A stretch of 36,627 bases of DNA from Candidatus Woesearchaeota archaeon (lineage in GTDB: Archaea > Nanobdellota > Nanobdellia > Pacearchaeales > GW2011-AR1): assembly GCA_964598515.1 (NCBI GenBank), contig CAZRBZ010000001.1, forward strand, positions 1-36,627, written 5' to 3'. Both the position numbers and the translations under genes were made by a program. The notes below the pieces were generated by a model. The model made no database searches. It was given only the letters and a program-made list of their open reading frames with translations, and was not told the DNA's origin. Shown here in pieces: positions 1 through 36,627 of the stretch; positions within the stretch are counted from its first letter, which is position 1, and the number at the start of each line of letters is the position of its first letter.

Positions 1-15
1 TGATTGGGAGGGTCC

Positions 16-831
16 ATGGTAAATTCTAAACTAACACTCTTAACCCTTGCAATGATTTTCTTAGTTCCACTTATTTCAGCAGAAATAACTTTAAATGTAA
101 ATGTTCAAGATGGTTTTTCTTTAAATGAACAAATGTTTTTTTCATATACTTTAAATTCTGATATAAATACTTCAATTATTTTTATGCCTCATATTATGTG
201 TCCCAATGCTCCTATTGGTTTTTTACAAGAACAAACAATTGAATTACAAGCGAACACTCCCTGCACAGAAATTTATCAAGATCAACTTGTTCAAGATTGG
301 TTTGAACCTCAAACATGTACAGCTTATGTTCAAATTTTATCTCCAATACAAAAAACAGTTTCTAAGAATTTTTCCATTGTCACTAGTTCCTCTTTTGACT
401 TCAACTTAATCTTCTCTAAAAAAGTTTTTCTTCAAAGTGAAGAAATTTATTTAGATTATGAATCTTCAGTTGAAGAAGTTATAATCGAGGCAATTTTAAC
501 ATATCCCGATAAGTCAACTGAGCAAATTGATTTACCAATTTCAATTAAAGCGTCTCAAGTTGGAACATATGAATTGGAGATTACTGCTTCTAAAGAAGGA
601 TATAAAGATGTCCTAGTGAAAGAACAGTTTGCAGTTATTAAGGAAGATGCTAAGATTGAGCAGGTAAATTTTTCTGAGGAAGAGAAAAAAATTAGTTTTG
701 AAGAAAAATTTGATAAAAAGGTATTTGATAAAAAGATTAATGAAAATTTGTTTTATCAAATTTTGATAGGATTTTTGGTTTTGATTATTTTGTTAGTTAT
801 CAGAAGGATTTTGATTAGGAAGAGAAAATAA
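16..831 (+). CDS. putative secreted surface protein with C-terminal membrane anchor (hypothetical)
   Basis: ORF 4..831. ATG at 16 is preceded by GGGAGG (6-11). N-terminal signal-like segment LTLLTLAMIFLVPLISA. C-terminal TM LFYQILIGFLVLIILLVI followed by the basic tail RRILIRKRK. Confidence 0.6.
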   Translation: MVNSKLTLLTLAMIFLVPLISAEITLNVNVQDGFSLNEQMFFSYTLNSDINTSIIFMPHIMCPNAPIGFLQEQTIELQANTPCTEIYQDQLVQDWFEPQTCTAYVQILSPIQKTVSKNFSIVTSSSFDFNLIFSKKVFLQSEEIYLDYESSVEEVIIEAILTYPDKSTEQIDLPISIKASQVGTYELEITASKEGYKDVLVKEQFAVIKEDAKIEQVNFSEEEKKISFEEKFDKKVFDKKINENLFYQILIGFLVLIILLVIRRILIRKRK

Positions 832-875
832 AAGAGTAGGAAATAATTTATATAGTTTAATTCTTTTCTTGTATT

Positions 876-1094
876 ATGAGCAATAATAGAATTAAACGAA
901 GTAGGAATAATGTTCTCTTTTTTTTATTGTATTTTGTTGTTGCAATTTATTTTTTAAATTTTAAATTTCCTTTGTTAACTGTGCCGGAATTTATTTTGAA
1001 AATTAGTGATTGGATTGTTGTTTTTGGAGGATTTTTACTTTTATTTTCTGGATTAAATTTTTTATTACCTAAGAAGAAAAAGATTATATATTAA
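876..1094 (+). CDS. small two-TM membrane protein (hypothetical)
   Basis: 72-aa ORF with two hydrophobic segments (VLFFLLYFVVAIYFL and IVVFGGFLLLFSGLNFLL). Same strand as its neighbours. No recognisable family. Confidence 0.4.
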   Translation: MSNNRIKRSRNNVLFFLLYFVVAIYFLNFKFPLLTVPEFILKISDWIVVFGGFLLLFSGLNFLLPKKKKIIY

Positions 1095-1219
1095 TTATTT
1101 TGTTGAAAATTTTTCCGTCCCTATCTCCAACCAACAGTTGAATATTTGAATTCTCCTATTAGTCAATTAATCAAAAATTAATTATTATCTTTGCTAGGGT
1201 TTTTTCAACAAATACCTTT

Positions 1220-1241
1220 CTAAACAAATCTTTATATATAT
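1220..1241 (+). promoter_or_regulatory. BRE-like CTAAAC + TATA box (TTTATATATAT) for the 1260 gene, leaderless spacing
   Basis: ctaaacaaatctttatatatat. The TATA centre is about 24 nt upstream of the ATG at 1260, matching the spacing at other promoters in this window. Confidence 0.45.
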
Positions 1242-1259
1242 GTTTTTCATTTTTTATTT

Positions 1260-3086
1260 ATGTTTAAGAGTAAAAAGGGACAGGTGACAATCTTTATAAT
1301 TTTGGCTATAATTGTTGTTGTGGCAGGAGTTAGTATTTACTTATTTAGGGATACAATTATTACTAATAAAATACCTGTAAGTATTGAGCCTGTGCAAATT
1401 AATTTTTTAAATTGTATTGAAAGGGGAACTTTGACAGGGATTTCTATTTTAGAATCTAAGGGAGGATATATTGAGAATCCAGATTTTGTTCCTGGTTCTG
1501 TTTATATGCCTTTTTCTTCCGAATTAAATTTTGTGGGAACTCAAATCCCATATTGGCATTATATCAGTGGAAATAATATTGAAATGGAACAAATCCCAAG
1601 TATCGATGAGATGAATAAACAATTAGAATCTTATTTGGAGAATAAATTAATGAATTGTAATTTTGAAATATATGAAAATCAGGGTTATGAAATTGAGGCA
1701 GATGTTCCAAAGGTTGATGTTAAAATAAAAAATAATAATGTTCAAATTGATGTAGACATGGATTTATCTGTTAGTTTTGAAAATGAGATTTTTTTAATGA
1801 AAGATTTTTCTGTTGAAATTGATTCTTTGTTGGGGAATTTATATGGGGATGCAAAAAAAGTTTATGAATTGGAACAAGAAAATTTATTTTTAGAGAACTA
1901 TTCTATTGATGTTTTGTATTTGTATGCTCCTGTTGATGGTGTCGAATTAAGTTGTTCTCCTTTATTTTGGAATGTTGATGAATTTTATAATAATTTTTCG
2001 GAAGCTCTTGTTGCAAATATTTATTCATTAAAAAATAAGGGAAGAGAGGATGATTATTTTGCACTTAATCTTCCTGTTGATTCGGAATTAAGTTTTGTGA
2101 CTTCAACTGAATGGCCTAAAACATTTGAGATTACTAATGCGGATAATAATATTCTTGTTGCTAAACCCGTAGGTAACCAAGAAGGATTGGGAATTTTAGG
2201 ATTTTGTTATGTTCCGTATCATTTTGTTTATAATGTGCGGTATCCGATTTTAGTACAAGTGACTTCTTTTGGAGAAACTTTTCAATTTCCAATGGCAGTA
2301 ATTATAGATAGAAATATGCCGAGAAAAGGAAAAGAGGGTTCATCTTCTGTTGGAGAAGTTTCAGACATTTGTGAATATAAAAATAATAATTTATTGATTA
2401 ATTTGTATGATTCTGATTTAAATCCTGTTGAGGGGGAAATTTCTTATGAGTGTTTTGGAGCTAACTGTCATATTGGGTTTACGGAAAATGGTCAATTAAA
2501 TGGATTTTTTCCTCAGTGTGTTAATGGAAATGTTAAAATTTCAAGTGAAGGATTTAAAGATAGTTATGTGAATACAGGAATCAATGAGGAAGAGGTCGTT
2601 GTTATTCTAGATAAAGAATATGAATTGGAAGTTGAACTTTACACAGATAACAAATTATATTCTGGAAAAGCTATTGTAAATTTCATTGGTGAGGATTCTT
2701 CTTTTTCTTTGGTCTATCCAGAACAAAAAGAAGTTATTTTAAGTGAAGGTAAATATGATCTTGAAACTTATTTTTATAAAGATTCTTCTTTGAAGTTTGA
2801 GGAGACAACTACAGAATATTGTACTGACATTCCTAGTTCTGGAATTAAGGGATTTTTTGGATTTGAAGAGGAAAAATGTTTTGAAACAGTAATTCCTGAA
2901 CAAGAAATTGATAATGTTTTAGTTGGCGGGGGAAAATCTGATTATTATTTTATAGAACAAGAATTAAAAAATTCAAATAAGTTGATATTAAGAGGGAAAG
3001 AATTAAATGTTCCTAACTCTCTTGAGGAATTAACTCAAAATTATGAATTAATTGAAAGTCAAATATTAGGGGTTGAATTTAGATGA
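1260..3086 (+). CDS. large extracellular protein with type IV pilin-like (class III) signal peptide
   Basis: The N-terminus MFKSKKGQVTIFIILAIIVVVAGVSIYLF has a basic stretch, a KGQ motif, then an uninterrupted hydrophobic helix, as in archaeal prepilin signals. The stop overlaps the start of the giant gene (ATGA at 3083-3086). Confidence 0.75.
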   Translation: MFKSKKGQVTIFIILAIIVVVAGVSIYLFRDTIITNKIPVSIEPVQINFLNCIERGTLTGISILESKGGYIENPDFVPGSVYMPFSSELNFVGTQIPYWHYISGNNIEMEQIPSIDEMNKQLESYLENKLMNCNFEIYENQGYEIEADVPKVDVKIKNNNVQIDVDMDLSVSFENEIFLMKDFSVEIDSLLGNLYGDAKKVYELEQENLFLENYSIDVLYLYAPVDGVELSCSPLFWNVDEFYNNFSEALVANIYSLKNKGREDDYFALNLPVDSELSFVTSTEWPKTFEITNADNNILVAKPVGNQEGLGILGFCYVPYHFVYNVRYPILVQVTSFGETFQFPMAVIIDRNMPRKGKEGSSSVGEVSDICEYKNNNLLINLYDSDLNPVEGEISYECFGANCHIGFTENGQLNGFFPQCVNGNVKISSEGFKDSYVNTGINEEEVVVILDKEYELEVELYTDNKLYSGKAIVNFIGEDSSFSLVYPEQKEVILSEGKYDLETYFYKDSSLKFEETTTEYCTDIPSSGIKGFFGFEEEKCFETVIPEQEIDNVLVGGGKSDYYFIEQELKNSNKLILRGKELNVPNSLEELTQNYELIESQILGVEFR

Positions 3087-6000
3087 AAGCAAATAAATTA
3101 ATTTTAGGATTGGTTTTATTAGTTGGAGTTTTAGTATTTGCTTCTGCTGCTTATACGCATTCTACTTTCCAAGCAACTTCTAGTGGAACTAGGAGTGCTT
3201 TCGAAAAGGATATGGCGGATATTAGTTTTGATTCTTCTATGTGTCAAGAAGGTCAAGATTTTATTGTTCAAATTGCGCCTTTCGGTTGTGAACCCGCTGT
3301 TGTTAGAAGTGATTTATTGGAGGAACAAGATGTTCCTGTGTTTTGTAAATTGCAAGCTGTTAAAATAAATCCTTTTATTGATATAACTGCTATTAATTCT
3401 ATTGATATTAATATTCGAGGAGCATATCCTGAAGGAGTTAAAAGTGTGGGGTTTACTCCAAGTTATGATGCTTTGGGAAAGAATAGAAAATTAAATAATT
3501 TGCAGTGGGATGAAATTGGTTATGCAACAATTGTTTTGAGACAAAATCCTAATGAAAGTTCAATGTCTGATTTTGTAACTGGAAATTTAAGTGCAACATT
3601 TAGATATGATTTGGAAAATGCTTTTGGTCTTAGGAAACATACTTTTTATCTTCCTCTAATGGAGGACAATGAGTTTGATAGGTCTCTTGGGCAATATGCT
3701 TTTTTTAATAAGATGGGTTATCTGAGGGCAGAAGATGTTACAAAAGATTCTGCTTCAATTGCAATTTATTCTGGAAGATATGAATCTCCTTTTGGTAAGA
3801 GTAGGGAAGGAGAAATAAATAGACAAAGAATTGGAATGTATAATTTACAGGTTGGACAACAAACAAATAAAATTTATTTACCTGGTTTTGATTGTTTTTC
3901 TGCTGTTCAGTTTAGATTAGAAAATATTGAATTTCAAGATACTAGAGTTCGATTTAATATCAATTCGCAAATTTTTGAAGTTAAAGAAGATGAAAATTTT
4001 CTGGAGGGTAAATGCCGTGTTACAGATATTGAAAAAACTGGTTTGAATCAAATTGTTAAAGTGTCTTGTCAAGAAGATGAAGGGAGAGATACTTTTGATT
4101 TGAGAATTAGTCCAAAAATTAAATTGGAAATTAATGGTGTTGAAGGAGAATATGCAGTTGGAGATTATTTGTTTGAAACAGATGAAAGCAAACATGCTTA
4201 TTTAGGTTTTGTTGGAAGCCAGAGTTATGAAGCTAAAGATTTAGTTGCTTATGTGGTTATTGCGGATGCAAAAATGGCCAAATTGGGAGAGAGTGAAATT
4301 TTGGCTGCAGGAAAGTTGGGAGAAGCAAATCCCAATGAAAAGAATTTACTTGAAGAGGCTAAAAAAATTACAAGAATTTCTATTAAATTTTATAAATGGC
4401 TTATGGATGGTAAACATTTTCAAAGATTAAATTATTCTGAGAGTAAAATTATTGGTGGAACAAAGGTTGAAATAATTGGTTTTGGTTCTGAAAGTGATTA
4501 TCCTGTTACTTCTAAGATTGAAGAGTATTATGGTAAGGCTTTGGACGATTATGATTATATTTTTTCTAATTATCAGGGAGAAATTTATCCAGAAGATCAA
4601 AAAATTAGTTTAGGTGAAAAATCAGCTTATGCTAAAATGCTTTTGGCAAGGGATACTTCGCAGAAAAAAGATTTGAAGTTTTTTTGTGATGAGTTTGAAA
4701 GTAGTTATCCTGATTCTGAATTAGAAAGAGATTTTTGTGAGAATTTAATTTTATTAAGTAATCAGGGCGTTTCTACTAAAGATTTGATGATTGAGGGAGA
4801 TATTAAAAGAATTTCTTTTGAGGGGGTTTATCAACCAAGTATTGAAGATTATGGTATTGTATTGTATGTCCGAGAGAAGGGGGGAAATGTAGAATCTCAT
4901 GAACTTAGAAAGGAACAGATTCTATATCTTGATGAAAGTGGACAAAATTATGTACAGTTAGTTTCAATTACTGATGAGAATACAGTTGTTTTGAATTTTA
5001 ATATTGAAGGGAAAACAACACTTGCTAGAGCACAAGATATTTTAATTTCAGGGAATCGGGGTTTGAAAAAAGAAATTTCTAAAACTTTTGGAAATTATAC
5101 TTTTACGATTCATGATATTTATTTTGAGAGAGTTGCGAAAGTTTCTGTTGAACCAAGTATAAATTATGCTGGAAGTGAGATTGATTTTAATTTTGCAGTT
5201 GGAATTGAAAAAAGATTAATTCAACTTTCTCCTGAAATGACTGAAAATGCAATTGATAAACTTGATGATACTATTGAAACTTGGGAAAGTATTTCTTCTA
5301 CTTTGGGAGATACAGTTGATGTGCTTGAAAAAACTTGTTTGGCTGTTGGAGGGTTTTTGACTTTGAAGAATTTGTTATTTAATTCTGGAGGAGAATCTAT
5401 TGCAAGACAGGAAGTTATGAGTGGAAATGGGGGGTGGTATGAAAGATGTGCAGATATGGTTGCTGTGGGAGATTATAGGTCTGAAGGAGAGTGTTTGCAA
5501 GATAAGGCAGGTAATATTGATGATGAAGTTAATTTGTTGGCGGAGATGTTGAAAAGCCAGAATGAAGAGATAAAAAATATTCAAGAAGATGAAGAAGTTA
5601 GTCAGAGTCAAGGACTTTTTGGAACTAATGTTGTGAATACAACAAAATTAGTTGAAAAGTATTTACCTAAGGTTAAAGCTTCATTGAGGAAGAGAGGAGA
5701 ATTTATTGAGGATCCTACTGGAAAAGAAAAGGGGATTAGTGTTTCTTCTTTGGAAATTATTTTGACACCTGAGTATTGGAATAAGAATTTATTTAGTTTT
5801 GATTTATTGAAAAAGATTGAGTTGTATGCAAATATATTAAATAAAGGGGGGATGGATGTTTCTCAAACAAAAAGCTATAAATCTAAATTATTTATTGTCG
5901 TTAAACAATTAGATATAAATTCTAAAAATTCTTTGGATGTTAATAATTGGGCAAGTAGCGTTGGAATAACTTCTGATTATATTGATTTTATTAAGATTGG

Positions 6001-9000
6001 AGATAATGTTCAAGAATTGCCTTATGATGATTTGGTTTTTGAAGATTTGAAATTTTCAGAGGTTAAAGAATATGATGTGAATAAACTCTCTTCGCATGTT
6101 TATGTTTTGAATCAACTTTCTCAATTAAGTGGAAGATATTCTGATATGGACGTTAAGGGATTTATTGATGATTTGTACAATAATAGTTTTTTGAGTGATG
6201 CACAATATGATGATTTTAAGGGTGAAATAGGAACATCTCATGAAGTTAGTGAGTTGAATGTTATGTTACCGATTGTAAAAAATACTCCTGTTAAACTTTT
6301 ACAGGGTTCTGATGGAAGGAAATATATTTTAATTTTAGAGAAGTCTAAAACGGATAAGTTGAATATTTTGGTAGATGGGAATTATAAACCTTTTATTTAT
6401 AATAGAGATGGAAATAGATTGTCTATAAAAAATATTTCAAAGGATGTGAGAAATATATTTTGTAAGAAATATGATTCTAGCAGTTATAAGAATTCATATA
6501 AAAATCCAGAAATTAAGTATTATGAAACTGATCCTTACAAAGGTCTTCCTTCGGTTGTTCCTTTTGATACTAAAGACGGTTGGTATGCTTATGTTGAACA
6601 AAATATTGATTTTATGGGAGAAGTGAGATCTTATGATAAATCTGCGAGAGTAAATAGTTTTTGGTTATGTAATGTAGGAAATAATGGATTAGAAGAATTT
6701 AGTAAGGGAAATACTGGAGATGATATTTGTCAATTAATTAATTTAGGAACAGGTCAACCTTATAATCAATTTTCTGGATTGAAAACAAATGAGGCTGCAA
6801 GATTAATTAATCAGGCAGTTAATGCAATTGAGCAGGCTTCTAGAGCGTATAAGGATGGAGTTAAGGTTGTTGAAATAAATAATCAGCGAATTGAAGTTGG
6901 CAGTCCTGCAATAAGTAGTGCTTTAACTAAATGTGAAGATTATATGTCTCCTAAAGATTGTAATTTATTGTTCAATGTTTGTGATCCAGTTATTTGTCCT
7001 TCGAGTAGATGTGATTTTGGTGGACAGTATCCAGTTCAAGATGTTATTCAATCTGGAATTATTGGAAGTTTACTTTTATGTTTACCTAATTATCATGAGG
7101 ATATTTACATGCCAGTTTGTTTGACTGGAGTTAAATCTGGATTGGATAGTTATTTGTCTGTTATGAAATCTTATCAAAGTTGTTTACAAGAAAGTTTGGA
7201 TACTGGGAGTACTGTTGGTATTTGTGATCAAATTAATAGTATTTATATTTGTGAATTTTTCTGGAGGCAGGCTTTACCTTTAGCTGAATTAACTTTGCCT
7301 AAAATTGTGGGAGCAATCACTGGTGAAAATACTCGTGGAGGAGGAGAATATTCTAGTTTGACTACTGCATGGGACAATGCTAAAAATTCAGTTAACTTCT
7401 TTACTGAATTTTATGCAATTAATTCTTTTAATGCATTTAAGGCAAGAAGCCAGGAAGAGATTGGTAGTGAGGTTTGTCGAAGTTTTATTTCATTTAATTA
7501 TCCTGAAGGTCAAGGGATTTTAGATAGTTTAACTATTGCAAATAGTCCCCCTCAATACAGTGGTAATTTTGAAGCCATACCTTTTACCACTACAATTGTT
7601 CCACCTGTATCACAATATAAGGTGTTTTATCATATTTATGCTGGGGAAGATCAGGGGGCTTATTATAAGGTTTATTTAAGGGGTGGAAGTGGAAGTTCAT
7701 ATTATCAAGATACTTCTTCAGGAAGAATGGTTGCTTCTGGATATATTCCTGTTGGAGAGTATGCAACTGGAACAGAAGACTTTATTGCTCCTGAAGGTTA
7801 TAAAGAATTGTGTATAGCTGTTAATAATGAAGAAGAGTGTGGATTTAAAGAAGTGTCTACTAGTTTTGCTTTTGATTATGTTCGGGACCAATCTAGGCAG
7901 TCTCAAATAGAAAATACAAATATTAAATCGCAAGATGAATGTATTTCTGGGAGTGCCAATATTTATGGTTTGTTGAATTTAAATGTTCAAGAGGGAATTG
8001 CGAACACTGTTGACCCTGAAATTTATAATCAAGGTATTGTGAGAATTTGTGCGACGGATAATCCTGGTAGTTCTGATCCTTATTTAGGTAGTGAAGATCA
8101 GAGATGGATAGATGTTGGTTATTGTGGTGATTCAAATATTAGGTGTTGGATTGATCAGGAAAGTATTGACCGAGCTTTGGAATTTCAAACTTCTGTAAAT
8201 GAATCTTTAGAAGAATTGAGTGAAAAATTTAAAGAAAATTTAGAAAATGATAAGGGTTATTTGAATCCTGAGCAATTTGCTGAAAAGATTGACAACATTA
8301 CTAAAGAGAAAAATCGAGATAAAAGATTTGATATGATTAAAGAATTGTTTGATAAAGTTTATTTGAATAATCATAAAGCTTATTTATATTATTTACGGGC
8401 AGGGATTTATGAAGAAATTGTTCATGAGTTGTTTGCTAAATTGGATACTGGGGAGAAAAAAGGAATCAGAGAAGGTAGGCCTACATATGAAAATGAATAT
8501 AAGACTGTGCTAGATATTGTAACTGCTGAAGGTTTTGAATCGGGAGAGTTTGAATTTCATGATGCAAGGGCAGCTTTAAGGATGACATCAAATCAACCAA
8601 ATGTTTGTTATAAATTTATAAATAATGGGTGGGATTATGGTTGGTATTGGACTTTGGAATGTAATAAAATTGGAAGTTATAGTTCTTATGCAGAAAAAAA
8701 TATTGATTGGATAAGTGTAAATGAACCACTTGTTAATCCTTATTCTAGAAATACATTAACCAAAACTAGTAAAGAATTTATACCCAAGTTGAAGAAAAAA
8801 AATTATTTGGAGGGAATAGATTTGTTAATGAAAAGAGCAAAATTGAATAAGGAGGGGGGAATTGTAAATTCTCTTGGGCTTGCTAAAACATTTATTACAA
8901 TTGGAGACCTTATCTTTGATCATAGGGGACGTTTTTCGGAGGGAAGTGAATCACAACCGAGACTTCAATTATATTTTCAATATAGAGGGGAAAAATGGAA

Positions 9001-10558
9001 TTATTATCTTGGGCCATATGGAGCTTCTGAGGATTCAGATTGGATGGATCTTGATGTTTTTCCTGAAGATATGGAGTTATCTCAGAATGAAACTTTATTT
9101 TTAAAAATTATGGGAGATTTGAATTTTCTTGAAGGTGCAGCTGTTTTATTTGGAGATGTTTCATTAAATGAGTTGGGTAGTTTTGTAAAACAGACTCGTA
9201 TTGGGAAATGGACTTATGCATCTGCTTTGGAGGAAATTGAAAAATTTGGTTCTGGAACTTATGAAGATATGGGAGTTAAAGAAATGGTAGATGGATTTTA
9301 TGAGGATGGTTTATTGAGTAAGGAAGATTATATTAATTTTATTGATGAAGAACAGGATATTGGTATTTTTGGGAAACAGGGAGGCTATATTTGGACTGGC
9401 ACAGAGTTTGAAGCTAGAGAAACTTGCCCTATGCCTGAAGAACCTAGTGAAGAAGTTTTAAAATTGGGTAATGCTCGTGAAAGGGTGTTAAAAATAGTTG
9501 ATGAGTTAGTTGGGAAAAAAGCTTATATTGGGGTGAAGGGTTGTTTTAGTGCTGTTGAATATGTTTATGAGAAAGCAGGAGTTACTCATAGTTGTGTTTA
9601 TTCTGATAATGAAGGTAGGAGTTATTCTATTGGGGATGGAATTAGGATAGGTATCGATAAAAAATTGGTTAAAGGAAAATGGGTAATTATTTATCAAATG
9701 GCAACATATCCCACTAGAGATTGTAGTTTGAATAAAAAAGAAGGAGAAAATTTACCTATGTCTGATAAACTTGCTGAAATTCAACCAGGAGATATTTTAA
9801 GTTATGCTTATGATGATGATGATGGACATAATGTTATTTTCATTAAGTGGATTGATTCTGATATTTTGAAAGCAGAGGTTTTTGATTGGAATGGTCCAAG
9901 AGTGAATGGAAAGAAAACTTATCGAATAACTAATGTTTTGTTACAAGATGATGAACATCCGGTTTATATGTATTGGAAACCAATTATTTTGGGACAGGCT
10001 ACTGAAGAGACAGAAGCAGATGAAGTTAAAATTTCTTCCTTAGAGATTGAAGAGGAAGAAGAGATTGTTATTCAAGATACTACTGCTCCCGAGATTGTTG
10101 TACCTGTCGAAATTAATTATGTTGAATATACTTTAGATTCTGCAATTGAAAAAGCTGGAACTTTGAAAGGAGATTATTCTAGTTCTCAAGAGAATCAAGA
10201 TTTTATGGATGCTTTGTTGGCACAAGGAATAATTAATAGAGTTGAATTTTATAAGTATAGTAATAAATGGAAAAGGTATTCCAAAACCCCTCAAATGAGT
10301 GATTTGAGAACATTATTATTACTTATTAAAAAGAATGCAGGATTAGAAAATTCTATTGAAAAGATTCCTACATATGAATTTACTGGAGATGAAAGAGCTG
10401 TTTTTAATGAAGGAGAAGTATGTAGTAATTGTGGTGATGATGAAGATTGGTATACTCTCGGTTTTGGAAATCTTTGTGATGAGGAAGAATGTTTTGTTTT
10501 GGGAATTGCTTTAGGAGAGAATTGTTGGTATGAAAATAAAGAATGTTTAAAAAAATAA
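3083..10558 (+). CDS. giant (2,491 aa) cysteine-rich secreted protein with C-terminal NlpC/P60-like module
   Basis: Uninterrupted 7.5-kb ORF. Signal peptide MKANKLILGLVLLVGVLVFASAAY. Many Cys clusters (e.g. CEDYMSPKDCNLLFNVCDPVICPSSRC). Acidic linker EIEEEEEIV. Cys-rich C-terminal tail. The 4-nt overlap with the upstream gene implies translational coupling. Confidence 0.9.
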   Translation: MKANKLILGLVLLVGVLVFASAAYTHSTFQATSSGTRSAFEKDMADISFDSSMCQEGQDFIVQIAPFGCEPAVVRSDLLEEQDVPVFCKLQAVKINPFIDITAINSIDINIRGAYPEGVKSVGFTPSYDALGKNRKLNNLQWDEIGYATIVLRQNPNESSMSDFVTGNLSATFRYDLENAFGLRKHTFYLPLMEDNEFDRSLGQYAFFNKMGYLRAEDVTKDSASIAIYSGRYESPFGKSREGEINRQRIGMYNLQVGQQTNKIYLPGFDCFSAVQFRLENIEFQDTRVRFNINSQIFEVKEDENFLEGKCRVTDIEKTGLNQIVKVSCQEDEGRDTFDLRISPKIKLEINGVEGEYAVGDYLFETDESKHAYLGFVGSQSYEAKDLVAYVVIADAKMAKLGESEILAAGKLGEANPNEKNLLEEAKKITRISIKFYKWLMDGKHFQRLNYSESKIIGGTKVEIIGFGSESDYPVTSKIEEYYGKALDDYDYIFSNYQGEIYPEDQKISLGEKSAYAKMLLARDTSQKKDLKFFCDEFESSYPDSELERDFCENLILLSNQGVSTKDLMIEGDIKRISFEGVYQPSIEDYGIVLYVREKGGNVESHELRKEQILYLDESGQNYVQLVSITDENTVVLNFNIEGKTTLARAQDILISGNRGLKKEISKTFGNYTFTIHDIYFERVAKVSVEPSINYAGSEIDFNFAVGIEKRLIQLSPEMTENAIDKLDDTIETWESISSTLGDTVDVLEKTCLAVGGFLTLKNLLFNSGGESIARQEVMSGNGGWYERCADMVAVGDYRSEGECLQDKAGNIDDEVNLLAEMLKSQNEEIKNIQEDEEVSQSQGLFGTNVVNTTKLVEKYLPKVKASLRKRGEFIEDPTGKEKGISVSSLEIILTPEYWNKNLFSFDLLKKIELYANILNKGGMDVSQTKSYKSKLFIVVKQLDINSKNSLDVNNWASSVGITSDYIDFIKIGDNVQELPYDDLVFEDLKFSEVKEYDVNKLSSHVYVLNQLSQLSGRYSDMDVKGFIDDLYNNSFLSDAQYDDFKGEIGTSHEVSELNVMLPIVKNTPVKLLQGSDGRKYILILEKSKTDKLNILVDGNYKPFIYNRDGNRLSIKNISKDVRNIFCKKYDSSSYKNSYKNPEIKYYETDPYKGLPSVVPFDTKDGWYAYVEQNIDFMGEVRSYDKSARVNSFWLCNVGNNGLEEFSKGNTGDDICQLINLGTGQPYNQFSGLKTNEAARLINQAVNAIEQASRAYKDGVKVVEINNQRIEVGSPAISSALTKCEDYMSPKDCNLLFNVCDPVICPSSRCDFGGQYPVQDVIQSGIIGSLLLCLPNYHEDIYMPVCLTGVKSGLDSYLSVMKSYQSCLQESLDTGSTVGICDQINSIYICEFFWRQALPLAELTLPKIVGAITGENTRGGGEYSSLTTAWDNAKNSVNFFTEFYAINSFNAFKARSQEEIGSEVCRSFISFNYPEGQGILDSLTIANSPPQYSGNFEAIPFTTTIVPPVSQYKVFYHIYAGEDQGAYYKVYLRGGSGSSYYQDTSSGRMVASGYIPVGEYATGTEDFIAPEGYKELCIAVNNEEECGFKEVSTSFAFDYVRDQSRQSQIENTNIKSQDECISGSANIYGLLNLNVQEGIANTVDPEIYNQGIVRICATDNPGSSDPYLGSEDQRWIDVGYCGDSNIRCWIDQESIDRALEFQTSVNESLEELSEKFKENLENDKGYLNPEQFAEKIDNITKEKNRDKRFDMIKELFDKVYLNNHKAYLYYLRAGIYEEIVHELFAKLDTGEKKGIREGRPTYENEYKTVLDIVTAEGFESGEFEFHDARAALRMTSNQPNVCYKFINNGWDYGWYWTLECNKIGSYSSYAEKNIDWISVNEPLVNPYSRNTLTKTSKEFIPKLKKKNYLEGIDLLMKRAKLNKEGGIVNSLGLAKTFITIGDLIFDHRGRFSEGSESQPRLQLYFQYRGEKWNYYLGPYGASEDSDWMDLDVFPEDMELSQNETLFLKIMGDLNFLEGAAVLFGDVSLNELGSFVKQTRIGKWTYASALEEIEKFGSGTYEDMGVKEMVDGFYEDGLLSKEDYINFIDEEQDIGIFGKQGGYIWTGTEFEARETCPMPEEPSEEVLKLGNARERVLKIVDELVGKKAYIGVKGCFSAVEYVYEKAGVTHSCVYSDNEGRSYSIGDGIRIGIDKKLVKGKWVIIYQMATYPTRDCSLNKKEGENLPMSDKLAEIQPGDILSYAYDDDDGHNVIFIKWIDSDILKAEVFDWNGPRVNGKKTYRITNVLLQDDEHPVYMYWKPIILGQATEETEADEVKISSLEIEEEEEIVIQDTTAPEIVVPVEINYVEYTLDSAIEKAGTLKGDYSSSQENQDFMDALLAQGIINRVEFYKYSNKWKRYSKTPQMSDLRTLLLLIKKNAGLENSIEKIPTYEFTGDERAVFNEGEVCSNCGDDEDWYTLGFGNLCDEEECFVLGIALGENCWYENKECLKK
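9500..9960 (+). other. NlpC/P60- or CHAP-like papain-fold hydrolase module inside the giant protein
   Basis: The pattern GVKGCFSAVEYVYEKAGV ... EIQPGDILSYAYDDDDGHNVIFIKW matches the NlpC/P60 layout (G-x-C-S/F-G nucleophile helix, then PGD-hydrophobic ... H-V/I-hydrophobic). Cys codon at 9542-9544, His codon at 9827-9829. Confidence 0.5.
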
Positions 10559-11374
10559 TTATTTCTTTATGGGAATATTAATATATTGTCCAACCATTAA
10601 TTTTGTATTTTTTGCATTATTAAGTTTCATAATTTTATTTGCATCTTTTCCTGTTCCATAAATTTCTTCTGCAATTTTCCAATAAGTGTCACCAGATTTT
10701 ATTTTATATTGTTGTGTTTGTATCATATTTTTTGTAATAGTTTTATTTGGAGTTGATTGTTCTAAAATCCATTCATAAATATCGCCTTGTTTTACAACTA
10801 CGTTTTTTTCATTTCCAATTCTTGGTTTTTCCAAAGAATATTTAAAATTTTCAGTGTCTACAAAATAGAAGTCTAATTTTCCAGGAGTAGAATTTTCTCT
10901 TTCTGCTATTGCAAAAGTTTTATTTTCTAAAGAGATTGTTGCTATGTAAAATTCTTGCCCTTTTTCTGTTGTAATTTTTTTATAAATTATGTCTCCTTTA
11001 GATTTGTCGAATTTAGAATGTTTTGGAATTTCTTTGTAGATTGTTAAAATCAAATCATTCATTTTAATTTTTTTTGGAATAAATTCATCTTTTGCTTCTC
11101 TTGTTGGTATTGGGTTCCCATATTCAAATACGTCGGAAGTATATTTTGATTTTCTTATTTCGAATCCTAAAGGGTTTGAATTATCGTCTGCTTCTTTAAA
11201 ATTATATTCTTCTTTAAATATTCCAACATCCAATTTTTTATAAGGTATATCATTTTGGGTTATTTGTTCTATTTTAATTCCTTTATATAGATGATTCTCT
11301 GCAAAAGGTCTTTTTGTTGCACAACTTGAAGTTAAAATTCCAGTTGTTAATAGATAAATTAATCCTTTTTTCAT
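10559..11374 (-). CDS. lipoprotein with C-terminal LysM domain
   Basis: N-terminus MKKGLIYLLTTGILTSSC has a lipobox-like LTSSC. The C-terminus YKIKSGDTYWKIAEEIYGTGKDANKIMKLNNAKNTKLMVGQYINIP fits the LysM consensus. Its stop codon directly abuts the stop of the giant gene. Confidence 0.8.
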   Translation of the reverse strand: MKKGLIYLLTTGILTSSCATKRPFAENHLYKGIKIEQITQNDIPYKKLDVGIFKEEYNFKEADDNSNPLGFEIRKSKYTSDVFEYGNPIPTREAKDEFIPKKIKMNDLILTIYKEIPKHSKFDKSKGDIIYKKITTEKGQEFYIATISLENKTFAIAERENSTPGKLDFYFVDTENFKYSLEKPRIGNEKNVVVKQGDIYEWILEQSTPNKTITKNMIQTQQYKIKSGDTYWKIAEEIYGTGKDANKIMKLNNAKNTKLMVGQYINIPIKK

Positions 11375-11585
11375 ACTAGTTTATAGAAGAATTAGATTAT
11401 AAAGTTTTCTATTGTTGTAATTTATTAATGATTACAAATGGGGGTTTGAATTTCTCCTGAAATCAAAATCGATGAATTTTGACTTAAACCAGCGCAATCA
11501 CTTCTTGTGATAAAACTACTTGAATTTTTGAACTTTCAAATTTTGTTTCAGAATTAAAATTATTCTTCTAAAGAGGAATAAGATA

Positions 11586-11672
11586 TGCAAGGGACAGGAT
11601 TTGTGGGTCGTTCAAAGAACTCTCCGTAGCACAAAAGTTTAAACTTTGTGCTAAACCCAAGGTTTCGAACCT
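11586..11672 (-). pseudogene. tRNA-Leu 3' fragment: T-arm half AGGTTC, a ~64-nt hairpin-rich insert, then the last 17-18 nt of tRNA-Leu
   Basis: 11586-11603 is identical to 11682-11699 (CAAATCCTGTCCCTTGCA on the minus strand). AGGTTC at 11667-11672. The insert contains a stem of about 10 bp (TAGCACAAAG/CTTTTGTGCTA). Confidence 0.5.
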
Positions 11673-11681
11673 AAAAATAAA

Positions 11682-11764
11682 TGCAAGGGACAGGATTTGA
11701 ACCTGCGCAAGTATACACTACTGGAGCCTAAATCCAGCCCGTTTGACCACTCCGGCACCCCTGC
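11682..11764 (-). tRNA. tRNA-Leu (anticodon UAG), type II with long variable arm
   Basis: Hand fold: acceptor GCAGGGG/CCCTTGC plus discriminator A. Anticodon arm CTGGA-TTTAGGC-TCCAG. T-arm GCAGG-TTCAAAT-CCTGT. 83 nt. Confidence 0.9.
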
Positions 11765-11818
11765 ATTGTTTTGTGGTCAAATGGTTTACTGTTGAGTTAA
11801 AGTGACTGCGTCGACTTT

Positions 11819-11867
11819 GACTTGGTTGAACCTGAAAGGTGATGCCTGACCACTCCGGCATCCCCAC
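11819..11867 (-). pseudogene. tRNA-Leu-like 5' fragment (acceptor/D-arm plus T-arm remnant, no anticodon arm)
   Basis: GTGGGGATGCCGGAGTGGTCA shares 14/14 nt (TGCCGGAGTGGTCA) with the intact tRNA-Leu 103 nt downstream. It is followed by CAGGTTCAA (T-arm-like). No complementary 3' acceptor strand was found. Confidence 0.5.
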
Positions 11868-11895
11868 ATGTGATAATAAATGGAGAAATCTTGGG

Positions 11896-11903
11896 TATAA
11901 AAA
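11896..11903 (-). promoter_or_regulatory. TATA box (TTTTTATA on the minus strand) upstream of the tRNA-Leu locus
   Basis: Lies about 29 nt upstream of the 5' fragment at 11867. There is no comparable TATA directly upstream of the intact tRNA-Leu. Confidence 0.4.
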
Positions 11904-12165
11904 GGTTTAGAATTTATTTTTGAATGTGGCAAAAAATAAATTAATTGAATAAAAGAAAACTTCACTTTGTTCAATATCAATAAATAAATTTCACGAAGTA
12001 ATTCGGAAATTTAAGAAAATAATTAATAGGATAATTTAAGAAATGAATGGGATAATTATTTATTTCTGGAAGAGCGAGCAAAAAGTAAATCTATGCTTAG
12101 CGATTTAATGAAGTGGGTAGTTGGTTTTGATTAGTAATAAATCTTGGAATAATATATAAGAAAAG

Positions 12166-13110
12166 TTATTCTTCTTTAGCTGCTCTTTTTCTTTCTTTGT
12201 TTTCAACTTCTTTTTGTTTTATTTTATCTTCTAAATCTAACCTATCAATTAATTCTTTGTATCTATTTCTTATTGTTACTTCTGTAATTCCTGCGATATC
12301 TGCTACTTCTCTTTGAGTCTTTTTTTCATCATTCATTAAAGCTGCAACATAAAGTGCTGCTGCTGCAATTCCTGCTGGACCTCTCCCAGAAGTTAGTTCA
12401 ACATCTCTAGCTTGGTCTAATATATCCAATGCATCATTTTGTGTTGCAGGAGATAATTTTAAAACTGAGGAGAATCTTGAAATGTAATCTTTTGGTGAAG
12501 ATTGTTTTACTCTGATTCCTAATTTTCTAATAATAAATCTATAGGTTCTTCCAATTTCTTTTCTTTCTACATCTGATGCTGTGGCCATTTCATCCAAAGT
12601 TCTTGGAATATTATATGATCTACATGCTGCGTAAAGACAAGCTGCGATTACTGATTCCATGGATCTTCCTCTAACTAATCCTCTTTGTAAAACATAATTA
12701 TAAATTCTTGATGCTTCGTCCCTAACAACATTTGGTAAATTTAAATAAGAAGCTATAACTCTCAATTCAGCCATTGCAAGTCTTAAATTTCTTTCAATTG
12801 AAGTTGAAACTCTTTCTTGCCATTTTTTTAATCTTAAGAATTTTCTTGTTTGTTTTGGTTCTAATCTGTATATATCTGAAATTTCACCAACATTTGTAGT
12901 TAAACCTTTATCAAATTTTTGAATAGAAATTGGAGCTCCTCCTCTTCCTTTTTTCTCTCCTTTATCAAATTTACCAGATAAGTCTATACCTGTGTCAACC
13001 ATTTTTTCTTCAACTACTAATCCACAATCATTACAAATTATTTCTCCAAGATGTGAATCAAAAGTTAAATTTACACTTCCACATTCTGGACATTCTCTTA
13101 TATTTGACAT
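12166..13110 (-). CDS. tfb: transcription initiation factor IIB (TFB)
   Basis: N-terminal zinc ribbon CPECGS...CNDCG followed by two cyclin-like repeats. Length (314 aa) and sequence are typical of archaeal TFB. Confidence 0.95.
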   Translation of the reverse strand: MSNIRECPECGSVNLTFDSHLGEIICNDCGLVVEEKMVDTGIDLSGKFDKGEKKGRGGAPISIQKFDKGLTTNVGEISDIYRLEPKQTRKFLRLKKWQERVSTSIERNLRLAMAELRVIASYLNLPNVVRDEASRIYNYVLQRGLVRGRSMESVIAACLYAACRSYNIPRTLDEMATASDVERKEIGRTYRFIIRKLGIRVKQSSPKDYISRFSSVLKLSPATQNDALDILDQARDVELTSGRGPAGIAAAALYVAALMNDEKKTQREVADIAGITEVTIRNRYKELIDRLDLEDKIKQKEVENKERKRAAKEE

Positions 13111-13213
13111 TTTAGAATTTCCTTTACGTAAACTTTATAAAGGAAATTCTTTTATAAAGCTTTTGGTATATCAAATTAGGGTTTAATATGGTTATATTTG
13201 GAGTTTTTAGAAA

Positions 13214-13588
13214 TTATTCAATAAGGATTCCATTAATATTTCCTTCTTGAGTTGGCCTATTTGTAATTTTTACTTTTCCTAATTTTGTTTCTATAATTGT
13301 TCCTTTAGTTATAATATTTTGTCTTGCAAGAAATCTATTTGAAGGAGTTTCAAGAACATTTTTAATTTCAATTTTTTCCTTTTTTCCTTTTGATTCCACA
13401 TTAATAAAATTTGATTTTAATAAATATGTTTTTATATTTCCACCTTTAGTTCTAACTGTTTTTCTTTTTTCTTCTCCTAATTTTACAGTTCTTTTTTGAC
13501 CGGCTCTTTCATACTTTTTCTTTTTTCTTTGTTTAACGTATTTTCCACCAGTAATTTTTCTTCCGAATTTCATGTTATTGAAATTCAA
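13214..13588 (-). CDS. rps8e: 30S ribosomal protein eS8 (S8e)
   Basis: 124 aa. Basic N-terminus GRKITGGKYVKQRKKKKYE and a C-terminus typical of archaeal S8e. Confidence 0.9.
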   Translation of the reverse strand: MNFNNMKFGRKITGGKYVKQRKKKKYERAGQKRTVKLGEEKRKTVRTKGGNIKTYLLKSNFINVESKGKKEKIEIKNVLETPSNRFLARQNIITKGTIIETKLGKVKITNRPTQEGNINGILIE

Positions 13589-13645
13589 ATTTGATTTATA
13601 AAGTTTTGTGTTATTTTATTGTAAGGATATTTTACTATTTCATTA

Positions 13646-13661
13646 CGAAAAAATTTATAAA
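13646..13661 (+). promoter_or_regulatory. BRE (CGAAA) + TATA (TTTATAAA) for the Sm-like protein gene
   Basis: cgaaaaaatttataaa. The TATA centre is about 26 nt upstream of the ATG at 13683 (leaderless spacing). Confidence 0.5.
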
Positions 13662-13682
13662 CTAATTAGACGAGAATTATTT

Positions 13683-13928
13683 ATGGTAAATGGAATTGAA
13701 AGACCCTTAGATTTGTTAAACACGTCAAAGGGAAAAGAAGTTTTGGTGCATTTGAAGGGTGGAAAAGAGTTTGTAGGAACTCTTTTGGCTTTTGATATCC
13801 ATATCAATTTGGTATTGGATAATGTGAAAGAAATGGAAAATGGTGCTCAAAAGAAGTCATTAGGTTTGACTTTTTTAAGAGGAGATACTATTATCTATAT
13901 TTCTCCAGCTTCAACTGCACTTAAGTAA
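13683..13928 (+). CDS. Sm-like (LSm/SmAP) RNA-binding protein
   Basis: Sm1 motif VLVHLKGGKEFVGTLLAFDIHINLVLDNVKE and Sm2 motif LRGDTIIYISP. The ATG at 13683 is preferred over the upstream alternative start at 13608. Confidence 0.9.
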   Translation: MVNGIERPLDLLNTSKGKEVLVHLKGGKEFVGTLLAFDIHINLVLDNVKEMENGAQKKSLGLTFLRGDTIIYISPASTALK

Positions 13929-14036
13929 GATTTGGCGTTTTGTCTCGTTGATTTTCGCAGGGACAGAATTCTTAGAGATTATAAGTTAGCTTAAGCTCTA
14001 AAAAAGTTATTTAAACGCTTGGTGATACTTGTTAGT

Positions 14037-14945
14037 ATGACGTCTAAGGTAAAATTAACTTTTTTAGGTACGAGTGATCAAATTCCTAGTCGGAGCAGGA
14101 ATCATACTTCTATTTTATTAAATTTTAATGAGGAAAATATTTTAATTGATTGTGGAGAGGGAACTCAAAGGCAATTTAGGAAAGCTAATTTGAATCTTTG
14201 TAAGATTACAAAAATTTTAATTAGTCATTGGCATGGAGATCATGTTTTAGGTTTACCGGGATTACTATCTACTTTGGCACTTAGTGGTTATAACAAATCT
14301 TTGGAAATTTATGGACCTAAAGGAATTAAATCAAAAATTGATACTATGTTGAAATTATATAATTTTCATCGAGAGTATAATTTAATTATTAAAGAAATTG
14401 AATCAGGTATCTTTTTTGAAAATGAAGGTTTTTATTTGGAAGCAGAAGAGATGGAACATGGTATTCCTTGTTTGGCGTATGGATTTATCAAAAAAGATTA
14501 TTTGAGAATTGATAAAAAGAAATTTGAAAAATCTGGATTAAAAATTGGCCCAGAATTAAAAAAATTAAAGGAAGGTAAAAATATTAAAATTGATGGAAAA
14601 GAGTATAAATTTAAGGATTTTACTTTTACCGAGGATAAAAAAAAGGTCTCTATTGTAATGGATACAAAGTTGAATAAAAGAATAATCCCTTTTGTTAAAA
14701 ATGCAGACTTGTTTATCTCTGAGAGTACTTATTCTTCTGAATTAGAAAAGGAAGCAGAGGAACATTTGCATTTAACTGTTGGCCAAGTTGCAAATATTGC
14801 TAAAAAGGCAAAAGTGAAGAAATTAATTTTGACTCATGTTAGTTCAAGATATTTGAAAGATTTGAAAAGTTTATTGGATGAATCAAAAAAAATCTTTAAA
14901 GAAAGTTATTTGCCTCGAGATTTAGATTTTTTTATTTTGGAATGA
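14037..14945 (+). CDS. rnz: ribonuclease Z (tRNA 3' endonuclease, metallo-beta-lactamase fold)
   Basis: LTFLGTS start and HxHxDH motif (SHWHGDHVLGLPGLL). About 300 aa. The ATG at 14037 is in frame within ORF 14019..14945. Confidence 0.9.
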   Translation: MTSKVKLTFLGTSDQIPSRSRNHTSILLNFNEENILIDCGEGTQRQFRKANLNLCKITKILISHWHGDHVLGLPGLLSTLALSGYNKSLEIYGPKGIKSKIDTMLKLYNFHREYNLIIKEIESGIFFENEGFYLEAEEMEHGIPCLAYGFIKKDYLRIDKKKFEKSGLKIGPELKKLKEGKNIKIDGKEYKFKDFTFTEDKKKVSIVMDTKLNKRIIPFVKNADLFISESTYSSELEKEAEEHLHLTVGQVANIAKKAKVKKLILTHVSSRYLKDLKSLLDESKKIFKESYLPRDLDFFILE

Positions 14946-14979
14946 TTTTTTTTATTAAAAATATTTTTGTTAAAAAAAT

Positions 14980-15393
14980 TTATTCTCCTAAAACTTTAAT
15001 TAATATTTTTTTTGGTCTTTGACCATCAAATTCTCCATAGAATACTTCTTCCCAATGACCTAAATCTAGTTTCCAATTTTGGACAGAAATTGTTGTTTCT
15101 CTACCCATAATTGTTCTCCATAAATGAGCAAAACCATTATCTTCTCCTGTTTGATGGTGATGATAAGTGAATTCTTTCGGAGCTAATTTTTCTAGCCATT
15201 CTTGAAAATCTTTAATTAAACCACTTTCATTATCGTTAATAAAAATAGATGATGTGATGTGCATTGGATTCACCAACACAATTCCATCTTGAACCCCAGA
15301 TTCTTTGATGGCTTCTTGAATTAAATCAGTAATTTTAATGAAATCAATTCTTTTTTTAGTGTTTATTGTTATATGTTTTGAATAAATTTTCAT
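14980..15393 (-). CDS. YjbQ/UPF0047 family protein (secondary thiamine-phosphate synthase-like)
   Basis: Family-typical segments MHITSSIFINDNE, YHHHQTGEDNGFAHL and DLGHWEEVFYGEFDG. The internal ATG (MKIYSKH) is preferred because the longer ORF runs to within 16 nt of tRNA-Cys. Confidence 0.8.
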   Translation of the reverse strand: MKIYSKHITINTKKRIDFIKITDLIQEAIKESGVQDGIVLVNPMHITSSIFINDNESGLIKDFQEWLEKLAPKEFTYHHHQTGEDNGFAHLWRTIMGRETTISVQNWKLDLGHWEEVFYGEFDGQRPKKILIKVLGE

Positions 15394-15468
15394 CTTAATA
15401 GAGGTTAGTCTTTCCGTGATGAAGGCTAATCTATCATGCCCACAAATTGACATGATTATGGTTTATTA

Positions 15469-15541
15469 AGCGGAGGGTGGGATTCGAACCCACGAAAAGC
15501 CGGGTTGCAGCCGACCGCAGTAACCACTGTGCCACCTCCGC
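15469..15541 (-). tRNA. tRNA-Cys (anticodon GCA)
   Basis: Hand fold: GCGGAGG/CCTCCGC acceptor with discriminator U73. Anticodon arm GTCGG-CTGCAAC-CCGGC. T-arm GTGGG-TTCGAAT-CCCAC. A TATA box (CTTTAAATAA, minus strand, 15564-15573) lies about 28 nt upstream. Confidence 0.9.
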
Positions 15542-15580
15542 ATATAAAATTAATAATAAAACCTTATTTAAAGATTATTA

Positions 15581-16411
15581 TTAATTAGAAAATTTTAAAC
15601 CTTTTGCTTTTTTTATTAAACCTTTTTTGTCTTCAGGAATATCTTCTCTTTTTGCTTTTTTTAGATATGATTTTATTTTTTTTATTTTTTTATTTTTTGA
15701 TAACTTTTTGTTTGTATGTGGGCCTCCAATACATCCACCATCACAAAATAAACAATCTAAAAATTTGATTCTTTTTTTTGGATTTTTTAAAAATTTAATA
15801 ACTTCTTGAATGCCATCAATCTCTATCCATTCGTTTTCATGAATGACTTCTTTTATGTGGGCTGTTTTTGCCAATGCTCCTGAGAGAGGATAAATTTTTG
15901 TATAGTCATTATAAAATTTATCAAATTTTCCTTTTTTGAAAAGAGGTTTTTTAATTTTATATTTTTTAAATAATTTTTTTAATTCTTCGTAATCAATTAC
16001 ATAGTCAACATATTTACAAGATTTAGCTTCGATTTTTTTGAAGTCACATGGAGAAATAAAAATAATTTTATGTTTTGGAAAATGTTTTCTGCAAATTTTT
16101 CCCATAGAAACCATTGGGCTATCAATTTTTGCTAAATTATTTTTATATTGTGGAAATCTATTTATAATTGTAGCAACAATTCCTGGGCAGGTGGAAGAAA
16201 TAAGCATTTTTTTAGAAGTTTTTAATTTTTCATTATATTCCCTATTAATCATTTTTGCACCAAAAGTTAATTCAACAACTTTATCAAATCCTAATTTTTT
16301 TAAACGATGAATTATAGAAGGGTAAGAAAAATCTACTACAAAACTTGGAGCAATCATTGCAACATATTTTCCTTTTAGTGGAAATTTTAAATTAGCAACA
16401 TCTTTTTTCAT
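15581..16411 (-). CDS. [FeFe]-hydrogenase H-cluster-domain-like protein (minimal, no ferredoxin-like N-terminus)
   Basis: Three motif-like segments in the expected order: SSTCPGIV (cf. TSCCPxW), FISPCDFKKIEA (cf. MPCxxKxxE), FLDCLFCDGGCIGGP (cf. CxxGCxxGGG). Only 276 aa. Confidence 0.65.
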   Translation of the reverse strand: MKKDVANLKFPLKGKYVAMIAPSFVVDFSYPSIIHRLKKLGFDKVVELTFGAKMINREYNEKLKTSKKMLISSTCPGIVATIINRFPQYKNNLAKIDSPMVSMGKICRKHFPKHKIIFISPCDFKKIEAKSCKYVDYVIDYEELKKLFKKYKIKKPLFKKGKFDKFYNDYTKIYPLSGALAKTAHIKEVIHENEWIEIDGIQEVIKFLKNPKKRIKFLDCLFCDGGCIGGPHTNKKLSKNKKIKKIKSYLKKAKREDIPEDKKGLIKKAKGLKFSN

Positions 16412-16460
16412 GTTTGTAAAATAAACTCTAAATATTAAAATCTTTCTATTAAAAGAAACA

Positions 16461-16468
16461 CTTTTAAA
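16461..16468 (+). promoter_or_regulatory. TATA box (TTTTAAAT) upstream of the tRNA-Arg locus
   Basis: Lies 23-30 nt upstream of 16491, the first base of the 5' tRNA-Arg fragment. No TATA lies directly upstream of the intact tRNA at 16602. Confidence 0.4.
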
Positions 16469-16490
16469 TCAAATAAAACAAATATTTACA

Positions 16491-16601
16491 TGCTTCGGTA
16501 ACTCAACTCGACACCACGCTCGGAGTTGATAAGTAGAGATTGTCCTTCGCGTAATCTCTCGGCCTGGATATCCATCCTTCGTTACCAATTCGTGAAGATT
16601 G
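16491..16601 (+). pseudogene. tRNA-Arg-like leader: 5' 14 nt + 56-nt insert + next 9 nt of the tRNA + degenerate remainder
   Basis: 16491-16504 (GCTTCGGTAACTCA) equals 16602-16615. 16561-16569 (GCCTGGATA) equals 16616-16624. The insert carries a 7-bp hairpin AGAGATT/AATCTCT. No T-arm or 3' acceptor strand is present. Confidence 0.45.
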
Positions 16602-16676
16602 TGCTTCGGTAACTCAGCCTGGATAGAGTGTCAGCCTTCTAAGCTGAAAGTCGCAGGTTCGAATCCTGTCCGGGGC
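16602..16676 (+). tRNA. tRNA-Arg (anticodon UCU)
   Basis: Hand fold: GCTTCGG/CCGGGGC acceptor plus A. D-arm ACTC/GAGT. Anticodon arm TCAGC-CTTCTAA-GCTGA. T-arm GCAGG-TTCGAAT-CCTGT. Followed by a T8 run. Confidence 0.9.
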
Positions 16677-16700
16677 ATATTTTTTTTGTAAAAAAGAGAT

Positions 16701-16727
16701 GAATAAATTTTTACACGAAATGATTTA
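16701..16727 (+). repeat. 27-bp direct repeat copy 1 (AATAAATTTTTACACGAAATGATTTAA)
   Basis: 26/27 identical to 16917-16943. Diverged copies lie near 11984-12004 (+) and 11505-11527 (-). Confidence 0.8.
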
Positions 16728-16739
16728 AACAATAAACTT

Positions 16740-16790
16740 AACCGATAAATTGGGCGCTCGTTCACACAGTGACTTCGCATAAACTATCTG
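16740..16790 (+). repeat. CCGATAAAT-family element (single copy related to the 51-bp tandem unit at 36522)
   Basis: About 75% identity to the unit at 36522 over roughly the first 40 nt. Hairpin TCAC-ACA-GTGA here versus CGAC-ACA-GTCG there (both stem changes are compensatory). Confidence 0.6.
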
Positions 16791-16916
16791 CTCAACCCTT
16801 GAAAGATTTTTTAATTTTTAATCTGAATTTTATTTTCACTTTCAATGATTTCGCTCCGCCTTATCGGCTTCAGTTGAGAAAACAATGGCTCTGACAGGTT
16901 TATTGGATTGGCATAA

Positions 16917-16943
16917 AAATAAATTTTTACACGAAGTGATTTA
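16917..16943 (+). repeat. 27-bp direct repeat copy 2
   Basis: AATAAATTTTTACACGAAGTGATTTAA. See 16701-16727. Confidence 0.8.
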
Positions 16944-16968
16944 ACTCTCTACTCGAGTTTAAAGAAAA

Positions 16969-17041
16969 ATGGCTCTGAAGAGATTTAAACTCTCGACCTC
17001 CGCCTCATGAGAGCGGCGCTCTAATCACTGAGCTACAGAGC
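16969..17041 (-). tRNA. tRNA with anticodon CAU (elongator Met or Ile2)
   Basis: Hand fold: GGCTCTG/CAGAGCC plus A. D-arm GCTC/GAGC. Anticodon arm CCGCT-CTCATGA-GGCGG. T-arm GAGAG-TTTAAAT-CTCTT. TATA (TTTTAAAA, 17067-17074) lies about 26-33 nt upstream. G at position 37 is unusual for a CAU anticodon. Confidence 0.85.
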
Positions 17042-17094
17042 CAGATATTGTTATTGGAAAATATTCTTTTAAAAGTATTTTGTATTATTAAAAA

Positions 17095-17301
17095 TTATTT
17101 AACTTTAAGAGATTCTGCTTCTTTTCTCTTATGTTTCATAAATCTAGATAAGTAACCAGCCATTTTATTTCTCATTCTTTTTGATGGCATTTCTTGTCCT
17201 AGAATTTTTTTATTTTTGTTAAAATCTTCATTGAATTCAATTCCTTCGTTCATTAATTCTTGTGAAGATCTTTTCACTTGTTTTGATTTTATTTTTCCCA
17301 T
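17095..17301 (-). CDS. rps17e: 30S ribosomal protein eS17 (S17e)
   Basis: 68 aa. MGKIKSKQVKRSSQEL ... SKRMRNKMAGYLSR is typical of archaeal S17e. Confidence 0.9.
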   Translation of the reverse strand: MGKIKSKQVKRSSQELMNEGIEFNEDFNKNKKILGQEMPSKRMRNKMAGYLSRFMKHKRKEAESLKVK

Positions 17302-17344
17302 GATTATCCTTATTTTATTTTATTTTTAAAGGTTTTGATTGGTT

Positions 17345-18244
17345 TTATTCAATTTTTTCTATTGAATAGAGGTTTTTTATAGCAGATATAAAGTTTGTTG
17401 TTTTTTTGGCTGGTTCGCCTAAAGTAAATATGATGTATTTCAAGTTATATTCTTTAGCTTTTTTGTATGCATTTATTATGTCTAATTCTGTTAATCTTTT
17501 TTTGTTATATGCAATTAAAATTTTTTCTGTTTCTTTATCTTTAATTTTTAATGTTAAATCTCCTTTTGAGAATCCCATTATATCTGTAATTTCAATTTGT
17601 TTTTTTGTTAAATATTCTTTTATTGTGTTAAAAAATCTTTCATTTTTTTTATTTTGAGCTTTTGTTTTTGCAGGTGTTTTCTTTTTTGTTGGTTTTTTGA
17701 GAAGCTTTTCTTTTTGGACATTTTCTTTTTGTTTAGGTTTTTCTTTTTCTTCAATTTTATTTAATGTTTTTTGTCCATTCGAAACTATTGATTGTGGCAG
17801 AGGGTGTTTTATTTCTTCTTTTGGATTATATTCTTCTTTGGTTATAAAATATTTCCAAATTATTTTTTCATTTTTTTGAAATGGTTTTGCAAAATCTTTA
17901 ATTGATCTTAATGCTACCTGAATTGCTGGTTCTTGTTCTGAATCTATTAAGAATTTTTTTTGTTGTAATATTAAAAATGCTTCTTTTTCTTTTGATTTTA
18001 GATATTCTATAGCATATTTTTCTAATTGCTCTTCTGTTCCCTCAATATAATAAACTGGACTTCCGCCTACTTTCATATTTGTAATTTTAATCTTTTTTTG
18101 AGATAATAGTTCTGATAAGAATGCTGAGGTGAAAAGAGAGTCAATTTGTATGTTTCTTGCGATTGGTATTGGAATATTTGGACCATTTGTTTTTAGGAAT
18201 TCTATTATTGATTCTTTTATTTTAGTTGTATCTTTAGTTGGCAT
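17345..18244 (-). CDS. winged-helix-like DNA-binding protein with Lys-rich linker (hypothetical)
   Basis: The N-terminus ESIIEFLKTNGPNIPIPIARNIQIDSLFTSAFLSELLSQKKIKITNMKVGGSPVYY resembles a TFE/TFIIE-type winged helix. It has a central K/E-rich linker and a conserved-looking C-terminal about 90 aa. Function is not recognised. Confidence 0.6.
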   Translation of the reverse strand: MPTKDTTKIKESIIEFLKTNGPNIPIPIARNIQIDSLFTSAFLSELLSQKKIKITNMKVGGSPVYYIEGTEEQLEKYAIEYLKSKEKEAFLILQQKKFLIDSEQEPAIQVALRSIKDFAKPFQKNEKIIWKYFITKEEYNPKEEIKHPLPQSIVSNGQKTLNKIEEKEKPKQKENVQKEKLLKKPTKKKTPAKTKAQNKKNERFFNTIKEYLTKKQIEITDIMGFSKGDLTLKIKDKETEKILIAYNKKRLTELDIINAYKKAKEYNLKYIIFTLGEPAKKTTNFISAIKNLYSIEKIE

Positions 18245-18413
18245 AATAGAAAAAGAAGTTAAAATTTTATAAAGGTTTTTAGTTGTGGGGAGACAAAATT
18301 TTTAACAATTATAGTTTGCGTTTAGCCCATCTCTCCCACCCAATAGTTGTTAAAAATTTCTATGAATTCTCTGGAAAAGTTTGATTAAATTAATGTTTTG
18401 AAAATAAATGAAA

Positions 18414-18578
18414 TTAAATTACAAATTTTATCATGAAATAAATGAAAGTAATTATTAATATAAAAATACCAATTCCAATTAATTTATCTTTTAGAGAGAT
18501 GTGAAATTTTCCTTTGCCTTTTTTTAATGGACGTTCTGGTTCATATTTTTGTAGGCCTGGATTAAATTTCCCTTTCAT
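18414..18578 (-). CDS. possible 54-aa tail-anchored membrane protein (below the ORF-track cutoff)
   Basis: Own translation: MKGKFNPGLQKYEPERPLKKGKGKFHISLKDKLIGIGIFILIITFIYFMIKFVI. The ATG (18576-18578) immediately follows the endA stop (18579-18581). Confidence 0.3.
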   Translation of the reverse strand: MKGKFNPGLQKYEPERPLKKGKGKFHISLKDKLIGIGIFILIITFIYFMIKFVI

Positions 18579-19253
18579 TTAAGGTTTAGTCCATTTAATC
18601 TCGTAATAGGTTATTTGGTTTTCTTCATCTACAATTGCTAGAAGTACGTTTTTGTTTGTTGAGTGTGCTACCCTATTTTTTGCTGCGAATTCATGCCATG
18701 TTGTTTTATTGTTTTCGTGATCTGTGAATATAATCCATTTTGAATGTTCTTTTCCTGGTTTTTTTCCTTTTTCATATGCTCTGAATTCTGCACCGAATTT
18801 TAATGCTGTTTTTATTACATATCCTTTAATTCTTAAATCTTTGAATACTGCATATTTTATTAGAAATTTTTTATCTGCTTTTGTAAATTTTTGGATTAGT
18901 TGATCAGCTGTTAGCAATTTATTGTTTTGATATATATCCATTTTTTCATTTTGAACTAAAAATAATCCTTCAGATAAGGTGTATTTTATTTTATCCTCAA
19001 TATGTTCTCCGAATGAAGATTGTTTGCAATAAGAATATGCTTGTTTTGAATTGGTTGTTAATGTGTTTCCTATTAAATGTGCGATGATTTCTTTTTTTGG
19101 GAATTTTTCTTCTTTTTTTTCTTTTGTGGTGGGCACTATTTTTTTGGGTGTTGAATTAGCTTTCTTTTTCACCGGTTTCTTTTTTGTTGATTTTTTAAAA
19201 GCCTTTTTTTTCTTTGTTTCTCTTTTTTGTTTACCAAATACAAATAGTGACAT
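18579..19253 (-). CDS. endA: tRNA-splicing endonuclease EndA with Lys-rich N-terminal extension
   Basis: The catalytic domain LRIKGYVIKTALKFGAEFRAYEKGKKPGKEHSKWIIF ... RVAHSTNKNVLLAIV matches the archaeal EndA signature. Confidence 0.9.
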   Translation of the reverse strand: MSLFVFGKQKRETKKKKAFKKSTKKKPVKKKANSTPKKIVPTTKEKKEEKFPKKEIIAHLIGNTLTTNSKQAYSYCKQSSFGEHIEDKIKYTLSEGLFLVQNEKMDIYQNNKLLTADQLIQKFTKADKKFLIKYAVFKDLRIKGYVIKTALKFGAEFRAYEKGKKPGKEHSKWIIFTDHENNKTTWHEFAAKNRVAHSTNKNVLLAIVDEENQITYYEIKWTKP

Positions 19254-19331
19254 ATAAATAGATTGTTAATGATGTTTAAAAGGTTTTTTGGAACAAAAAT
19301 TTATTAAAACCTCTTGTCTTTTATTTTTTGT

Positions 19332-21791
19332 ATGGTAGAAATTAATTTTAAAGTTATTGAAGAAAAATGGCAAAAAAAATGGGAAGAAGAATCTACTTTT
19401 GTTGCTAATGATAATTCTGAGAAGCCAAGATATTATGTTCTTGAAATGTTTCCGTATCCTTCGGGTTCTGGGCTTCACATGGGGCATGCTTGGAATTATA
19501 CAATTGGAGATATTTTGGCGAGATTTAAAATTATGAATGGATTCAATGTTCTTCATCCAATGGGTTATGATGCTTTAGGACTTCCTGCTGAAAATGCAGC
19601 AATTAAAGATGGAATTCATCCTGGAGATTATACTGAAGCTGCAATCAAAAATTATATTAGACAACAAAAATCTTTAGGTTTAACTTATGATTGGTCTAGA
19701 ATTTTGAAGACTTCTTCTCCTGATTATTATCGTTGGGATCAGTGGATTTTTTTAAAGATGTTTGAGAAAGGCTTAGCTTATCAGAAAGAGTCTAGTGTTA
19801 ATTGGTGTCCTAGTTGTGAAACAGTTCTTGCAAATGAGCAAGCACAAAATGGAACTTGTGATAGATGTGATTCTAAGGTTGAGATTAAACATTTGAAACA
19901 GTGGTTTTTGAAAATTACTGATTATGCTGATGAGCTTTATGAGAATTTGGATAATATGAAAGGTTGGCCTGAGAGAACTCGTGCCATGCAAAAACATTGG
20001 ATTGGAAAGAGTTATGGGACTGAAATTGATTTTGAGATAAATGGTGAAAAATGGCCTGTTTTTACAACTCGTCCGGATACAATTTTTGGAGTTACTTTTA
20101 TGGTTATTTCTGCACAACATAAAAAATTAAGGGATTTAGTTACTGAAGAGCAAAAGGGAGAAGTTGAAAAGTTTTTGAAGAAGTTGGGTTCTGTTTCTGA
20201 AAAGGAGGTGGCAGATATGGAAAAGGAAGGGGTTTTTACTGGTTCGTATGCTGTGAATCCTGTCAATGGGGAGAAAGTTCTGGTTTATGTAGGAAATTTT
20301 GTCGTTGCTGATTATGGTTCTGGAATGGTTATGGCTGTTCCTGCACATGATAAACGAGATTTTGAATTTGCAAAGAAGTATGGTATTAAGATTAAACCTG
20401 TAATTAATCCAACTGATTTTGATTTTGGAAAAATTTTAGAAGAAGCTTATACTGAAAAGGGGAGTTTGATGAATTCTGGAGATTTTAATAATTTAGATAG
20501 TGATGAAGCTAAAAAGAAAATTACTAAATGGTTGGAGGAGAAGGGTGTTGGTAGAAAGACTTTGAATTTTAGATTAAGGGATTGGGGAATTTCTCGTCAG
20601 AGATATTGGGGGGCTCCGATACCAATTATTCATTGTGAAAAGTGTGGGAATGTTCCAGTTCCTGAAAAAGATTTACCTGTGATTTTGCCGAAAGAAGTTA
20701 AATTTGGCGAAGGTAATCCTCTGGAAACCAATAAAGATTGGATTAAAGTCAAATGTCCGAAATGTGGGGGTGAAGCTAAACGAGAAACTGATACTATGGA
20801 TACTTTTGTGAATTCTTCTTGGTATTTTATGAGATATTGTGATCCAAATAATGATTCAAGAATTTTTGATAAAGAGAAAGTTAAATTATGGTGCCCAGTT
20901 GATAGTTATATTGGTGGTGCGGAACATGCATGTATGCATTTGATTTATTCTAGATTTTATACTAAATTTTTGAAAGATTTGGGATTAATAGATTTTGATG
21001 AACCTGCTAAGACTTTGTTTCATCAAGGTATGCTTATGGGTGAGGATGGAGTGAAGATGAGCAAGTCTAAAGGAAATGTGATTTTACCTGAAACAGTTTC
21101 CGATAAATATGGAATTGATACTGCAAGATTTTTTTTATCTAGTTTGGCTTCACCTGACAAGGATATTGATTGGTCTGAAAAAGGGATTGTTGGTTCGTTA
21201 AGATTTGTAAAAAAGATTTTTGATTTTGTTGAAAATTTTGAATTGAAGGAAGATTCGGAAAAATTAATTATTAAATTGAATAATGTGATTAAAAATGTTA
21301 CAGATTATTATTCTAATTTTCAATATAGGAAGGCAACGATTGAACTGAGGGAATTATTTGATTTGATTATTGGGGTTGGTTGTTCTAAAAAAAGTTTTGA
21401 AATTGCTTTGAAGTTATTAAATCCTATTTGTCCACATATTACTGAGGAGCTTTGGGAGAAAATTGGCAATTCTGGATTTATTTCAGTTTCAGATTGGCCG
21501 AAGTTTGATGAGAATAAATTGAAAATACATAAGAAGGAAATTGATTTAAACGCAAAAGTTCTTGAGAATGTTGAAGTGATGATTAAGAAGTTAGAAGAGA
21601 AGGGCAATGAAATTAAAAAAGTTTATTTGTATGTAATTCCGTTTGAACTTTCGAAGTATAATGTTAAGATTTTGGAAAAAGAGTGGGGAAAAAAAGTGGC
21701 AGTTTATTCTGTTAAGGATGAGAAGAAGTATGATCCACAAGGAAAAAGTAAGAAGGCGAGGCCTGGACAACCTGGTGTTTATTTTGAGTGA
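19332..21791 (+). CDS. leuS: leucyl-tRNA synthetase, bacterial-type architecture
   Basis: YVLEMFPYPSGSGLHMGH (HIGH region) and KMSKSKGN. About 820 aa. The N-terminus VIEEKWQKKWEE is typical. The ATG at 19332 is preferred over the TTG at 19314. Confidence 0.95.
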   Translation: MVEINFKVIEEKWQKKWEEESTFVANDNSEKPRYYVLEMFPYPSGSGLHMGHAWNYTIGDILARFKIMNGFNVLHPMGYDALGLPAENAAIKDGIHPGDYTEAAIKNYIRQQKSLGLTYDWSRILKTSSPDYYRWDQWIFLKMFEKGLAYQKESSVNWCPSCETVLANEQAQNGTCDRCDSKVEIKHLKQWFLKITDYADELYENLDNMKGWPERTRAMQKHWIGKSYGTEIDFEINGEKWPVFTTRPDTIFGVTFMVISAQHKKLRDLVTEEQKGEVEKFLKKLGSVSEKEVADMEKEGVFTGSYAVNPVNGEKVLVYVGNFVVADYGSGMVMAVPAHDKRDFEFAKKYGIKIKPVINPTDFDFGKILEEAYTEKGSLMNSGDFNNLDSDEAKKKITKWLEEKGVGRKTLNFRLRDWGISRQRYWGAPIPIIHCEKCGNVPVPEKDLPVILPKEVKFGEGNPLETNKDWIKVKCPKCGGEAKRETDTMDTFVNSSWYFMRYCDPNNDSRIFDKEKVKLWCPVDSYIGGAEHACMHLIYSRFYTKFLKDLGLIDFDEPAKTLFHQGMLMGEDGVKMSKSKGNVILPETVSDKYGIDTARFFLSSLASPDKDIDWSEKGIVGSLRFVKKIFDFVENFELKEDSEKLIIKLNNVIKNVTDYYSNFQYRKATIELRELFDLIIGVGCSKKSFEIALKLLNPICPHITEELWEKIGNSGFISVSDWPKFDENKLKIHKKEIDLNAKVLENVEVMIKKLEEKGNEIKKVYLYVIPFELSKYNVKILEKEWGKKVAVYSVKDEKKYDPQGKSKKARPGQPGVYFE

Positions 21792-22047
21792 TTTTTGTTT
21801 CTTTTTTGTTTATACGTTGTTATTTGTTTGCTTGTGTAATGGATTACACGGCGCAAATAAATGTCTAGTCTAAACGAAAAAATAAATCAAAAATGGGGTA
21901 GAAAAAAAGAGGAAATTATAAAACAAGGATTTTGTTTTTGTGATTTTCTGTTAATTCTTTTTTTAACAAACATTTTGAAACAATCGTTTTCTAAAATACC
22001 GATTTATTTGGCTAAATCTTTATAAGTGAAAAACGTTTTTACGTTAT

Positions 22048-22521
22048 ATGATTGATAAAAAAGAATTGATAAAAGAGATTGAAAAAGAATTTAAAAAAAC
22101 TAAAGAGGAATTAGAATTTAATGCGACTTTTGAAGAATTGGAGGAGGCTTTTAGAATTTATGATGGAGTTATTTCTTCTGAATTTGTTAGCACTAATTTT
22201 TCTAGGCAGATTTGTTCTCGAATTCTTGATAATTATATGGGTTGGCATAATTATTTGAATGGTATTTTGATGCCCAATGCTGGATTTCTTGCTAGTCAAA
22301 CAGAGGCTAATTTATTTAATAATAAAGAAGATAGGGAGATGATTTGGAAATTAATTAAAAAGACAATGGAATTTTCTACAACACATTCTTTAATTGGTTT
22401 AACTAAGAATAAAGAACTTGAAGCAAAATATATTGATGAAACTTTAAATTATTGGAATGAATTTTTTGATCCAAGTATTAAAGGTATTTTGTTGAGGGCT
22501 AATGAAGCTTGGAAGGAATAG
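22048..22521 (+). CDS. hypothetical protein
   Basis: 157-aa ORF in an otherwise empty interval. No recognisable motif. Confidence 0.45.
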   Translation: MIDKKELIKEIEKEFKKTKEELEFNATFEELEEAFRIYDGVISSEFVSTNFSRQICSRILDNYMGWHNYLNGILMPNAGFLASQTEANLFNNKEDREMIWKLIKKTMEFSTTHSLIGLTKNKELEAKYIDETLNYWNEFFDPSIKGILLRANEAWKE

Positions 22522-22864
22522 GGGCTTTTTGTTTTTAATTTAAAAAATTAATTAATTAAAATTTCCAGATAGGCTTTTATTACATCAAGTTCAGATTGAT
22601 ATTAAATTTGTATCTCCCTAAAGTAAACATCAATTAACTTTAGATTTTTGAAATATTTGGTGAGTTTTAATAATTTTTTTGAGAAAGAGGTGTAAATAAT
22701 TTAACTTTTTAACGAAAAAATTTTTTTGCTTGTATATAATAGTTAAAATTTTGTGGGTGCAATAATTATAATAAAATAATTTGAAAACTTTTTTAGAAGA
22801 TTTGGGGATTGGTTTAAGAGGTTATTTAGTTAGTTTTATTAATTGTTTTTTATTAATTGTTTTA

Positions 22865-23944
22865 ATGGAAGAAAAATTTTTAATTGAGAAAACAGGGGGA
22901 GTGAAAAAACATTATTCTAAATATTGGGTCATTGGTTTTTTTGCTTTTGCTTTGGGTTTTTTTACAATTTATGCTTTATTAAATTTTACTGGAGAAATTG
23001 AACAAGAATTAATTTGTGGTGATGGAACTCCTTTTAATAGCTGTTCTTTGAATGAACCTTATTATTGTAAAGATAATGTTTTAATAGAAAATATTGAGGA
23101 ATGTGGATGTCCTAAGGTTTTAAGAAATTTAGGAAATGCTTGTTTTTCTTCTAATTATGTTGAAGAAAAAGATATCAGTTTAAAATATATTTTTGAGAAA
23201 GAAAAAAAATTTATTGATTTGCCAATTTATGAGGGAGTTATTAATTATCTTAATACATTACCTCGTTCACTTATTACAATTAATGGGGAAAATTATAGTA
23301 GGAGGGATTTTAAATTAATGAAAATAGATAATGAGTTGCAAAGAGAAGCTTTGATGCCATTAGTTATCAAAATTCAAAATCTTGCTCCTTGGTCTAAAGA
23401 TTTACAAGCTCAAATTGCAATAAGTTTAGTTCAAAATATTCCTTATGGTGAACCTGATTATGTTGATGTTTTTGGTGGAAGATTTGAGGTTAGGCTTTCT
23501 AGATATCCTTACCAAACTTTGGAAGAACATTTTGGATCTTGTGAATGCAAATCAGAGTTACTTGTATTTTTATTGAGAGAATTAGGATTTGAGGTTGGTT
23601 TATTTTATTATCAAGAAGAAAATCATGAGGCAGTGGGAATTAAATGTCCTGAAAAATATTCTTTGAATAATACAGGATATTGTTTTGTTGAAACAACTTT
23701 GCCTGCTCCTATTTCATATGATCGTGGAAGATATCAAGGTCCAAAAGGAAGTGCAGTTTTAGGAAATTATACGGAATTTTTATTTATTTCTGAGGGGATT
23801 AGTTTAAGTGACAATTTAAATGATTATTCTGATGCTAATGTTTTGGGAAAATTAGTTGATAAAGTTGATGAAAAAGGTTATCTGAATTATTTTGAGAAAA
23901 AAAGATTTGATAATCTTAGAGAAAAATATGGTCTTATTTATTGA
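22865..23944 (+). CDS. membrane-anchored transglutaminase-like cysteine protease-fold protein
   Basis: TM YWVIGFFAFALGFFTIYALLNF, a Cys-rich ectodomain, then FGSCECKSELLVFLLRELGFEV ... ENHEAVGIKC ... GYCFVETT (a Cys/His/acidic pattern like the transglutaminase core). An upstream TTG at 22781 is an alternative start. Confidence 0.6.
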   Translation: MEEKFLIEKTGGVKKHYSKYWVIGFFAFALGFFTIYALLNFTGEIEQELICGDGTPFNSCSLNEPYYCKDNVLIENIEECGCPKVLRNLGNACFSSNYVEEKDISLKYIFEKEKKFIDLPIYEGVINYLNTLPRSLITINGENYSRRDFKLMKIDNELQREALMPLVIKIQNLAPWSKDLQAQIAISLVQNIPYGEPDYVDVFGGRFEVRLSRYPYQTLEEHFGSCECKSELLVFLLRELGFEVGLFYYQEENHEAVGIKCPEKYSLNNTGYCFVETTLPAPISYDRGRYQGPKGSAVLGNYTEFLFISEGISLSDNLNDYSDANVLGKLVDKVDEKGYLNYFEKKRFDNLREKYGLIY

Positions 23945-23991
23945 TGCTTTATCATATAAATAATTAAAAGATTGTTTTGATTTATTTTTTT

Positions 23992-24612
23992 ATGGATATT
24001 GTTAAATTGGTTGAATTGGTTGATGAGAATTTGAATATTAAACCTACTTTTTTTGAATTAAAAGAATTTTATAAATTTTCTTCTAATTCTGTTTTATATT
24101 ATTATTCTTTTAATCAGGATCAAGTTAATCTTGGGGAAAATTTTAAATATTTTCTTAATCCTAAAAAAGGAGATGAAAAAATTTTTATGGATTCTCCTAG
24201 TTTTCATATGAATTCCTTTAATTATTATGCTCTCATTGTTGAAGAAATGATAAATAATTTGAATAAAGATCAGAGTAAAAATTTTAAGAATTTTAAGAAT
24301 TTACAAGAAAGTTATTCTTTTTTTGAATATGAATCTAAATATTTATTTGGGAAGAGAAATATTAATGGAGAGGATTATTCTGGTTCTGAAAATGAAATAT
24401 TAATGAAATATAATTCTTGTAAAAAATTTATTTTATCTATGGCAATAATACATCAAAATTTTTTAAAAACAAAAATATATTCAAAGTATTTTGAAGAAGT
24501 TGAGGATGAAATTAAAAGTTTAAAAAAAGTAGGCAATAAAATTAGAAATATTAATAAATGTAATAATTATTTATTGAAATTGTATGGATTGGAAAATTTT
24601 ATTCTAAAATAG
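23992..24612 (+). CDS. hypothetical protein
   Basis: About 206-aa N/K/F-rich ORF. Its 3' end overlaps the alaS 3' end by 14 nt (convergent). No family recognised. Confidence 0.4.
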   Translation: MDIVKLVELVDENLNIKPTFFELKEFYKFSSNSVLYYYSFNQDQVNLGENFKYFLNPKKGDEKIFMDSPSFHMNSFNYYALIVEEMINNLNKDQSKNFKNFKNLQESYSFFEYESKYLFGKRNINGEDYSGSENEILMKYNSCKKFILSMAIIHQNFLKTKIYSKYFEEVEDEIKSLKKVGNKIRNINKCNNYLLKLYGLENFILK

Positions 24613-26344
24613 CTTTTATTCTTCTGATGCCCGAAGAAGATGATTGTTCTTTTATTATTTTAAAATTTCCTAATTCCTTTGTATTCTTTACATGTGGTCC
24701 TGTACAAATTTCTTTTGAAAAATTTCCTATTGTATAAATTGAAACTTTATCTCCATATTTAGAATCAAATATTCCTTGTGCACCTTTTTCTTTTGCTTCT
24801 TGAGGAGACATTTCATTTCGTGTAACTTCCTGATTTTTTTTTATTTCTTGGTTAACTAATTTTTCTATTTCTTTTTTTTCTTCGTCTGTTAATTTCTTAT
24901 CAAAATTAAAATCTAATCTTAATCTTTCTGAATTTATATTTGAACCTTTTTGTTGGATTTTTGGTCCTAATATTTTTTGTAATGCTGCAAGTAATAAATG
25001 TGCTGCCGTATGGAGTTTTGTTGTTGTCTCTGAGTTGTCGACTAATCCTGATTTGAATTTTCCAGCAGCTGCGGTTTGTGATAATTTTTGGTGCTTTTTT
25101 AATTCTGTTTTAAAATCTTTAGGATTGAAAGAAATATTTTGTTCTTTTGCTAATTCTTCAATCATTTCTAGTGGGAAGCCGTATGATTGATAGAGCAAGA
25201 ATGATTCTTTTCCATCTATTTTGTTGTTTTTGGATATTTTTTCAAATTCTCTCAATCCTTTGTCTAATGTTTTTTTAAATTTTTCTTCTTCTTTTTTTAA
25301 TTCTGATAAAATCAAATTTTCTTTTAATTTATAATCAGGATATATCTTGAAAATTTCTTTTGCTATTTTATTTATTGCGTTTATTTCTAATATTTTTGGG
25401 TCTAATTTTTTTAAATTTCTAACGGCCCTCCTAATTAATCTTCTTAGAACATATCCTTGTTCTGAATTTCCTGGAACAATTCCATCGTTAATTATAAAAC
25501 ATGCAGCTTTTAGATGATCTGCAATTATTCTCATTTCTTTTTCATTTCTTCTGTAAGATTTGTTTGATAATTCTTCTATTTTTTCAATTATAGGTTTCCA
25601 TACTTCTGATTCATAATTATCTTCTAAATTATTTAGAATTGTTAACATTCTTTCTATGCCCATGCCGGTGTCAATATTTTTTTGTTTTGCTTCTATATAT
25701 TTTCCTTTTTTTGTTTTTTCATATCCCATTAACACATCATTCCAAATCTCTACCCAGTTTTTGTCTTTAGGATTAAAAATTTCTGGGGCGGGAATATTAT
25801 TTAATTTCCAATAAAACATTTCTGTATCTGGTCCACATGGTCCAACTTCTCCTGCTGGTCCCCACCAATTATCTTTTTTGCTGAGAAAAGCAATTTTTTC
25901 TTTTTTTATTCCAAGAGATTCCCATATTTTTGCTGCTTCTTCGTCTTTTGGTGCATCTTTATCTCCTTCAAAAACAGTTACTGCAAATCTTTCTAAAGAA
26001 ATTTTTAAGATTTTAATTAAAAATTCAAATGAATATTCAATGGCTTCTTTTTTGAAATAATCTCCTAAAGACCAATTACCTAACATTTCAAAAAAAGTGT
26101 GGTGTGTTGTATTTCCTACTTCTTCAATGTCTCCTGTTCGGATACATCTTTGAATATTTATGAGTTTTTTCCCTTGTGGGTGTGGTTGTCCAGATAAGAA
26201 GGGTATTAATGGATGCATTCCTGCGGTGGTGAATAAAACGGTTGAATCATTTTCTGGAACTAATGAATAATTTTGAATTTCTTTATGGTCTTTTGATTTG
26301 AAAAATTCTATATATTTTTTGATCAATTGTTTACGAGTTATCAT
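24599..26344 (-). CDS. alaS: alanyl-tRNA synthetase, short bacterial-type form (581 aa, no C-Ala domain)
   Basis: LFTTAGMHPLIPFL and HHTFFEMLGNWSLGDYFKKEAI (bacterial-type class II core). Editing-domain motifs HTAAHLL and CTGPHV. The protein ends right after the editing domain. Confidence 0.95.
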   Translation of the reverse strand: MITRKQLIKKYIEFFKSKDHKEIQNYSLVPENDSTVLFTTAGMHPLIPFLSGQPHPQGKKLINIQRCIRTGDIEEVGNTTHHTFFEMLGNWSLGDYFKKEAIEYSFEFLIKILKISLERFAVTVFEGDKDAPKDEEAAKIWESLGIKKEKIAFLSKKDNWWGPAGEVGPCGPDTEMFYWKLNNIPAPEIFNPKDKNWVEIWNDVLMGYEKTKKGKYIEAKQKNIDTGMGIERMLTILNNLEDNYESEVWKPIIEKIEELSNKSYRRNEKEMRIIADHLKAACFIINDGIVPGNSEQGYVLRRLIRRAVRNLKKLDPKILEINAINKIAKEIFKIYPDYKLKENLILSELKKEEEKFKKTLDKGLREFEKISKNNKIDGKESFLLYQSYGFPLEMIEELAKEQNISFNPKDFKTELKKHQKLSQTAAAGKFKSGLVDNSETTTKLHTAAHLLLAALQKILGPKIQQKGSNINSERLRLDFNFDKKLTDEEKKEIEKLVNQEIKKNQEVTRNEMSPQEAKEKGAQGIFDSKYGDKVSIYTIGNFSKEICTGPHVKNTKELGNFKIIKEQSSSSGIRRIKAILE

Positions 26345-26374
26345 ATAAAAATATAAGGAGGAGGGGTTTTAAAT

Positions 26375-26764
26375 TTATTCCTGAAGTGCCTTTAATTTAT
26401 TTTGTATCTCTTCAAGTTGAGATTCAAGTGTATTTTTTGAAATTACTTTTATTTTTTCTTTTGGTTCTTTTATTTCTCTTTCTTCATAAGTCTTTTCTAA
26501 AATTTTTGGGATTTTATATATTGGAAGAATTTTTTGCAATTTTTTTATATTTAAATTAATTTGTTTTAATTTTAATTTTGTTTTATTTTTATTTTCTAAT
26601 TCTTTTAGTCTTAATTCTTTGTATTTATTTATTATTTTAATTATATTTAGTAAATTCATTTGAGAAGATAAACTTTTTGTTTTTCCTTTTTTGGCTTCAA
26701 GATAATTTAATTTTATATGAATTAATTCTTCTTTTTTTGGTTTAGAAATTTTTTTCTTTGCCAT
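26375..26764 (-). CDS. Lys-rich coiled-coil protein (hypothetical)
   Basis: 129-aa ORF. Its ATG directly follows the stop of the upstream ORF (26765). Lies upstream of alaS on the same strand. Confidence 0.45.
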   Translation of the reverse strand: MAKKKISKPKKEELIHIKLNYLEAKKGKTKSLSSQMNLLNIIKIINKYKELRLKELENKNKTKLKLKQINLNIKKLQKILPIYKIPKILEKTYEEREIKEPKEKIKVISKNTLESQLEEIQNKLKALQE

Positions 26765-27328
26765 CTAAATTTTAGAAAAAATATCTTTGTCTACTTCTTC
26801 AATTTGTTTTTTGATGTTTTGTATTTCTGTTGCCCACAAAGATAATTCTTGTTCCTCTTTTTCTTTGAGTTCTTTTGTTTCTTTTAACAATCCTTCAATT
26901 TCTAATATTTTTTCTTTTGTATCTTCAAAAATTTTTAGAGCATTTTCAAATTTATCAAGCCTGATAAATATTGGTTCTGCATCAATTGTTTTTGGTTGAG
27001 AAAATTTTTCCATTGCTTGTTGTGCGCTTGAAGTTCCTTGTTCTAATTGTAATGGAGTTGTTAATCTTTTAATTGGTTCAAGTGGGGTTTGAGTTAACTC
27101 TGGTTCTTGCATTTTAAATTCCATCTTTTCTTCCCCTACAACTGCATTTTTTATTGTATTTTGTGAAAACTTTTCTCCTAACGTGTTTGTTGGAAAAGAA
27201 GGTAGTTGATGAAGCTCTTCTTGATTTTCATAATCATCTAAACGTGGTAAATTTGGTAGAGAAGGCAATTCTGGAAGTTTTGGTAATGTTGGATTTTCTT
27301 TTTTATTTTTTTTCCCAAATAATGACAT
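26765..27328 (-). CDS. proline-repeat N-terminus / coiled-coil C-terminus protein (hypothetical)
   Basis: N-terminus PTLPKLPELPSLPNLPRL. C-terminus IFIRLDKFENALKIFEDTKEKILEIEGLLKETKELKEKEEQEL is a predicted coiled coil. Confidence 0.5.
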   Translation of the reverse strand: MSLFGKKNKKENPTLPKLPELPSLPNLPRLDDYENQEELHQLPSFPTNTLGEKFSQNTIKNAVVGEEKMEFKMQEPELTQTPLEPIKRLTTPLQLEQGTSSAQQAMEKFSQPKTIDAEPIFIRLDKFENALKIFEDTKEKILEIEGLLKETKELKEKEEQELSLWATEIQNIKKQIEEVDKDIFSKI

Positions 27329-27585
27329 AGTAACACCTCTAATTATATATCGTCTCAGGGGTTTAAAAATGTTTTTTATTTATTATTTTGAATTCTTTTT
27401 GGTTAATACTTGCTAAAAAGTTTTTCACAGATAAACAAAGGTTTTAAAATTTTTTAGATGGTGTCTAAACTTAAAAATAAAACAAAATAAATCAAAGATA
27501 AAAGGGGTAGAAAAAAAAACAAGAAAAAATTTTTTATTTTTATTAAACCGAAAGTTATTTAATTAGATTTTTTTTCAGTATTATT

Positions 27586-28455
27586 ATGTTAGATAAACTT
27601 CTTAGAGAAATGGTGGTTATAATTGTAGGAAAACAAGCTGAAGAGATTGCAAATTTATTAAATTCTAATAAACATCAAAATGAATTTACTCTCGCTAAAA
27701 AGTTAGAACTCACTATTAACCAAACAAGAAATATTTTATATAAAATTTCTAATTTTGGTTTGGTTTCTTCGATAAGAAAAAAAGATAAGAAAAAAGGTTG
27801 GTATACTTATTTTTGGAAATTTGAAACTATGAAATGTTTGAAATTTTTGAAAAATTTATTATTAGAAAATAAATTGGAAATTCAAAAGGAAATCAATCTT
27901 AGAAAAAAATCTAATTATTATGTTTGTGATTTCTGTGCTTTGGAATATGATGAAGATGAAGCACTTTTAATGGATTTTACTTGTGATGAGTGTGGAGAAT
28001 TATTTAAAATTAAAGATAATTCAAAATTGATTAAAGAATTAAATAGGCGTTTAGAAAAAATTGATGAAAAAATAGCAATAATTGATGTTGAGATTGAAAA
28101 AGAGCAAAAGAAATTAGATAAGAAAAAAGCAATTGAATTAAAGAAAGAAGAAAAAGAAAAAGAATTGAAAAAAGAAGAAGCTAAAAAGAAAAGAGCAGAG
28201 AAAAAGAAAGAAAGAGATGCTGAAAAAGCAAAGTTGGCTAAGAAAGAAGGGAAGGTTGTGAAAAAGAAAGTCACGAAGAAGAAGGCAGTGGCTAAGAAGA
28301 AAGTTGTGAAAAAGAAAGTCACGAAGAAGAAGGCAGTGGCTAAGAAGAAAGTTGTGAAAAAGAAAGTCACGAAGAAGAAGGCAGTGGCTAAGAAAGGGGT
28401 TAAGAAAAAAAAAGTTATTAAGAAGGTTGTTAAAAAAGCAGTAAAAAAGAAATAA
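27586..28455 (+). CDS. tfe: transcription factor E (TFE-alpha) with Lys-rich repetitive C-terminal tail
   Basis: N-terminal winged helix (FTLAKKLELTINQTRNILYKISNFGLVS). Zinc ribbon CDFC...CDEC. Tail of KKKVTKKKAVAKKKVV repeats. Confidence 0.85.
   Translation: MLDKLLREMVVIIVGKQAEEIANLLNSNKHQNEFTLAKKLELTINQTRNILYKISNFGLVSSIRKKDKKKGWYTYFWKFETMKCLKFLKNLLLENKLEIQKEINLRKKSNYYVCDFCALEYDEDEALLMDFTCDECGELFKIKDNSKLIKELNRRLEKIDEKIAIIDVEIEKEQKKLDKKKAIELKKEEKEKELKKEEAKKKRAEKKKERDAEKAKLAKKEGKVVKKKVTKKKAVAKKKVVKKKVTKKKAVAKKKVVKKKVTKKKAVAKKGVKKKKVIKKVVKKAVKKK
28255..28394 (+). repeat. 48-bp tandem repeat, about 2.9 copies, inside the tfe 3' end
   Basis: GTTGTGAAAAAGAAAGTCACGAAGAAGAAGGCAGTGGCTAAGAAGAAA starts at 28255, 28303 and 28351. 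Copies are identical until 28394. Confidence 0.9.
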
Positions 28456-28504
28456 TTCTTCTAGAAACTATTAAAAATAAGAATTAATTATATTTATTAT
28501 TAAA

Positions 28505-29182
28505 ATGGGTGTTTATCAAATTTATCCTAAGAAAAAAAAGAATTTTTTTGGAAATTTTTCTAATCTTAGTTTGACAACTCAATTAATTTTAATTAATGTT
28601 TTTTGTTTTGTTTTGTTTTATATTTTGATTGGAACTGATATTCTTTCTTGGGACCATATTGCAATAAATCCGGCCAATATTTTGAATGGGATGTATCTCT
28701 GGACTTTTTTTACTAGCATGTTTATGCATGGGGGAGTTTTTCATCTTTTTGTTAATATGTTATCTTTGTTTTTTGTAGGTTCTTTAATTGAGAAGATTAT
28801 TGGTAAAAAGAGATATTTTTGGTTTTATATTTTTGCAGGGTTATTTGCGGGAGTTTTATTTGTAATTTCCTCTTTTATCTTTCCAGGAGATTTACATAAT
28901 TATGCAGTTGGAGCTAGCGGAGCATTATTTGGATTGGTGGGACTTTTGGTTTTATTGACTCCAAATCTTCCTGTTTATATTATGTTTATACCTATTCCTA
29001 TTAAAATGAAATATGCTGCTTTTGGCATGGTTATATTGTTGTGGATTATTTCGATTACTGGTAATGTTCCAATCGGAAATATTGCCCATTTTGGAGGATT
29101 GGTTTTTGGTTTAATTTATGGATTAATTTTAAGAAAGAGATTTCCAAATAAAATTAGAGATATAAGTAGACATTTTAATTAA
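28505..29182 (+). CDS. rhomboid-family intramembrane serine protease
   Basis: Multi-TM protein with GASGALFGLVG (GxSG) and a later HFGGLVFGL (catalytic His). Confidence 0.9.
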   Translation: MGVYQIYPKKKKNFFGNFSNLSLTTQLILINVFCFVLFYILIGTDILSWDHIAINPANILNGMYLWTFFTSMFMHGGVFHLFVNMLSLFFVGSLIEKIIGKKRYFWFYIFAGLFAGVLFVISSFIFPGDLHNYAVGASGALFGLVGLLVLLTPNLPVYIMFIPIPIKMKYAAFGMVILLWIISITGNVPIGNIAHFGGLVFGLIYGLILRKRFPNKIRDISRHFN

Positions 29183-29311
29183 GATTACAAATTCGTGGAT
29201 TTTTTAAAGGCGAATTTTCATACTCCCATTTGACATAGAGATAGTCGCCCTTTGGATGCCCATTAATAAAATAAACCGTACAATTTAGTGCATGGTTTCA
29301 ATTAAGAACAT

Positions 29312-29917
29312 ATGAAAAATAAATTTACTATGAAAAAAATAAGTCAAAAATTGCATGATAGATATAATCTTTGTTTTGATTATTTAAAAGAATCTAGAAA
29401 TTTTATTTGGATTGCAATTGGAATTTTTTTCTTTTTTGCTTTAATTGGTTTTTTTGTTCCTCTTCCTGAAAATATTCAAAATGAAATAATTTCTTATTTT
29501 AAAAAATTAATTTTAGAAACTCAAAATTTTAATAGTTGGGAGATGATAGAATTTTTATTTATAAATAATTCTAATGCAACTTTTATTGGATTATTTTCTG
29601 GATTTTTATTTGGAATAATTCCTTTTTTTCATGCTATTTTAAATGGTTTTGTTTTGGGTTTTGCTTCTGCAATTAGTGTTTCAGAAAATGGTTTAATTTC
29701 TTTATGGAGACTTTTTCCTCATGGTATTTTTGAATTACCTGCAGTTTTTATTTCATTAGGCTTGGGTTTTAAATTGGGTAGTTTTATTTTCTTTAAAAAT
29801 GCCAAGAAAAAGTTTAGAGAATTTTTTATTAAATCAATCAATGTTTATGTTTTTATTATATTACCTTTGTTGGTTATTGCAGCAATTCTTGAGGGTTTGT
29901 TGGTTGTTTTTTTATAA
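29312..29917 (+). CDS. SpoIIM-like (DUF95) membrane protein
   Basis: Polytopic, with FPHGIFELPAVFISLGLG, the hallmark of the stage II sporulation protein M family. A CTGAAC/GTTCAG hairpin follows the stop. Confidence 0.75.
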   Translation: MKNKFTMKKISQKLHDRYNLCFDYLKESRNFIWIAIGIFFFFALIGFFVPLPENIQNEIISYFKKLILETQNFNSWEMIEFLFINNSNATFIGLFSGFLFGIIPFFHAILNGFVLGFASAISVSENGLISLWRLFPHGIFELPAVFISLGLGFKLGSFIFFKNAKKKFREFFIKSINVYVFIILPLLVIAAILEGLLVVFL

Positions 29918-30132
29918 CTAGAAATTTACTGAACAAGTTCAGAATGATAGAACAAAATTTTGGAATGTGGTTCACAAAATTTTAAAAGAATGAAATTAAT
30001 CGAGGAATTTTTAGAAGGATAGGCTAGATTTAAATAAATTAAAAATGAAATAATTGAGAAAATAAAATTTGAGAAATATTTTATAAAAACTAAAGCTAAC
30101 TAATTTTATCTAAATTATTTTTTTAAGAAAAT

Positions 30133-30324
30133 TTAATTTTTTAATTCACTAATTCCCATAACAATGAGAATTAATCCAATTAATGGAATAAGGATAGTTA
30201 ATCCCCCTTTAATCATGGTAATTGCAGCTTCTCCCCAGGATAAAAGGTATTGTTCTTGTGAAACAAAGAAAATTGTTCCTGTAAGAAAAATTAATCCTAA
30301 TAAAATTTTTAATATTTTTTTCAT
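30133..30324 (-). CDS. small two-TM membrane protein (hypothetical)
   Basis: 63-aa ORF with two clean hydrophobic helices. Promoter-like modules lie upstream. Confidence 0.4.
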   Translation of the reverse strand: MKKILKILLGLIFLTGTIFFVSQEQYLLSWGEAAITMIKGGLTILIPLIGLILIVMGISELKN

Positions 30325-30758
30325 ACTTTGTAAAGTTAATTATATTTTAAAAAGATTTTCGTGGTGGGAGAAGAAAGAAATAGAAGAAAGATTATTGATT
30401 TTGAGGATGAAATTTAGATAATTATAATTTTCGTTTAGCCCCTCTCAACTCAAACTTTCAATTCTGAAATGTTTGTAATTGGGAGAATTGAACCTTTTTG
30501 TCCATCCAAATATTTGTTAAAATTTTTAAGTAATTATGGTAAAGCAAGAAAGGGTTTAGATTGTGGAAGAAAGTTATTGGAGAAGAATTATAAAGATAAG
30601 TTAAAATTTAATATGGAGCGTAATAGAAATTAAATTTGCGTTTAGCAATTTAATTGAAGGGAGTGTTTGATTTTTTGAAGAAATATTTAAGGGGAGAGGT
30701 TAGATTTAGATAATTATTTATTAGTTAATCTTAAAAGATTTGAATTTTTGTTGATTTT

Positions 30759-31499
30759 ATGAAGATAGTTGTTGTTCCTGGAATTAATGGACTTGGAGTT
30801 ACTCAGGGAGTTGAAAAAAGTTATTTAGAAGTTTTGGAAAGGCAAGATTTTGAAAAGATTAATTTGAATAATGGGAATATTGAAGAGCAATTGGAGCAGA
30901 TTGTTGGTGGAACAAAGAGATATTTTAATGGGGGGAAAGTTTTGTTTTTTGGAGGAGATCATTCAATTAGTTATGGTTTGGTTTTGAATTTTTTTGAGAA
31001 GTATAAAAATGGAAAGTTGATTGTTTTTGATGCACATCCTGATTTAATGGAACAAATGCCAGAACCTGGCCATGAAGAATGGTTGCGAGCGGTTGTTGAG
31101 AAAACAGGAATTGATGGGAAAAGGATTTTGATTGTGGGAGTTAGGAAGAATTCTGAGAATGTTGATAAAAGAGAGATTGATTATGCAAAAGAAAAAGGAA
31201 TTAAGATAATTTATTCTGATGAATTTGATTCTAGAAGAGAGGAAATTTTAGAATTTATTGGTTCAGGAGAATTATATTGTTCGTTTGATATTGATGTTTT
31301 TGATAGTTCTATTATTGCTTCTACTGGTTATCCTGAGGAAAATGGGTTGAATGAGGAGCAAATGTTTAGGTTGTTGGAAGAAATTGGAGAGAAAATTAAT
31401 TATTTTGATTTGGTTGAGGTTAATTTAGAGAAGGGTAGTGAAGAGGAGAAGAAAAGGACGAGGGATGTTGTGGAGAAGGTTTTGAGCGAGTTTGGTTAA
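30759..31499 (+). CDS. arginase-fold ureohydrolase (agmatinase/arginase family), short form
   Basis: Metal-binding motifs FFGGDHSISYG, VFDAHPDL and SFDIDVFD in canonical order. 246 aa. Confidence 0.8.
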   Translation: MKIVVVPGINGLGVTQGVEKSYLEVLERQDFEKINLNNGNIEEQLEQIVGGTKRYFNGGKVLFFGGDHSISYGLVLNFFEKYKNGKLIVFDAHPDLMEQMPEPGHEEWLRAVVEKTGIDGKRILIVGVRKNSENVDKREIDYAKEKGIKIIYSDEFDSRREEILEFIGSGELYCSFDIDVFDSSIIASTGYPEENGLNEEQMFRLLEEIGEKINYFDLVEVNLEKGSEEEKKRTRDVVEKVLSEFG

Positions 31500-31835
31500 C
31501 ATCGCGATTAAACAACCCCTAGGTCACGAATGGAATGTAATGACCTCATGAGTTTTTTCTGCAAGAAAAAATTTGGGAAAATCCTTGCAGGATTTTCTGT
31601 TTAACTGTTGTTGCTTGACCCGAACGAAGTGAGAGTCTGCAAGGCGTGGCAAGAAATTATGAAATAATTTCGCAAATTTTTAATTTTTCTTTTCAGGTTA
31701 GGGAGGACGATGGGACAACCAATATATTGGGGAGATAAGCCCGCTTTTTGTTTCTTTTTTCTGCTTGAAGAGTACCTCTTTTGGGCAAAAAGAAAATGGG
31801 GATTTCCTTTTTGCCTTCTTTTTCTAAAAGAAATT

Positions 31836-32219
31836 TTACCAAGAAACATAAGCACTAAAATCAGAAGACCACATACTTTTCTTAATTCCTATTTTTCCCT
31901 CTGTGTCTTTGGGAACCTCAAAAATTATTTCTGCTCTTTTTGGAAGTCTTGGTTGTAATTTATCCAGCCCGCTAAAAAGATTGTTATATCCATAATCTAT
32001 TTTTGCATTAATATCTTCTTCAAATTCTCTTCCTTGTGAATCAACTATGAAAATATTATCTTTAAAATATTCAGGTTCATTATTTATGTTTTCAATTGTT
32101 ATATCTGCTATCAAGAAAATTCCGTCTGATTTTTCTACTCCCATTATGCTTTCTCCAACTTGCGTTTTTGATAGGCTGTTTTTGAAACCACGACTTTCAA
32201 GTCGTGGATGTCTTTTCAA
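31836..32219 (-). pseudogene. DUF4352-like extracellular domain gene, N-terminally truncated
   Basis: GIFLIADITIENINNEPEYF ... FIVDSQGREFE ... LQPRLPKRAEIIFEVPKD fits the DUF4352 pattern. It lacks any signal peptide or TM. The ORF begins inside the recombinase remnant. Confidence 0.5.
32188..32207. repeat. perfect palindrome CCACGACTT-tc-AAGTCGTGG
   Basis: 9-bp arms with a 2-nt spacer. Lies at the junction of the truncated DUF4352 ORF and the recombinase pseudogene. Confidence 0.8.
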
Positions 32220-32249
32220 AAAAGATTGTGTCGGGGGCTTTGGCGAGAC

Positions 32250-32689
32250 GGTATTCTCGAAGGGTGAGCGTCACATTGTCGAGGGTGAATGTAAAAATTC
32301 GTGTCTTGAAAATCTGCGGTCAAGCCCACAACTTAAGTTGGGGGGTAGCAGATTTTAGCGAATTTGTGACTTTATTAAGAAGAATTTGTTAAAGTATTAT
32401 AGTAAGTATTAGTTTAGAAATAAGTACTTGTTTGAGGGGCGCAGTGGCGGGAAATATAGTAAGAAATCTGTTCAGAAGATTTTGGAGAGGTTCGGGGAAG
32501 AGGGTTGGAATTAAAATTACTAATCATATGCTTCGTCATTCTTATGCTACCCATTTGTTAGAAAATGGAACTGATTTGAGAATTATTCAGAAGCTTTTAG
32601 GACATTCGGATTTGAAAACTACTGAGATTTATACTTATGTTTCTAAGAAGGGATTGGAGGAGACTAGGAGTCCTTTGGATAATTTGTAA
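32250..32689 (+). pseudogene. tyrosine recombinase (Xer/phage-integrase family) pseudogene: N-terminally truncated, in-frame stops and a frameshift
   Basis: Frame 1 reads ...[54 protein letters not shown]. After a frameshift near 32495 it reads [46 protein letters not shown] (HxLRH, LGH and catalytic Tyr boxes). Confidence 0.75.
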
Positions 32690-32812
32690 CAAAAACTTTA
32701 AAAGTCCCTAATTCTAAATATTTTTATGAAAGTGAAAGATTTAGCTATTCCAATTCTTAGGAAATAAGTTAGTCAGTACTTTTTCATTAAATTCTAATTG
32801 TATTAATTTAAA

Positions 32813-33805
32813 ATGAAAGTTAAAGATTTTATGTGGCATGAAGATATGAAGGTTTCTGAATTAGTTGGCGATTTAAGTCAGGTTGGTTTTCAGAGTGTAG
32901 AGTTAGCTAAGGCTAAAGATGTTATTGTGAAAATAAAAAAGAATAATGCTAAAGTGTTTTTGACTTTTACTTCTAATATGGTGACTTCGGGATTGAGGGG
33001 ATTTTTTGCTCAATTGGTTGAAGTGGGTATTCCGAATTTTTTGGTTACAACTGCTGGAGCGATTGAGGAAGATATTATGAAGGCCATTGGTGAGAAATTT
33101 GATATTGGTTCTTTTGATGCTGATGATGTTGAACTCCATGAAAAAGGAATTAACAGAGTTGGAAATTTAATGATTAATACTGAAGGATATATGAAATTTG
33201 AAGATTGGATTGTTAAAGCTTTGGAAAAATGTTATGAAAAAAAGAAGCGTTGGTCTGTTTCTGAGTTGTTGAAGGAATTTGGTTTGATGCTTTCAGATAA
33301 AAGTTCAATTTTGTATCAAGCTGCAAAAAAAGATGTTCCAATTTTTTGTCCTGCAATTACTGATGCTGGAATTGGTTTTCATTTGTATTTATTTCAACAA
33401 AAGCACAAAGATTTTATCGTTGATGTAGTGGCGGATTTTGGAAATATTTTACTTGGAACTAGTTTTGATGATAAAAAGGCAGTTATTGCTTTGGGTGGTT
33501 CTATTTCAAAACATCATGCTATTTTAGCGACTTTGCTTAACGGTGGCGCGGAATATGCTGTTTATATGACGACTGCTCATAAAAGTTCTGGTTCGATGAG
33601 TGGAGCGACAACTCAGGAAGCTAAATCTTGGGGAAAAGTTAAAGATGAGAGTGATATTGCTACCGTCAATGGAGATGTTACGATTATGTTTCCTTTGGCG
33701 ATGATTGCTGCTTTGGATGAATTAAAGAGAGAAAATCTTCTTGACGAAGATTATCGGTTGCCAAAAAAAGAAGGTTTTTTGACAAAGGAGGGGTTGTTGA
33801 AATGA
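32813..33805 (+). CDS. dys: deoxyhypusine synthase
   Basis: TSNMVTSGLRG, TTAGAIEEDIMK, GGSISKHH and EAKSWGKV (catalytic Lys region). 330 aa. Confidence 0.95.
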   Translation: MKVKDFMWHEDMKVSELVGDLSQVGFQSVELAKAKDVIVKIKKNNAKVFLTFTSNMVTSGLRGFFAQLVEVGIPNFLVTTAGAIEEDIMKAIGEKFDIGSFDADDVELHEKGINRVGNLMINTEGYMKFEDWIVKALEKCYEKKKRWSVSELLKEFGLMLSDKSSILYQAAKKDVPIFCPAITDAGIGFHLYLFQQKHKDFIVDVVADFGNILLGTSFDDKKAVIALGGSISKHHAILATLLNGGAEYAVYMTTAHKSSGSMSGATTQEAKSWGKVKDESDIATVNGDVTIMFPLAMIAALDELKRENLLDEDYRLPKKEGFLTKEGLLK

Positions 33806-34836
33806 AACCTTTATTTGAAATTTCAAAGAAAGTTGTTTTGGAAAAATTTGATGAAGTAAAAGAGGTAAGTGATATTGTTTCTTATTCTTCTAAAACAAAT
33901 CCTATTGTTACTGGTATTCTTGAAGAAGAAAGAGATTGTTTGTTTAGTGTTCATTCTGTTAATGAATTGAAAAATGTTAAGGATAAATCTAAAATTTTGT
34001 TTTTGGCTCAAGGTTGGAATAAAGAAGAATTGAAATTTTTGATTGAGGAAGGAGTTAGAAAATTTGTTGTAGATAATATTCAGGATTTGGAAATGTTGAG
34101 GAAATTTATGGTTGATGGGGAGGTAAAAATTAATTTGTTTTTGAGATTAAAATTGAAGGAGAATACTTTGAGAACGGAAAAATATTTTGTTTTTGGATTT
34201 GGTTCGGATTTTATTAATGAAAATATTTTGAATTTGAAAAATTTGGATTTTATTGAAAAAATTGGAATTCATTTTCATCGTAAGACTCAGAATATTGCTG
34301 AGTGGGATTTGAAAAGAGAGATTGAAAATGTTTTGTCTGATGAAGTTTTGAGGGGAAGTGATTATATGGTTATTGGTGGGGGGCTTCCATCGGTTTATGC
34401 AAATACTAATGTTAAAGTTTTTTCTGGGATTTTTGATAAAATTAAAAAATTTAGAGAGTGGTTAAGTTCCAAAAACATTAAGATGATTATTGAACCTGGA
34501 AGATATATTGCTGGCCCTGCTGGAAAATTGATTTCTCATGTAAAAGCTGTTTATGATAATAATATTGTTGTTGATGTTTCTGTTTATAATTCTGATTTGG
34601 ATGCTTTAATTGTTTCTGTTAAACTTTTGGTTGAGGGGGAAGTCAATAAGAGGGATGGTGGACCTTATATTGTGAAGGGAATTACTCCTTGTTCTATGGA
34701 TTTATTTAGATATCGGGTTTATTTGAAAGAGAAACCAATTGTGGGGGAAGAGTTTGTTTTTTTGAATGCTGGAGCTTATAATTTTACTACAAATTTTTGT
34801 GATTTGGATTTAATTGAGACAAAAATTGTTGATTGA
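33802..34836 (+). CDS. PLP-dependent decarboxylase, fold type III (Orn/Arg/DAP decarboxylase family), short form
   Basis: SYSSKTNP (PLP Lys), GIHFHRKTQN, GGGLPS, EPGRYIAGPAG and GITPCSMDLF. ATGA overlap with dys, and AGGAGGGG lies about 10 nt upstream of the start. Confidence 0.8.
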   Translation: MKPLFEISKKVVLEKFDEVKEVSDIVSYSSKTNPIVTGILEEERDCLFSVHSVNELKNVKDKSKILFLAQGWNKEELKFLIEEGVRKFVVDNIQDLEMLRKFMVDGEVKINLFLRLKLKENTLRTEKYFVFGFGSDFINENILNLKNLDFIEKIGIHFHRKTQNIAEWDLKREIENVLSDEVLRGSDYMVIGGGLPSVYANTNVKVFSGIFDKIKKFREWLSSKNIKMIIEPGRYIAGPAGKLISHVKAVYDNNIVVDVSVYNSDLDALIVSVKLLVEGEVNKRDGGPYIVKGITPCSMDLFRYRVYLKEKPIVGEEFVFLNAGAYNFTTNFCDLDLIETKIVD

Positions 34837-34888
34837 TTATATTCTCTAGTGTTAAAAAATTTATAAGGGATATATTCTTTAGGGATTT

Positions 34889-35368
34889 ATGGGGTTTTTC
34901 AATTTTGAAAGTTGGGAGAGTAAACGTTTACGTAAAGAGTGGGGTATTCCAAAAGAAATAGAATATTGGAATTTTTCTGATTTTCGAGATCCTTTGAAAA
35001 GTAAGAAATATATAGTTAAGATTAAACCATCTATGAAAAATTTTAATTTTGAAAAAAGTTCTGAACAACGTCTTTATGTAAATATTGAATTAAATGAAAT
35101 TGTAGGGGTTAAATATAAAAATAAAATTTATTGGGATCAATCTGCAAAATTAATTGAATTTCCTAAATTAAAATTAATTTTTTCTGATGAATTTCCTTTG
35201 ACCAAAGATCATACTGTGAAAAATATTTTTTATAATATCCATAAAAAATATGGTTTAGAAAAAAAATTTATCAATAATCTCTTTGAGCCATCTATTTGTG
35301 ATTTGTTAAAATATAAAAAAAGAAAATTTAATCCAAAAAATATAAAAAATTGTTGTGAAAATAAATAA
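34889..35368 (+). CDS. hypothetical protein
   Basis: 159-aa ORF. No family recognised. Confidence 0.4.
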   Translation: MGFFNFESWESKRLRKEWGIPKEIEYWNFSDFRDPLKSKKYIVKIKPSMKNFNFEKSSEQRLYVNIELNEIVGVKYKNKIYWDQSAKLIEFPKLKLIFSDEFPLTKDHTVKNIFYNIHKKYGLEKKFINNLFEPSICDLLKYKKRKFNPKNIKNCCENK

Positions 35369-35418
35369 TTTGATTTTTTCTTACAAATATTTATATAATT
35401 CTATTATTTATTTTTGTT

Positions 35419-36519
35419 ATGGCAAATAAAAAAATTAATTCAGAGGATTTATTTTCTTCAGTTTCTGATTCAGTTATTGAAGGAAAAAAGTTTGAAAAGG
35501 ATTTTGTTAATGTTTTGAAGATGGTTGCTCCTGGAACAAGTCTTAGAATTGCATTAGATGATTTGCTTAGAGCTAAAATGGGTGCATTGATTGTTTTTGA
35601 TAATGGTAATATTAATCCCCTTGCAGAAGGAGGGTTTAAAATCAATTCTAAATTTAGTTCTCAAAAATTAGTTGAATTATGTAAAATGGATGGGGCTATT
35701 CTTGTTTCTTATGATGCTAAAGATATTCTTTCTGCAAATACTTTGTTGGTTCCAGATAGTTCTATTTTTACTAAAGAAACTGGAACAAGGCATAAAGCTG
35801 CGGAGAGAACTGCTAATCAAGCAAATACAATTGCTATTGCTGTTTCTGAGAGAAAGAATAAAATTTCACTTTATTATGGAAAAACTTATTACCAATTGGA
35901 AAGAAGTTCTGAAATTTTAAGACGAGCTTCTGAAACTCTTCAAATTTTGGAAAAGCAAAGAGATGTTTTTGACGAATTTTTGGAAAATTTAAATTCTTTG
36001 GAATTACAACGTATTTCTACAATCAATGATGTTTGTTCTGTTTTGCAAAGAGCGGAAATCATTAAAAGAGTTGAAGCGATTGTTCAAAGATATTTGATTG
36101 AATTGGGGCGTGAAGGAATGATTGTTCGTATGAGATTAAAAGAATTAATGGGTACTTTAGAGAAAGAAGAAGAGTTAGTTTTAAAAGATTATTTTGGTTC
36201 TAATCATTCTAATTCTTTAGATATTTTGGAAAAAATGGATTTTGATTTTTTATTGGAGCCTTTGAATATTTCTAGAATATTATTTGAAGAGTTGCATGAT
36301 AAATCTGTTTCTCCCAAAGGTATGAGACTTTTAGGTAAAACTAATCTTTTAGAGAGATATGTGGATTTATTGATTGGGAATTTTGAGAATTTTAATGATA
36401 TTCTTTCTGCTAAGAATGAGAAATTGTTGGAAGTTTTGGAAAGTGAGGCAATGGTTAGTTTTTTTAGAGAGGAAATTTATAATTTGAAGGAGAAGGTTAG
36501 TTTGGGTAGGCGTATTTAA
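35419..36519 (+). CDS. disA: DisA-type diadenylate cyclase (DNA integrity scanning protein-like)
   Basis: DAC-domain motifs GALIVF, MDGAILV and TGTRHKAAER. A helical linker and a C-terminal helix-hairpin-helix-like end. 366 aa, as in bacterial DisA. Confidence 0.85.
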   Translation: MANKKINSEDLFSSVSDSVIEGKKFEKDFVNVLKMVAPGTSLRIALDDLLRAKMGALIVFDNGNINPLAEGGFKINSKFSSQKLVELCKMDGAILVSYDAKDILSANTLLVPDSSIFTKETGTRHKAAERTANQANTIAIAVSERKNKISLYYGKTYYQLERSSEILRRASETLQILEKQRDVFDEFLENLNSLELQRISTINDVCSVLQRAEIIKRVEAIVQRYLIELGREGMIVRMRLKELMGTLEKEEELVLKDYFGSNHSNSLDILEKMDFDFLLEPLNISRILFEELHDKSVSPKGMRLLGKTNLLERYVDLLIGNFENFNDILSAKNEKLLEVLESEAMVSFFREEIYNLKEKVSLGRRI

Positions 36520-36521
36520 TC

Positions 36522-36627
36522 ACCGATAAATCGGATGCTCGCCGACACAGTCGCTTCGCTTAATTCTGAAGAACCGATAAATCGGATGCTCGCCGACACA
36601 GTCGCTTCGCTTAATTCTGAAGAACCG
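36522..36627 (+). repeat. exact 51-bp tandem repeat, more than 2 copies, running off the window end
   Basis: ACCGATAAATCGGATGCTCGCCGACACAGTCGCTTCGCTTAATTCTGAAGA starts at 36522, 36573 and 36624. It begins 3 nt after the disA stop. Confidence 0.9.

Follow-up and report, generated by a model that had tools for sequence, protein, structure and literature searches.

Large proteins of Pacearchaeota and Woesearchaeota, reaching ~3,000 aa and beyond, were grouped as fam00969 by Castelle et al. 2021 (PMC8204110); a large SLT-type protein had first been noted in AR20 by Castelle et al. 2015 (via PMC8204110), and Vigneron et al. 2022 (PMC9723730) described a 'large lytic murein transglycosylase'. We analyzed a 36,627-nucleotide stretch of DNA from a Candidatus Woesearchaeota archaeon (the window; GCA_964598515.1, contig CAZRBZ010000001.1) and observed that it encodes a 2,491-aa protein, here called the giant, which resembles the fam00969-type family in lineage, size class, predicted extracellular location and proposed role, the binding or degrading of bacterial walls. 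The giant shares its full ~1,780-aa scaffold with three proteins named 'transglycosylase SLT domain-containing protein [archaeon]' at NCBI (P0008, P0014 and P0029; E=0), and its chromosomal locus is the same as that of P0008. Unlike the fam00969-type members, it has no SLT domain (no Pfam match at E<=0.1) and carries an NlpC/P60/CHAP-like Cys-His-Asp module instead. We infer identity with fam00969 from that family's description. The first-pass annotation of this DNA had not recognized most of the giant as any described family; this has to be corrected, since SLT-bearing members were already noted in the three studies above. In the literature on the family we found no description of a fixed chromosomal site, of the 2-TM gene, of a 608-aa protein that always accompanies the giant, or of a conserved scaffold with interchangeable C-termini, as reported here.

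The locus can also be compared with more distant systems. In its logic only, it is like SlaA/SlaB of the Sulfolobales (PMC10903991), where one operon encodes a large outer protein exported by Sec next to a smaller, membrane-anchored partner. Unlike that pair, for which no sequence or fold similarity to the giant or the partner was found, the partner is anchored by an N-terminal class III-type helix rather than a C-terminal TM segment, the gene order is reversed and the giant bears enzymatic C-terminal modules. An assignment of the giant to archaeal S-layer proteins by homology was rejected, as there was no Pfam or PDB similarity. With Rhs, CDI and LXG polymorphic toxins the giant family shares a long conserved N-terminal part followed by lineage-variable C-terminal domains, and one homologue (P0093) bears a Hint domain; unlike these toxins, its predicted targets are cell walls and not cytoplasmic molecules. 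The giant was also rejected as a polymorphic toxin: no immunity gene lies downstream, where tRNA-Leu and TFIIB or a lipoprotein gene are found, and close relatives keep the C-terminus (alike in L007, L008 and P0002). SLT or CHAP lysin modules are also present in structural components of phage tails and of Gram-positive conjugation machinery (tape-measure proteins, tail lysins, PrgK-type proteins). The giant is like tape-measure and PrgK-type proteins in principle, with a murein hydrolase built into a large structural protein and the wall opened only at contact; unlike them, it showed no detectable homology (PHROGs, viral contigs) and its gene is chromosomal and archaeal.

Gene cassette and chromosomal site

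The window is part of a Pace-/Woesearchaeota-type (DPANN) archaeal chromosome, with archaeal genes for TFIIB, S8e, LSM, tRNA-splicing endonuclease and TFE. The features considered here are as follows (a slash marks a predicted cleavage site).

16-831, + strand: 271-aa protein with signal peptide and C-terminal TM segment, a neighbour only (inspection)
876-1094, + strand: small 72-aa membrane protein with 2 TM segments, first gene of the conserved cassette (homologous ORFs in relatives)
1260-3086, + strand: 608-aa partner, N-terminal class III (prepilin-like) signal/anchor and ~575-aa extracellular domain with 10 conserved Cys (homologues)
1260-1346, + strand: class III-type signal of the partner, MFKSKKG/QVTIFIILAIIVVVAGVSIYLF (motif conservation; cleavage putative)
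3083-3086, + strand: ATGA stop/start overlap, translational coupling (read directly, ...TTT AGA TGA AAG...)
3083-10558, + strand: 2,491-aa giant, predicted to be exported by Sec (ORF)
3083-3148, + strand: Sec signal peptide of the giant, aa 1-22, ...FASA/AY (hydropathy; inspection)
3152-5932, + strand: N-terminal conserved scaffold region, aa ~24-950, 11 invariant Cys (homologue coverage, invariant columns)
6381-8422, + strand: conserved core, aa ~1100-1780, 17 invariant Cys (coverage, identity, AF2)
6932-7492, + strand: segment of highest conservation, aa 1284-1470, CEDYMSPKDCNLLFNVCDPVICPSSRCDFGG... and, after it, predicted long helices (dense invariant columns)
8480-10555, + strand: variable C-terminal region, aa ~1800-2491, interchangeable modules (coverage drop)
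9449-9985, + strand: divergent NlpC/P60/CHAP-like cysteine peptidase module, aa ~2123-2301 (conservation, AF2, Foldseek)
9542-9544, 9827-9829 and 9884-9886, + strand: putative triad C2154, H2249 and D2268 (sequence conservation)
10421-10546, + strand: 6-Cys C-terminal tail, aa 2447-2488 (Cys positions)
10559-11374, - strand: 271-aa lipobox-like protein with C-terminal LysM, convergent on the giant (ORF)
10571-10708, - strand: LysM domain, aa 223-268 (Pfam PF01476, E 8.5e-10)
11681-11765, - strand: tRNA-Leu(TAG), conserved downstream boundary of the locus (ARAGORN, Rfam)

The open reading frames of the partner, the giant and the LysM protein lie exactly where the first-pass annotation had placed them, and the overlap between the TGA stop of the partner and the ATG of the giant was likewise seen directly. 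The identical 4-nt overlap is present in 42 of 65 related loci, and the partner was directly upstream of the giant in every locus with enough flanking sequence (59/59). It is supported that partner and giant form a genuine translationally coupled surface module, whose display at the surface is predicted. The two surface or membrane products that had been reported further upstream were also apparent on inspection. At least 36 of 50 loci have a homologue of the 2-TM protein immediately before the partner gene; these proteins are 59-103 aa long, mostly 63-78 aa, with the motif (G/A)(L/I)YF(I/L)N...PE...W...GG, and the 876-1094 product had no Pfam match passing threshold. The 271-aa protein at 16-831 gave no tblastn match in any of 80 related loci, and upstream of the 2-TM gene the relatives instead have a ~90-aa protein (p91). 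Judged from these searches, the 271-aa protein is organism-specific and lies outside the conserved cassette.

The cassette is a three-gene cell-envelope operon, vertically inherited across the sampled Pacearchaeota/Woesearchaeota-type genomes. It sits at a fixed site between S3Ae/L44e on one side and tRNA-Leu and TFIIB on the other, and the order of leftward S3Ae and L44e, rightward 2-TM, partner and giant genes, tRNA-Leu, and leftward TFIIB and S8e recurs in dozens of species. Of 22 related loci examined, 19 have a tRNA-Leu after the giant, 18 of these with the TAG anticodon, at a distance of ~100-300 bp that rises to ~1 kb where a lipoprotein gene intervenes.

The first-pass annotation had proposed a different trio, made up of the partner, the giant and the LysM gene. 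This did not hold, since the LysM domain is found only in the closest relatives (L001, L007 and L008); the conserved third member is the 2-TM protein instead, and the LysM protein is a lineage-specific accessory. As previously described, its gene converges on the giant with zero intergenic bases, the TAA stop of the giant (10556-10558) directly abutting TTA, which is the LysM gene's own stop in reverse complement. The description of this protein as a LysM lipoprotein stands for the LysM domain (38.9 bits against a gathering score of 20.9), which also matched NCBIfam and PHROG endolysin LysM models. The lipobox is less secure: here it is non-canonical (ILTSS-C18, with T at position -3, against [LVI][ASTVI][GAS]C), and relatives of the N-domain have a canonical-like L-x-G-C (L-F-G-C, L-S-G-C or L-T-G-C). 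We found only 4 sequence homologues of the LysM protein in a 5.8-billion-protein database. In 8 of 53 loci (~15%) a member of its N-domain family follows the giant, always wedged before tRNA-Leu, and 27 of the 53 have no room for any gene at this position.

The partner and the scaffold of the giant

We found at least 1,767 homologues of the partner, which are 600-640 aa long, align over the full length at ~50% identity and are all unannotated; the partner itself has no match in Pfam, NCBIfam, PHROG or PDB. Its N-terminus (KKG/QVTIFIILAII...) fits the archaeal class III pattern of a short charged N-terminus and a [KR][GAS] site followed by a ~20-aa hydrophobic helix. Of 120 homologues, 98 have the motif [KR][GAS]Q[VILM][TS][VILM]F; Q8 and F12 do not vary and T10 is at least 90% conserved, which agrees with the class III signal read by the first-pass annotation. 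Searches for curated pilin and class III models returned no Pfam or NCBIfam match to the partner at E<=0.1 or E<=1.

The giant gene takes up 20.4% of the window, close to the ~20% first estimated, and a stop-free run of 2,491 codons has a chance of ~1e-98 at this base composition. The predicted signal peptide is MKANKLILGLVLLVGVLVFASA/AY. Hydropathy and the VSA/ASA cleavage site kept in the family consensus agree, on inspection, with the Sec-type signal that had been assigned. The absence of a C-terminal anchor was also borne out: at the threshold used there is no C-terminal hydrophobic stretch, and the sole one besides the signal peptide is internal (aa 1927-1945). The protein had further been called Cys-rich with many Cys clusters. 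The clusters are real, with 28 Cys invariant among 40 homologues, but with 43 Cys in total (1.7%) the term Cys-rich goes too far. N-glycosylation sequons are sparse, at 10 in 2,491 aa.

The giant falls within a closed family that comprises at least 1,113 representative clusters and occurs in 485 species genomes. Its top 120 homologues all have E=0, are 1.7-3.6 kaa long and carry Pacearchaeota, Woesearchaeota or Nanoarchaeota names; no relative was found in 2.9 M viral contigs, and PHROGs gave no match. Family-wide, a ~1,780-aa scaffold with 28 invariant Cys is followed by a variable C-terminus. Scaffold coverage is 97-118 of 119 homologues over most of aa 51-950 and 1101-1750; it is 92/119 over the first 50 aa, which include the signal peptide, and dips to 47-80/119 in a variable linker (aa 951-1100). 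The conserved core reaches 110-118/119 across most of its length (95/119 at aa 1751-1800) at a median identity of 52%; within it lie both the Cys-rich helical segment of highest conservation and an Ig-like beta-sandwich. AF2 modelled the core poorly as a whole (pLDDT 59), the beta-sandwich matching FnIII/Ig/CARDB-like domains only, and the segment at aa 1284-1470 has pLDDT <50 and a hydropathy that is not membrane-like. PDB sequence searches gave no match for either the N-terminal region or the core. Pfam, NCBIfam and PDB searches thus recognized no fold or family in the scaffold, which makes up ~70% of the giant.

Interchangeable C-terminal modules

Beyond the core, coverage of this giant falls to 3-38 of 119 homologues. 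Across the family, the C-terminal modules include SLT, amidase, VanY, YkuD, glucosaminidase, ankyrin or LRR. SLT was detected in 30 of 120 giant homologues and in 15 of 69 orthologue C-terminal regions, where VanY, DUF1615, DUF2272, glucosaminidase, lysozyme-like and ankyrin domains also occur. One homologue combines Amidase_3, SLT and DUF1615 on a single protein (P0083), another bears YkuD (P0036), and in GCA_018653105.1 the orthologue that occupies this locus carries SLT in place of the peptidase module of this giant. The recognizable enzymatic modules act on bacterial murein, ankyrin and LRR repeats being the recognized exceptions. Because orthologues carry SLT, amidase_3, VanY, YkuD, glucosaminidase and lysozyme-like modules, murein is the evident target of the family. 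Murein hydrolysis itself cannot be the conserved function, because ~40% of the homologues have no recognized murein-active module and a few giants end right after the core. A murein target would plausibly fit a role in attachment or wall breaching.

In this giant, the C-terminal module is predicted to be a divergent Cys-His-Asp peptidase of the NlpC/P60/CHAP type, in line with the papain-fold hydrolase-like module that had been suggested near the C-terminus. Among 35 sequences, C2154 and H2249 do not vary, and D2268 is kept in at least 90%. The AF2 model (pLDDT 89.4) has a papain-like topology, with the Cys at a helix N-terminus and the His and Asp on adjacent strands (E157-168 and E173-178), as in the NlpC/P60 superfamily (NLPC_P60, CHAP, Amidase_6). 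The best Foldseek matches, both in PDB and in BFVD, were CHAP and NlpC/P60 endolysins, at a probability of 0.96-1.0 but with weak E values (1e-3 to 2e-2) and TM-scores of 0.2-0.4 (0.36-0.40 for the best-ranked). These matches include the CHAP domains of the endolysins LysIME-EF1 (6ist) and PlyPy (5udm) and E. coli MepS/Spr (2k1g, 8xup), and the module is also like NlpC/P60 proteins in its family setting, a fusion with other murein hydrolase modules. Unlike members of that superfamily, the ~180-aa module falls below every curated threshold and has a ~60-aa insert between the Cys helix and the His strand. It had no Pfam match at E<=0.1. Homologous modules gave sub-threshold matches to NLPC_P60 (in L030 and L022; best 20.6 bits against a gathering score of 23, E 4.4e-4) and to Amidase_6 (E 0.015). 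The C-terminal 6-Cys tail of the giant is shared only with L007, L008 and L044.

Proposed role at the cell surface

We propose that the operon produces a partner-tethered, wall-cutting surface protein that acts on contacted bacteria, a reading whose chances we judge to be about even, with surface display, attachment and enzyme activity all predicted. We know of no bacterial host demonstrated for these archaea. A somewhat unlikely alternative is that partner and giant are the clade's main envelope or S-layer-like parts, an anchored stalk and an outer canopy after the logic of SlaB and SlaA, and that the hydrolases are secondary add-ons with which amino acids and sugars are recovered from peptidoglycan debris, not used to attack a host. 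The clade-wide distribution (485 species genomes), the fixed housekeeping locus, the translational coupling and the Ig-like beta-sandwich in the core are all consistent with a structural part, as is a scaffold that is kept even where no enzyme is recognizable and after which some giants simply stop, and Pacearchaeota have been proposed to scavenge the peptidoglycan of dead bacteria (PMC11537232). However, profile and structure searches, in keeping with the first-pass expectation, assigned the giant to no characterized S-layer family and revealed a hydrolase-like fold module; the sequons are sparse, and the stringing of SLT, amidase and DUF1615 along one protein, like the presence of ankyrin or LRR modules, is more reminiscent of interaction or attack equipment. 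We regard it as decidedly unlikely that the partner is a true prepilin-peptidase substrate within, or capping, a type IV pilus-like filament that carries the giant away from the cell as an enzyme-adhesin. The strict [KR][GAS]/Q-x-T-x-F in the helix, with its invariant Q8 and F12, exceeds the needs of a simple anchor. Archaeal pilins of the EppA type reportedly (Szabo et al. 2007) have Q at +1 as a typical feature, which counts toward a filament. There is also a CPR precedent, type IV pili mediating episymbiosis in Saccharibacteria (PMC9894109, PMC11623550). Set against this, the partner matches no Pfam class III or pilin model, its 608 aa are far above the size of a structural pilin, and neither the window nor the conserved flanks contain a gene for a pilus ATPase, platform or prepilin peptidase (PibD/EppA/FlaK-type). 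Moreover, class III signals are likewise used by archaeal surface proteins that are not pilins, such as Sulfolobus sugar-binding proteins.

The giant has a predicted cleavable Sec signal and no anchor, and secreted archaeal peptidoglycan hydrolases kill bacteria (PMC12352652), which would suit a free bacteriolytic weapon used in competition, without a role in attachment and with the partner as an export or maturation factor. This is highly unlikely in our judgment, as a diffusible lysin could do without a conserved ~1,780-aa non-enzymatic scaffold, a 2-TM protein and a coupled membrane partner that is always present, and a diffusible 280-kDa enzyme would be costly for a very small genome. To our knowledge, the archaeal peptidoglycan hydrolases tested so far are small modular enzymes. 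Finally, YkuD and VanY are remodelling and not purely lytic enzymes, and a LysM lipoprotein attached to the membrane of the archaeon would adjoin the archaeon's own wall; it is nevertheless extremely improbable that the modules (SLT, amidase, VanY, YkuD, NlpC/P60) and the LysM lipoprotein remodel a murein-like sacculus of the archaeon itself. Neither mur nor PBP genes are present in the window or its flanks, a module type that varies between species is odd for a housekeeping autolysin, and murein synthesis is not known in archaea, pseudomurein being confined to Methanobacteria and Methanopyri (PMC12352652).

In the wall-cutting reading that we prefer, the partner would be held in the membrane by its prepilin-type N-terminal helix, possibly after prepilin processing, and could serve as a stalk or pilin-like subunit. 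By interacting with the signal-cleaved giant it would tether and retain the latter at the archaeal surface, the two probably being made in roughly equal amounts. The scaffold would then project the C-terminal enzyme outward, where it may cut peptide stems or cross-links of the peptidoglycan of a contacted bacterium. In this lineage, the putatively membrane-anchored LysM lipoprotein might add a peptidoglycan-binding grip near the archaeal membrane. Local opening of the wall could lead to attachment, to access to the bacterial membrane, or to the release of muropeptides and amino acids. SLT-bearing members of the family have been read likewise (PMC8204110, PMC9723730, PMC10936187), and peptidoglycan hydrolases of other archaea kill bacteria (PMC12352652). 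In conclusion, the giant is an unannotated, non-orphan member of a family already suspected in attachment to, or feeding on, bacteria.

A clade-wide, translationally coupled operon

The first-pass annotation had described three adjoining ORFs, which we recovered with the same boundaries and strands:

1260-3086 (+): the partner, a 608-aa protein with a class III (prepilin-like) signal
3083-10558 (+): the giant, a 2,491-aa protein with a Sec signal
10559-11374 (-): the LysM protein, a 271-aa lipobox-like protein

Both of its junctions were confirmed. The ATGA overlap at 3083-3086 joins the TGA stop of the partner to the ATG of the giant (3078-3089 reads ...TTT AGA TGA AAG...), and the convergent junction contains 0 intergenic bases, with the giant's TAA (10556-10558) abutting TTA, the reverse complement of the LysM-gene stop. 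In DNA of ~29% G+C such as the window, the probability of 2,491 stop-free codons is ~1e-98, and the giant ORF is backed by hundreds of homologues. The window also encodes TFIIB, ribosomal protein S8e, an LSM protein, a tRNA-splicing endonuclease, TFE-alpha, aminoacyl-tRNA synthetases and deoxyhypusine synthase; its gene content indicates that it is archaeal and chromosomal.

Synteny was assessed in 80 loci from species-representative genomes. We observed the partner directly upstream of the giant, on the same strand, in all 59 loci with enough flank, and the same 4-nt stop-start overlap in 42 of 65. Upstream of the partner, at least 36 of 50 loci carry a homologue (59-103 aa, mostly 63-78) of the 2-TM protein, a small membrane protein encoded in the window by ORF 876-1094. 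This cassette of 2-TM, partner and giant genes sits in a recurrent order: S3Ae and L44e (both leftward), the cassette, tRNA-Leu(TAG), TFIIB and S8e (both leftward), LSM and RNase Z. Median identity to the window was 91% for TFIIB, 72% for L44e, 70% for S8e and 63% for S3Ae, compared to 52% for the giant core (aa ~1100-1780), 46% for the partner and 37% for the giant N-region (aa ~24-950); by this measure, the surface genes evolve faster than the housekeeping genes, yet are clearly constrained. Together, these data show a clade-wide, vertically inherited, translationally coupled operon.

The partner family numbers at least 1,767 proteins, 600-640 aa long and none of them annotated. Of 120 members, 98 have the N-terminus [KR][GAS]|Q-[VILM]-[TS]-[VILM]-F; Q8 and F12 are invariant, and all ten Cys of the partner are conserved. 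Pfam, NCBIfam, PHROGs and PDB gave no family or structure match for the partner; Beta_helix matches, seen in 5 of 42 partners at E >= 0.003, were set aside as noise.

The flanks of the cassette differ between loci. The 271-aa ORF at 16-831 has no counterpart in related loci; this surface protein takes the place of a ~90-aa basic protein (MRRIKFEKGKQREF...) that 15 of 80 related loci (L001 3614-3889; L007, L009 and others) encode between the 2-TM gene and L44e. Downstream of the giant, tRNA-Leu was present in 19 of the 22 related loci checked (L001/L002/L008-L084), with the TAG anticodon in 18; the window copy lies at 11681-11765 (-). The distance from giant to tRNA-Leu is ~100-300 bp, or ~1 kb where a lipoprotein gene intervenes. 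Three related loci (L036, L043, L077) carry the full archaeal cassette with TFIIB and S8e and were deposited as Bacillota bacterium, 'bacterium' and Parcubacteria group bacterium. These are probably mis-binned contigs; a less probable source of the bacterial labels is archaea physically associated with bacteria.

The proposal that partner, giant and LysM genes form a conserved trio did not hold. By tblastn, the LysM protein was found only in loci L007 and L008 (core ~80% identical), and it is also present in L001, the locus of the giant homologue P0002; a search of 5.8 billion proteins returned just 4 homologues. Its N-terminal domain (~200 aa, after the lipobox-like signal) belongs to a fast-evolving family that required a local iterative HMM for detection. 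This domain family occurs in 8 of 53 loci across the diversity, always convergent and between the giant stop and tRNA-Leu, and most copies are without LysM. Since the giant-TFIIB gap is <500 bp in 27 of the 53 loci, these have no room for the gene. We therefore rejected the trio as a conserved unit and regard the LysM protein as lineage-specific. The spot between the giant stop and tRNA-Leu may be a recurrent insertion or loss site.

Scaffold and exchangeable tips of the giant protein

A word-indexed search gave 287 matches to the giant. The best 120 all had E=0 and lengths of 1.7-3.6 kaa, and their names, where given, were Pacearchaeota, Nanoarchaeota or 'archaeon'. In an exhaustive HMMER search, the core profile matched 1,113 representative clusters, 974 at E<=1e-30. 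The best 150 listed of these all cover the core profile completely or for the most part, typically at residues ~1,050-1,750 of the full-length proteins; among them we found no distant relatives with another architecture and no functional lead. Relatives were present in 485 stretches when one genome per GTDB species was scanned, and in none of 2.9 million viral contigs (IMG/VR), on which ground a viral or mobile-element origin was rejected. By these searches, the giant is a member of a large, closed family.

BLAST coverage across 119 homologues divides the protein. Residues 51-950 and 1101-1750 are mostly covered by 97-118 homologues, with a dip at a variable linker (aa 951-1100), and beyond aa 1800 coverage falls to 3-38. 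An alignment of 40 sequences revealed 28 invariant scaffold Cys; overall Cys content of the giant is 1.7%. Pfam, NCBIfam and PHROGs gave nothing above noise for the whole giant (a ChpXY match at E 0.068 was set aside), and neither single-sequence nor profile searches gave a PDB sequence match for the C-module, the core, the N-terminal 1,120 aa or the partner. The AlphaFold2 (AF2) model of aa 1120-1790 was poor (pLDDT 59, pTM 0.31), with pLDDT <50 across aa 1284-1470 (CDPVICPSSRCDFGG... and long helices), where conservation is highest. Foldseek returned only generic Ig/FnIII/CARDB-like sandwiches for the core model, at aa ~1490-1590. A membrane-inserting or pore-forming helical hairpin at aa 1284-1470 was dropped because hydropathy and hydrophobic moments were those of an ordinary globular helical domain.

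A short motif, F/V-x-D-x-(L/F)-x3-G-(L/I)-(L/I)-S-x3-Y-x2-F, was seen three times by eye; a regular expression did not capture it. Each putative copy adjoins a variable or inserted region, and the motif may be a small element for linking or docking:

giant aa ~1012-1040 (window ~6116-6202)
giant aa ~2058-2085 (window ~9254-9337)
giant aa ~2383-2410 (window ~10229-10312)

Domains downstream of the core vary across the family. Precomputed Pfam domains of the best 120 homologues include SLT in 30, as well as YkuD, DUF1615, VanY, Amidase_3, trypsin-like, Hint, ankyrin and LRR. Homologue P0083 carries SLT, DUF1615 and Amidase_3 at residues 2255-3603, and P0036 carries YkuD at 2741-2902, in both cases downstream of the core. 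The 69 post-core regions of genome-derived orthologues contain SLT in 15, VanY, DUF1615, DUF2272, glucosaminidase, lysozyme-like and ankyrin domains in one each, and NLPC_P60 below threshold in 3. Three giants stop within 50 residues of the core, and lengths at genome-derived loci range from 1,710 to 3,188 aa. The conserved core, differing post-core domains and variable lengths define a scaffold with exchangeable, lineage-variable tips, most of them directed at bacterial murein. A polymorphic-toxin system was dropped, as there was no immunity gene and no variation among close relatives.

The window's own tip includes aa ~2091-2320, common to 45 of 119 homologues. An alignment of 35 sequences of this module shows invariant C2154 and H2249, with D2268 conserved in at least 90%. 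The confident AF2 model built from this alignment (mean pLDDT 89.4, pTM 0.82) places the invariant Cys at a helix start and the His and Asp on the next two adjacent strands, a predicted papain-like arrangement. Foldseek against the PDB placed the CHAP endolysins LysIME-EF1 and PlyPy and the NlpC/P60 protein Spr/MepS at ranks 1-2 and 4-6, and CHAP, NlpC/P60 and endolysin proteins ranked first in BFVD; scores were weak (E 1e-3 to 2e-2, TM 0.2-0.4). The window tip had no Pfam match. Within homologous modules, NLPC_P60 reached 20.6 bits in locus L030 (gathering score 23) and E 0.0065, a weaker match, in L022, and Amidase_6 and NLPC_P60 were sub-threshold in 4 of 35. We therefore regard the tip, by fold and triad, as a divergent member of the NlpC/P60/CHAP superfamily, outside any curated family. 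The papain-fold hydrolase-like module proposed near the C-terminus is supported by its triad, C2154/H2249/D2268, and papain-like model topology. A 6-Cys tail lies within aa 2320-2491, and neither this stretch nor aa 1790-2090 has an assigned domain.

Identity as a pseudomurein endoisopeptidase (peptidase C71), which would imply methanogen hosts, was dropped, since no such Pfam match occurred at E<=0.1 and the sister modules SLT, amidase_3, VanY and YkuD are murein-specific.

Other genes in the window

19314-21791 (+): leucyl-tRNA synthetase, 825 aa, PF13603 at E 1.5e-64
22781-23944 (+): 387-aa membrane protein with a Cys-rich stretch (CGDGTPFNSCSLNEPYYCKDN...ECGCP)
24599-26344 (-): alanyl-tRNA synthetase ORF, 581 aa, catalytic domain and SAD
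30759-34836 (+): arginase-family (agmatinase-like), deoxyhypusine synthase and Orn/Arg decarboxylase cluster
35419-36519 (+): DisA-type diadenylate cyclase, DAC and DisA-linker domains

The membrane protein at 22781-23944 has no Pfam or PHROG match. Its 'GSCECKSELLVFLLRELGF ... NHEAVGI' motif resembles a transglutaminase-like or papain-like Cys-His core, and the protein is a candidate for a second cysteine hydrolase at the surface. PF13603, which we take to be the editing domain typical of bacterial-type LeuRS, suggests a bacterial-type enzyme in an archaeon. At 581 aa, the AlaRS ORF is short for an archaeal AlaRS and may be truncated or split. The cyclase implies c-di-AMP signalling of bacterial DisA architecture. 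The deoxyhypusine synthase and decarboxylase genes overlap by 4 nt (33802-33805), and the cluster resembles a compact module for polyamines and hypusine.

Possible role and significance

The chemistries of SLT, amidase_3, VanY and YkuD require MurNAc or D-amino-acid stems, and pseudomurein has neither. Their target is therefore bacterial murein, living or dead. In the mechanism we propose, the partner would tether the signal-cleaved giant and the scaffold would present the enzyme to the bacterial wall; in the window's lineage, the LysM lipoprotein would add murein binding near the archaeal membrane. The widest reading is that the 2-TM protein, partner and giant scaffold form an unrecognised surface machine across Pacearchaeota/Woesearchaeota, whose 1,780-aa core, with its invariant Cys-rich helical segment (aa 1284-1470), docks onto and penetrates the bacterial envelope and whose interchangeable murein-cutting tips are tuned to host wall chemistry. 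We put this forward tentatively and consider it rather unlikely as a whole.

Other explanations address the same evidence. Partner and giant might play an S-layer-like structural role with scavenging tips. The giant might instead be a pilus-tip adhesin or a free secreted lysin, or the tips might remodel the archaeon's own wall. The first-pass annotation had interpreted these genes as a candidate surface host-interaction module: the genes, operon and papain-like tip stand, the conserved trio does not, and the interpretation is partly supported.

The conserved operon around the giant is newly defined here, while its central idea, a bacterial-wall-directed role, is already published. Castelle et al. 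2021 (PMC8204110) describe fam00969 and state that it had been noted earlier in three genomes, and the idea is repeated in Vigneron et al. 2022 (PMC9723730), an ODZ study (PMC10936187) and a chimney study (PMC11537232). The latter calls the transglycosylase 'absent' from some Pacearchaeota, which is what an SLT-based search would report for an SLT-less copy like the window's. PMC12352652 demonstrates that peptidoglycan hydrolases from archaea are able to kill bacteria, and that homologues of this kind feature prominently in Nanoarchaeota. In the portions of the family's literature available to us, we found no description of the scaffold-and-tip architecture, the partner, the 2-TM gene or the fixed locus. 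The window's giant appears, from its domain content, to be a new SLT-less, NlpC/P60-tipped member of a known, experimentally untouched family.

Few uncultured archaea are as abundant as Pacearchaeota and Woesearchaeota. To our knowledge, neither their nutrition nor their partners have been established, and the sole genomic hint of bacterial partners so far is the SLT domain in some large proteins. Our analysis shows the SLT domain to be one among many exchangeable, murein-active tips of a single scaffold conserved throughout the clade. This scaffold is always encoded at a fixed locus together with the partner, which has a pilin-type signal, and the 2-TM protein (the latter counted in at least 36 of 50 loci). 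SLT-less copies like the window's, which annotation misses, bear other predicted wall-cutting enzymes. The ~180-aa peptidase domain, the LysM domain and the putative three-protein complex offer experimental handles, and the fixed locus a conserved marker for tracking these archaea and relating tip type to co-occurring bacteria. If the surface-machine reading is true, most members of this very large clade would be cross-domain episymbionts of bacteria or predators on them, and the wall type of a host could be predicted from a genome by its type of C-terminal module. How this huge uncultured clade lives, and with which hosts, is thereby sharpened into a question in testable form.

Follow-up and report, generated by a model that had tools for sequence, protein, structure and literature searches.

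Our results support the view that residues 2110-2308 of a giant protein secreted by a very small DPANN archaeon comprise a very divergent NlpC/P60-type cysteine peptidase module, overlooked by standard domain databases. The protein is encoded in the window, i.e. the whole stretch of 36,627 nt of DNA analysed here. With a probability of about 0.72, we regard the module as a catalytically competent, highly divergent papain-fold peptidase or amidase acting on the stem peptides of bacterial murein; its sequence, conservation, homology, predicted fold, co-occurrence and synteny were observed, and catalysis, substrate and role are what we infer from them.

The giant protein, its family and its locus

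The features considered below are as follows (coordinates, strand, description):

1260..3086, +, 608-aa protein with an N-terminal transmembrane segment; its 3' end overlaps the start of the giant gene by 4 nt
3083..10558, +, gene of the giant secreted protein, 2,491 aa (open reading frame list and translation)
3083..3157, +, N-terminal signal peptide or signal anchor, MKANKLILGLVLLVGVLVFASAAY... (assignment read from the sequence)
3083..8332, +, conserved scaffold, residues 1 to ~1750, common to nearly all family members
6053-6229, +, ~55-aa repeated motif, copy 1, residues 991-1049
8333..9409, +, fast-evolving region leading from the scaffold to the module, with few homologues by single-sequence phmmer
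9176..9349, +, ~55-aa repeated motif, copy 2, residues 2032-2089, shortly before the module
9410..10006, +, NlpC/P60-superfamily Cys-His(-Asp) module, residues 2110-2308 (alignment, AF2 model, hhalign, Foldseek)
9542..9544, +, TGT codon of Cys2154, predicted nucleophile, aligned with the Cys of the DCSG motif of NlpC/P60
9593..9724, +, beta-rich insert specific to the archaeal module, residues 2171-2214, bracketed by Cys2171 and Cys2214
9827..9829, +, CAT codon of His2249, predicted general base, aligned with the His of the HVGIY motif of NlpC/P60
9884..9886, +, GAT codon of Asp2268, possible third member of the triad
10007..10555, +, C-terminal tail; contains a third, weak copy of the repeat as well as a terminal segment with six Cys
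10559..11374, -, lipoprotein-like protein with a C-terminal LysM domain (Pfam, E 8.5e-10), convergent with the giant gene

The giant protein is a full-length member of the family of giant extracellular proteins of Pace-/Woesearchaeota (fam00969, PMC8204110), which is known for a murein-like lytic transglycosylase (SLT) domain and for which degradation of bacterial walls has already been proposed (PMC8204110, PMC9723730). We found 287 homologues of 1,900-3,600 aa in Pacearchaeota, Nanoarchaeota and unclassified "archaeon" records, and an identical protein is present on 8 contigs from several samples. The scaffold of ~1,750 residues, the chromosomal locus and the export signal are as in the giants described by Castelle et al. 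2021 (PMC8204110), and the N-terminal stretch is the sole hydrophobic segment of the whole protein (Kyte-Doolittle, window 19). In contrast to those giants, the Pfam scan of the whole protein revealed no SLT domain, the cryptic NlpC/P60-like module being present instead as the only recognisable catalytic head; no wall-binding domain was found within the protein.

Segment-wise phmmer comparisons delineate the conserved and the variable parts: segments up to residue 1750 each match 154-163 of the 250 collected proteins, and those beyond it match 64, 12 and 27. The fast-evolving region has no Pfam match and no recognised domain, and iterative searching revealed a divergent counterpart of it in 110 of 119 homologues. 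The two copies of the ~55-aa motif align with a local score of 69, whereas 200 shuffles gave at most 41, and the C-terminal tail is common to 27 collected proteins, including P0001 (47% identity).

Analysis of the C-terminal regions of the sister proteins reveals a variety of cassettes, among which the module occurs alongside or instead of SLT, YkuD, VanY and Amidase_3. SLT immediately precedes the module in P0020 and P0033, YkuD lies downstream of it in P0037, and VanY or Amidase_3 occupy its region in P0107 and P0084. All these recognisable enzyme cassettes act on bacterial peptidoglycan. Among the homologues listed, the cryptic module is the commonest recognisable cassette of the family (46 of 120, versus 30 of 120 for SLT). 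It is not mentioned in the papers on the family that we consulted (PMC8204110, PMC9723730), and no paper in the literature searched pairs "NlpC" with "DPANN".

The locus of the giant gene is syntenic across the loci examined. A partner of 608-614 aa, which in the window has no Pfam match, is encoded upstream in 4 of 4 loci, and the neighbouring LysM gene is conserved at the loci of P0003 and P0036 and missing from that of P0020. LysM is a binder of GlcNAc-containing glycans such as peptidoglycan. The rest of the window contains archaeal housekeeping genes only, with no Mur or other murein synthesis genes, which agrees with the earlier remark that this archaeon shows no sign of making murein here.

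Homology, predicted fold and catalytic residues

The original prediction had placed an NlpC/P60- or CHAP-like Cys-His module at 9500-9960. Its location was correct and its extent slightly short, the homologous domain running from ~9410 to 10006. Both peptides quoted there, LVGKKAYIGVKGCFSAVEYVYEKAGV and AEIQPGDILSYAYDDDDGHNVIFIKWIDS, occur in the translation of 9470-9990 in the open reading frame 3083-10558 (+), and the codons assigned to Cys2154 and His2249, as well as the residue numbers, are right.

Standard searches do not reveal the affinities of this region. The module alone has no match in Pfam, NCBIfam or PDB sequence searches, and none to PF00877 (NLPC_P60) even at E up to 10; among 31 module sequences from the family, only three match PF00877, with E of at least 0.049. 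Its bacterial relatives, scanned singly, score 12-19.5 bits against PF00877, below the gathering threshold of 23 bits. Sub-threshold Pfam matches, to NLPC_P60 and Amidase_6, fall on the same domain. No Pfam scan, whether of the module, its family or its relatives, gave a match to PF05257 (CHAP).

Profile-profile comparison provided a clearer picture. When the module family was aligned by hhalign with canonical NlpC/P60 domains (MepS and 54 viral domains), a probability of 62.7% and a P-value of 7.2e-5 were obtained, with the Cys, PGD and His in register, whereas the controls (four reversed and 20 column-shuffled) all gave P-values of at least 0.023. The two are linked through a family of compact bacterial lipoproteins, which matches the module with a probability of 99.7% (P 2e-26) and NlpC/P60 with 96.0% (P 4.1e-9); NlpC/P60 structures are four of the five best matches of its profile among PDB sequences, with the Cys and His aligned. 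At the level of sequence profiles, therefore, the match to bona fide members of the NlpC/P60 superfamily is statistically supported. The match to the NlpC/P60/CHAP clan that was originally anticipated exists, although it is weak when direct and does not reach the thresholds of PF00877 or PF05257; the module thus belongs to the superfamily (papain-like, Pfam clan Peptidase_CA) but lies outside the curated families.

The bridging lipoproteins, which are covered by no curated model, come from Gram-negative bacteria (Campylobacterales, Bacteroidota, Gammaproteobacteria, Neisseriaceae and Bdellovibrionota) and are the closest relatives of the module outside archaea. They share with it the motifs G-x-x-V-L, C-W-D, V-Y-x-x-A-G, P-G-D and H-(S/N)-x-I-F-x-x-W-x-D. 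Unlike the module, they are stand-alone proteins of 130-250 aa with a lipobox, lack the beta insert, and do not conserve the residue equivalent to Asp2268, having S, A or Q there (usually Ser).

The AF2 model of the module (pLDDT 88.9, pTM 0.87) places the Cys and His in positions compatible with the papain fold. In module numbering Cys2154, His2249 and Asp2268 are C45, H140 and D159, all invariant in alignment A1; in the model the Cys is the first residue of helix 45-55, the His lies in strand 138-149 following the PGD hairpin (PGDILSYAYD), the Asp ends the next strand (154-159), and the beta insert forms strands within 59-92. In the model of a compact relative, P0210, the Cys is likewise at the N-terminus of a helix; the secondary-structure placement of the Cys and His fits the papain fold in two independent models.

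Foldseek comparison of the module model with PDB gave CHAP or NlpC/P60 structures as the best matches (E 0.04-0.13, TM 0.2-0.4), intermixed with unrelated beta-barrels, many of them generic SH3-/Tudor-like. In BFVD, phage lysins, CHAP and NlpC/P60 proteins rank highest (E 2.6e-3 to 3e-2, probability ~1, TM ~0.4), and across all matches of the module model TM scores range from 0.2 to 0.46. For the P0210 model the best PDB matches are Acd24020, SagA, CHAPK, LytE, Tse1 and YkfC-like structures (TM 0.53-0.62, best E 2.1e-3); no match reached E 1e-3 for either model. The direct and the bridged profile matches, and more weakly the lysin neighbours, support the NlpC/P60- or CHAP-like reading with which the analysis began.

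Conservation of the predicted catalytic residues in homologues was likewise borne out. Among 113 full-length copies of the module (mean identity ~32%), Cys2154 is retained in 111 and His2249 in 112, and the position of Asp2268 is occupied by D in 97, H in seven and E in one (D/H/E in 105). A single degenerate copy lacks all three residues together. This near-invariance, together with a profile alignment that outperforms its controls, indicates from sequence comparison that the Cys/His pattern is more than chance. The assignment of the third residue is less clear: hhalign against NlpC/P60 weakly aligns Asp2258 rather than Asp2268 as the third polar residue, and a simple hairpin register read from the DSSP string of the model puts Asp2268 opposite His+4 and not the canonical His+2. 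Cys2171 and Cys2214 are both present in 94 of the 113 copies, both absent from 12 and discordant in seven, a pattern suggesting that they may form a disulfide closing the ~45-residue beta insert.

Comparison with NlpC/P60 endopeptidases (PF00877), such as MepS/Spr of E. coli, LytE/LytF of B. subtilis, SagA of E. faecium and Acd24020 of C. difficile, reveals the same order of elements: a helix, the Cys-helix, the PGD hairpin, the His-strand and a strand with a polar residue. The Cys and His align in register, the P0210 model superposes on Acd24020 and SagA at TM 0.53-0.58, and in both groups the domain is exported and found among murein-active domains. The module differs in lacking the G-x-P-Y-x-W-G-G loop ahead of the Cys, in possessing two additional strands at its C-terminus and the insert that follows the Cys helix, in having as its candidate third residue an Asp at His+19 (His, Asn or Glu at ~His+11 in NlpC/P60), and in being embedded in an archaeal protein of 2,491 aa. 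With CHAP domains (PF05257; CHAPK of phage K LysK, PlyPy, LysIME-EF1, E. coli Gsp amidase) it has its predicted papain-like fold in common, and both models have them among their top Foldseek neighbours; the similarity is at the level of fold only, the motifs C-x-x-A-x-x-Y-V-Y-x-x-A-G-V at the Cys and P-G-D before the His being of the NlpC/P60 type. CHAP domains also resemble the module in often adjoining a glycosidase domain, in bifunctional lysins.

Probable substrate, proposed biological role and alternative explanations

In the mechanism we propose, Cys2154, at the N-terminus of its helix, would act as the nucleophile and His2249, whose strand follows the PGD hairpin, as the general base, probably oriented by Asp2268 on the next strand; the insert peculiar to the archaeal version would probably be closed by the Cys2171-Cys2214 disulfide. 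The module appears to be one of several interchangeable wall-acting heads (besides SLT, YkuD, VanY and Amidase_3), which Pace-/Woesearchaeota would carry C-terminally on a conserved Sec-exported scaffold. Outside the archaeal cell, it would cut bacterial murein at an amide bond of the stem peptide, as an endopeptidase or an amidase, and together with glycan-cleaving heads and the LysM partner it might breach or break down the wall of a bacterium, whether host, prey or already dead. Bacterial murein is the likely target. That the substrate belongs to another organism, as had been suggested, is supported by the sister cassettes, by the LysM neighbour and by the absence of Mur genes from the window. 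Killing of bacteria by archaeal peptidoglycan hydrolases has been demonstrated (PMC12352652), and the idea of an enzyme from an archaeon attacking bacterial walls is common to both cases. On the other hand, the outer membrane would shield the murein of a Gram-negative host.

Other explanations must be weighed against murein cleavage. A Cys-His-Asp triad is also typical of Pei- and transglutaminase-type enzymes, and a pseudomurein endoisopeptidase-like activity had been offered originally as an option. The module would then cut or remodel an archaeal envelope polymer, either the isopeptide bonds of pseudomurein (cf. PeiW, PeiP) or the S-layer or surface protein of an archaeal host, and cultivated DPANN archaea are indeed episymbionts of other archaea (background in PMC8204110). 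We consider this improbable: Pfam scans at E up to 10 revealed no Peptidase_C71, transglutaminase core or pseudomurein-binding repeat (PMBR), the C71 domain and PMBR repeats of Pei being absent from the whole protein and from the 31 module sequences, while the neighbours of the module in sequence and fold are murein hydrolases and the genomic context, from the sister cassettes to LysM, points to bacterial peptidoglycan. The NlpC/P60 superfamily also takes in acyltransferases and phospholipases, and YkuD, with which the module co-occurs, is an L,D-transpeptidase, which in bacteria links proteins to murein. The module might accordingly be a transferase, tethering the protein to a host wall or lipid in an acyltransferase- or transpeptidase-like manner, or an LRAT/HRASLS-like phospholipase. 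This too appears unlikely, and the acyltransferase option of the original prediction finds no favour in the order of the catalytic residues, Cys-then-His here but circularly permuted in the LRAT branch; moreover, it is hydrolytic enzymes, endopeptidases and amidases, that match best in profile and fold, and no membrane-insertion segment is present near the module.

The location of the module among interchangeable C-terminal cassettes, bracketed by the repeated motif, and the combination of a long conserved N-terminus with a variable C-terminus, which recalls polymorphic toxins, would also suit a self-processing protease that frees or activates the C-terminal cassettes by cutting the giant precursor, much as large bacterial toxins are processed by their cysteine protease domains. 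We consider this idea very improbable, given that Pfam revealed no similarity to known autoprocessing domains, that the closest relatives are small stand-alone lipoproteins with nothing to process, and that the number of module copies varies from two in some homologues (e.g. P0064) to none in many, which fits a payload better than a maturation device. Finally, the region might be a non-catalytic structural or binding domain with a coincidental Cys/His pattern, as could be suspected from the failure of every curated database model to recognise it and from weak Foldseek E-values shared with generic barrels. This seems most improbable in view of the near-invariant Cys and His at such low mean identity, the loss of the triad as a unit in one copy, the significance of the hhalign match relative to controls with the catalytic residues in register, and the agreement of two models with the papain fold in the secondary-structure placement of the Cys and His.

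If the module does cleave murein, a functional parallel may be the type VI amidase effectors (Tse1/Tae1), papain-fold murein amidases that are delivered to the wall of another cell and are found among the Foldseek matches of the P0210 model, Tse1 at low probabilities (0.25-0.72). In contrast to these effectors, delivery of the module would be by the Sec-exported giant scaffold, and we found no contractile injection system here. The giants also resemble polymorphic toxins in having a conserved N-terminal region and varying C-terminal cassettes, which in the giants are found at the same syntenic locus; they differ in that no cognate immunity gene lies directly downstream of the giant gene on the same strand, the downstream gene being the convergent one for the LysM lipoprotein, and no immunity gene was found here. 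A cell that has no murein might do without an immunity protein.

More speculatively, and with considerably less confidence than in murein cleavage itself, the C-terminal quarter of the archaeal giants could be viewed as a diversifying arsenal of the polymorphic-toxin type, in which murein-cleaving heads are swapped at one conserved locus. The heads would be joined by the ~55-aa repeat and borne on a delivery scaffold of 1,750 residues, accompanied by the conserved membrane partner and the LysM lipoprotein, and among these warheads the cryptic NlpC/P60-like one would be the most frequent. If so, many Pace-/Woesearchaeota, even those without an annotated SLT domain, would live on bacteria and not on archaea, as episymbionts or predators, and the bond specificity of the head could report the wall chemotype of the host.

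The Cys-His module of the giant protein and its conservation

Homologues of the giant protein number 287 and are ~1,900-3,600 aa long; those with a named source belong to Pacearchaeota, to Nanoarchaeota or to an unclassified "archaeon". The giant protein is encoded in identical form on 8 contigs from several metagenomes. It is a member of the family specific to Pacearchaeota and Woesearchaeota that Castelle et al. 2021 described as [quoted passage not shown] (PMC8204110) and that was treated also by Vigneron et al. 2022 (PMC9723730). The following features were mapped on its gene:

3083-10558, + strand: single ORF encoding the giant protein, 2,491 aa
6053-6229 (residues 991-1049): first copy of a ~55-aa repeated motif, ...L.G.Y.DM.VK..[IV]D..Y....LS...Y..F..E
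9176-9349 (residues 2032-2089): second copy of this motif; the alignment of the first two copies scores 69 versus a maximum of 41 in shuffles
~9410-10006 (residues 2110-2308): Cys-His module
~10121-10258 (residues 2347-2392): third, weaker copy of the motif, family-level matches only
10421-10555 (residues 2447-2491): six-Cys C-terminal segment, CSNCGDDEDW...CDEEECFVLGIALGENCWYENKECLKK

The sole hydrophobic segment is N-terminal (MKANKLILGLVLLVGVLVFASAAY) and we read it as a probable Sec signal or signal anchor; outside this segment the protein is hydrophilic, with 43 Cys residues. Segment-wise searches revealed that conservation of the scaffold reaches approximately residue 1750 and then drops: residues 1750-1900 were matched in 64 collected proteins, residues 1900-2110 in 12, and the tail 2310-2491 in 27. 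Iterative searching detected a divergent counterpart of the region 1740-2040 in most homologues; a search with residues 1740-2112 drifted over heterogeneous cassettes and was excluded from modelling. Copies of the ~55-aa motif flank the module on both sides and could mark cassette joints. The six-Cys segment is conserved in the homologue P0001, with matches also in P0008 and P0071.

The original prediction placed an NlpC/P60- or CHAP-like module at 9500-9960. Its two peptides occur exactly in the translation of 9470-9990, with TGT at 9542-9544 (Cys2154) and CAT at 9827-9829 (His2249), and the observation is correct as written; a domain is indeed present there, although the homologous region is somewhat longer, spanning residues 2110-2308. 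The module alone gave no match in Pfam (E up to 10), in NCBIfam, or in a phmmer search of PDB sequences, and with the module-family profile the PDB yielded nothing but plastocyanin noise over the PGD...H region. Because a word-indexed protein search with the module returned one partial Nanoarchaeia protein only, beginning just before the His, homologues were drawn from the search with the whole protein; scanning these with the module found it in 46 of the 120 giants listed. When 1.84 billion representative proteins were searched exhaustively with a profile, 192 matched at E <= 1e-3, 63 of them at E <= 1e-30.

The alignment of 31 module sequences has a mean column identity of 32% and the following columns without variation: C45 (Cys2154), Y53, Y64, G127, H140 (His2249), F144, W147, A155 and D159 (Asp2268). 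The predicted Cys and His proved to be conserved in homologues as well, in 111 and 112, respectively, of the 113 full-length copies. Asp2268 is the best candidate for the third catalytic residue to judge from its pattern of conservation, since it is invariant in the alignment, is replaced in few copies by His or Glu (D 97, H 7 and E 1 among the 113), and in the copy from the homologue P0174 is lost together with the Cys and His (A, N, A). Against this assignment, most bacterial relatives have Ser, Ala or Gln at this position. The hairpin register derived by DSSP from the model would place Asp2268 opposite His+4, not His+2, and in the profile alignment (hhalign) it is Asp2258, part of the W-x-D motif, that weakly aligns with the third His of canonical domains. 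A beta-rich insert is flanked by Cys2171 and Cys2214, and the joint presence or absence of these residues (both in 94 of the 113 copies, neither in 12, discordant in 7) suggests a disulfide closing around the insert.

Relationship to NlpC/P60 proteins and the compact bacterial family

The link between the module and canonical NlpC/P60 domains is provided by compact bacterial relatives of 130-250 aa, which possess lipoboxes, lack the insert, and share the motifs G-x-x-V-L, C-W-D, V-Y-x-x-A-G, P-G-D-W and H-S-x-I-F-x-x-W-x-D. A genome scan with 8 closer sequences found this family in Campylobacterales, Bacteroidota, Gammaproteobacteria, Neisseriaceae and Bdellovibrionota, and a homologue search with the alignment of compact relatives returned 4 proteins only.

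Sub-threshold Pfam matches comprise, among the 31 module sequences, Amidase_6 in 4 (best E 0.0012) and NLPC_P60 in 3 (best E 0.049), and, among 52 distant relatives, NLPC_P60 in 6 (best E 6.3e-7). Ten relatives scanned singly matched NLPC_P60 over the same Cys-to-His stretch at 12-19.5 bits, the cutoff being 23. All these sub-threshold profile signals agree in direction. Individual distant relatives among the 52 also gave single matches to PG_binding_1, PG_binding_3 and Glucosaminidase. The compact-family profile retrieved five matches from the PDB, four of which are NlpC/P60 structures (4fdy, 7cfl, 8v3w and 3h41; E 0.2-1.1); in the alignment with 4fdy the compact-family Cys falls on DCSG, PGD on AGD, and the His on the catalytic His.

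We compared profiles by hhalign, using as the canonical reference E. coli MepS together with 54 non-identical NlpC/P60 domains of viral contigs. The module family matched this reference with a probability of 62.7% (P 7.2e-5), in an alignment that keeps the N-terminal helix, the Cys, the PGD and the His in register; the compact family matched it with 96.0% (P 4.1e-9) and was itself matched by the module family with 99.7% (P 2e-26). The 4 reversed and 20 column-shuffled controls gave probabilities of at most 2.1% and P of at least 0.023.

The AF2 model of the module, which is confident (pLDDT 88.9, pTM 0.87), begins with a helix at 22-33 and a helix at 45-55 starting at the Cys, followed by the beta meander of the insert (59-92), short helices, and strands 129-135 (PGD), 138-149 (His), 154-159 (Asp at the end), 168-177 and 185-192. 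A Foldseek search of the PDB with this model found nothing at E <= 1e-3; its best neighbors include the CHAP and NlpC/P60 proteins LysIME-EF1, PlyPy, PlyGRCS, Spr and MepS at E 0.04-0.13 and TM 0.2-0.4, amid unrelated small barrels. In BFVD nearly all top matches are phage lysins, CHAP or NlpC/P60 proteins, or L-Ala-D-Glu peptidases (E 2.6e-3 to 3e-2, probability 0.95-1.0). A model of the compact relative P0210 (residues 120-248, pLDDT 82.6), whose input alignment consisted mostly of module sequences, agrees with the module model in the types of element that carry the Cys, His and Asp. Its best PDB neighbor is Acd24020 (E 2.1e-3, TM 0.58), and the others include Ly7917, SagA, a YkfC-like protein, CHAPK (TM 0.62), LytE, Tse1 and Gsp amidase.

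We conclude that the giant protein contains a conserved papain-fold module of Cys-His(-Asp) type that is homologous to NlpC/P60. Its place in the NlpC/P60 superfamily is well supported by the combined evidence, so that the predicted relationship stands at this level; the curated families PF00877 and PF05257 do not include the module. The assignment of fold and family, taken alone, is very probable; the motifs favour the NlpC/P60 branch rather than CHAP.

The compact proteins (P0188-P0250, loci L092-L171) are widespread small lipoproteins of Gram-negative bacteria, e.g. Sulfurimonas, Sulfurovum, Bacteroidota, Psychrobacter, Acinetobacter, Kingella, Alysiella and Bacteriovoracaceae, among others. 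Related to NlpC/P60 yet under the thresholds of Pfam and NCBIfam, they effectively constitute an uncurated family. Tblastn searches of a phage collection with the module and with one compact relative gave no match, which indicates that, at tblastn sensitivity, this is not a known phage endolysin type. Together, the archaeal modules and the Gram-negative lipoproteins define an uncurated NlpC/P60-related family missed by the current Pfam and NCBIfam models.

C-terminal cassettes and the proposed activity

The C-terminal regions of sister giants contain murein-acting enzymes in varying combinations.

C-terminal cassettes of sister giants
P0020: SLT 2125-2212, then module 2275-2446
P0033: SLT 2061-2172, then module 2274-2431
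P0037: module 1900-2046, then YkuD 2741-2902
P0084: SLT, DUF1615, Amidase_3
P0107: VanY
P0064: two modules
Other sister giants: ankyrin, LRR, beta-helix, Hint, trypsin-like

Bifunctional lysins have the classic layout of SLT and then NlpC/P60 or CHAP. Among the 120 homologues listed, 30 carry SLT and 5 carry both SLT and the module. The finding that the module is the commonest recognisable head in this set appears to be new, as does the finding that in SLT-less members like the giant protein no other catalytic head is recognisable. In the giant protein, neither Pfam nor inspection by eye against P0020 and P0033 detected an SLT remnant upstream of the module. Further C-terminal cassettes in P0052 (...SYVCARFVTEVL...KKGDLVAF...GQHITIFDHYD), P0040, P0055 and others look like additional papain-fold domains, and from some of those located downstream of the module the Cys seems to be missing.

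The gene order ribosomal protein S3Ae, ~610-aa gene, giant gene, LysM gene, TFB, S8e, LSM is conserved, and it is held across orthologues of 37-61% identity whose C-terminal cassettes differ, which implies that the cassettes have been exchanged in place. The module co-occurs and exchanges with murein-active domains, and the giant gene has a LysM neighbor:

10559-11374, - strand: LysM lipoprotein-like protein, 271 aa, N-terminus ...LTSSC, C-terminal LysM (Pfam E 8.5e-10), convergent with the giant gene

The convergent LysM gene also adjoins the orthologues P0003 and P0036 and is absent at the P0020 locus. A predicted peptidoglycan- or chitin-binding protein is a notable product of an archaeon with no murein genes in view; in agreement with the original observation, the window contains 0 murein synthesis genes.

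We propose, with a probability of roughly 0.7, that the NlpC/P60-like module cuts stem peptides of bacterial murein outside the archaeal cell. Cys2154 would attack an amide bond of the stem peptide, with His2249 serving as the general base; the target would be a bacterial wall, whether of a host, of prey or of a dead cell, and the role could be local wall opening or nutrient harvesting, with attachment, predation and scavenging as candidate purposes. Action on pseudomurein or an archaeal envelope in the manner of Pei, an option also raised originally, lacks any profile signal, and all recognisable enzyme cassettes of sister giants act on bacterial murein; we regard it as improbable. To much the same degree we doubt that the module is a transferase or lipase, given that its residue order is not permuted and its nearest neighbors are hydrolases. 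An LRAT-type assignment was rejected for the same unpermuted order and for want of a profile signal.

A protease serving to process the giant protein itself is less likely again, as the copy number of the module ranges from 0 to 2 and its nearest relatives are stand-alone lipoproteins. Least credible is a non-catalytic module or a chance resemblance, a reading that both the conservation and the controls contradict.

Both the giant family and the proposal that it attacks bacterial walls are already in the literature (PMC8204110, PMC9723730), and bacteria-killing archaeal peptidoglycan hydrolases have been demonstrated (PMC12352652). What appears to be new is the cryptic NlpC/P60-related head, invisible to Pfam and NCBIfam, and its compact, uncurated sister family in Gram-negative bacteria; among the papers that could be searched, none has both "NlpC" and "DPANN", which is not proof of absence. 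The main genomic argument so far for bacterial hosts of Pacearchaeota and Woesearchaeota has been the SLT domain in some giants. As an unannotated murein-type head outnumbers SLT and is the sole catalytic head to be recognised in SLT-less members like the giant protein, the bacterial-wall hypothesis reaches more lineages. With ~200 residues the module should be expressible and is thus a practical reagent, whose specificity for bond and wall chemotype (mDAP-type or Lys-type wall, amidation state) is measurable and could narrow the range of candidate hosts.

Neighboring genes

The giant gene lies among archaeal housekeeping genes, namely those for TFB, TFE-alpha, tRNA-intron endonuclease, deoxyhypusine synthase, LeuRS, AlaRS, a rhomboid protease, a DisA-like protein and four tRNAs. 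Three of the protein-coding genes deserve description:

1260-3086, + strand: 608-aa protein, one N-terminal transmembrane segment, no Pfam match; its stop overlaps the start of the giant gene by 4 nt
15581-16411, - strand: 276-aa protein, matching only the Fe-only hydrogenase large-subunit C-terminal domain (E 1.6e-42)
35419-36519, + strand: DisA-like protein, DAC (Pfam 1.2e-25) and DisA-linker (3.2e-29)

A partner of 608-614 aa is found upstream of the giant gene in 4/4 loci examined, and the 608-aa protein may be a membrane anchor or an export/assembly partner. Related contigs conserve the gene of the 276-aa protein close to the giant-gene locus. To judge from its domains, the DisA-like protein is a predicted bacterial-type c-di-AMP synthase on an archaeal contig.

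Follow-up and report, generated by a model that had tools for sequence, protein, structure and literature searches.

How does an intact tRNA-Leu(UAG) gene come to lie between a copy of its own beginning and a copy of its own end? Such an arrangement is present on the minus strand of the DNA analysed here (the window, that is, the whole stretch of 36,627 nt from contig CAZRBZ010000001.1, Candidatus Woesearchaeota archaeon), which belongs to a low-GC (~29%) DPANN archaeon of the Pacearchaeota/Woesearchaeota kind. The original prediction for this locus listed three possible explanations: footprints of integrative elements that target tRNA genes, decayed tandem tRNA copies, or a split tRNA or T-loop intron to be processed by EndA and RNase Z. 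The layout on which they were built has been borne out, since all of its components were found again, in the order TATA-like box, 21-nt 5' piece, 82 nt of further sequence, intact tRNA, 9 nt, a 69-nt hairpin-rich stretch that starts with AGGTTC, and a 19-nt tail (Table 1). The step of 103 nt from the fragment to the intact tRNA (11867 to 11764) holds, as do the T-arm-like repeat and the segment antisense to the D-loop, both processing enzymes are encoded nearby, and the 3' copy, previously given as 17-18 nt, is exact over 19 nt. The intact tRNA-Leu(UAG) was recognized by ARAGORN. Near-identical genes are found in the relatives L008, L045 and L133, and this intact copy is the sole functional gene among the full and partial ones. 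The gene for transcription factor B (TFB) is located upstream of the locus and a LysM protein gene downstream, with LeuRS nearby; there are no integrase or transposase genes in the window.

Table 1. Features of the tRNA-Leu locus and the processing enzymes encoded near it, in window coordinates.
Feature	Coordinates	Strand	Basis or remark
TATA-like box TTTTTATA, tRNA-Leu promoter	11896..11903	-	Sequence; motif conserved in relatives
5' tRNA-Leu piece GTGGGGATGCCGGAGTGGTCA, tRNA positions 1-21	11847..11867	-	Sequence; 29 nt past the TATA
Rest of the 103-nt upstream insertion (X)	11765..11846	-	Comparison with L008 and L045
T-arm-like CAGGTTCAA inside X	11826-11834	-	9/9 repeat
Anti-D-loop CCATTTGACCAC inside X, adjoining the gene	11773-11784	-	11/12 complementary to the D-loop
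Intact tRNA-Leu(UAG)	11682..11764	-	ARAGORN; Rfam RF00005, 55.6 bits
Trailer/spacer TTTATTTTT, 9 nt, oligo-T	11673..11681	-	Same 9 nt in L133
AGGTTC	11672-11667	-	Sequence
Y element body, 69 nt	11604..11672	-	Covariance model R1
Y P1, 5' strand GGTTCG	11666-11671	-	Alignment to model
Y H0, AACC-TTG-GGTT	11654-11664	-	Alignment to model
Y H1 hairpin	11627-11653	-	Alignment to model
Y H2 region, with hairpin GTTC-TTT-GAAC at 11610-11620	11605-11626	-	Alignment to model
Tail CAAATCCTGTCCCTTGCAT, tRNA positions 56-73 plus one base	11585..11603	-	Exact repeat of 11699-11681
RNase Z	14019-14945		Encoded near the locus
EndA	18579-19253		Encoded near the locus

Both repeats of the tRNA exceed chance. 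The window contains two copies of the 17-mer from the tRNA 3' end (0.09 expected) and two of the D-arm 14-mer TGCCGGAGTGGTCA (0.04 expected), for which the identity of 14 out of 14 claimed for the 5' piece was found again; none of 100 shuffles reached two occurrences in either case.

Elsewhere in the window, the intergenic DNA that separates the tail copy from the LysM gene (11400-11584) is rich in palindromes (e.g., TTTGAAAGTTCAAA and ATCACAAGAAGTGAT). L008 has nothing corresponding to this DNA, which may consist of additional inserts in decay. An ORF of 2491 aa (3083-10558, plus strand) has no Pfam match, and in several relatives its homologs are oriented convergently with the tRNA-Leu locus. 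At 35419-36519 (plus strand) this DPANN archaeon encodes a DisA-type diadenylate cyclase (DAC and DisA linker domains).

We have compared the locus with those of 80 species-level relatives fetched through the TFB gene, which is followed by tRNA-Leu in most of them. Several carry a second copy of the tRNA 3' end ~80 nt downstream of the gene, and the stretch between the two is conserved. A scan of metagenomes with a pattern anchored in the tRNA-Leu D-arm (the anchor plus TTCGA...GGTTT) retrieved 30 loci, nearly all of them with the full element and the tail. These sequences form a family of conserved structured elements of ~70 nt, which we call Y, situated after tRNA-Leu genes in dozens of Pacearchaeota/Woesearchaeota-like genomes and metagenomes. 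We found no description of it in a literature search, and when the window region and four strong members were compared with Rfam, families other than tRNA gave chance-level weak matches only. Y is a previously undescribed family that is not in Rfam. Rfam gave no match at permissive thresholds, and an identity as a known self-cleaving ribozyme or any other known RNA was therefore rejected.

The architecture of Y is closely tied to the tRNA next to it. The element begins with GGATTCGAACC, the exact reverse complement of T-arm positions 52-62 (11 nt), followed by a GGTT of its own, two more hairpins and a tail equal to tRNA positions 56-73; a tail boundary at C56 is common to most members. In consensus form, the tRNA is followed by 4-20 nt, (G)GATTCGAACC, a loop, GGTT, the variable hairpin H1, the H2 hairpin (GCG-A-GGAA-loop-TTCC-GA-CGC), a C, and CGAATCC with the remaining tRNA 3' end. 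The antisense segment pairs, in the single strand of tRNA sense, with both the GGTT and the CGAATC of the tail, generating a four-way junction with the stems P1 (GATTCG/CGAATC), H0, H1 and H2. The junction core is conserved, while the tips of the hairpins vary.

A MAFFT alignment misplaced the variable hairpins, so that RNAalifold found no structure in it, and a hand-structured seed and covariance models were used instead. The model R1, whose seed comprised six members and left the window out, produced 26 matches at E<0.01 in ~600 kb, the strong full-length ones directly 3' of a tRNA that is almost always tRNA-Leu. It recognized the window copy (11585-11672, minus strand) with 37.4 bits (E ~2e-8). 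On the model alignment 93.7% of cells pair (72.7% in shuffles, 32-54% with slid partners), 130 cells have changed on both sides against 38.7 expected, and covariation is seen for 12 of the 12 pairs of H1 and 6 of the 7 of H2; the alignment was fitted to the model and these figures lean to the structure, but independent unconstrained folds agree, with the same four-way junction appearing in about half of 22 members. G-U pairs (63) are far more numerous than A-C pairs (8), indicating that the structure belongs to the tRNA-sense strand, either as RNA or as single-stranded DNA.

The window copy lies where the members of the family lie, behind a 9-nt spacer that follows the tRNA and ahead of the exact 19-nt copy of the tRNA end, and is a weakened Y. 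The first six bases of its tail (CAAATC) form the 3' strand of P1, which opposite GGTTCG retains five of its six pairs and has one C-A mismatch, and an alternative is preferred by the unconstrained fold. With this mismatch and a position behind a T5 terminator, the copy is probably inert.

The distribution of Y is patchy. It was detected in ~6-8 of the 80 species-level relatives, scattered on the TFB tree, and is missing in the closest relatives of the window (L007, L008 and L133). The host genes are Leu(UAG), Leu(CAG), Leu(CAA), Leu(UAA) and Leu(AAG). Genes for tRNA-Leu with the AAG anticodon were seen at L010 (3995-4077), L011 (4303-4387), L035, L040, L067, L072 and L096 (~999-1083); A34 is unusual in archaeal tRNAs and is normally avoided.

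Tandem Y units occur in L091, L098, L093 and L105. In one metagenome, copies of ~94% identity are located behind Leu(CAA) and Leu(UAG), one of the two contigs breaking inside the element, and a further contig carries two family members, one canonical and following Leu(CAA), the other related and following Arg(CCU). The element is thus probably multi-copy within genomes, judging by these two cases, one of which assumes that two contigs of a metagenome come from one organism. Decayed copies were found in L032, L087, L101 and L107, and interrupted or truncated ones are also common. Short hairpins of the form ATTCGAACC-loop-GGTT(NN)CGAATCC, devoid of H1 and H2, are present in L012, L026 and L105 and look like collapsed derivatives of Y. 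Patchy, tandem, decayed and linked to several tRNAs, Y behaves like a dispensable, duplicating element. No gene typical of mobile elements (transposase, integrase or other) was recurrent within 3.5 kb of Y, where clustering gave syntenic host genes alone. A scan of viral contigs returned nine matches, all of them attributable to chance (coding DNA or reverse-strand tRNA-Ser), and we found no free or virus-borne copy.

In most cases the tail is the same as the end of the tRNA that it follows, even in clades with an altered acceptor stem, and in the window it matches the tRNA (A57) at the expense of a P1 pair. There are exceptions. The distal tail of L093, located behind a Leu(CAA) gene, is of Leu(CAG) type (14 of 15 nt identical to the gene of L039); L100 and L105 share the same tRNA and the same Y with different tails; in L091 and L026 the tail retains A57 where the tRNA has G57; and the Arg-linked copy of L116 has a foreign tail. 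From these foreign and hybrid tails we infer that a unit brings its tail along and that sequence from the adjacent tRNA replaces this tail later.

The left boundary of the window copy can be located by comparison with L133. Both share the trailer TTTATTTTT and diverge exactly at 11672, the first base of Y, so that the spacer looks like the host's own terminator with Y placed behind it, an argument that concerns nine T-rich bases and a single comparison. For the right boundary, the empty-site pairs L010/L011 and window/L008 (downstream) were not clean enough to fix it.

On the 5' side, the comparison with L008 reveals a clean insertion of 103 nt between a conserved promoter and the tRNA. The promoter motif TTCTAAACCTTTTTATACCC is kept in L007, L008, L045 and L133, at an equal distance to the start of the tRNA or, in the window and L045, to the start of the 5' fragment. 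The promoter that had been noticed in front of the fragment is indeed there; in L007, L008 and L133 the same motif stands at the same distance directly before the tRNA. The 5' piece, with the acceptor strand GTGGGGA, is identical (21 of 21 nt) to the 5' end of the tRNA-Leu of L080. A homologous insertion in L045 (~65% identity) has the head GCGGGGG; its ends are conserved with those of the window insertion (GGC behind the head, TAAACCATTTGACCACAAA ahead of the gene) and the interior has diverged. The gene is of GCAGGGG type in all four relatives, which makes the heads of both insertions look foreign. The layout of this 5' unit mirrors that of Y (a copy of a tRNA end, a structured stretch and a segment antisense to a tRNA loop), although its fold is neither significantly stable nor convincingly common to the only two examples, the window and L045. 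Since no convincing TATA for the intact gene was found inside the insertion, the tRNA is probably transcribed from the old promoter, behind ~100 nt of leader. A third variant of 5' insert was seen in L096 (880-1000), where a partial tRNA-Leu copy (positions 1-34 and 32-48) precedes the intact gene and ~60 nt with three hairpins break it at the anticodon loop.

Taken together, these observations suggest that neither partial copy is a part of the tRNA-Leu gene itself and that both are footprints left at its flanks by small non-coding insertion elements, a reading to which we give a probability of about one half. In the best reading these elements take no part in the production of tRNA-Leu. Among the three explanations offered at the outset the footprints of integrative elements fit best, with the qualification that a random scar would be less specific than the 3' piece. 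The lack of a recurrent mobile-element gene within 3.5 kb of Y, and of free or virus-borne copies, counts against this reading. There are precedents for both sides: casposons and integrase elements target tRNA-Leu genes and leave duplicated 3' ends (PMC4779613), and a tRNA 5' fragment upstream of an intact gene has been attributed to a mobile element (PMC3293823). Under the insertion reading, Y would insert just past the trailer of a host tRNA, within a few nucleotides of the 3' end of the gene, bringing a tail from an earlier tRNA site. Replication slippage or unequal exchange between the tRNA 3' end and the tail would then give rise to tandem units, and with repeated exchange the local tRNA sequence would gradually overwrite the tail, the tandem arrays being possible intermediates of this replacement. 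The units would finally be lost or decay. The 103-nt 5' unit would result in a long leader transcribed from the old promoter and taken off by RNase P.

A different possibility, which we regard as rather unlikely but worth serious consideration, is that Y is a working RNA, a structured 3' trailer co-transcribed with tRNA-Leu. In this case the antisense T-arm segment and the tRNA-like tail could act in cis or in trans on the folding or 3' processing of the pre-tRNA, or, as a decoy, engage factors recognizing the 3' end of tRNA-Leu. Most members have only 4-20 nt free of any T5 run between the tRNA and Y, making co-transcription likely, and in several a T-run follows the tail. The strong covariation, the abundance of G-U pairs on the tRNA-sense strand and the conserved junction core with variable tips speak for a working RNA, and the Y subfamilies partly track the host clades of the TFB tree; compensatory changes within such clades could reflect selection in place, i.e., a host function. 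Against this, ~90% of the related species, the closest ones included, do without Y, and decayed, interrupted, truncated and tandem copies are frequent. A terminator-like T-run stands before the element in high-scoring members such as L026 (T8), L011, L098 and the window (T5), the tail of the window copy tracks the tRNA even where this breaks P1, and no Rfam family corresponds to Y.

A more doubtful alternative is that the repeats are attL/attR scars, left after a plasmid or virus with a tyrosine recombinase integrated in tRNA-Leu and was mostly deleted, so that an att copy and the adjacent arm remain. The window locus does have direct repeats of the 3' part of the tRNA, and the repeat begins inside the T-loop, a common crossover position of integration. 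Larger inserts are found between tRNA-Leu 3' fragments of 18-42 nt in L036, L095 and L013, and tRNA 3' ends are standard integration sites in archaea (PMC4779613, PMC3293823). The difficulty lies in the identical left edge of the retained piece across dozens of independent lineages, which random deletions would not produce. The inverted core site expected to the left of the tail is absent, there is no integrase in the window or near the family members, and no viral contig carries Y. Moreover, a crossover in the T-loop predicts a foreign tail on the tRNA and the host tail in the distal position, the opposite of what is seen in L093.

That the fragments are decayed neighbours from a former tandem array of tRNA-Leu genes appears improbable, and would apply mainly to the 5' piece. 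Pairs of Leu(CAG) and Leu(UAG) genes do exist in L026, L032, L037, L039, L050 and L052, the 5' unit also keeps the T-arm sequence CAGGTTCAA, and L096 has its upstream partial copy. Yet the D-arm of the fragment is of UAG type and not of the CAG type of the usual upstream neighbour, and the promoter is directly at the tRNA in the closest relatives. On the 3' side the unit has a conserved fold of its own that is not that of a tRNA, and decay leaves its covarying four-way junction unexplained. The evidence does not clearly favour this second of the three initial explanations.

There is very little to recommend a fourth reading, in which Y would be the RNA of an RNA-guided system, the junction acting as a compact scaffold and the 18-nt tail, with its match to the adjacent tRNA, as a 3' guide for an unlinked protein that homes to, or regulates at, tRNA genes. 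The 5' unit, with its tRNA head and structured stretch, would be the mirror-image 5'-guide counterpart. The proposal takes its model from transposon-encoded guide RNAs and from the tRNA-homing crRNAs of CRISPR-associated transposons, but no TnpB/Cas12-like effector was found beside Y, nor any recurrent protein family other than syntenic host genes.

Finally, splicing by the nearby EndA, either of a split tRNA or of a T-loop interrupted by a non-canonical intron, was suggested by the resemblance of AGGTTC, insert and AAATCC... to a broken T-loop and by the presence of EndA and RNase Z in the window, but is very unlikely at this locus: the bulge-helix-bulge motif (two 3-nt bulges, 4-bp helix) occurs at no useful junction, with 4 loose motifs over 11540-11930 (minus strand) against 4.1 in shuffles, the four-way junction is bulge-free, the family members have GATTCG and not the T-stem 5' strand ahead of the insert, the pieces cover positions 1-21 and 56-73 while 22-55 exist only in the intact gene, and this conserved gene lies intact upstream with its own T-run terminator.

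Insertion next to tRNA genes is not restricted to Y, and other relatives display different small inserts with the same logic, an antisense piece together with a copy of the tRNA end. In L132 (1430-2050), repeated units behind tRNA-Leu combine 15 nt antisense to the T-arm (GGACAGGATTTGAAC) with a hairpin and with a copy of 10 nt from the end of the tRNA. In L135 (2860-2915), and likewise in L136-L138, 13 nt of the tRNA-Leu end recur 37 nt downstream, and the GTGAGGA ahead of this copy pairs with it in an acceptor-stem-like hairpin. Other tRNAs are involved as well: a tRNA-Arg(UCU) in L007 (1044-1119, minus strand) is followed by a hairpin insert and an exact 17-nt copy of its 3' end ~65 nt downstream, and a tRNA-Cys in L114 (5813-5935) by a short hairpin insert and an imperfect partial copy of ~8-10 nt. 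Larger inserts are represented by a module of two genes (264-293 aa and ~113 aa) beside tRNA-Leu in L036 (4231-5355), L095, L013 (3907-5110) and L031; in the first three it lies between tRNA-Leu 3' copies and in L031 it is cut by the contig end. The larger protein is weakly nucleotidyltransferase-like, and TTACGTA...TTACGTAAT palindromes are found ahead of the genes. We considered this cassette as a mobiliser of Y and dropped it: it has no integrase domains, and its 690 homologs are widespread in unrelated contexts free of tRNA genes. The variety of small and larger inserts associated with tRNA fragments points to tRNA 3' flanks as a general hotspot in this lineage, which agrees with the casposon and integrase cases (PMC4779613) and with the 5' fragment left by a mobile element (PMC3293823).

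What the locus contributes is a concrete, searchable object, a conserved T-arm-pairing element of ~70 nt with a tRNA 3' tail in small-genome DPANN archaea. As selfish DNA, Y would illustrate the remodelling of tRNA flanks in highly reduced genomes and the origin of partial tRNA copies that can mislead tRNA annotation and searches for split tRNAs; as a working RNA, it would found a new class of RNAs linked to tRNAs. With the covariance model there is a direct handle on these two readings.

Among the known systems, archaeal bulge-helix-bulge introns and split or permuted tRNAs resemble the window locus in having a T-loop apparently broken by a structured insert and an EndA gene in the genome, but here there is neither a bulge-helix-bulge nor a 5' exon ahead of the insert, and the intact gene stands alongside. 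MITE/PATE-like derivatives of IS200/IS605 elements are miniature and non-autonomous and form single-strand hairpins, and the insertion of IS200/IS605 adjoins a 4-5-nt target and causes no duplication. Y shares with them its small size, richness in hairpins, strand-specific structure, multiple decaying copies and lack of coding capacity; it differs in that no partner transposase was found for it, in the tRNA tail that travels with the unit and in the 11-nt antisense T-arm segment. For the 5' side the nearest parallel is the tRNA-Thr of Caldiarchaeum subterraneum, where a 5' fragment upstream of the intact gene has also been read as the integration of a mobile element, although fragment and gene flank there a recombinase-encoding element of 1.8 kb (PMC3293823) and in the window 82 nt of non-coding DNA. 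The casposons and tyrosine-integrase elements of Methanosarcina share with Y the tRNA-Leu target, the direct repeat of the tRNA 3' end on the far side and the occurrence of tandems and remnants, the casposons having 14-bp target duplications at tRNA-Leu 3' ends (PMC4779613). In comparison with these elements (PMC4779613), the Y unit is only ~90 nt long and non-coding, its ends are not mutual inverted repeats, no Cas1 or integrase gene was found near it, and its repeat comprises positions 56-73 (18-19 nt) instead of CGCA plus trailer; what it has of its own is the conserved four-way junction and the segment antisense to the T-arm.

Follow-up and report, generated by a model that had tools for sequence, protein, structure and literature searches.

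Why should the sole native-type tRNA-Arg(UCU) gene that we found in an archaeal genome assembly be separated from its only promoter by 111 nt, which begin with a copy of the gene's own start? The gene lies in the window, i.e. the whole 36,627-nt stretch of DNA that was analysed, which is contig C1 of the genome under study, G000 (a metagenome-assembled genome, MAG, of 974 kb in 96 contigs, 82% complete, with a G+C content of 27.6% and genes for both TBP and splicing endonuclease EndA); other G-numbers stand for relatives' genomes and L-numbers for loci therein. The other Arg(TCT) gene of the assembly is unrelated in sequence and sits in a foreign-looking array of 27 tRNA genes only a few nt apart (G000:C11:8780-11582). 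This array has 41% G+C on a 29% G+C contig, its tRNAs (Arg(TCT), for example) are unlike those of the rest of the genome and it may have come from a virus or mobile element or be a contaminant of the bin.

At the native locus, TGCTTCGGTAACTCA, which covers the T at -1 and tRNA nt 1-14, forms a 15-nt direct repeat (16491-16505 and 16602-16616), and a 9-nt repeat, GCCTGGATA, continues with tRNA nt 15-21 (16562-16570 and 16617-16625); the two upstream pieces are separated by a 56-nt insert (16506-16561). For the 15-mer, the chance expectation within 300 nt is 9e-8, and both the 15-mer and the 9-mer occur just twice in the 974-kb genome, in each case at this locus (see the table). The 111 nt between promoter and tRNA are made up of a 96-nt element copy and a 15-nt duplicate of the tRNA start. 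A preliminary description of this DNA had reported the first 14 nt of the tRNA at 16491-16504, an insert at 16505-16560 and the next 9 nt at 16561-16569. The repeat is real and the lengths of 56 and 9 nt are right, but the repeat is 15 nt long and the coordinates of all three pieces were off by one. The hairpin AGAGATT/AATCTCT and the ACTC/GAGT pair that it described are present within 16535-16559 and 16506-16526, respectively. What it took for a degraded anticodon arm, in contrast, belongs to the element as its tail; the CTTCG motif found there is common to six of the eight distinct leaders compared, which precede Arg, Lys and Arg(CCT) tRNAs.

Features of the tRNA-Arg(UCU) locus in window coordinates
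Feature	Position	Strand	Basis
TATA-like promoter box CTTTTAAAT (CTTTTAAA at 16461-16468)	16461..16469	+	PWM match 31 nt upstream of 16492
Segment a, TGCTTCGGTAACTCA: dead copy of the T at -1 and tRNA nt 1-14, original promoter flank kept	16491..16505	+	identical to 16602-16616
Element core (E-core): box 1, AT-rich middle, box 2	16506..16562	+	box-2 pattern, family alignment, nhmmer profile
Box 1, ACTCGACACCACGCTCGG	16506-16523	+	within E-core
Box 2, TTCGCGTAATCTCTCGG	16546-16562	+	within E-core, exact pattern match
Hairpin AGAGATT/AATCTCT in the AT-rich middle	16535-16541/16553-16559	+	sequence
ACTC and GAGT	16506-16509, 16523-16526	+	sequence
Segment b, GCCTGGATA (tRNA nt 15-21), then partial inverted copy b'	16562..16574	+	helix 2 of the leader consensus
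Palindrome TGGATATCCA of b/b'	16565-16574	+	sequence
Element tail: CTTCG (16577-16581), GTTACC (16581-16586), GAAG	16575..16601	+	CTTCG recurs in other leaders
Intact tRNA-Arg(UCU)	16603..16677	+	Rfam 64 bits; ARAGORN calls tRNA-Arg(TCT) at 16602-16678
T-run TTTTTTTT, likely archaeal terminator of the tRNA transcript	16680..16687	+	sequence; role from general knowledge of archaeal termination

Judged by its sequence, the insert belongs, as a degenerate copy, to a conserved Pacearchaeota family of two-box repeats. These consist of box 1 (ACTCG..CGCTCGG), an AT-rich middle and box 2 (YTCGCGWAAT..CTCGG; pattern YTYGCGWAAWNNCTCGG) and measure about 52-64 nt in total; alignment gives the family consensus as box 1 ACTCGCGACCYCGCTCGG, ~28 AT-rich nt and box 2 YTCGCGAAATCGCTCGG, with the two boxes partly complementary over 8 bp. 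The box-2 pattern has 55 matches, spread over 38 genomes out of 401 from the same GTDB family (up to 7 copies per genome), compared to 2 for the reversed control pattern. In G000, box 2 is an exact match (16546-16562) and the nhmmer profile of the family picks up 16486-16584 (E = 2e-18), the single element copy that this genome holds. The composite pattern of box 1 and box 2 is found on 11 public contigs, 9 of them labelled Candidatus Pacearchaeota or 'archaeon' and 2 Woesearchaeota, and all 11 named carriers are Pacearchaeota-type MAGs. Full-text literature searches found no published description of such an element; what comes nearest are tRNA fragments derived from integrated elements and a model of intron gain via integration (PMC3293823; PMC9897764; PMC3218864).

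Copies of the element next to tRNA genes follow placement rules. In the 5' type, the order is promoter, a (tRNA -1 to 13/14), core, b, b', CTTCG tail and intact tRNA, where b stands for the next 8-9 tRNA nt (D-loop) and b' for an inverted copy of b. This arrangement occurs at Arg(TCT) in G000, G002, G230, G286 and G307, at Arg(CCT) in G008, at Lys(CTT) in G122 and G260 and, as two tandem units, at Ile(GAT) in G100. In seven of eight homologous leaders the 8-9 nt that follow the core match the host tRNA's own D-loop variant (GCC, GTC or GCT; ATA, TC or TTA), and the inverted copy that comes next tracks b. The 3' type has the same geometry in mirror image (intact 3' end, spacer, T-loop piece with palindrome, reverse-complemented core and the last 10-14 tRNA nt, with the T-run terminator coming after the fragment) and is found at Pro, Lys, Glu, Gly, Leu and Ile tRNAs. 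Usually the element stands 11-16 bp inside the duplicated tRNA terminus (in G000, a is 14-15 nt and b 9 nt long). About half of all copies are solo, i.e. without a duplicated 11-mer downstream. Elsewhere in Pacearchaeota, one antisense copy and the 5' end of an RNase P RNA gene overlap (L091; G218:C10:14036-14652), and one canonical tRNA-Trp intron harbours a box-2 copy (L038). As the duplicated segment varies between 10 and 16 nt and exceeds 60 nt, promoter included, in one case (L082), it does not resemble a target-site duplication of fixed length; nor does the element resemble a plain att scar.

Equally telling is how the elements relate to one another. That of G000 at Arg(TCT) is 68% identical to the G002 copy at Arg(TCT), 64% to the G008 copy at Arg(CCT), 61-63% to the Lys(CTT) leaders of G122 and G260 and just 49% to the G230 copy at Arg(TCT), while the latter and the Ile(GAT) copy of G100 share 77%. 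Since element similarity is independent of tRNA identity, we infer that the element has moved between tRNA genes, with a, b and b' matched to the host each time. With a single copy in G000, the case for mobility is drawn from the other genomes. The preliminary description had considered that the insert might behave as a mobile or intron-like unit; given this host-matched movement, we read it as a mobile or recombining module at the DNA level.

Presence and absence among relatives is in line with this reading. In G016, a promoter (AAAGAAACACTTTTAAAT...TTACA) which is the same as that of G000 directly abuts the tRNA with no leader in between, and in G007 and G020 the promoter likewise stands directly at the tRNA. 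By LeuRS identity to G000 (82, 81 and 78%) these three are the closest relatives, and none has the 111-nt block, where absence means not found in the genomes searched, all of them incomplete MAGs. As the closest relatives have the promoter directly before the tRNA, the block is dispensable. G002, whose LeuRS is 73% identical to that of G000, carries a homologous leader, G001 has the same layout with a diverged insert, and in G008 a homologous insert precedes a different tRNA, Arg(CCT), with an upstream fragment that equals that tRNA's own 5' end. A side observation from the LeuRS comparison is that the matches in G004, G009, G015 and G019 fall into 2-3 pieces on one contig, some with in-frame stops, which suggests a LeuRS split by an insertion (intein or intervening element) or by frameshifts in several species of the genus. 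Could the whole layout be an assembly artefact of a metagenome bin? As a MAG in 96 contigs, G000 does have scaffold gaps near other tRNA repeats; however, diverged homologous leaders recur in at least nine independent genomes, and since these include MAGs of other species, we regard the probability of an artefact as negligible.

A direct repeat of a tRNA terminus beside a reconstituted gene is the classic footprint of integration, as with SSV1 and its 44-bp repeat, and 5' fragments are also known (PMC3293823, discussion; PMC9897764). Hence, the locus might be the scar of an integrated virus or plasmid, whose tyrosine integrase acted at the D-loop region of the tRNA and duplicated the 5' block (attL/attR), and whose cargo was later deleted to leave an arm of ~96 nt. 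In keeping with this, many other G000 tRNAs have 17-20-nt repeats that reach from the T-loop to the 3' end, and the two direct boxes with their TCGCGA palindrome could be recombinase binding sites. Moreover, G000 has two tyrosine recombinases and one pseudogene (window 32261-32647; Pfam PF00589, 69.7 bits, one in-frame TAA), the latter immediately before the point where promoter and start of the next gene are duplicated. Nonetheless, we consider such a scar unlikely. The same core of roughly 55-65 nt recurs at many tRNAs and in many genomes with sharp ends, which random deletions would not produce, and with no remnant of cargo or integrase; in G000, the 96 nt between the direct repeats hold no ORF. 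In addition, the core interrupts the block of identity at nt 14/15, and solo copies exist away from tRNAs. Nor does the element occur on any IMG/VR contig: the 28 box-2 matches there are due to chance, none being accompanied by box 1, and 27 of them lie on contigs with 43-68% G+C and one on a contig with 28%. Mobilisation of the IS200/IS605 type was dismissed as well, G000 having no Y1 transposase and a single TnpB-like ORF on C93. Beyond syntenic housekeeping genes, no protein family recurs beside the element, so that between IMG/VR, the G000 genes and the element neighbours we found no transposase, integrase or viral carrier tied to it.

How, then, is the tRNA made? With a PWM built from 14 leaderless tRNA promoters of G000 (TTTWAA boxes, with the core starting 30-43 nt before the gene), the only box at a proper distance lies at 16461-16469, 31 nt before 16492, and none is present in 16470-16602. 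This bears out the earlier claim that the sole TATA box is placed for a start at the fragment. With no other promoter box in front of it, the intact tRNA would have to be transcribed with a leader of ~111 nt, and as the sole native-type tRNA-Arg(UCU) gene in the assembly it must be expressed. The long precursor proposed in the preliminary description thus gains support from promoter position as far as such a leader is concerned, but its intron-like variant with bulge-helix-bulge (BHB) motifs fails (see below). RNase P RNA is present in G000 (RF00373, two matches of 106.7 and 94.5 bits), by which a leaderless, RNase P-free mode of transcription as in Nanoarchaeum is ruled out; a search for the Rpp29 protein in this genome, which is 82% complete, gave no match. 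EndA (window 18579-19253) and an RNase Z-like protein are both encoded nearby. It may be added that the two RNase P RNA matches, both above the Rfam threshold, come from one bin (G000:C10:18820-19070 and C50:334-625) and that the last 40 nt of the one on C50 are repeated 175 nt downstream, a terminus duplication of the same kind as seen with the tRNAs.

If transcription starts at the fragment, as it probably does, the fragment might be a real exon 1 of an intron-containing or split gene, from which the splicing endonuclease would remove 16506-16616 (or 16506-16561 plus 16571-16625). Indeed, removal of 16506-16616 leaves the mature sequence exactly unchanged, EndA is encoded 2 kb away and the tRNA-Trp intron of L038 contains a box-2 copy. 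Yet the BHB motif, defined by two 3-nt bulges, a 4-bp central helix and cleavage after the second nucleotide of each bulge, does not form at the candidate junctions here: in strict geometry, one of four central pairs forms at 16505/16561 and two of four at 16505/16616, as opposed to four of four for the tRNA-Ile(UAU) intron of G000, on which the same rule was validated. EndA of G000 is a single 224-aa N+C unit, a type expected to need canonical motifs (literature summarised in PMC5829648). The introns called in G000 all sit at 37/38 or close to it, and the gene is contiguous and intact at 16603-16677; removal of the 56-nt insert alone would leave only nt 1-21. To our minds, splicing at this locus is therefore very improbable. 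As regards introns elsewhere, a 'tRNA-Stop(tta)' called by ARAGORN at G000:C9:18821-18939 is by eye a tRNA-Lys(UUU) with a 42-nt intron, and a 13-nt 5' self-fragment of it lies 112 nt upstream.

A further option is that the leader benefits its host and acts as RNA, either by controlling processing, folding or level of the tRNA or by yielding a small RNA after RNase P cleavage. There is shared structure to speak for it: the nine 5'-type leaders have two helices in common, box 1/box 2 (8 bp) and b/b', with 92% of cells paired, three pairs with compensatory change and a covariation score that was reached in none of 500 shuffles. Leaders can be aligned between species whose LeuRS are 73% identical, and an element ~68% identical between G000 and G002 at that distance, together with the compensatory pairs, could equally mean purifying selection for host function. 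On its own, the G000 leader is predicted to form a closed domain (-25.2 kcal/mol) with the tRNA left free, and in the subgroup of G230, G286 and G100 the pairing of the fragment with an antisense stretch inside the leader is stronger than in shuffles (z = -2.2 to -3.0). Several findings nonetheless make a host function improbable. The leader is missing in the three closest relatives and has no Rfam match at the gathering threshold or at E-values up to 1. In the shared helices, G.U (6 cells) and A.C mismatches (5 cells) are equally frequent. Homologous copies of the 3' type lie behind tRNA genes antisense to the tRNA transcript, and in nine out of ten of them the promoter score in the element's sense is at most 2.9 (one is promoter-like), compared with scores between 4.5 and 15.7 for the eight real 5' leaders that have a locus and a null probability of 0.02 for a score of at least 6. 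Equal G.U and A.C counts, antisense 3' copies and the lack of an own promoter point away from a strand-specific RNA function, and the mirror copies at tRNA 3' ends favour an origin at the level of DNA over a designed precursor.

For the whole G000 precursor, the fold z-score of -1.15 is not significant. Pairing between fragment and own leader is not above chance in six of nine leaders, G000 among them: here the leader duplex has -9.3 kcal/mol compared to -8.4 +/- 1.9 kcal/mol for shuffles, so the GTTACC noted earlier does exist, but its complementarity to GGTAAC in the mature 5' end is no greater than chance would give. A decoy fragment sequestered by the antisense stretch was set aside, as significance is confined to the subgroup of G230, G286 and G100 and is not reached in G000, and so was a C/D-box sRNA leader, CCAG-N-CUGA being present in G001 and G100 and the other leaders having CUUCG with no C box. 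What the energies do predict is that a precursor in which the fragment takes the 3' acceptor strand (-55.1 kcal/mol, the minimum-energy fold) is more stable than one with the true acceptor stem (-51.3 kcal/mol), by which the decoy could compete with the true 5' end. In such a model, the leader may be costly or a chaperoning fold may be needed.

Our preferred reading, which we regard as reasonably probable, is a selfish insertion at the DNA level, with the 111-nt leader and its removal by RNase P as a by-product. The element would have landed ~14 bp inside the 5' end of the tRNA gene, with the terminal 14-15 bp ending up on both sides of it; the outer copy would stay with the promoter as a dead fragment and the inner copy would keep the gene intact, with 8-9 further target bases (D-loop) and their inverted copy built into the element. 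Transcription from the sole promoter would start at the fragment and give a pre-tRNA with a ~111-nt leader, which RNase P would then remove by a cut at 16602/16603. Sequence comparison makes the repeat look like a small, as yet undescribed mobile element that enters tRNA genes at their ends and leaves them intact. Whether two-box elements are more than this, namely a new class of gene-free mobile modules which go into structured-RNA genes (tRNA, RNase P RNA) at a set, short distance from the gene end and rebuild this end by copying target into themselves (a, b, b'), is a thought we offer tentatively and with more doubt than conviction. We know of no transposase, integrase or casposase that accounts for a terminus-duplicating, target-templated mechanism of this kind.

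Ultra-small archaeal genomes are thought to be streamlined, yet partial self-copies and inserted modules accompany ~18 of the ~30 tRNA genes of G000 outside the C11 array. These copies lie 67-141 nt upstream or 43-206 nt downstream, and their spacers fall into several families, some common to different tRNAs. At tRNA-Leu(TAG) (window 11585-11903), a diverged copy of nt 1-22 stands 81 nt upstream and the last 19 nt are repeated 77 nt downstream; over 59 nt, its leader shares 90% identity with the one in front of tRNA-Leu(AAG) on C19. The preliminary description saw the same architecture here as at tRNA-Arg, which is correct for the self-fragments at both loci but not for the Leu leader, which comes from another spacer family with the motif CCAAGTCAAAGTCGACGCAGTCAC. 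A pseudo-copy of promoter plus nt 1-38 precedes tRNA-Gln(TTG) (G000:C8:4417-4714) and is broken after the anticodon loop by a 67-nt element, itself the reverse complement of a trailer element behind tRNA-Thr(TGT) and tRNA-Arg(CCT). Behind tRNA-Ile(GAT) (G000:C6:21950-22280) follow at least three tandem 77-nt units, each a 44-nt spacer plus tRNA nt 44-76, and at C48:5806-5950 tRNA-Thr(GGT) is followed by a homologous 43-nt spacer and a 3' copy. A ~52-nt repeat family (ACCGATAAATCGG..GCTCGCCGACACAGTCGCTTCGC; window 16739-16790 and 36522-36627, G000:C8:18602-18950) forms tandem arrays, with one copy standing alone right behind tRNA-Arg; in its core, the family is similar to the motif TCGACGCAGTCAC of tRNA-Leu and tRNA-Glu leaders.

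If a mobile unit does land in essential tRNA genes and repairs them as it inserts, this would be a previously undescribed safe-site strategy of selfish DNA, and archaeal tRNA leaders, trailers and fragments, possibly introns too, would arise from it. On the practical side, self-fragments confuse tRNA annotation and make several tRNAs of these organisms dependent on RNase P and RNase Z for the removal of 100-nt extensions.

Among known systems, the tRNA-linked repeats of E. coli rRNA/tRNA operons (the term as used in PMC8144298) are likewise short tRNA-end repeats beside the gene; going by their description, they differ in being bacterial, in repeating the 3' end behind the gene and in having no homologous core. 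For the BHB-type tRNA introns of Archaea and their transposition (Fujishima 2010, summarised in PMC4090602), the likeness lies in the module being at a fixed tRNA coordinate (14/15) and a related box lying inside a true tRNA-Trp intron of another Pacearchaeota genome. Unlike such introns, however, our module forms no bulge-helix-bulge, resides in a dead fragment rather than in the functional gene and has mirror copies that are antisense.

With MITEs and with REP/BIME sequences and their RAYTs, the two-box element shares being short, gene-free and hairpin-forming, the tandem units, a multi-copy nature (up to 7 copies) and a patchy distribution among close relatives (empty site in G007, G016 and G020). 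It differs from both in preferring the last 11-16 bp of structured-RNA genes and in a long, variable duplication that copies host sequence; moreover, no Y1/RAYT transposase was found in G000, and this genome has a single copy. Casposons insert at tRNA 3' ends with target duplications of 14-15 bp. While duplication length (~14-15 bp here) and location at a tRNA gene end are thus similar, the two-box element of 96 nt comes without Cas1 and without terminal inverted repeats of the casposon type.

In layout, the locus also resembles the attL/attR tRNA duplications left by archaeal integrases of the SSV and pNOB8 types (Sugahara et al. 2012, PMC3293823; van der Gulik et al. 2023, PMC9897764). Both have a copy of the tRNA terminus beside an intact gene, so that a direct repeat of the terminal block flanks the insert, in both the fragment keeps the outer flank, and in both some relatives have the insertion and others lack it. 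What sets the two-box element apart is its mere 96 nt with no integrase or cargo, the split of the duplicated block at nt 14/15 by the two-box core, a built-in inverted copy of the 8-9 target bases that come next and a core that recurs at many tRNAs as well as solo.
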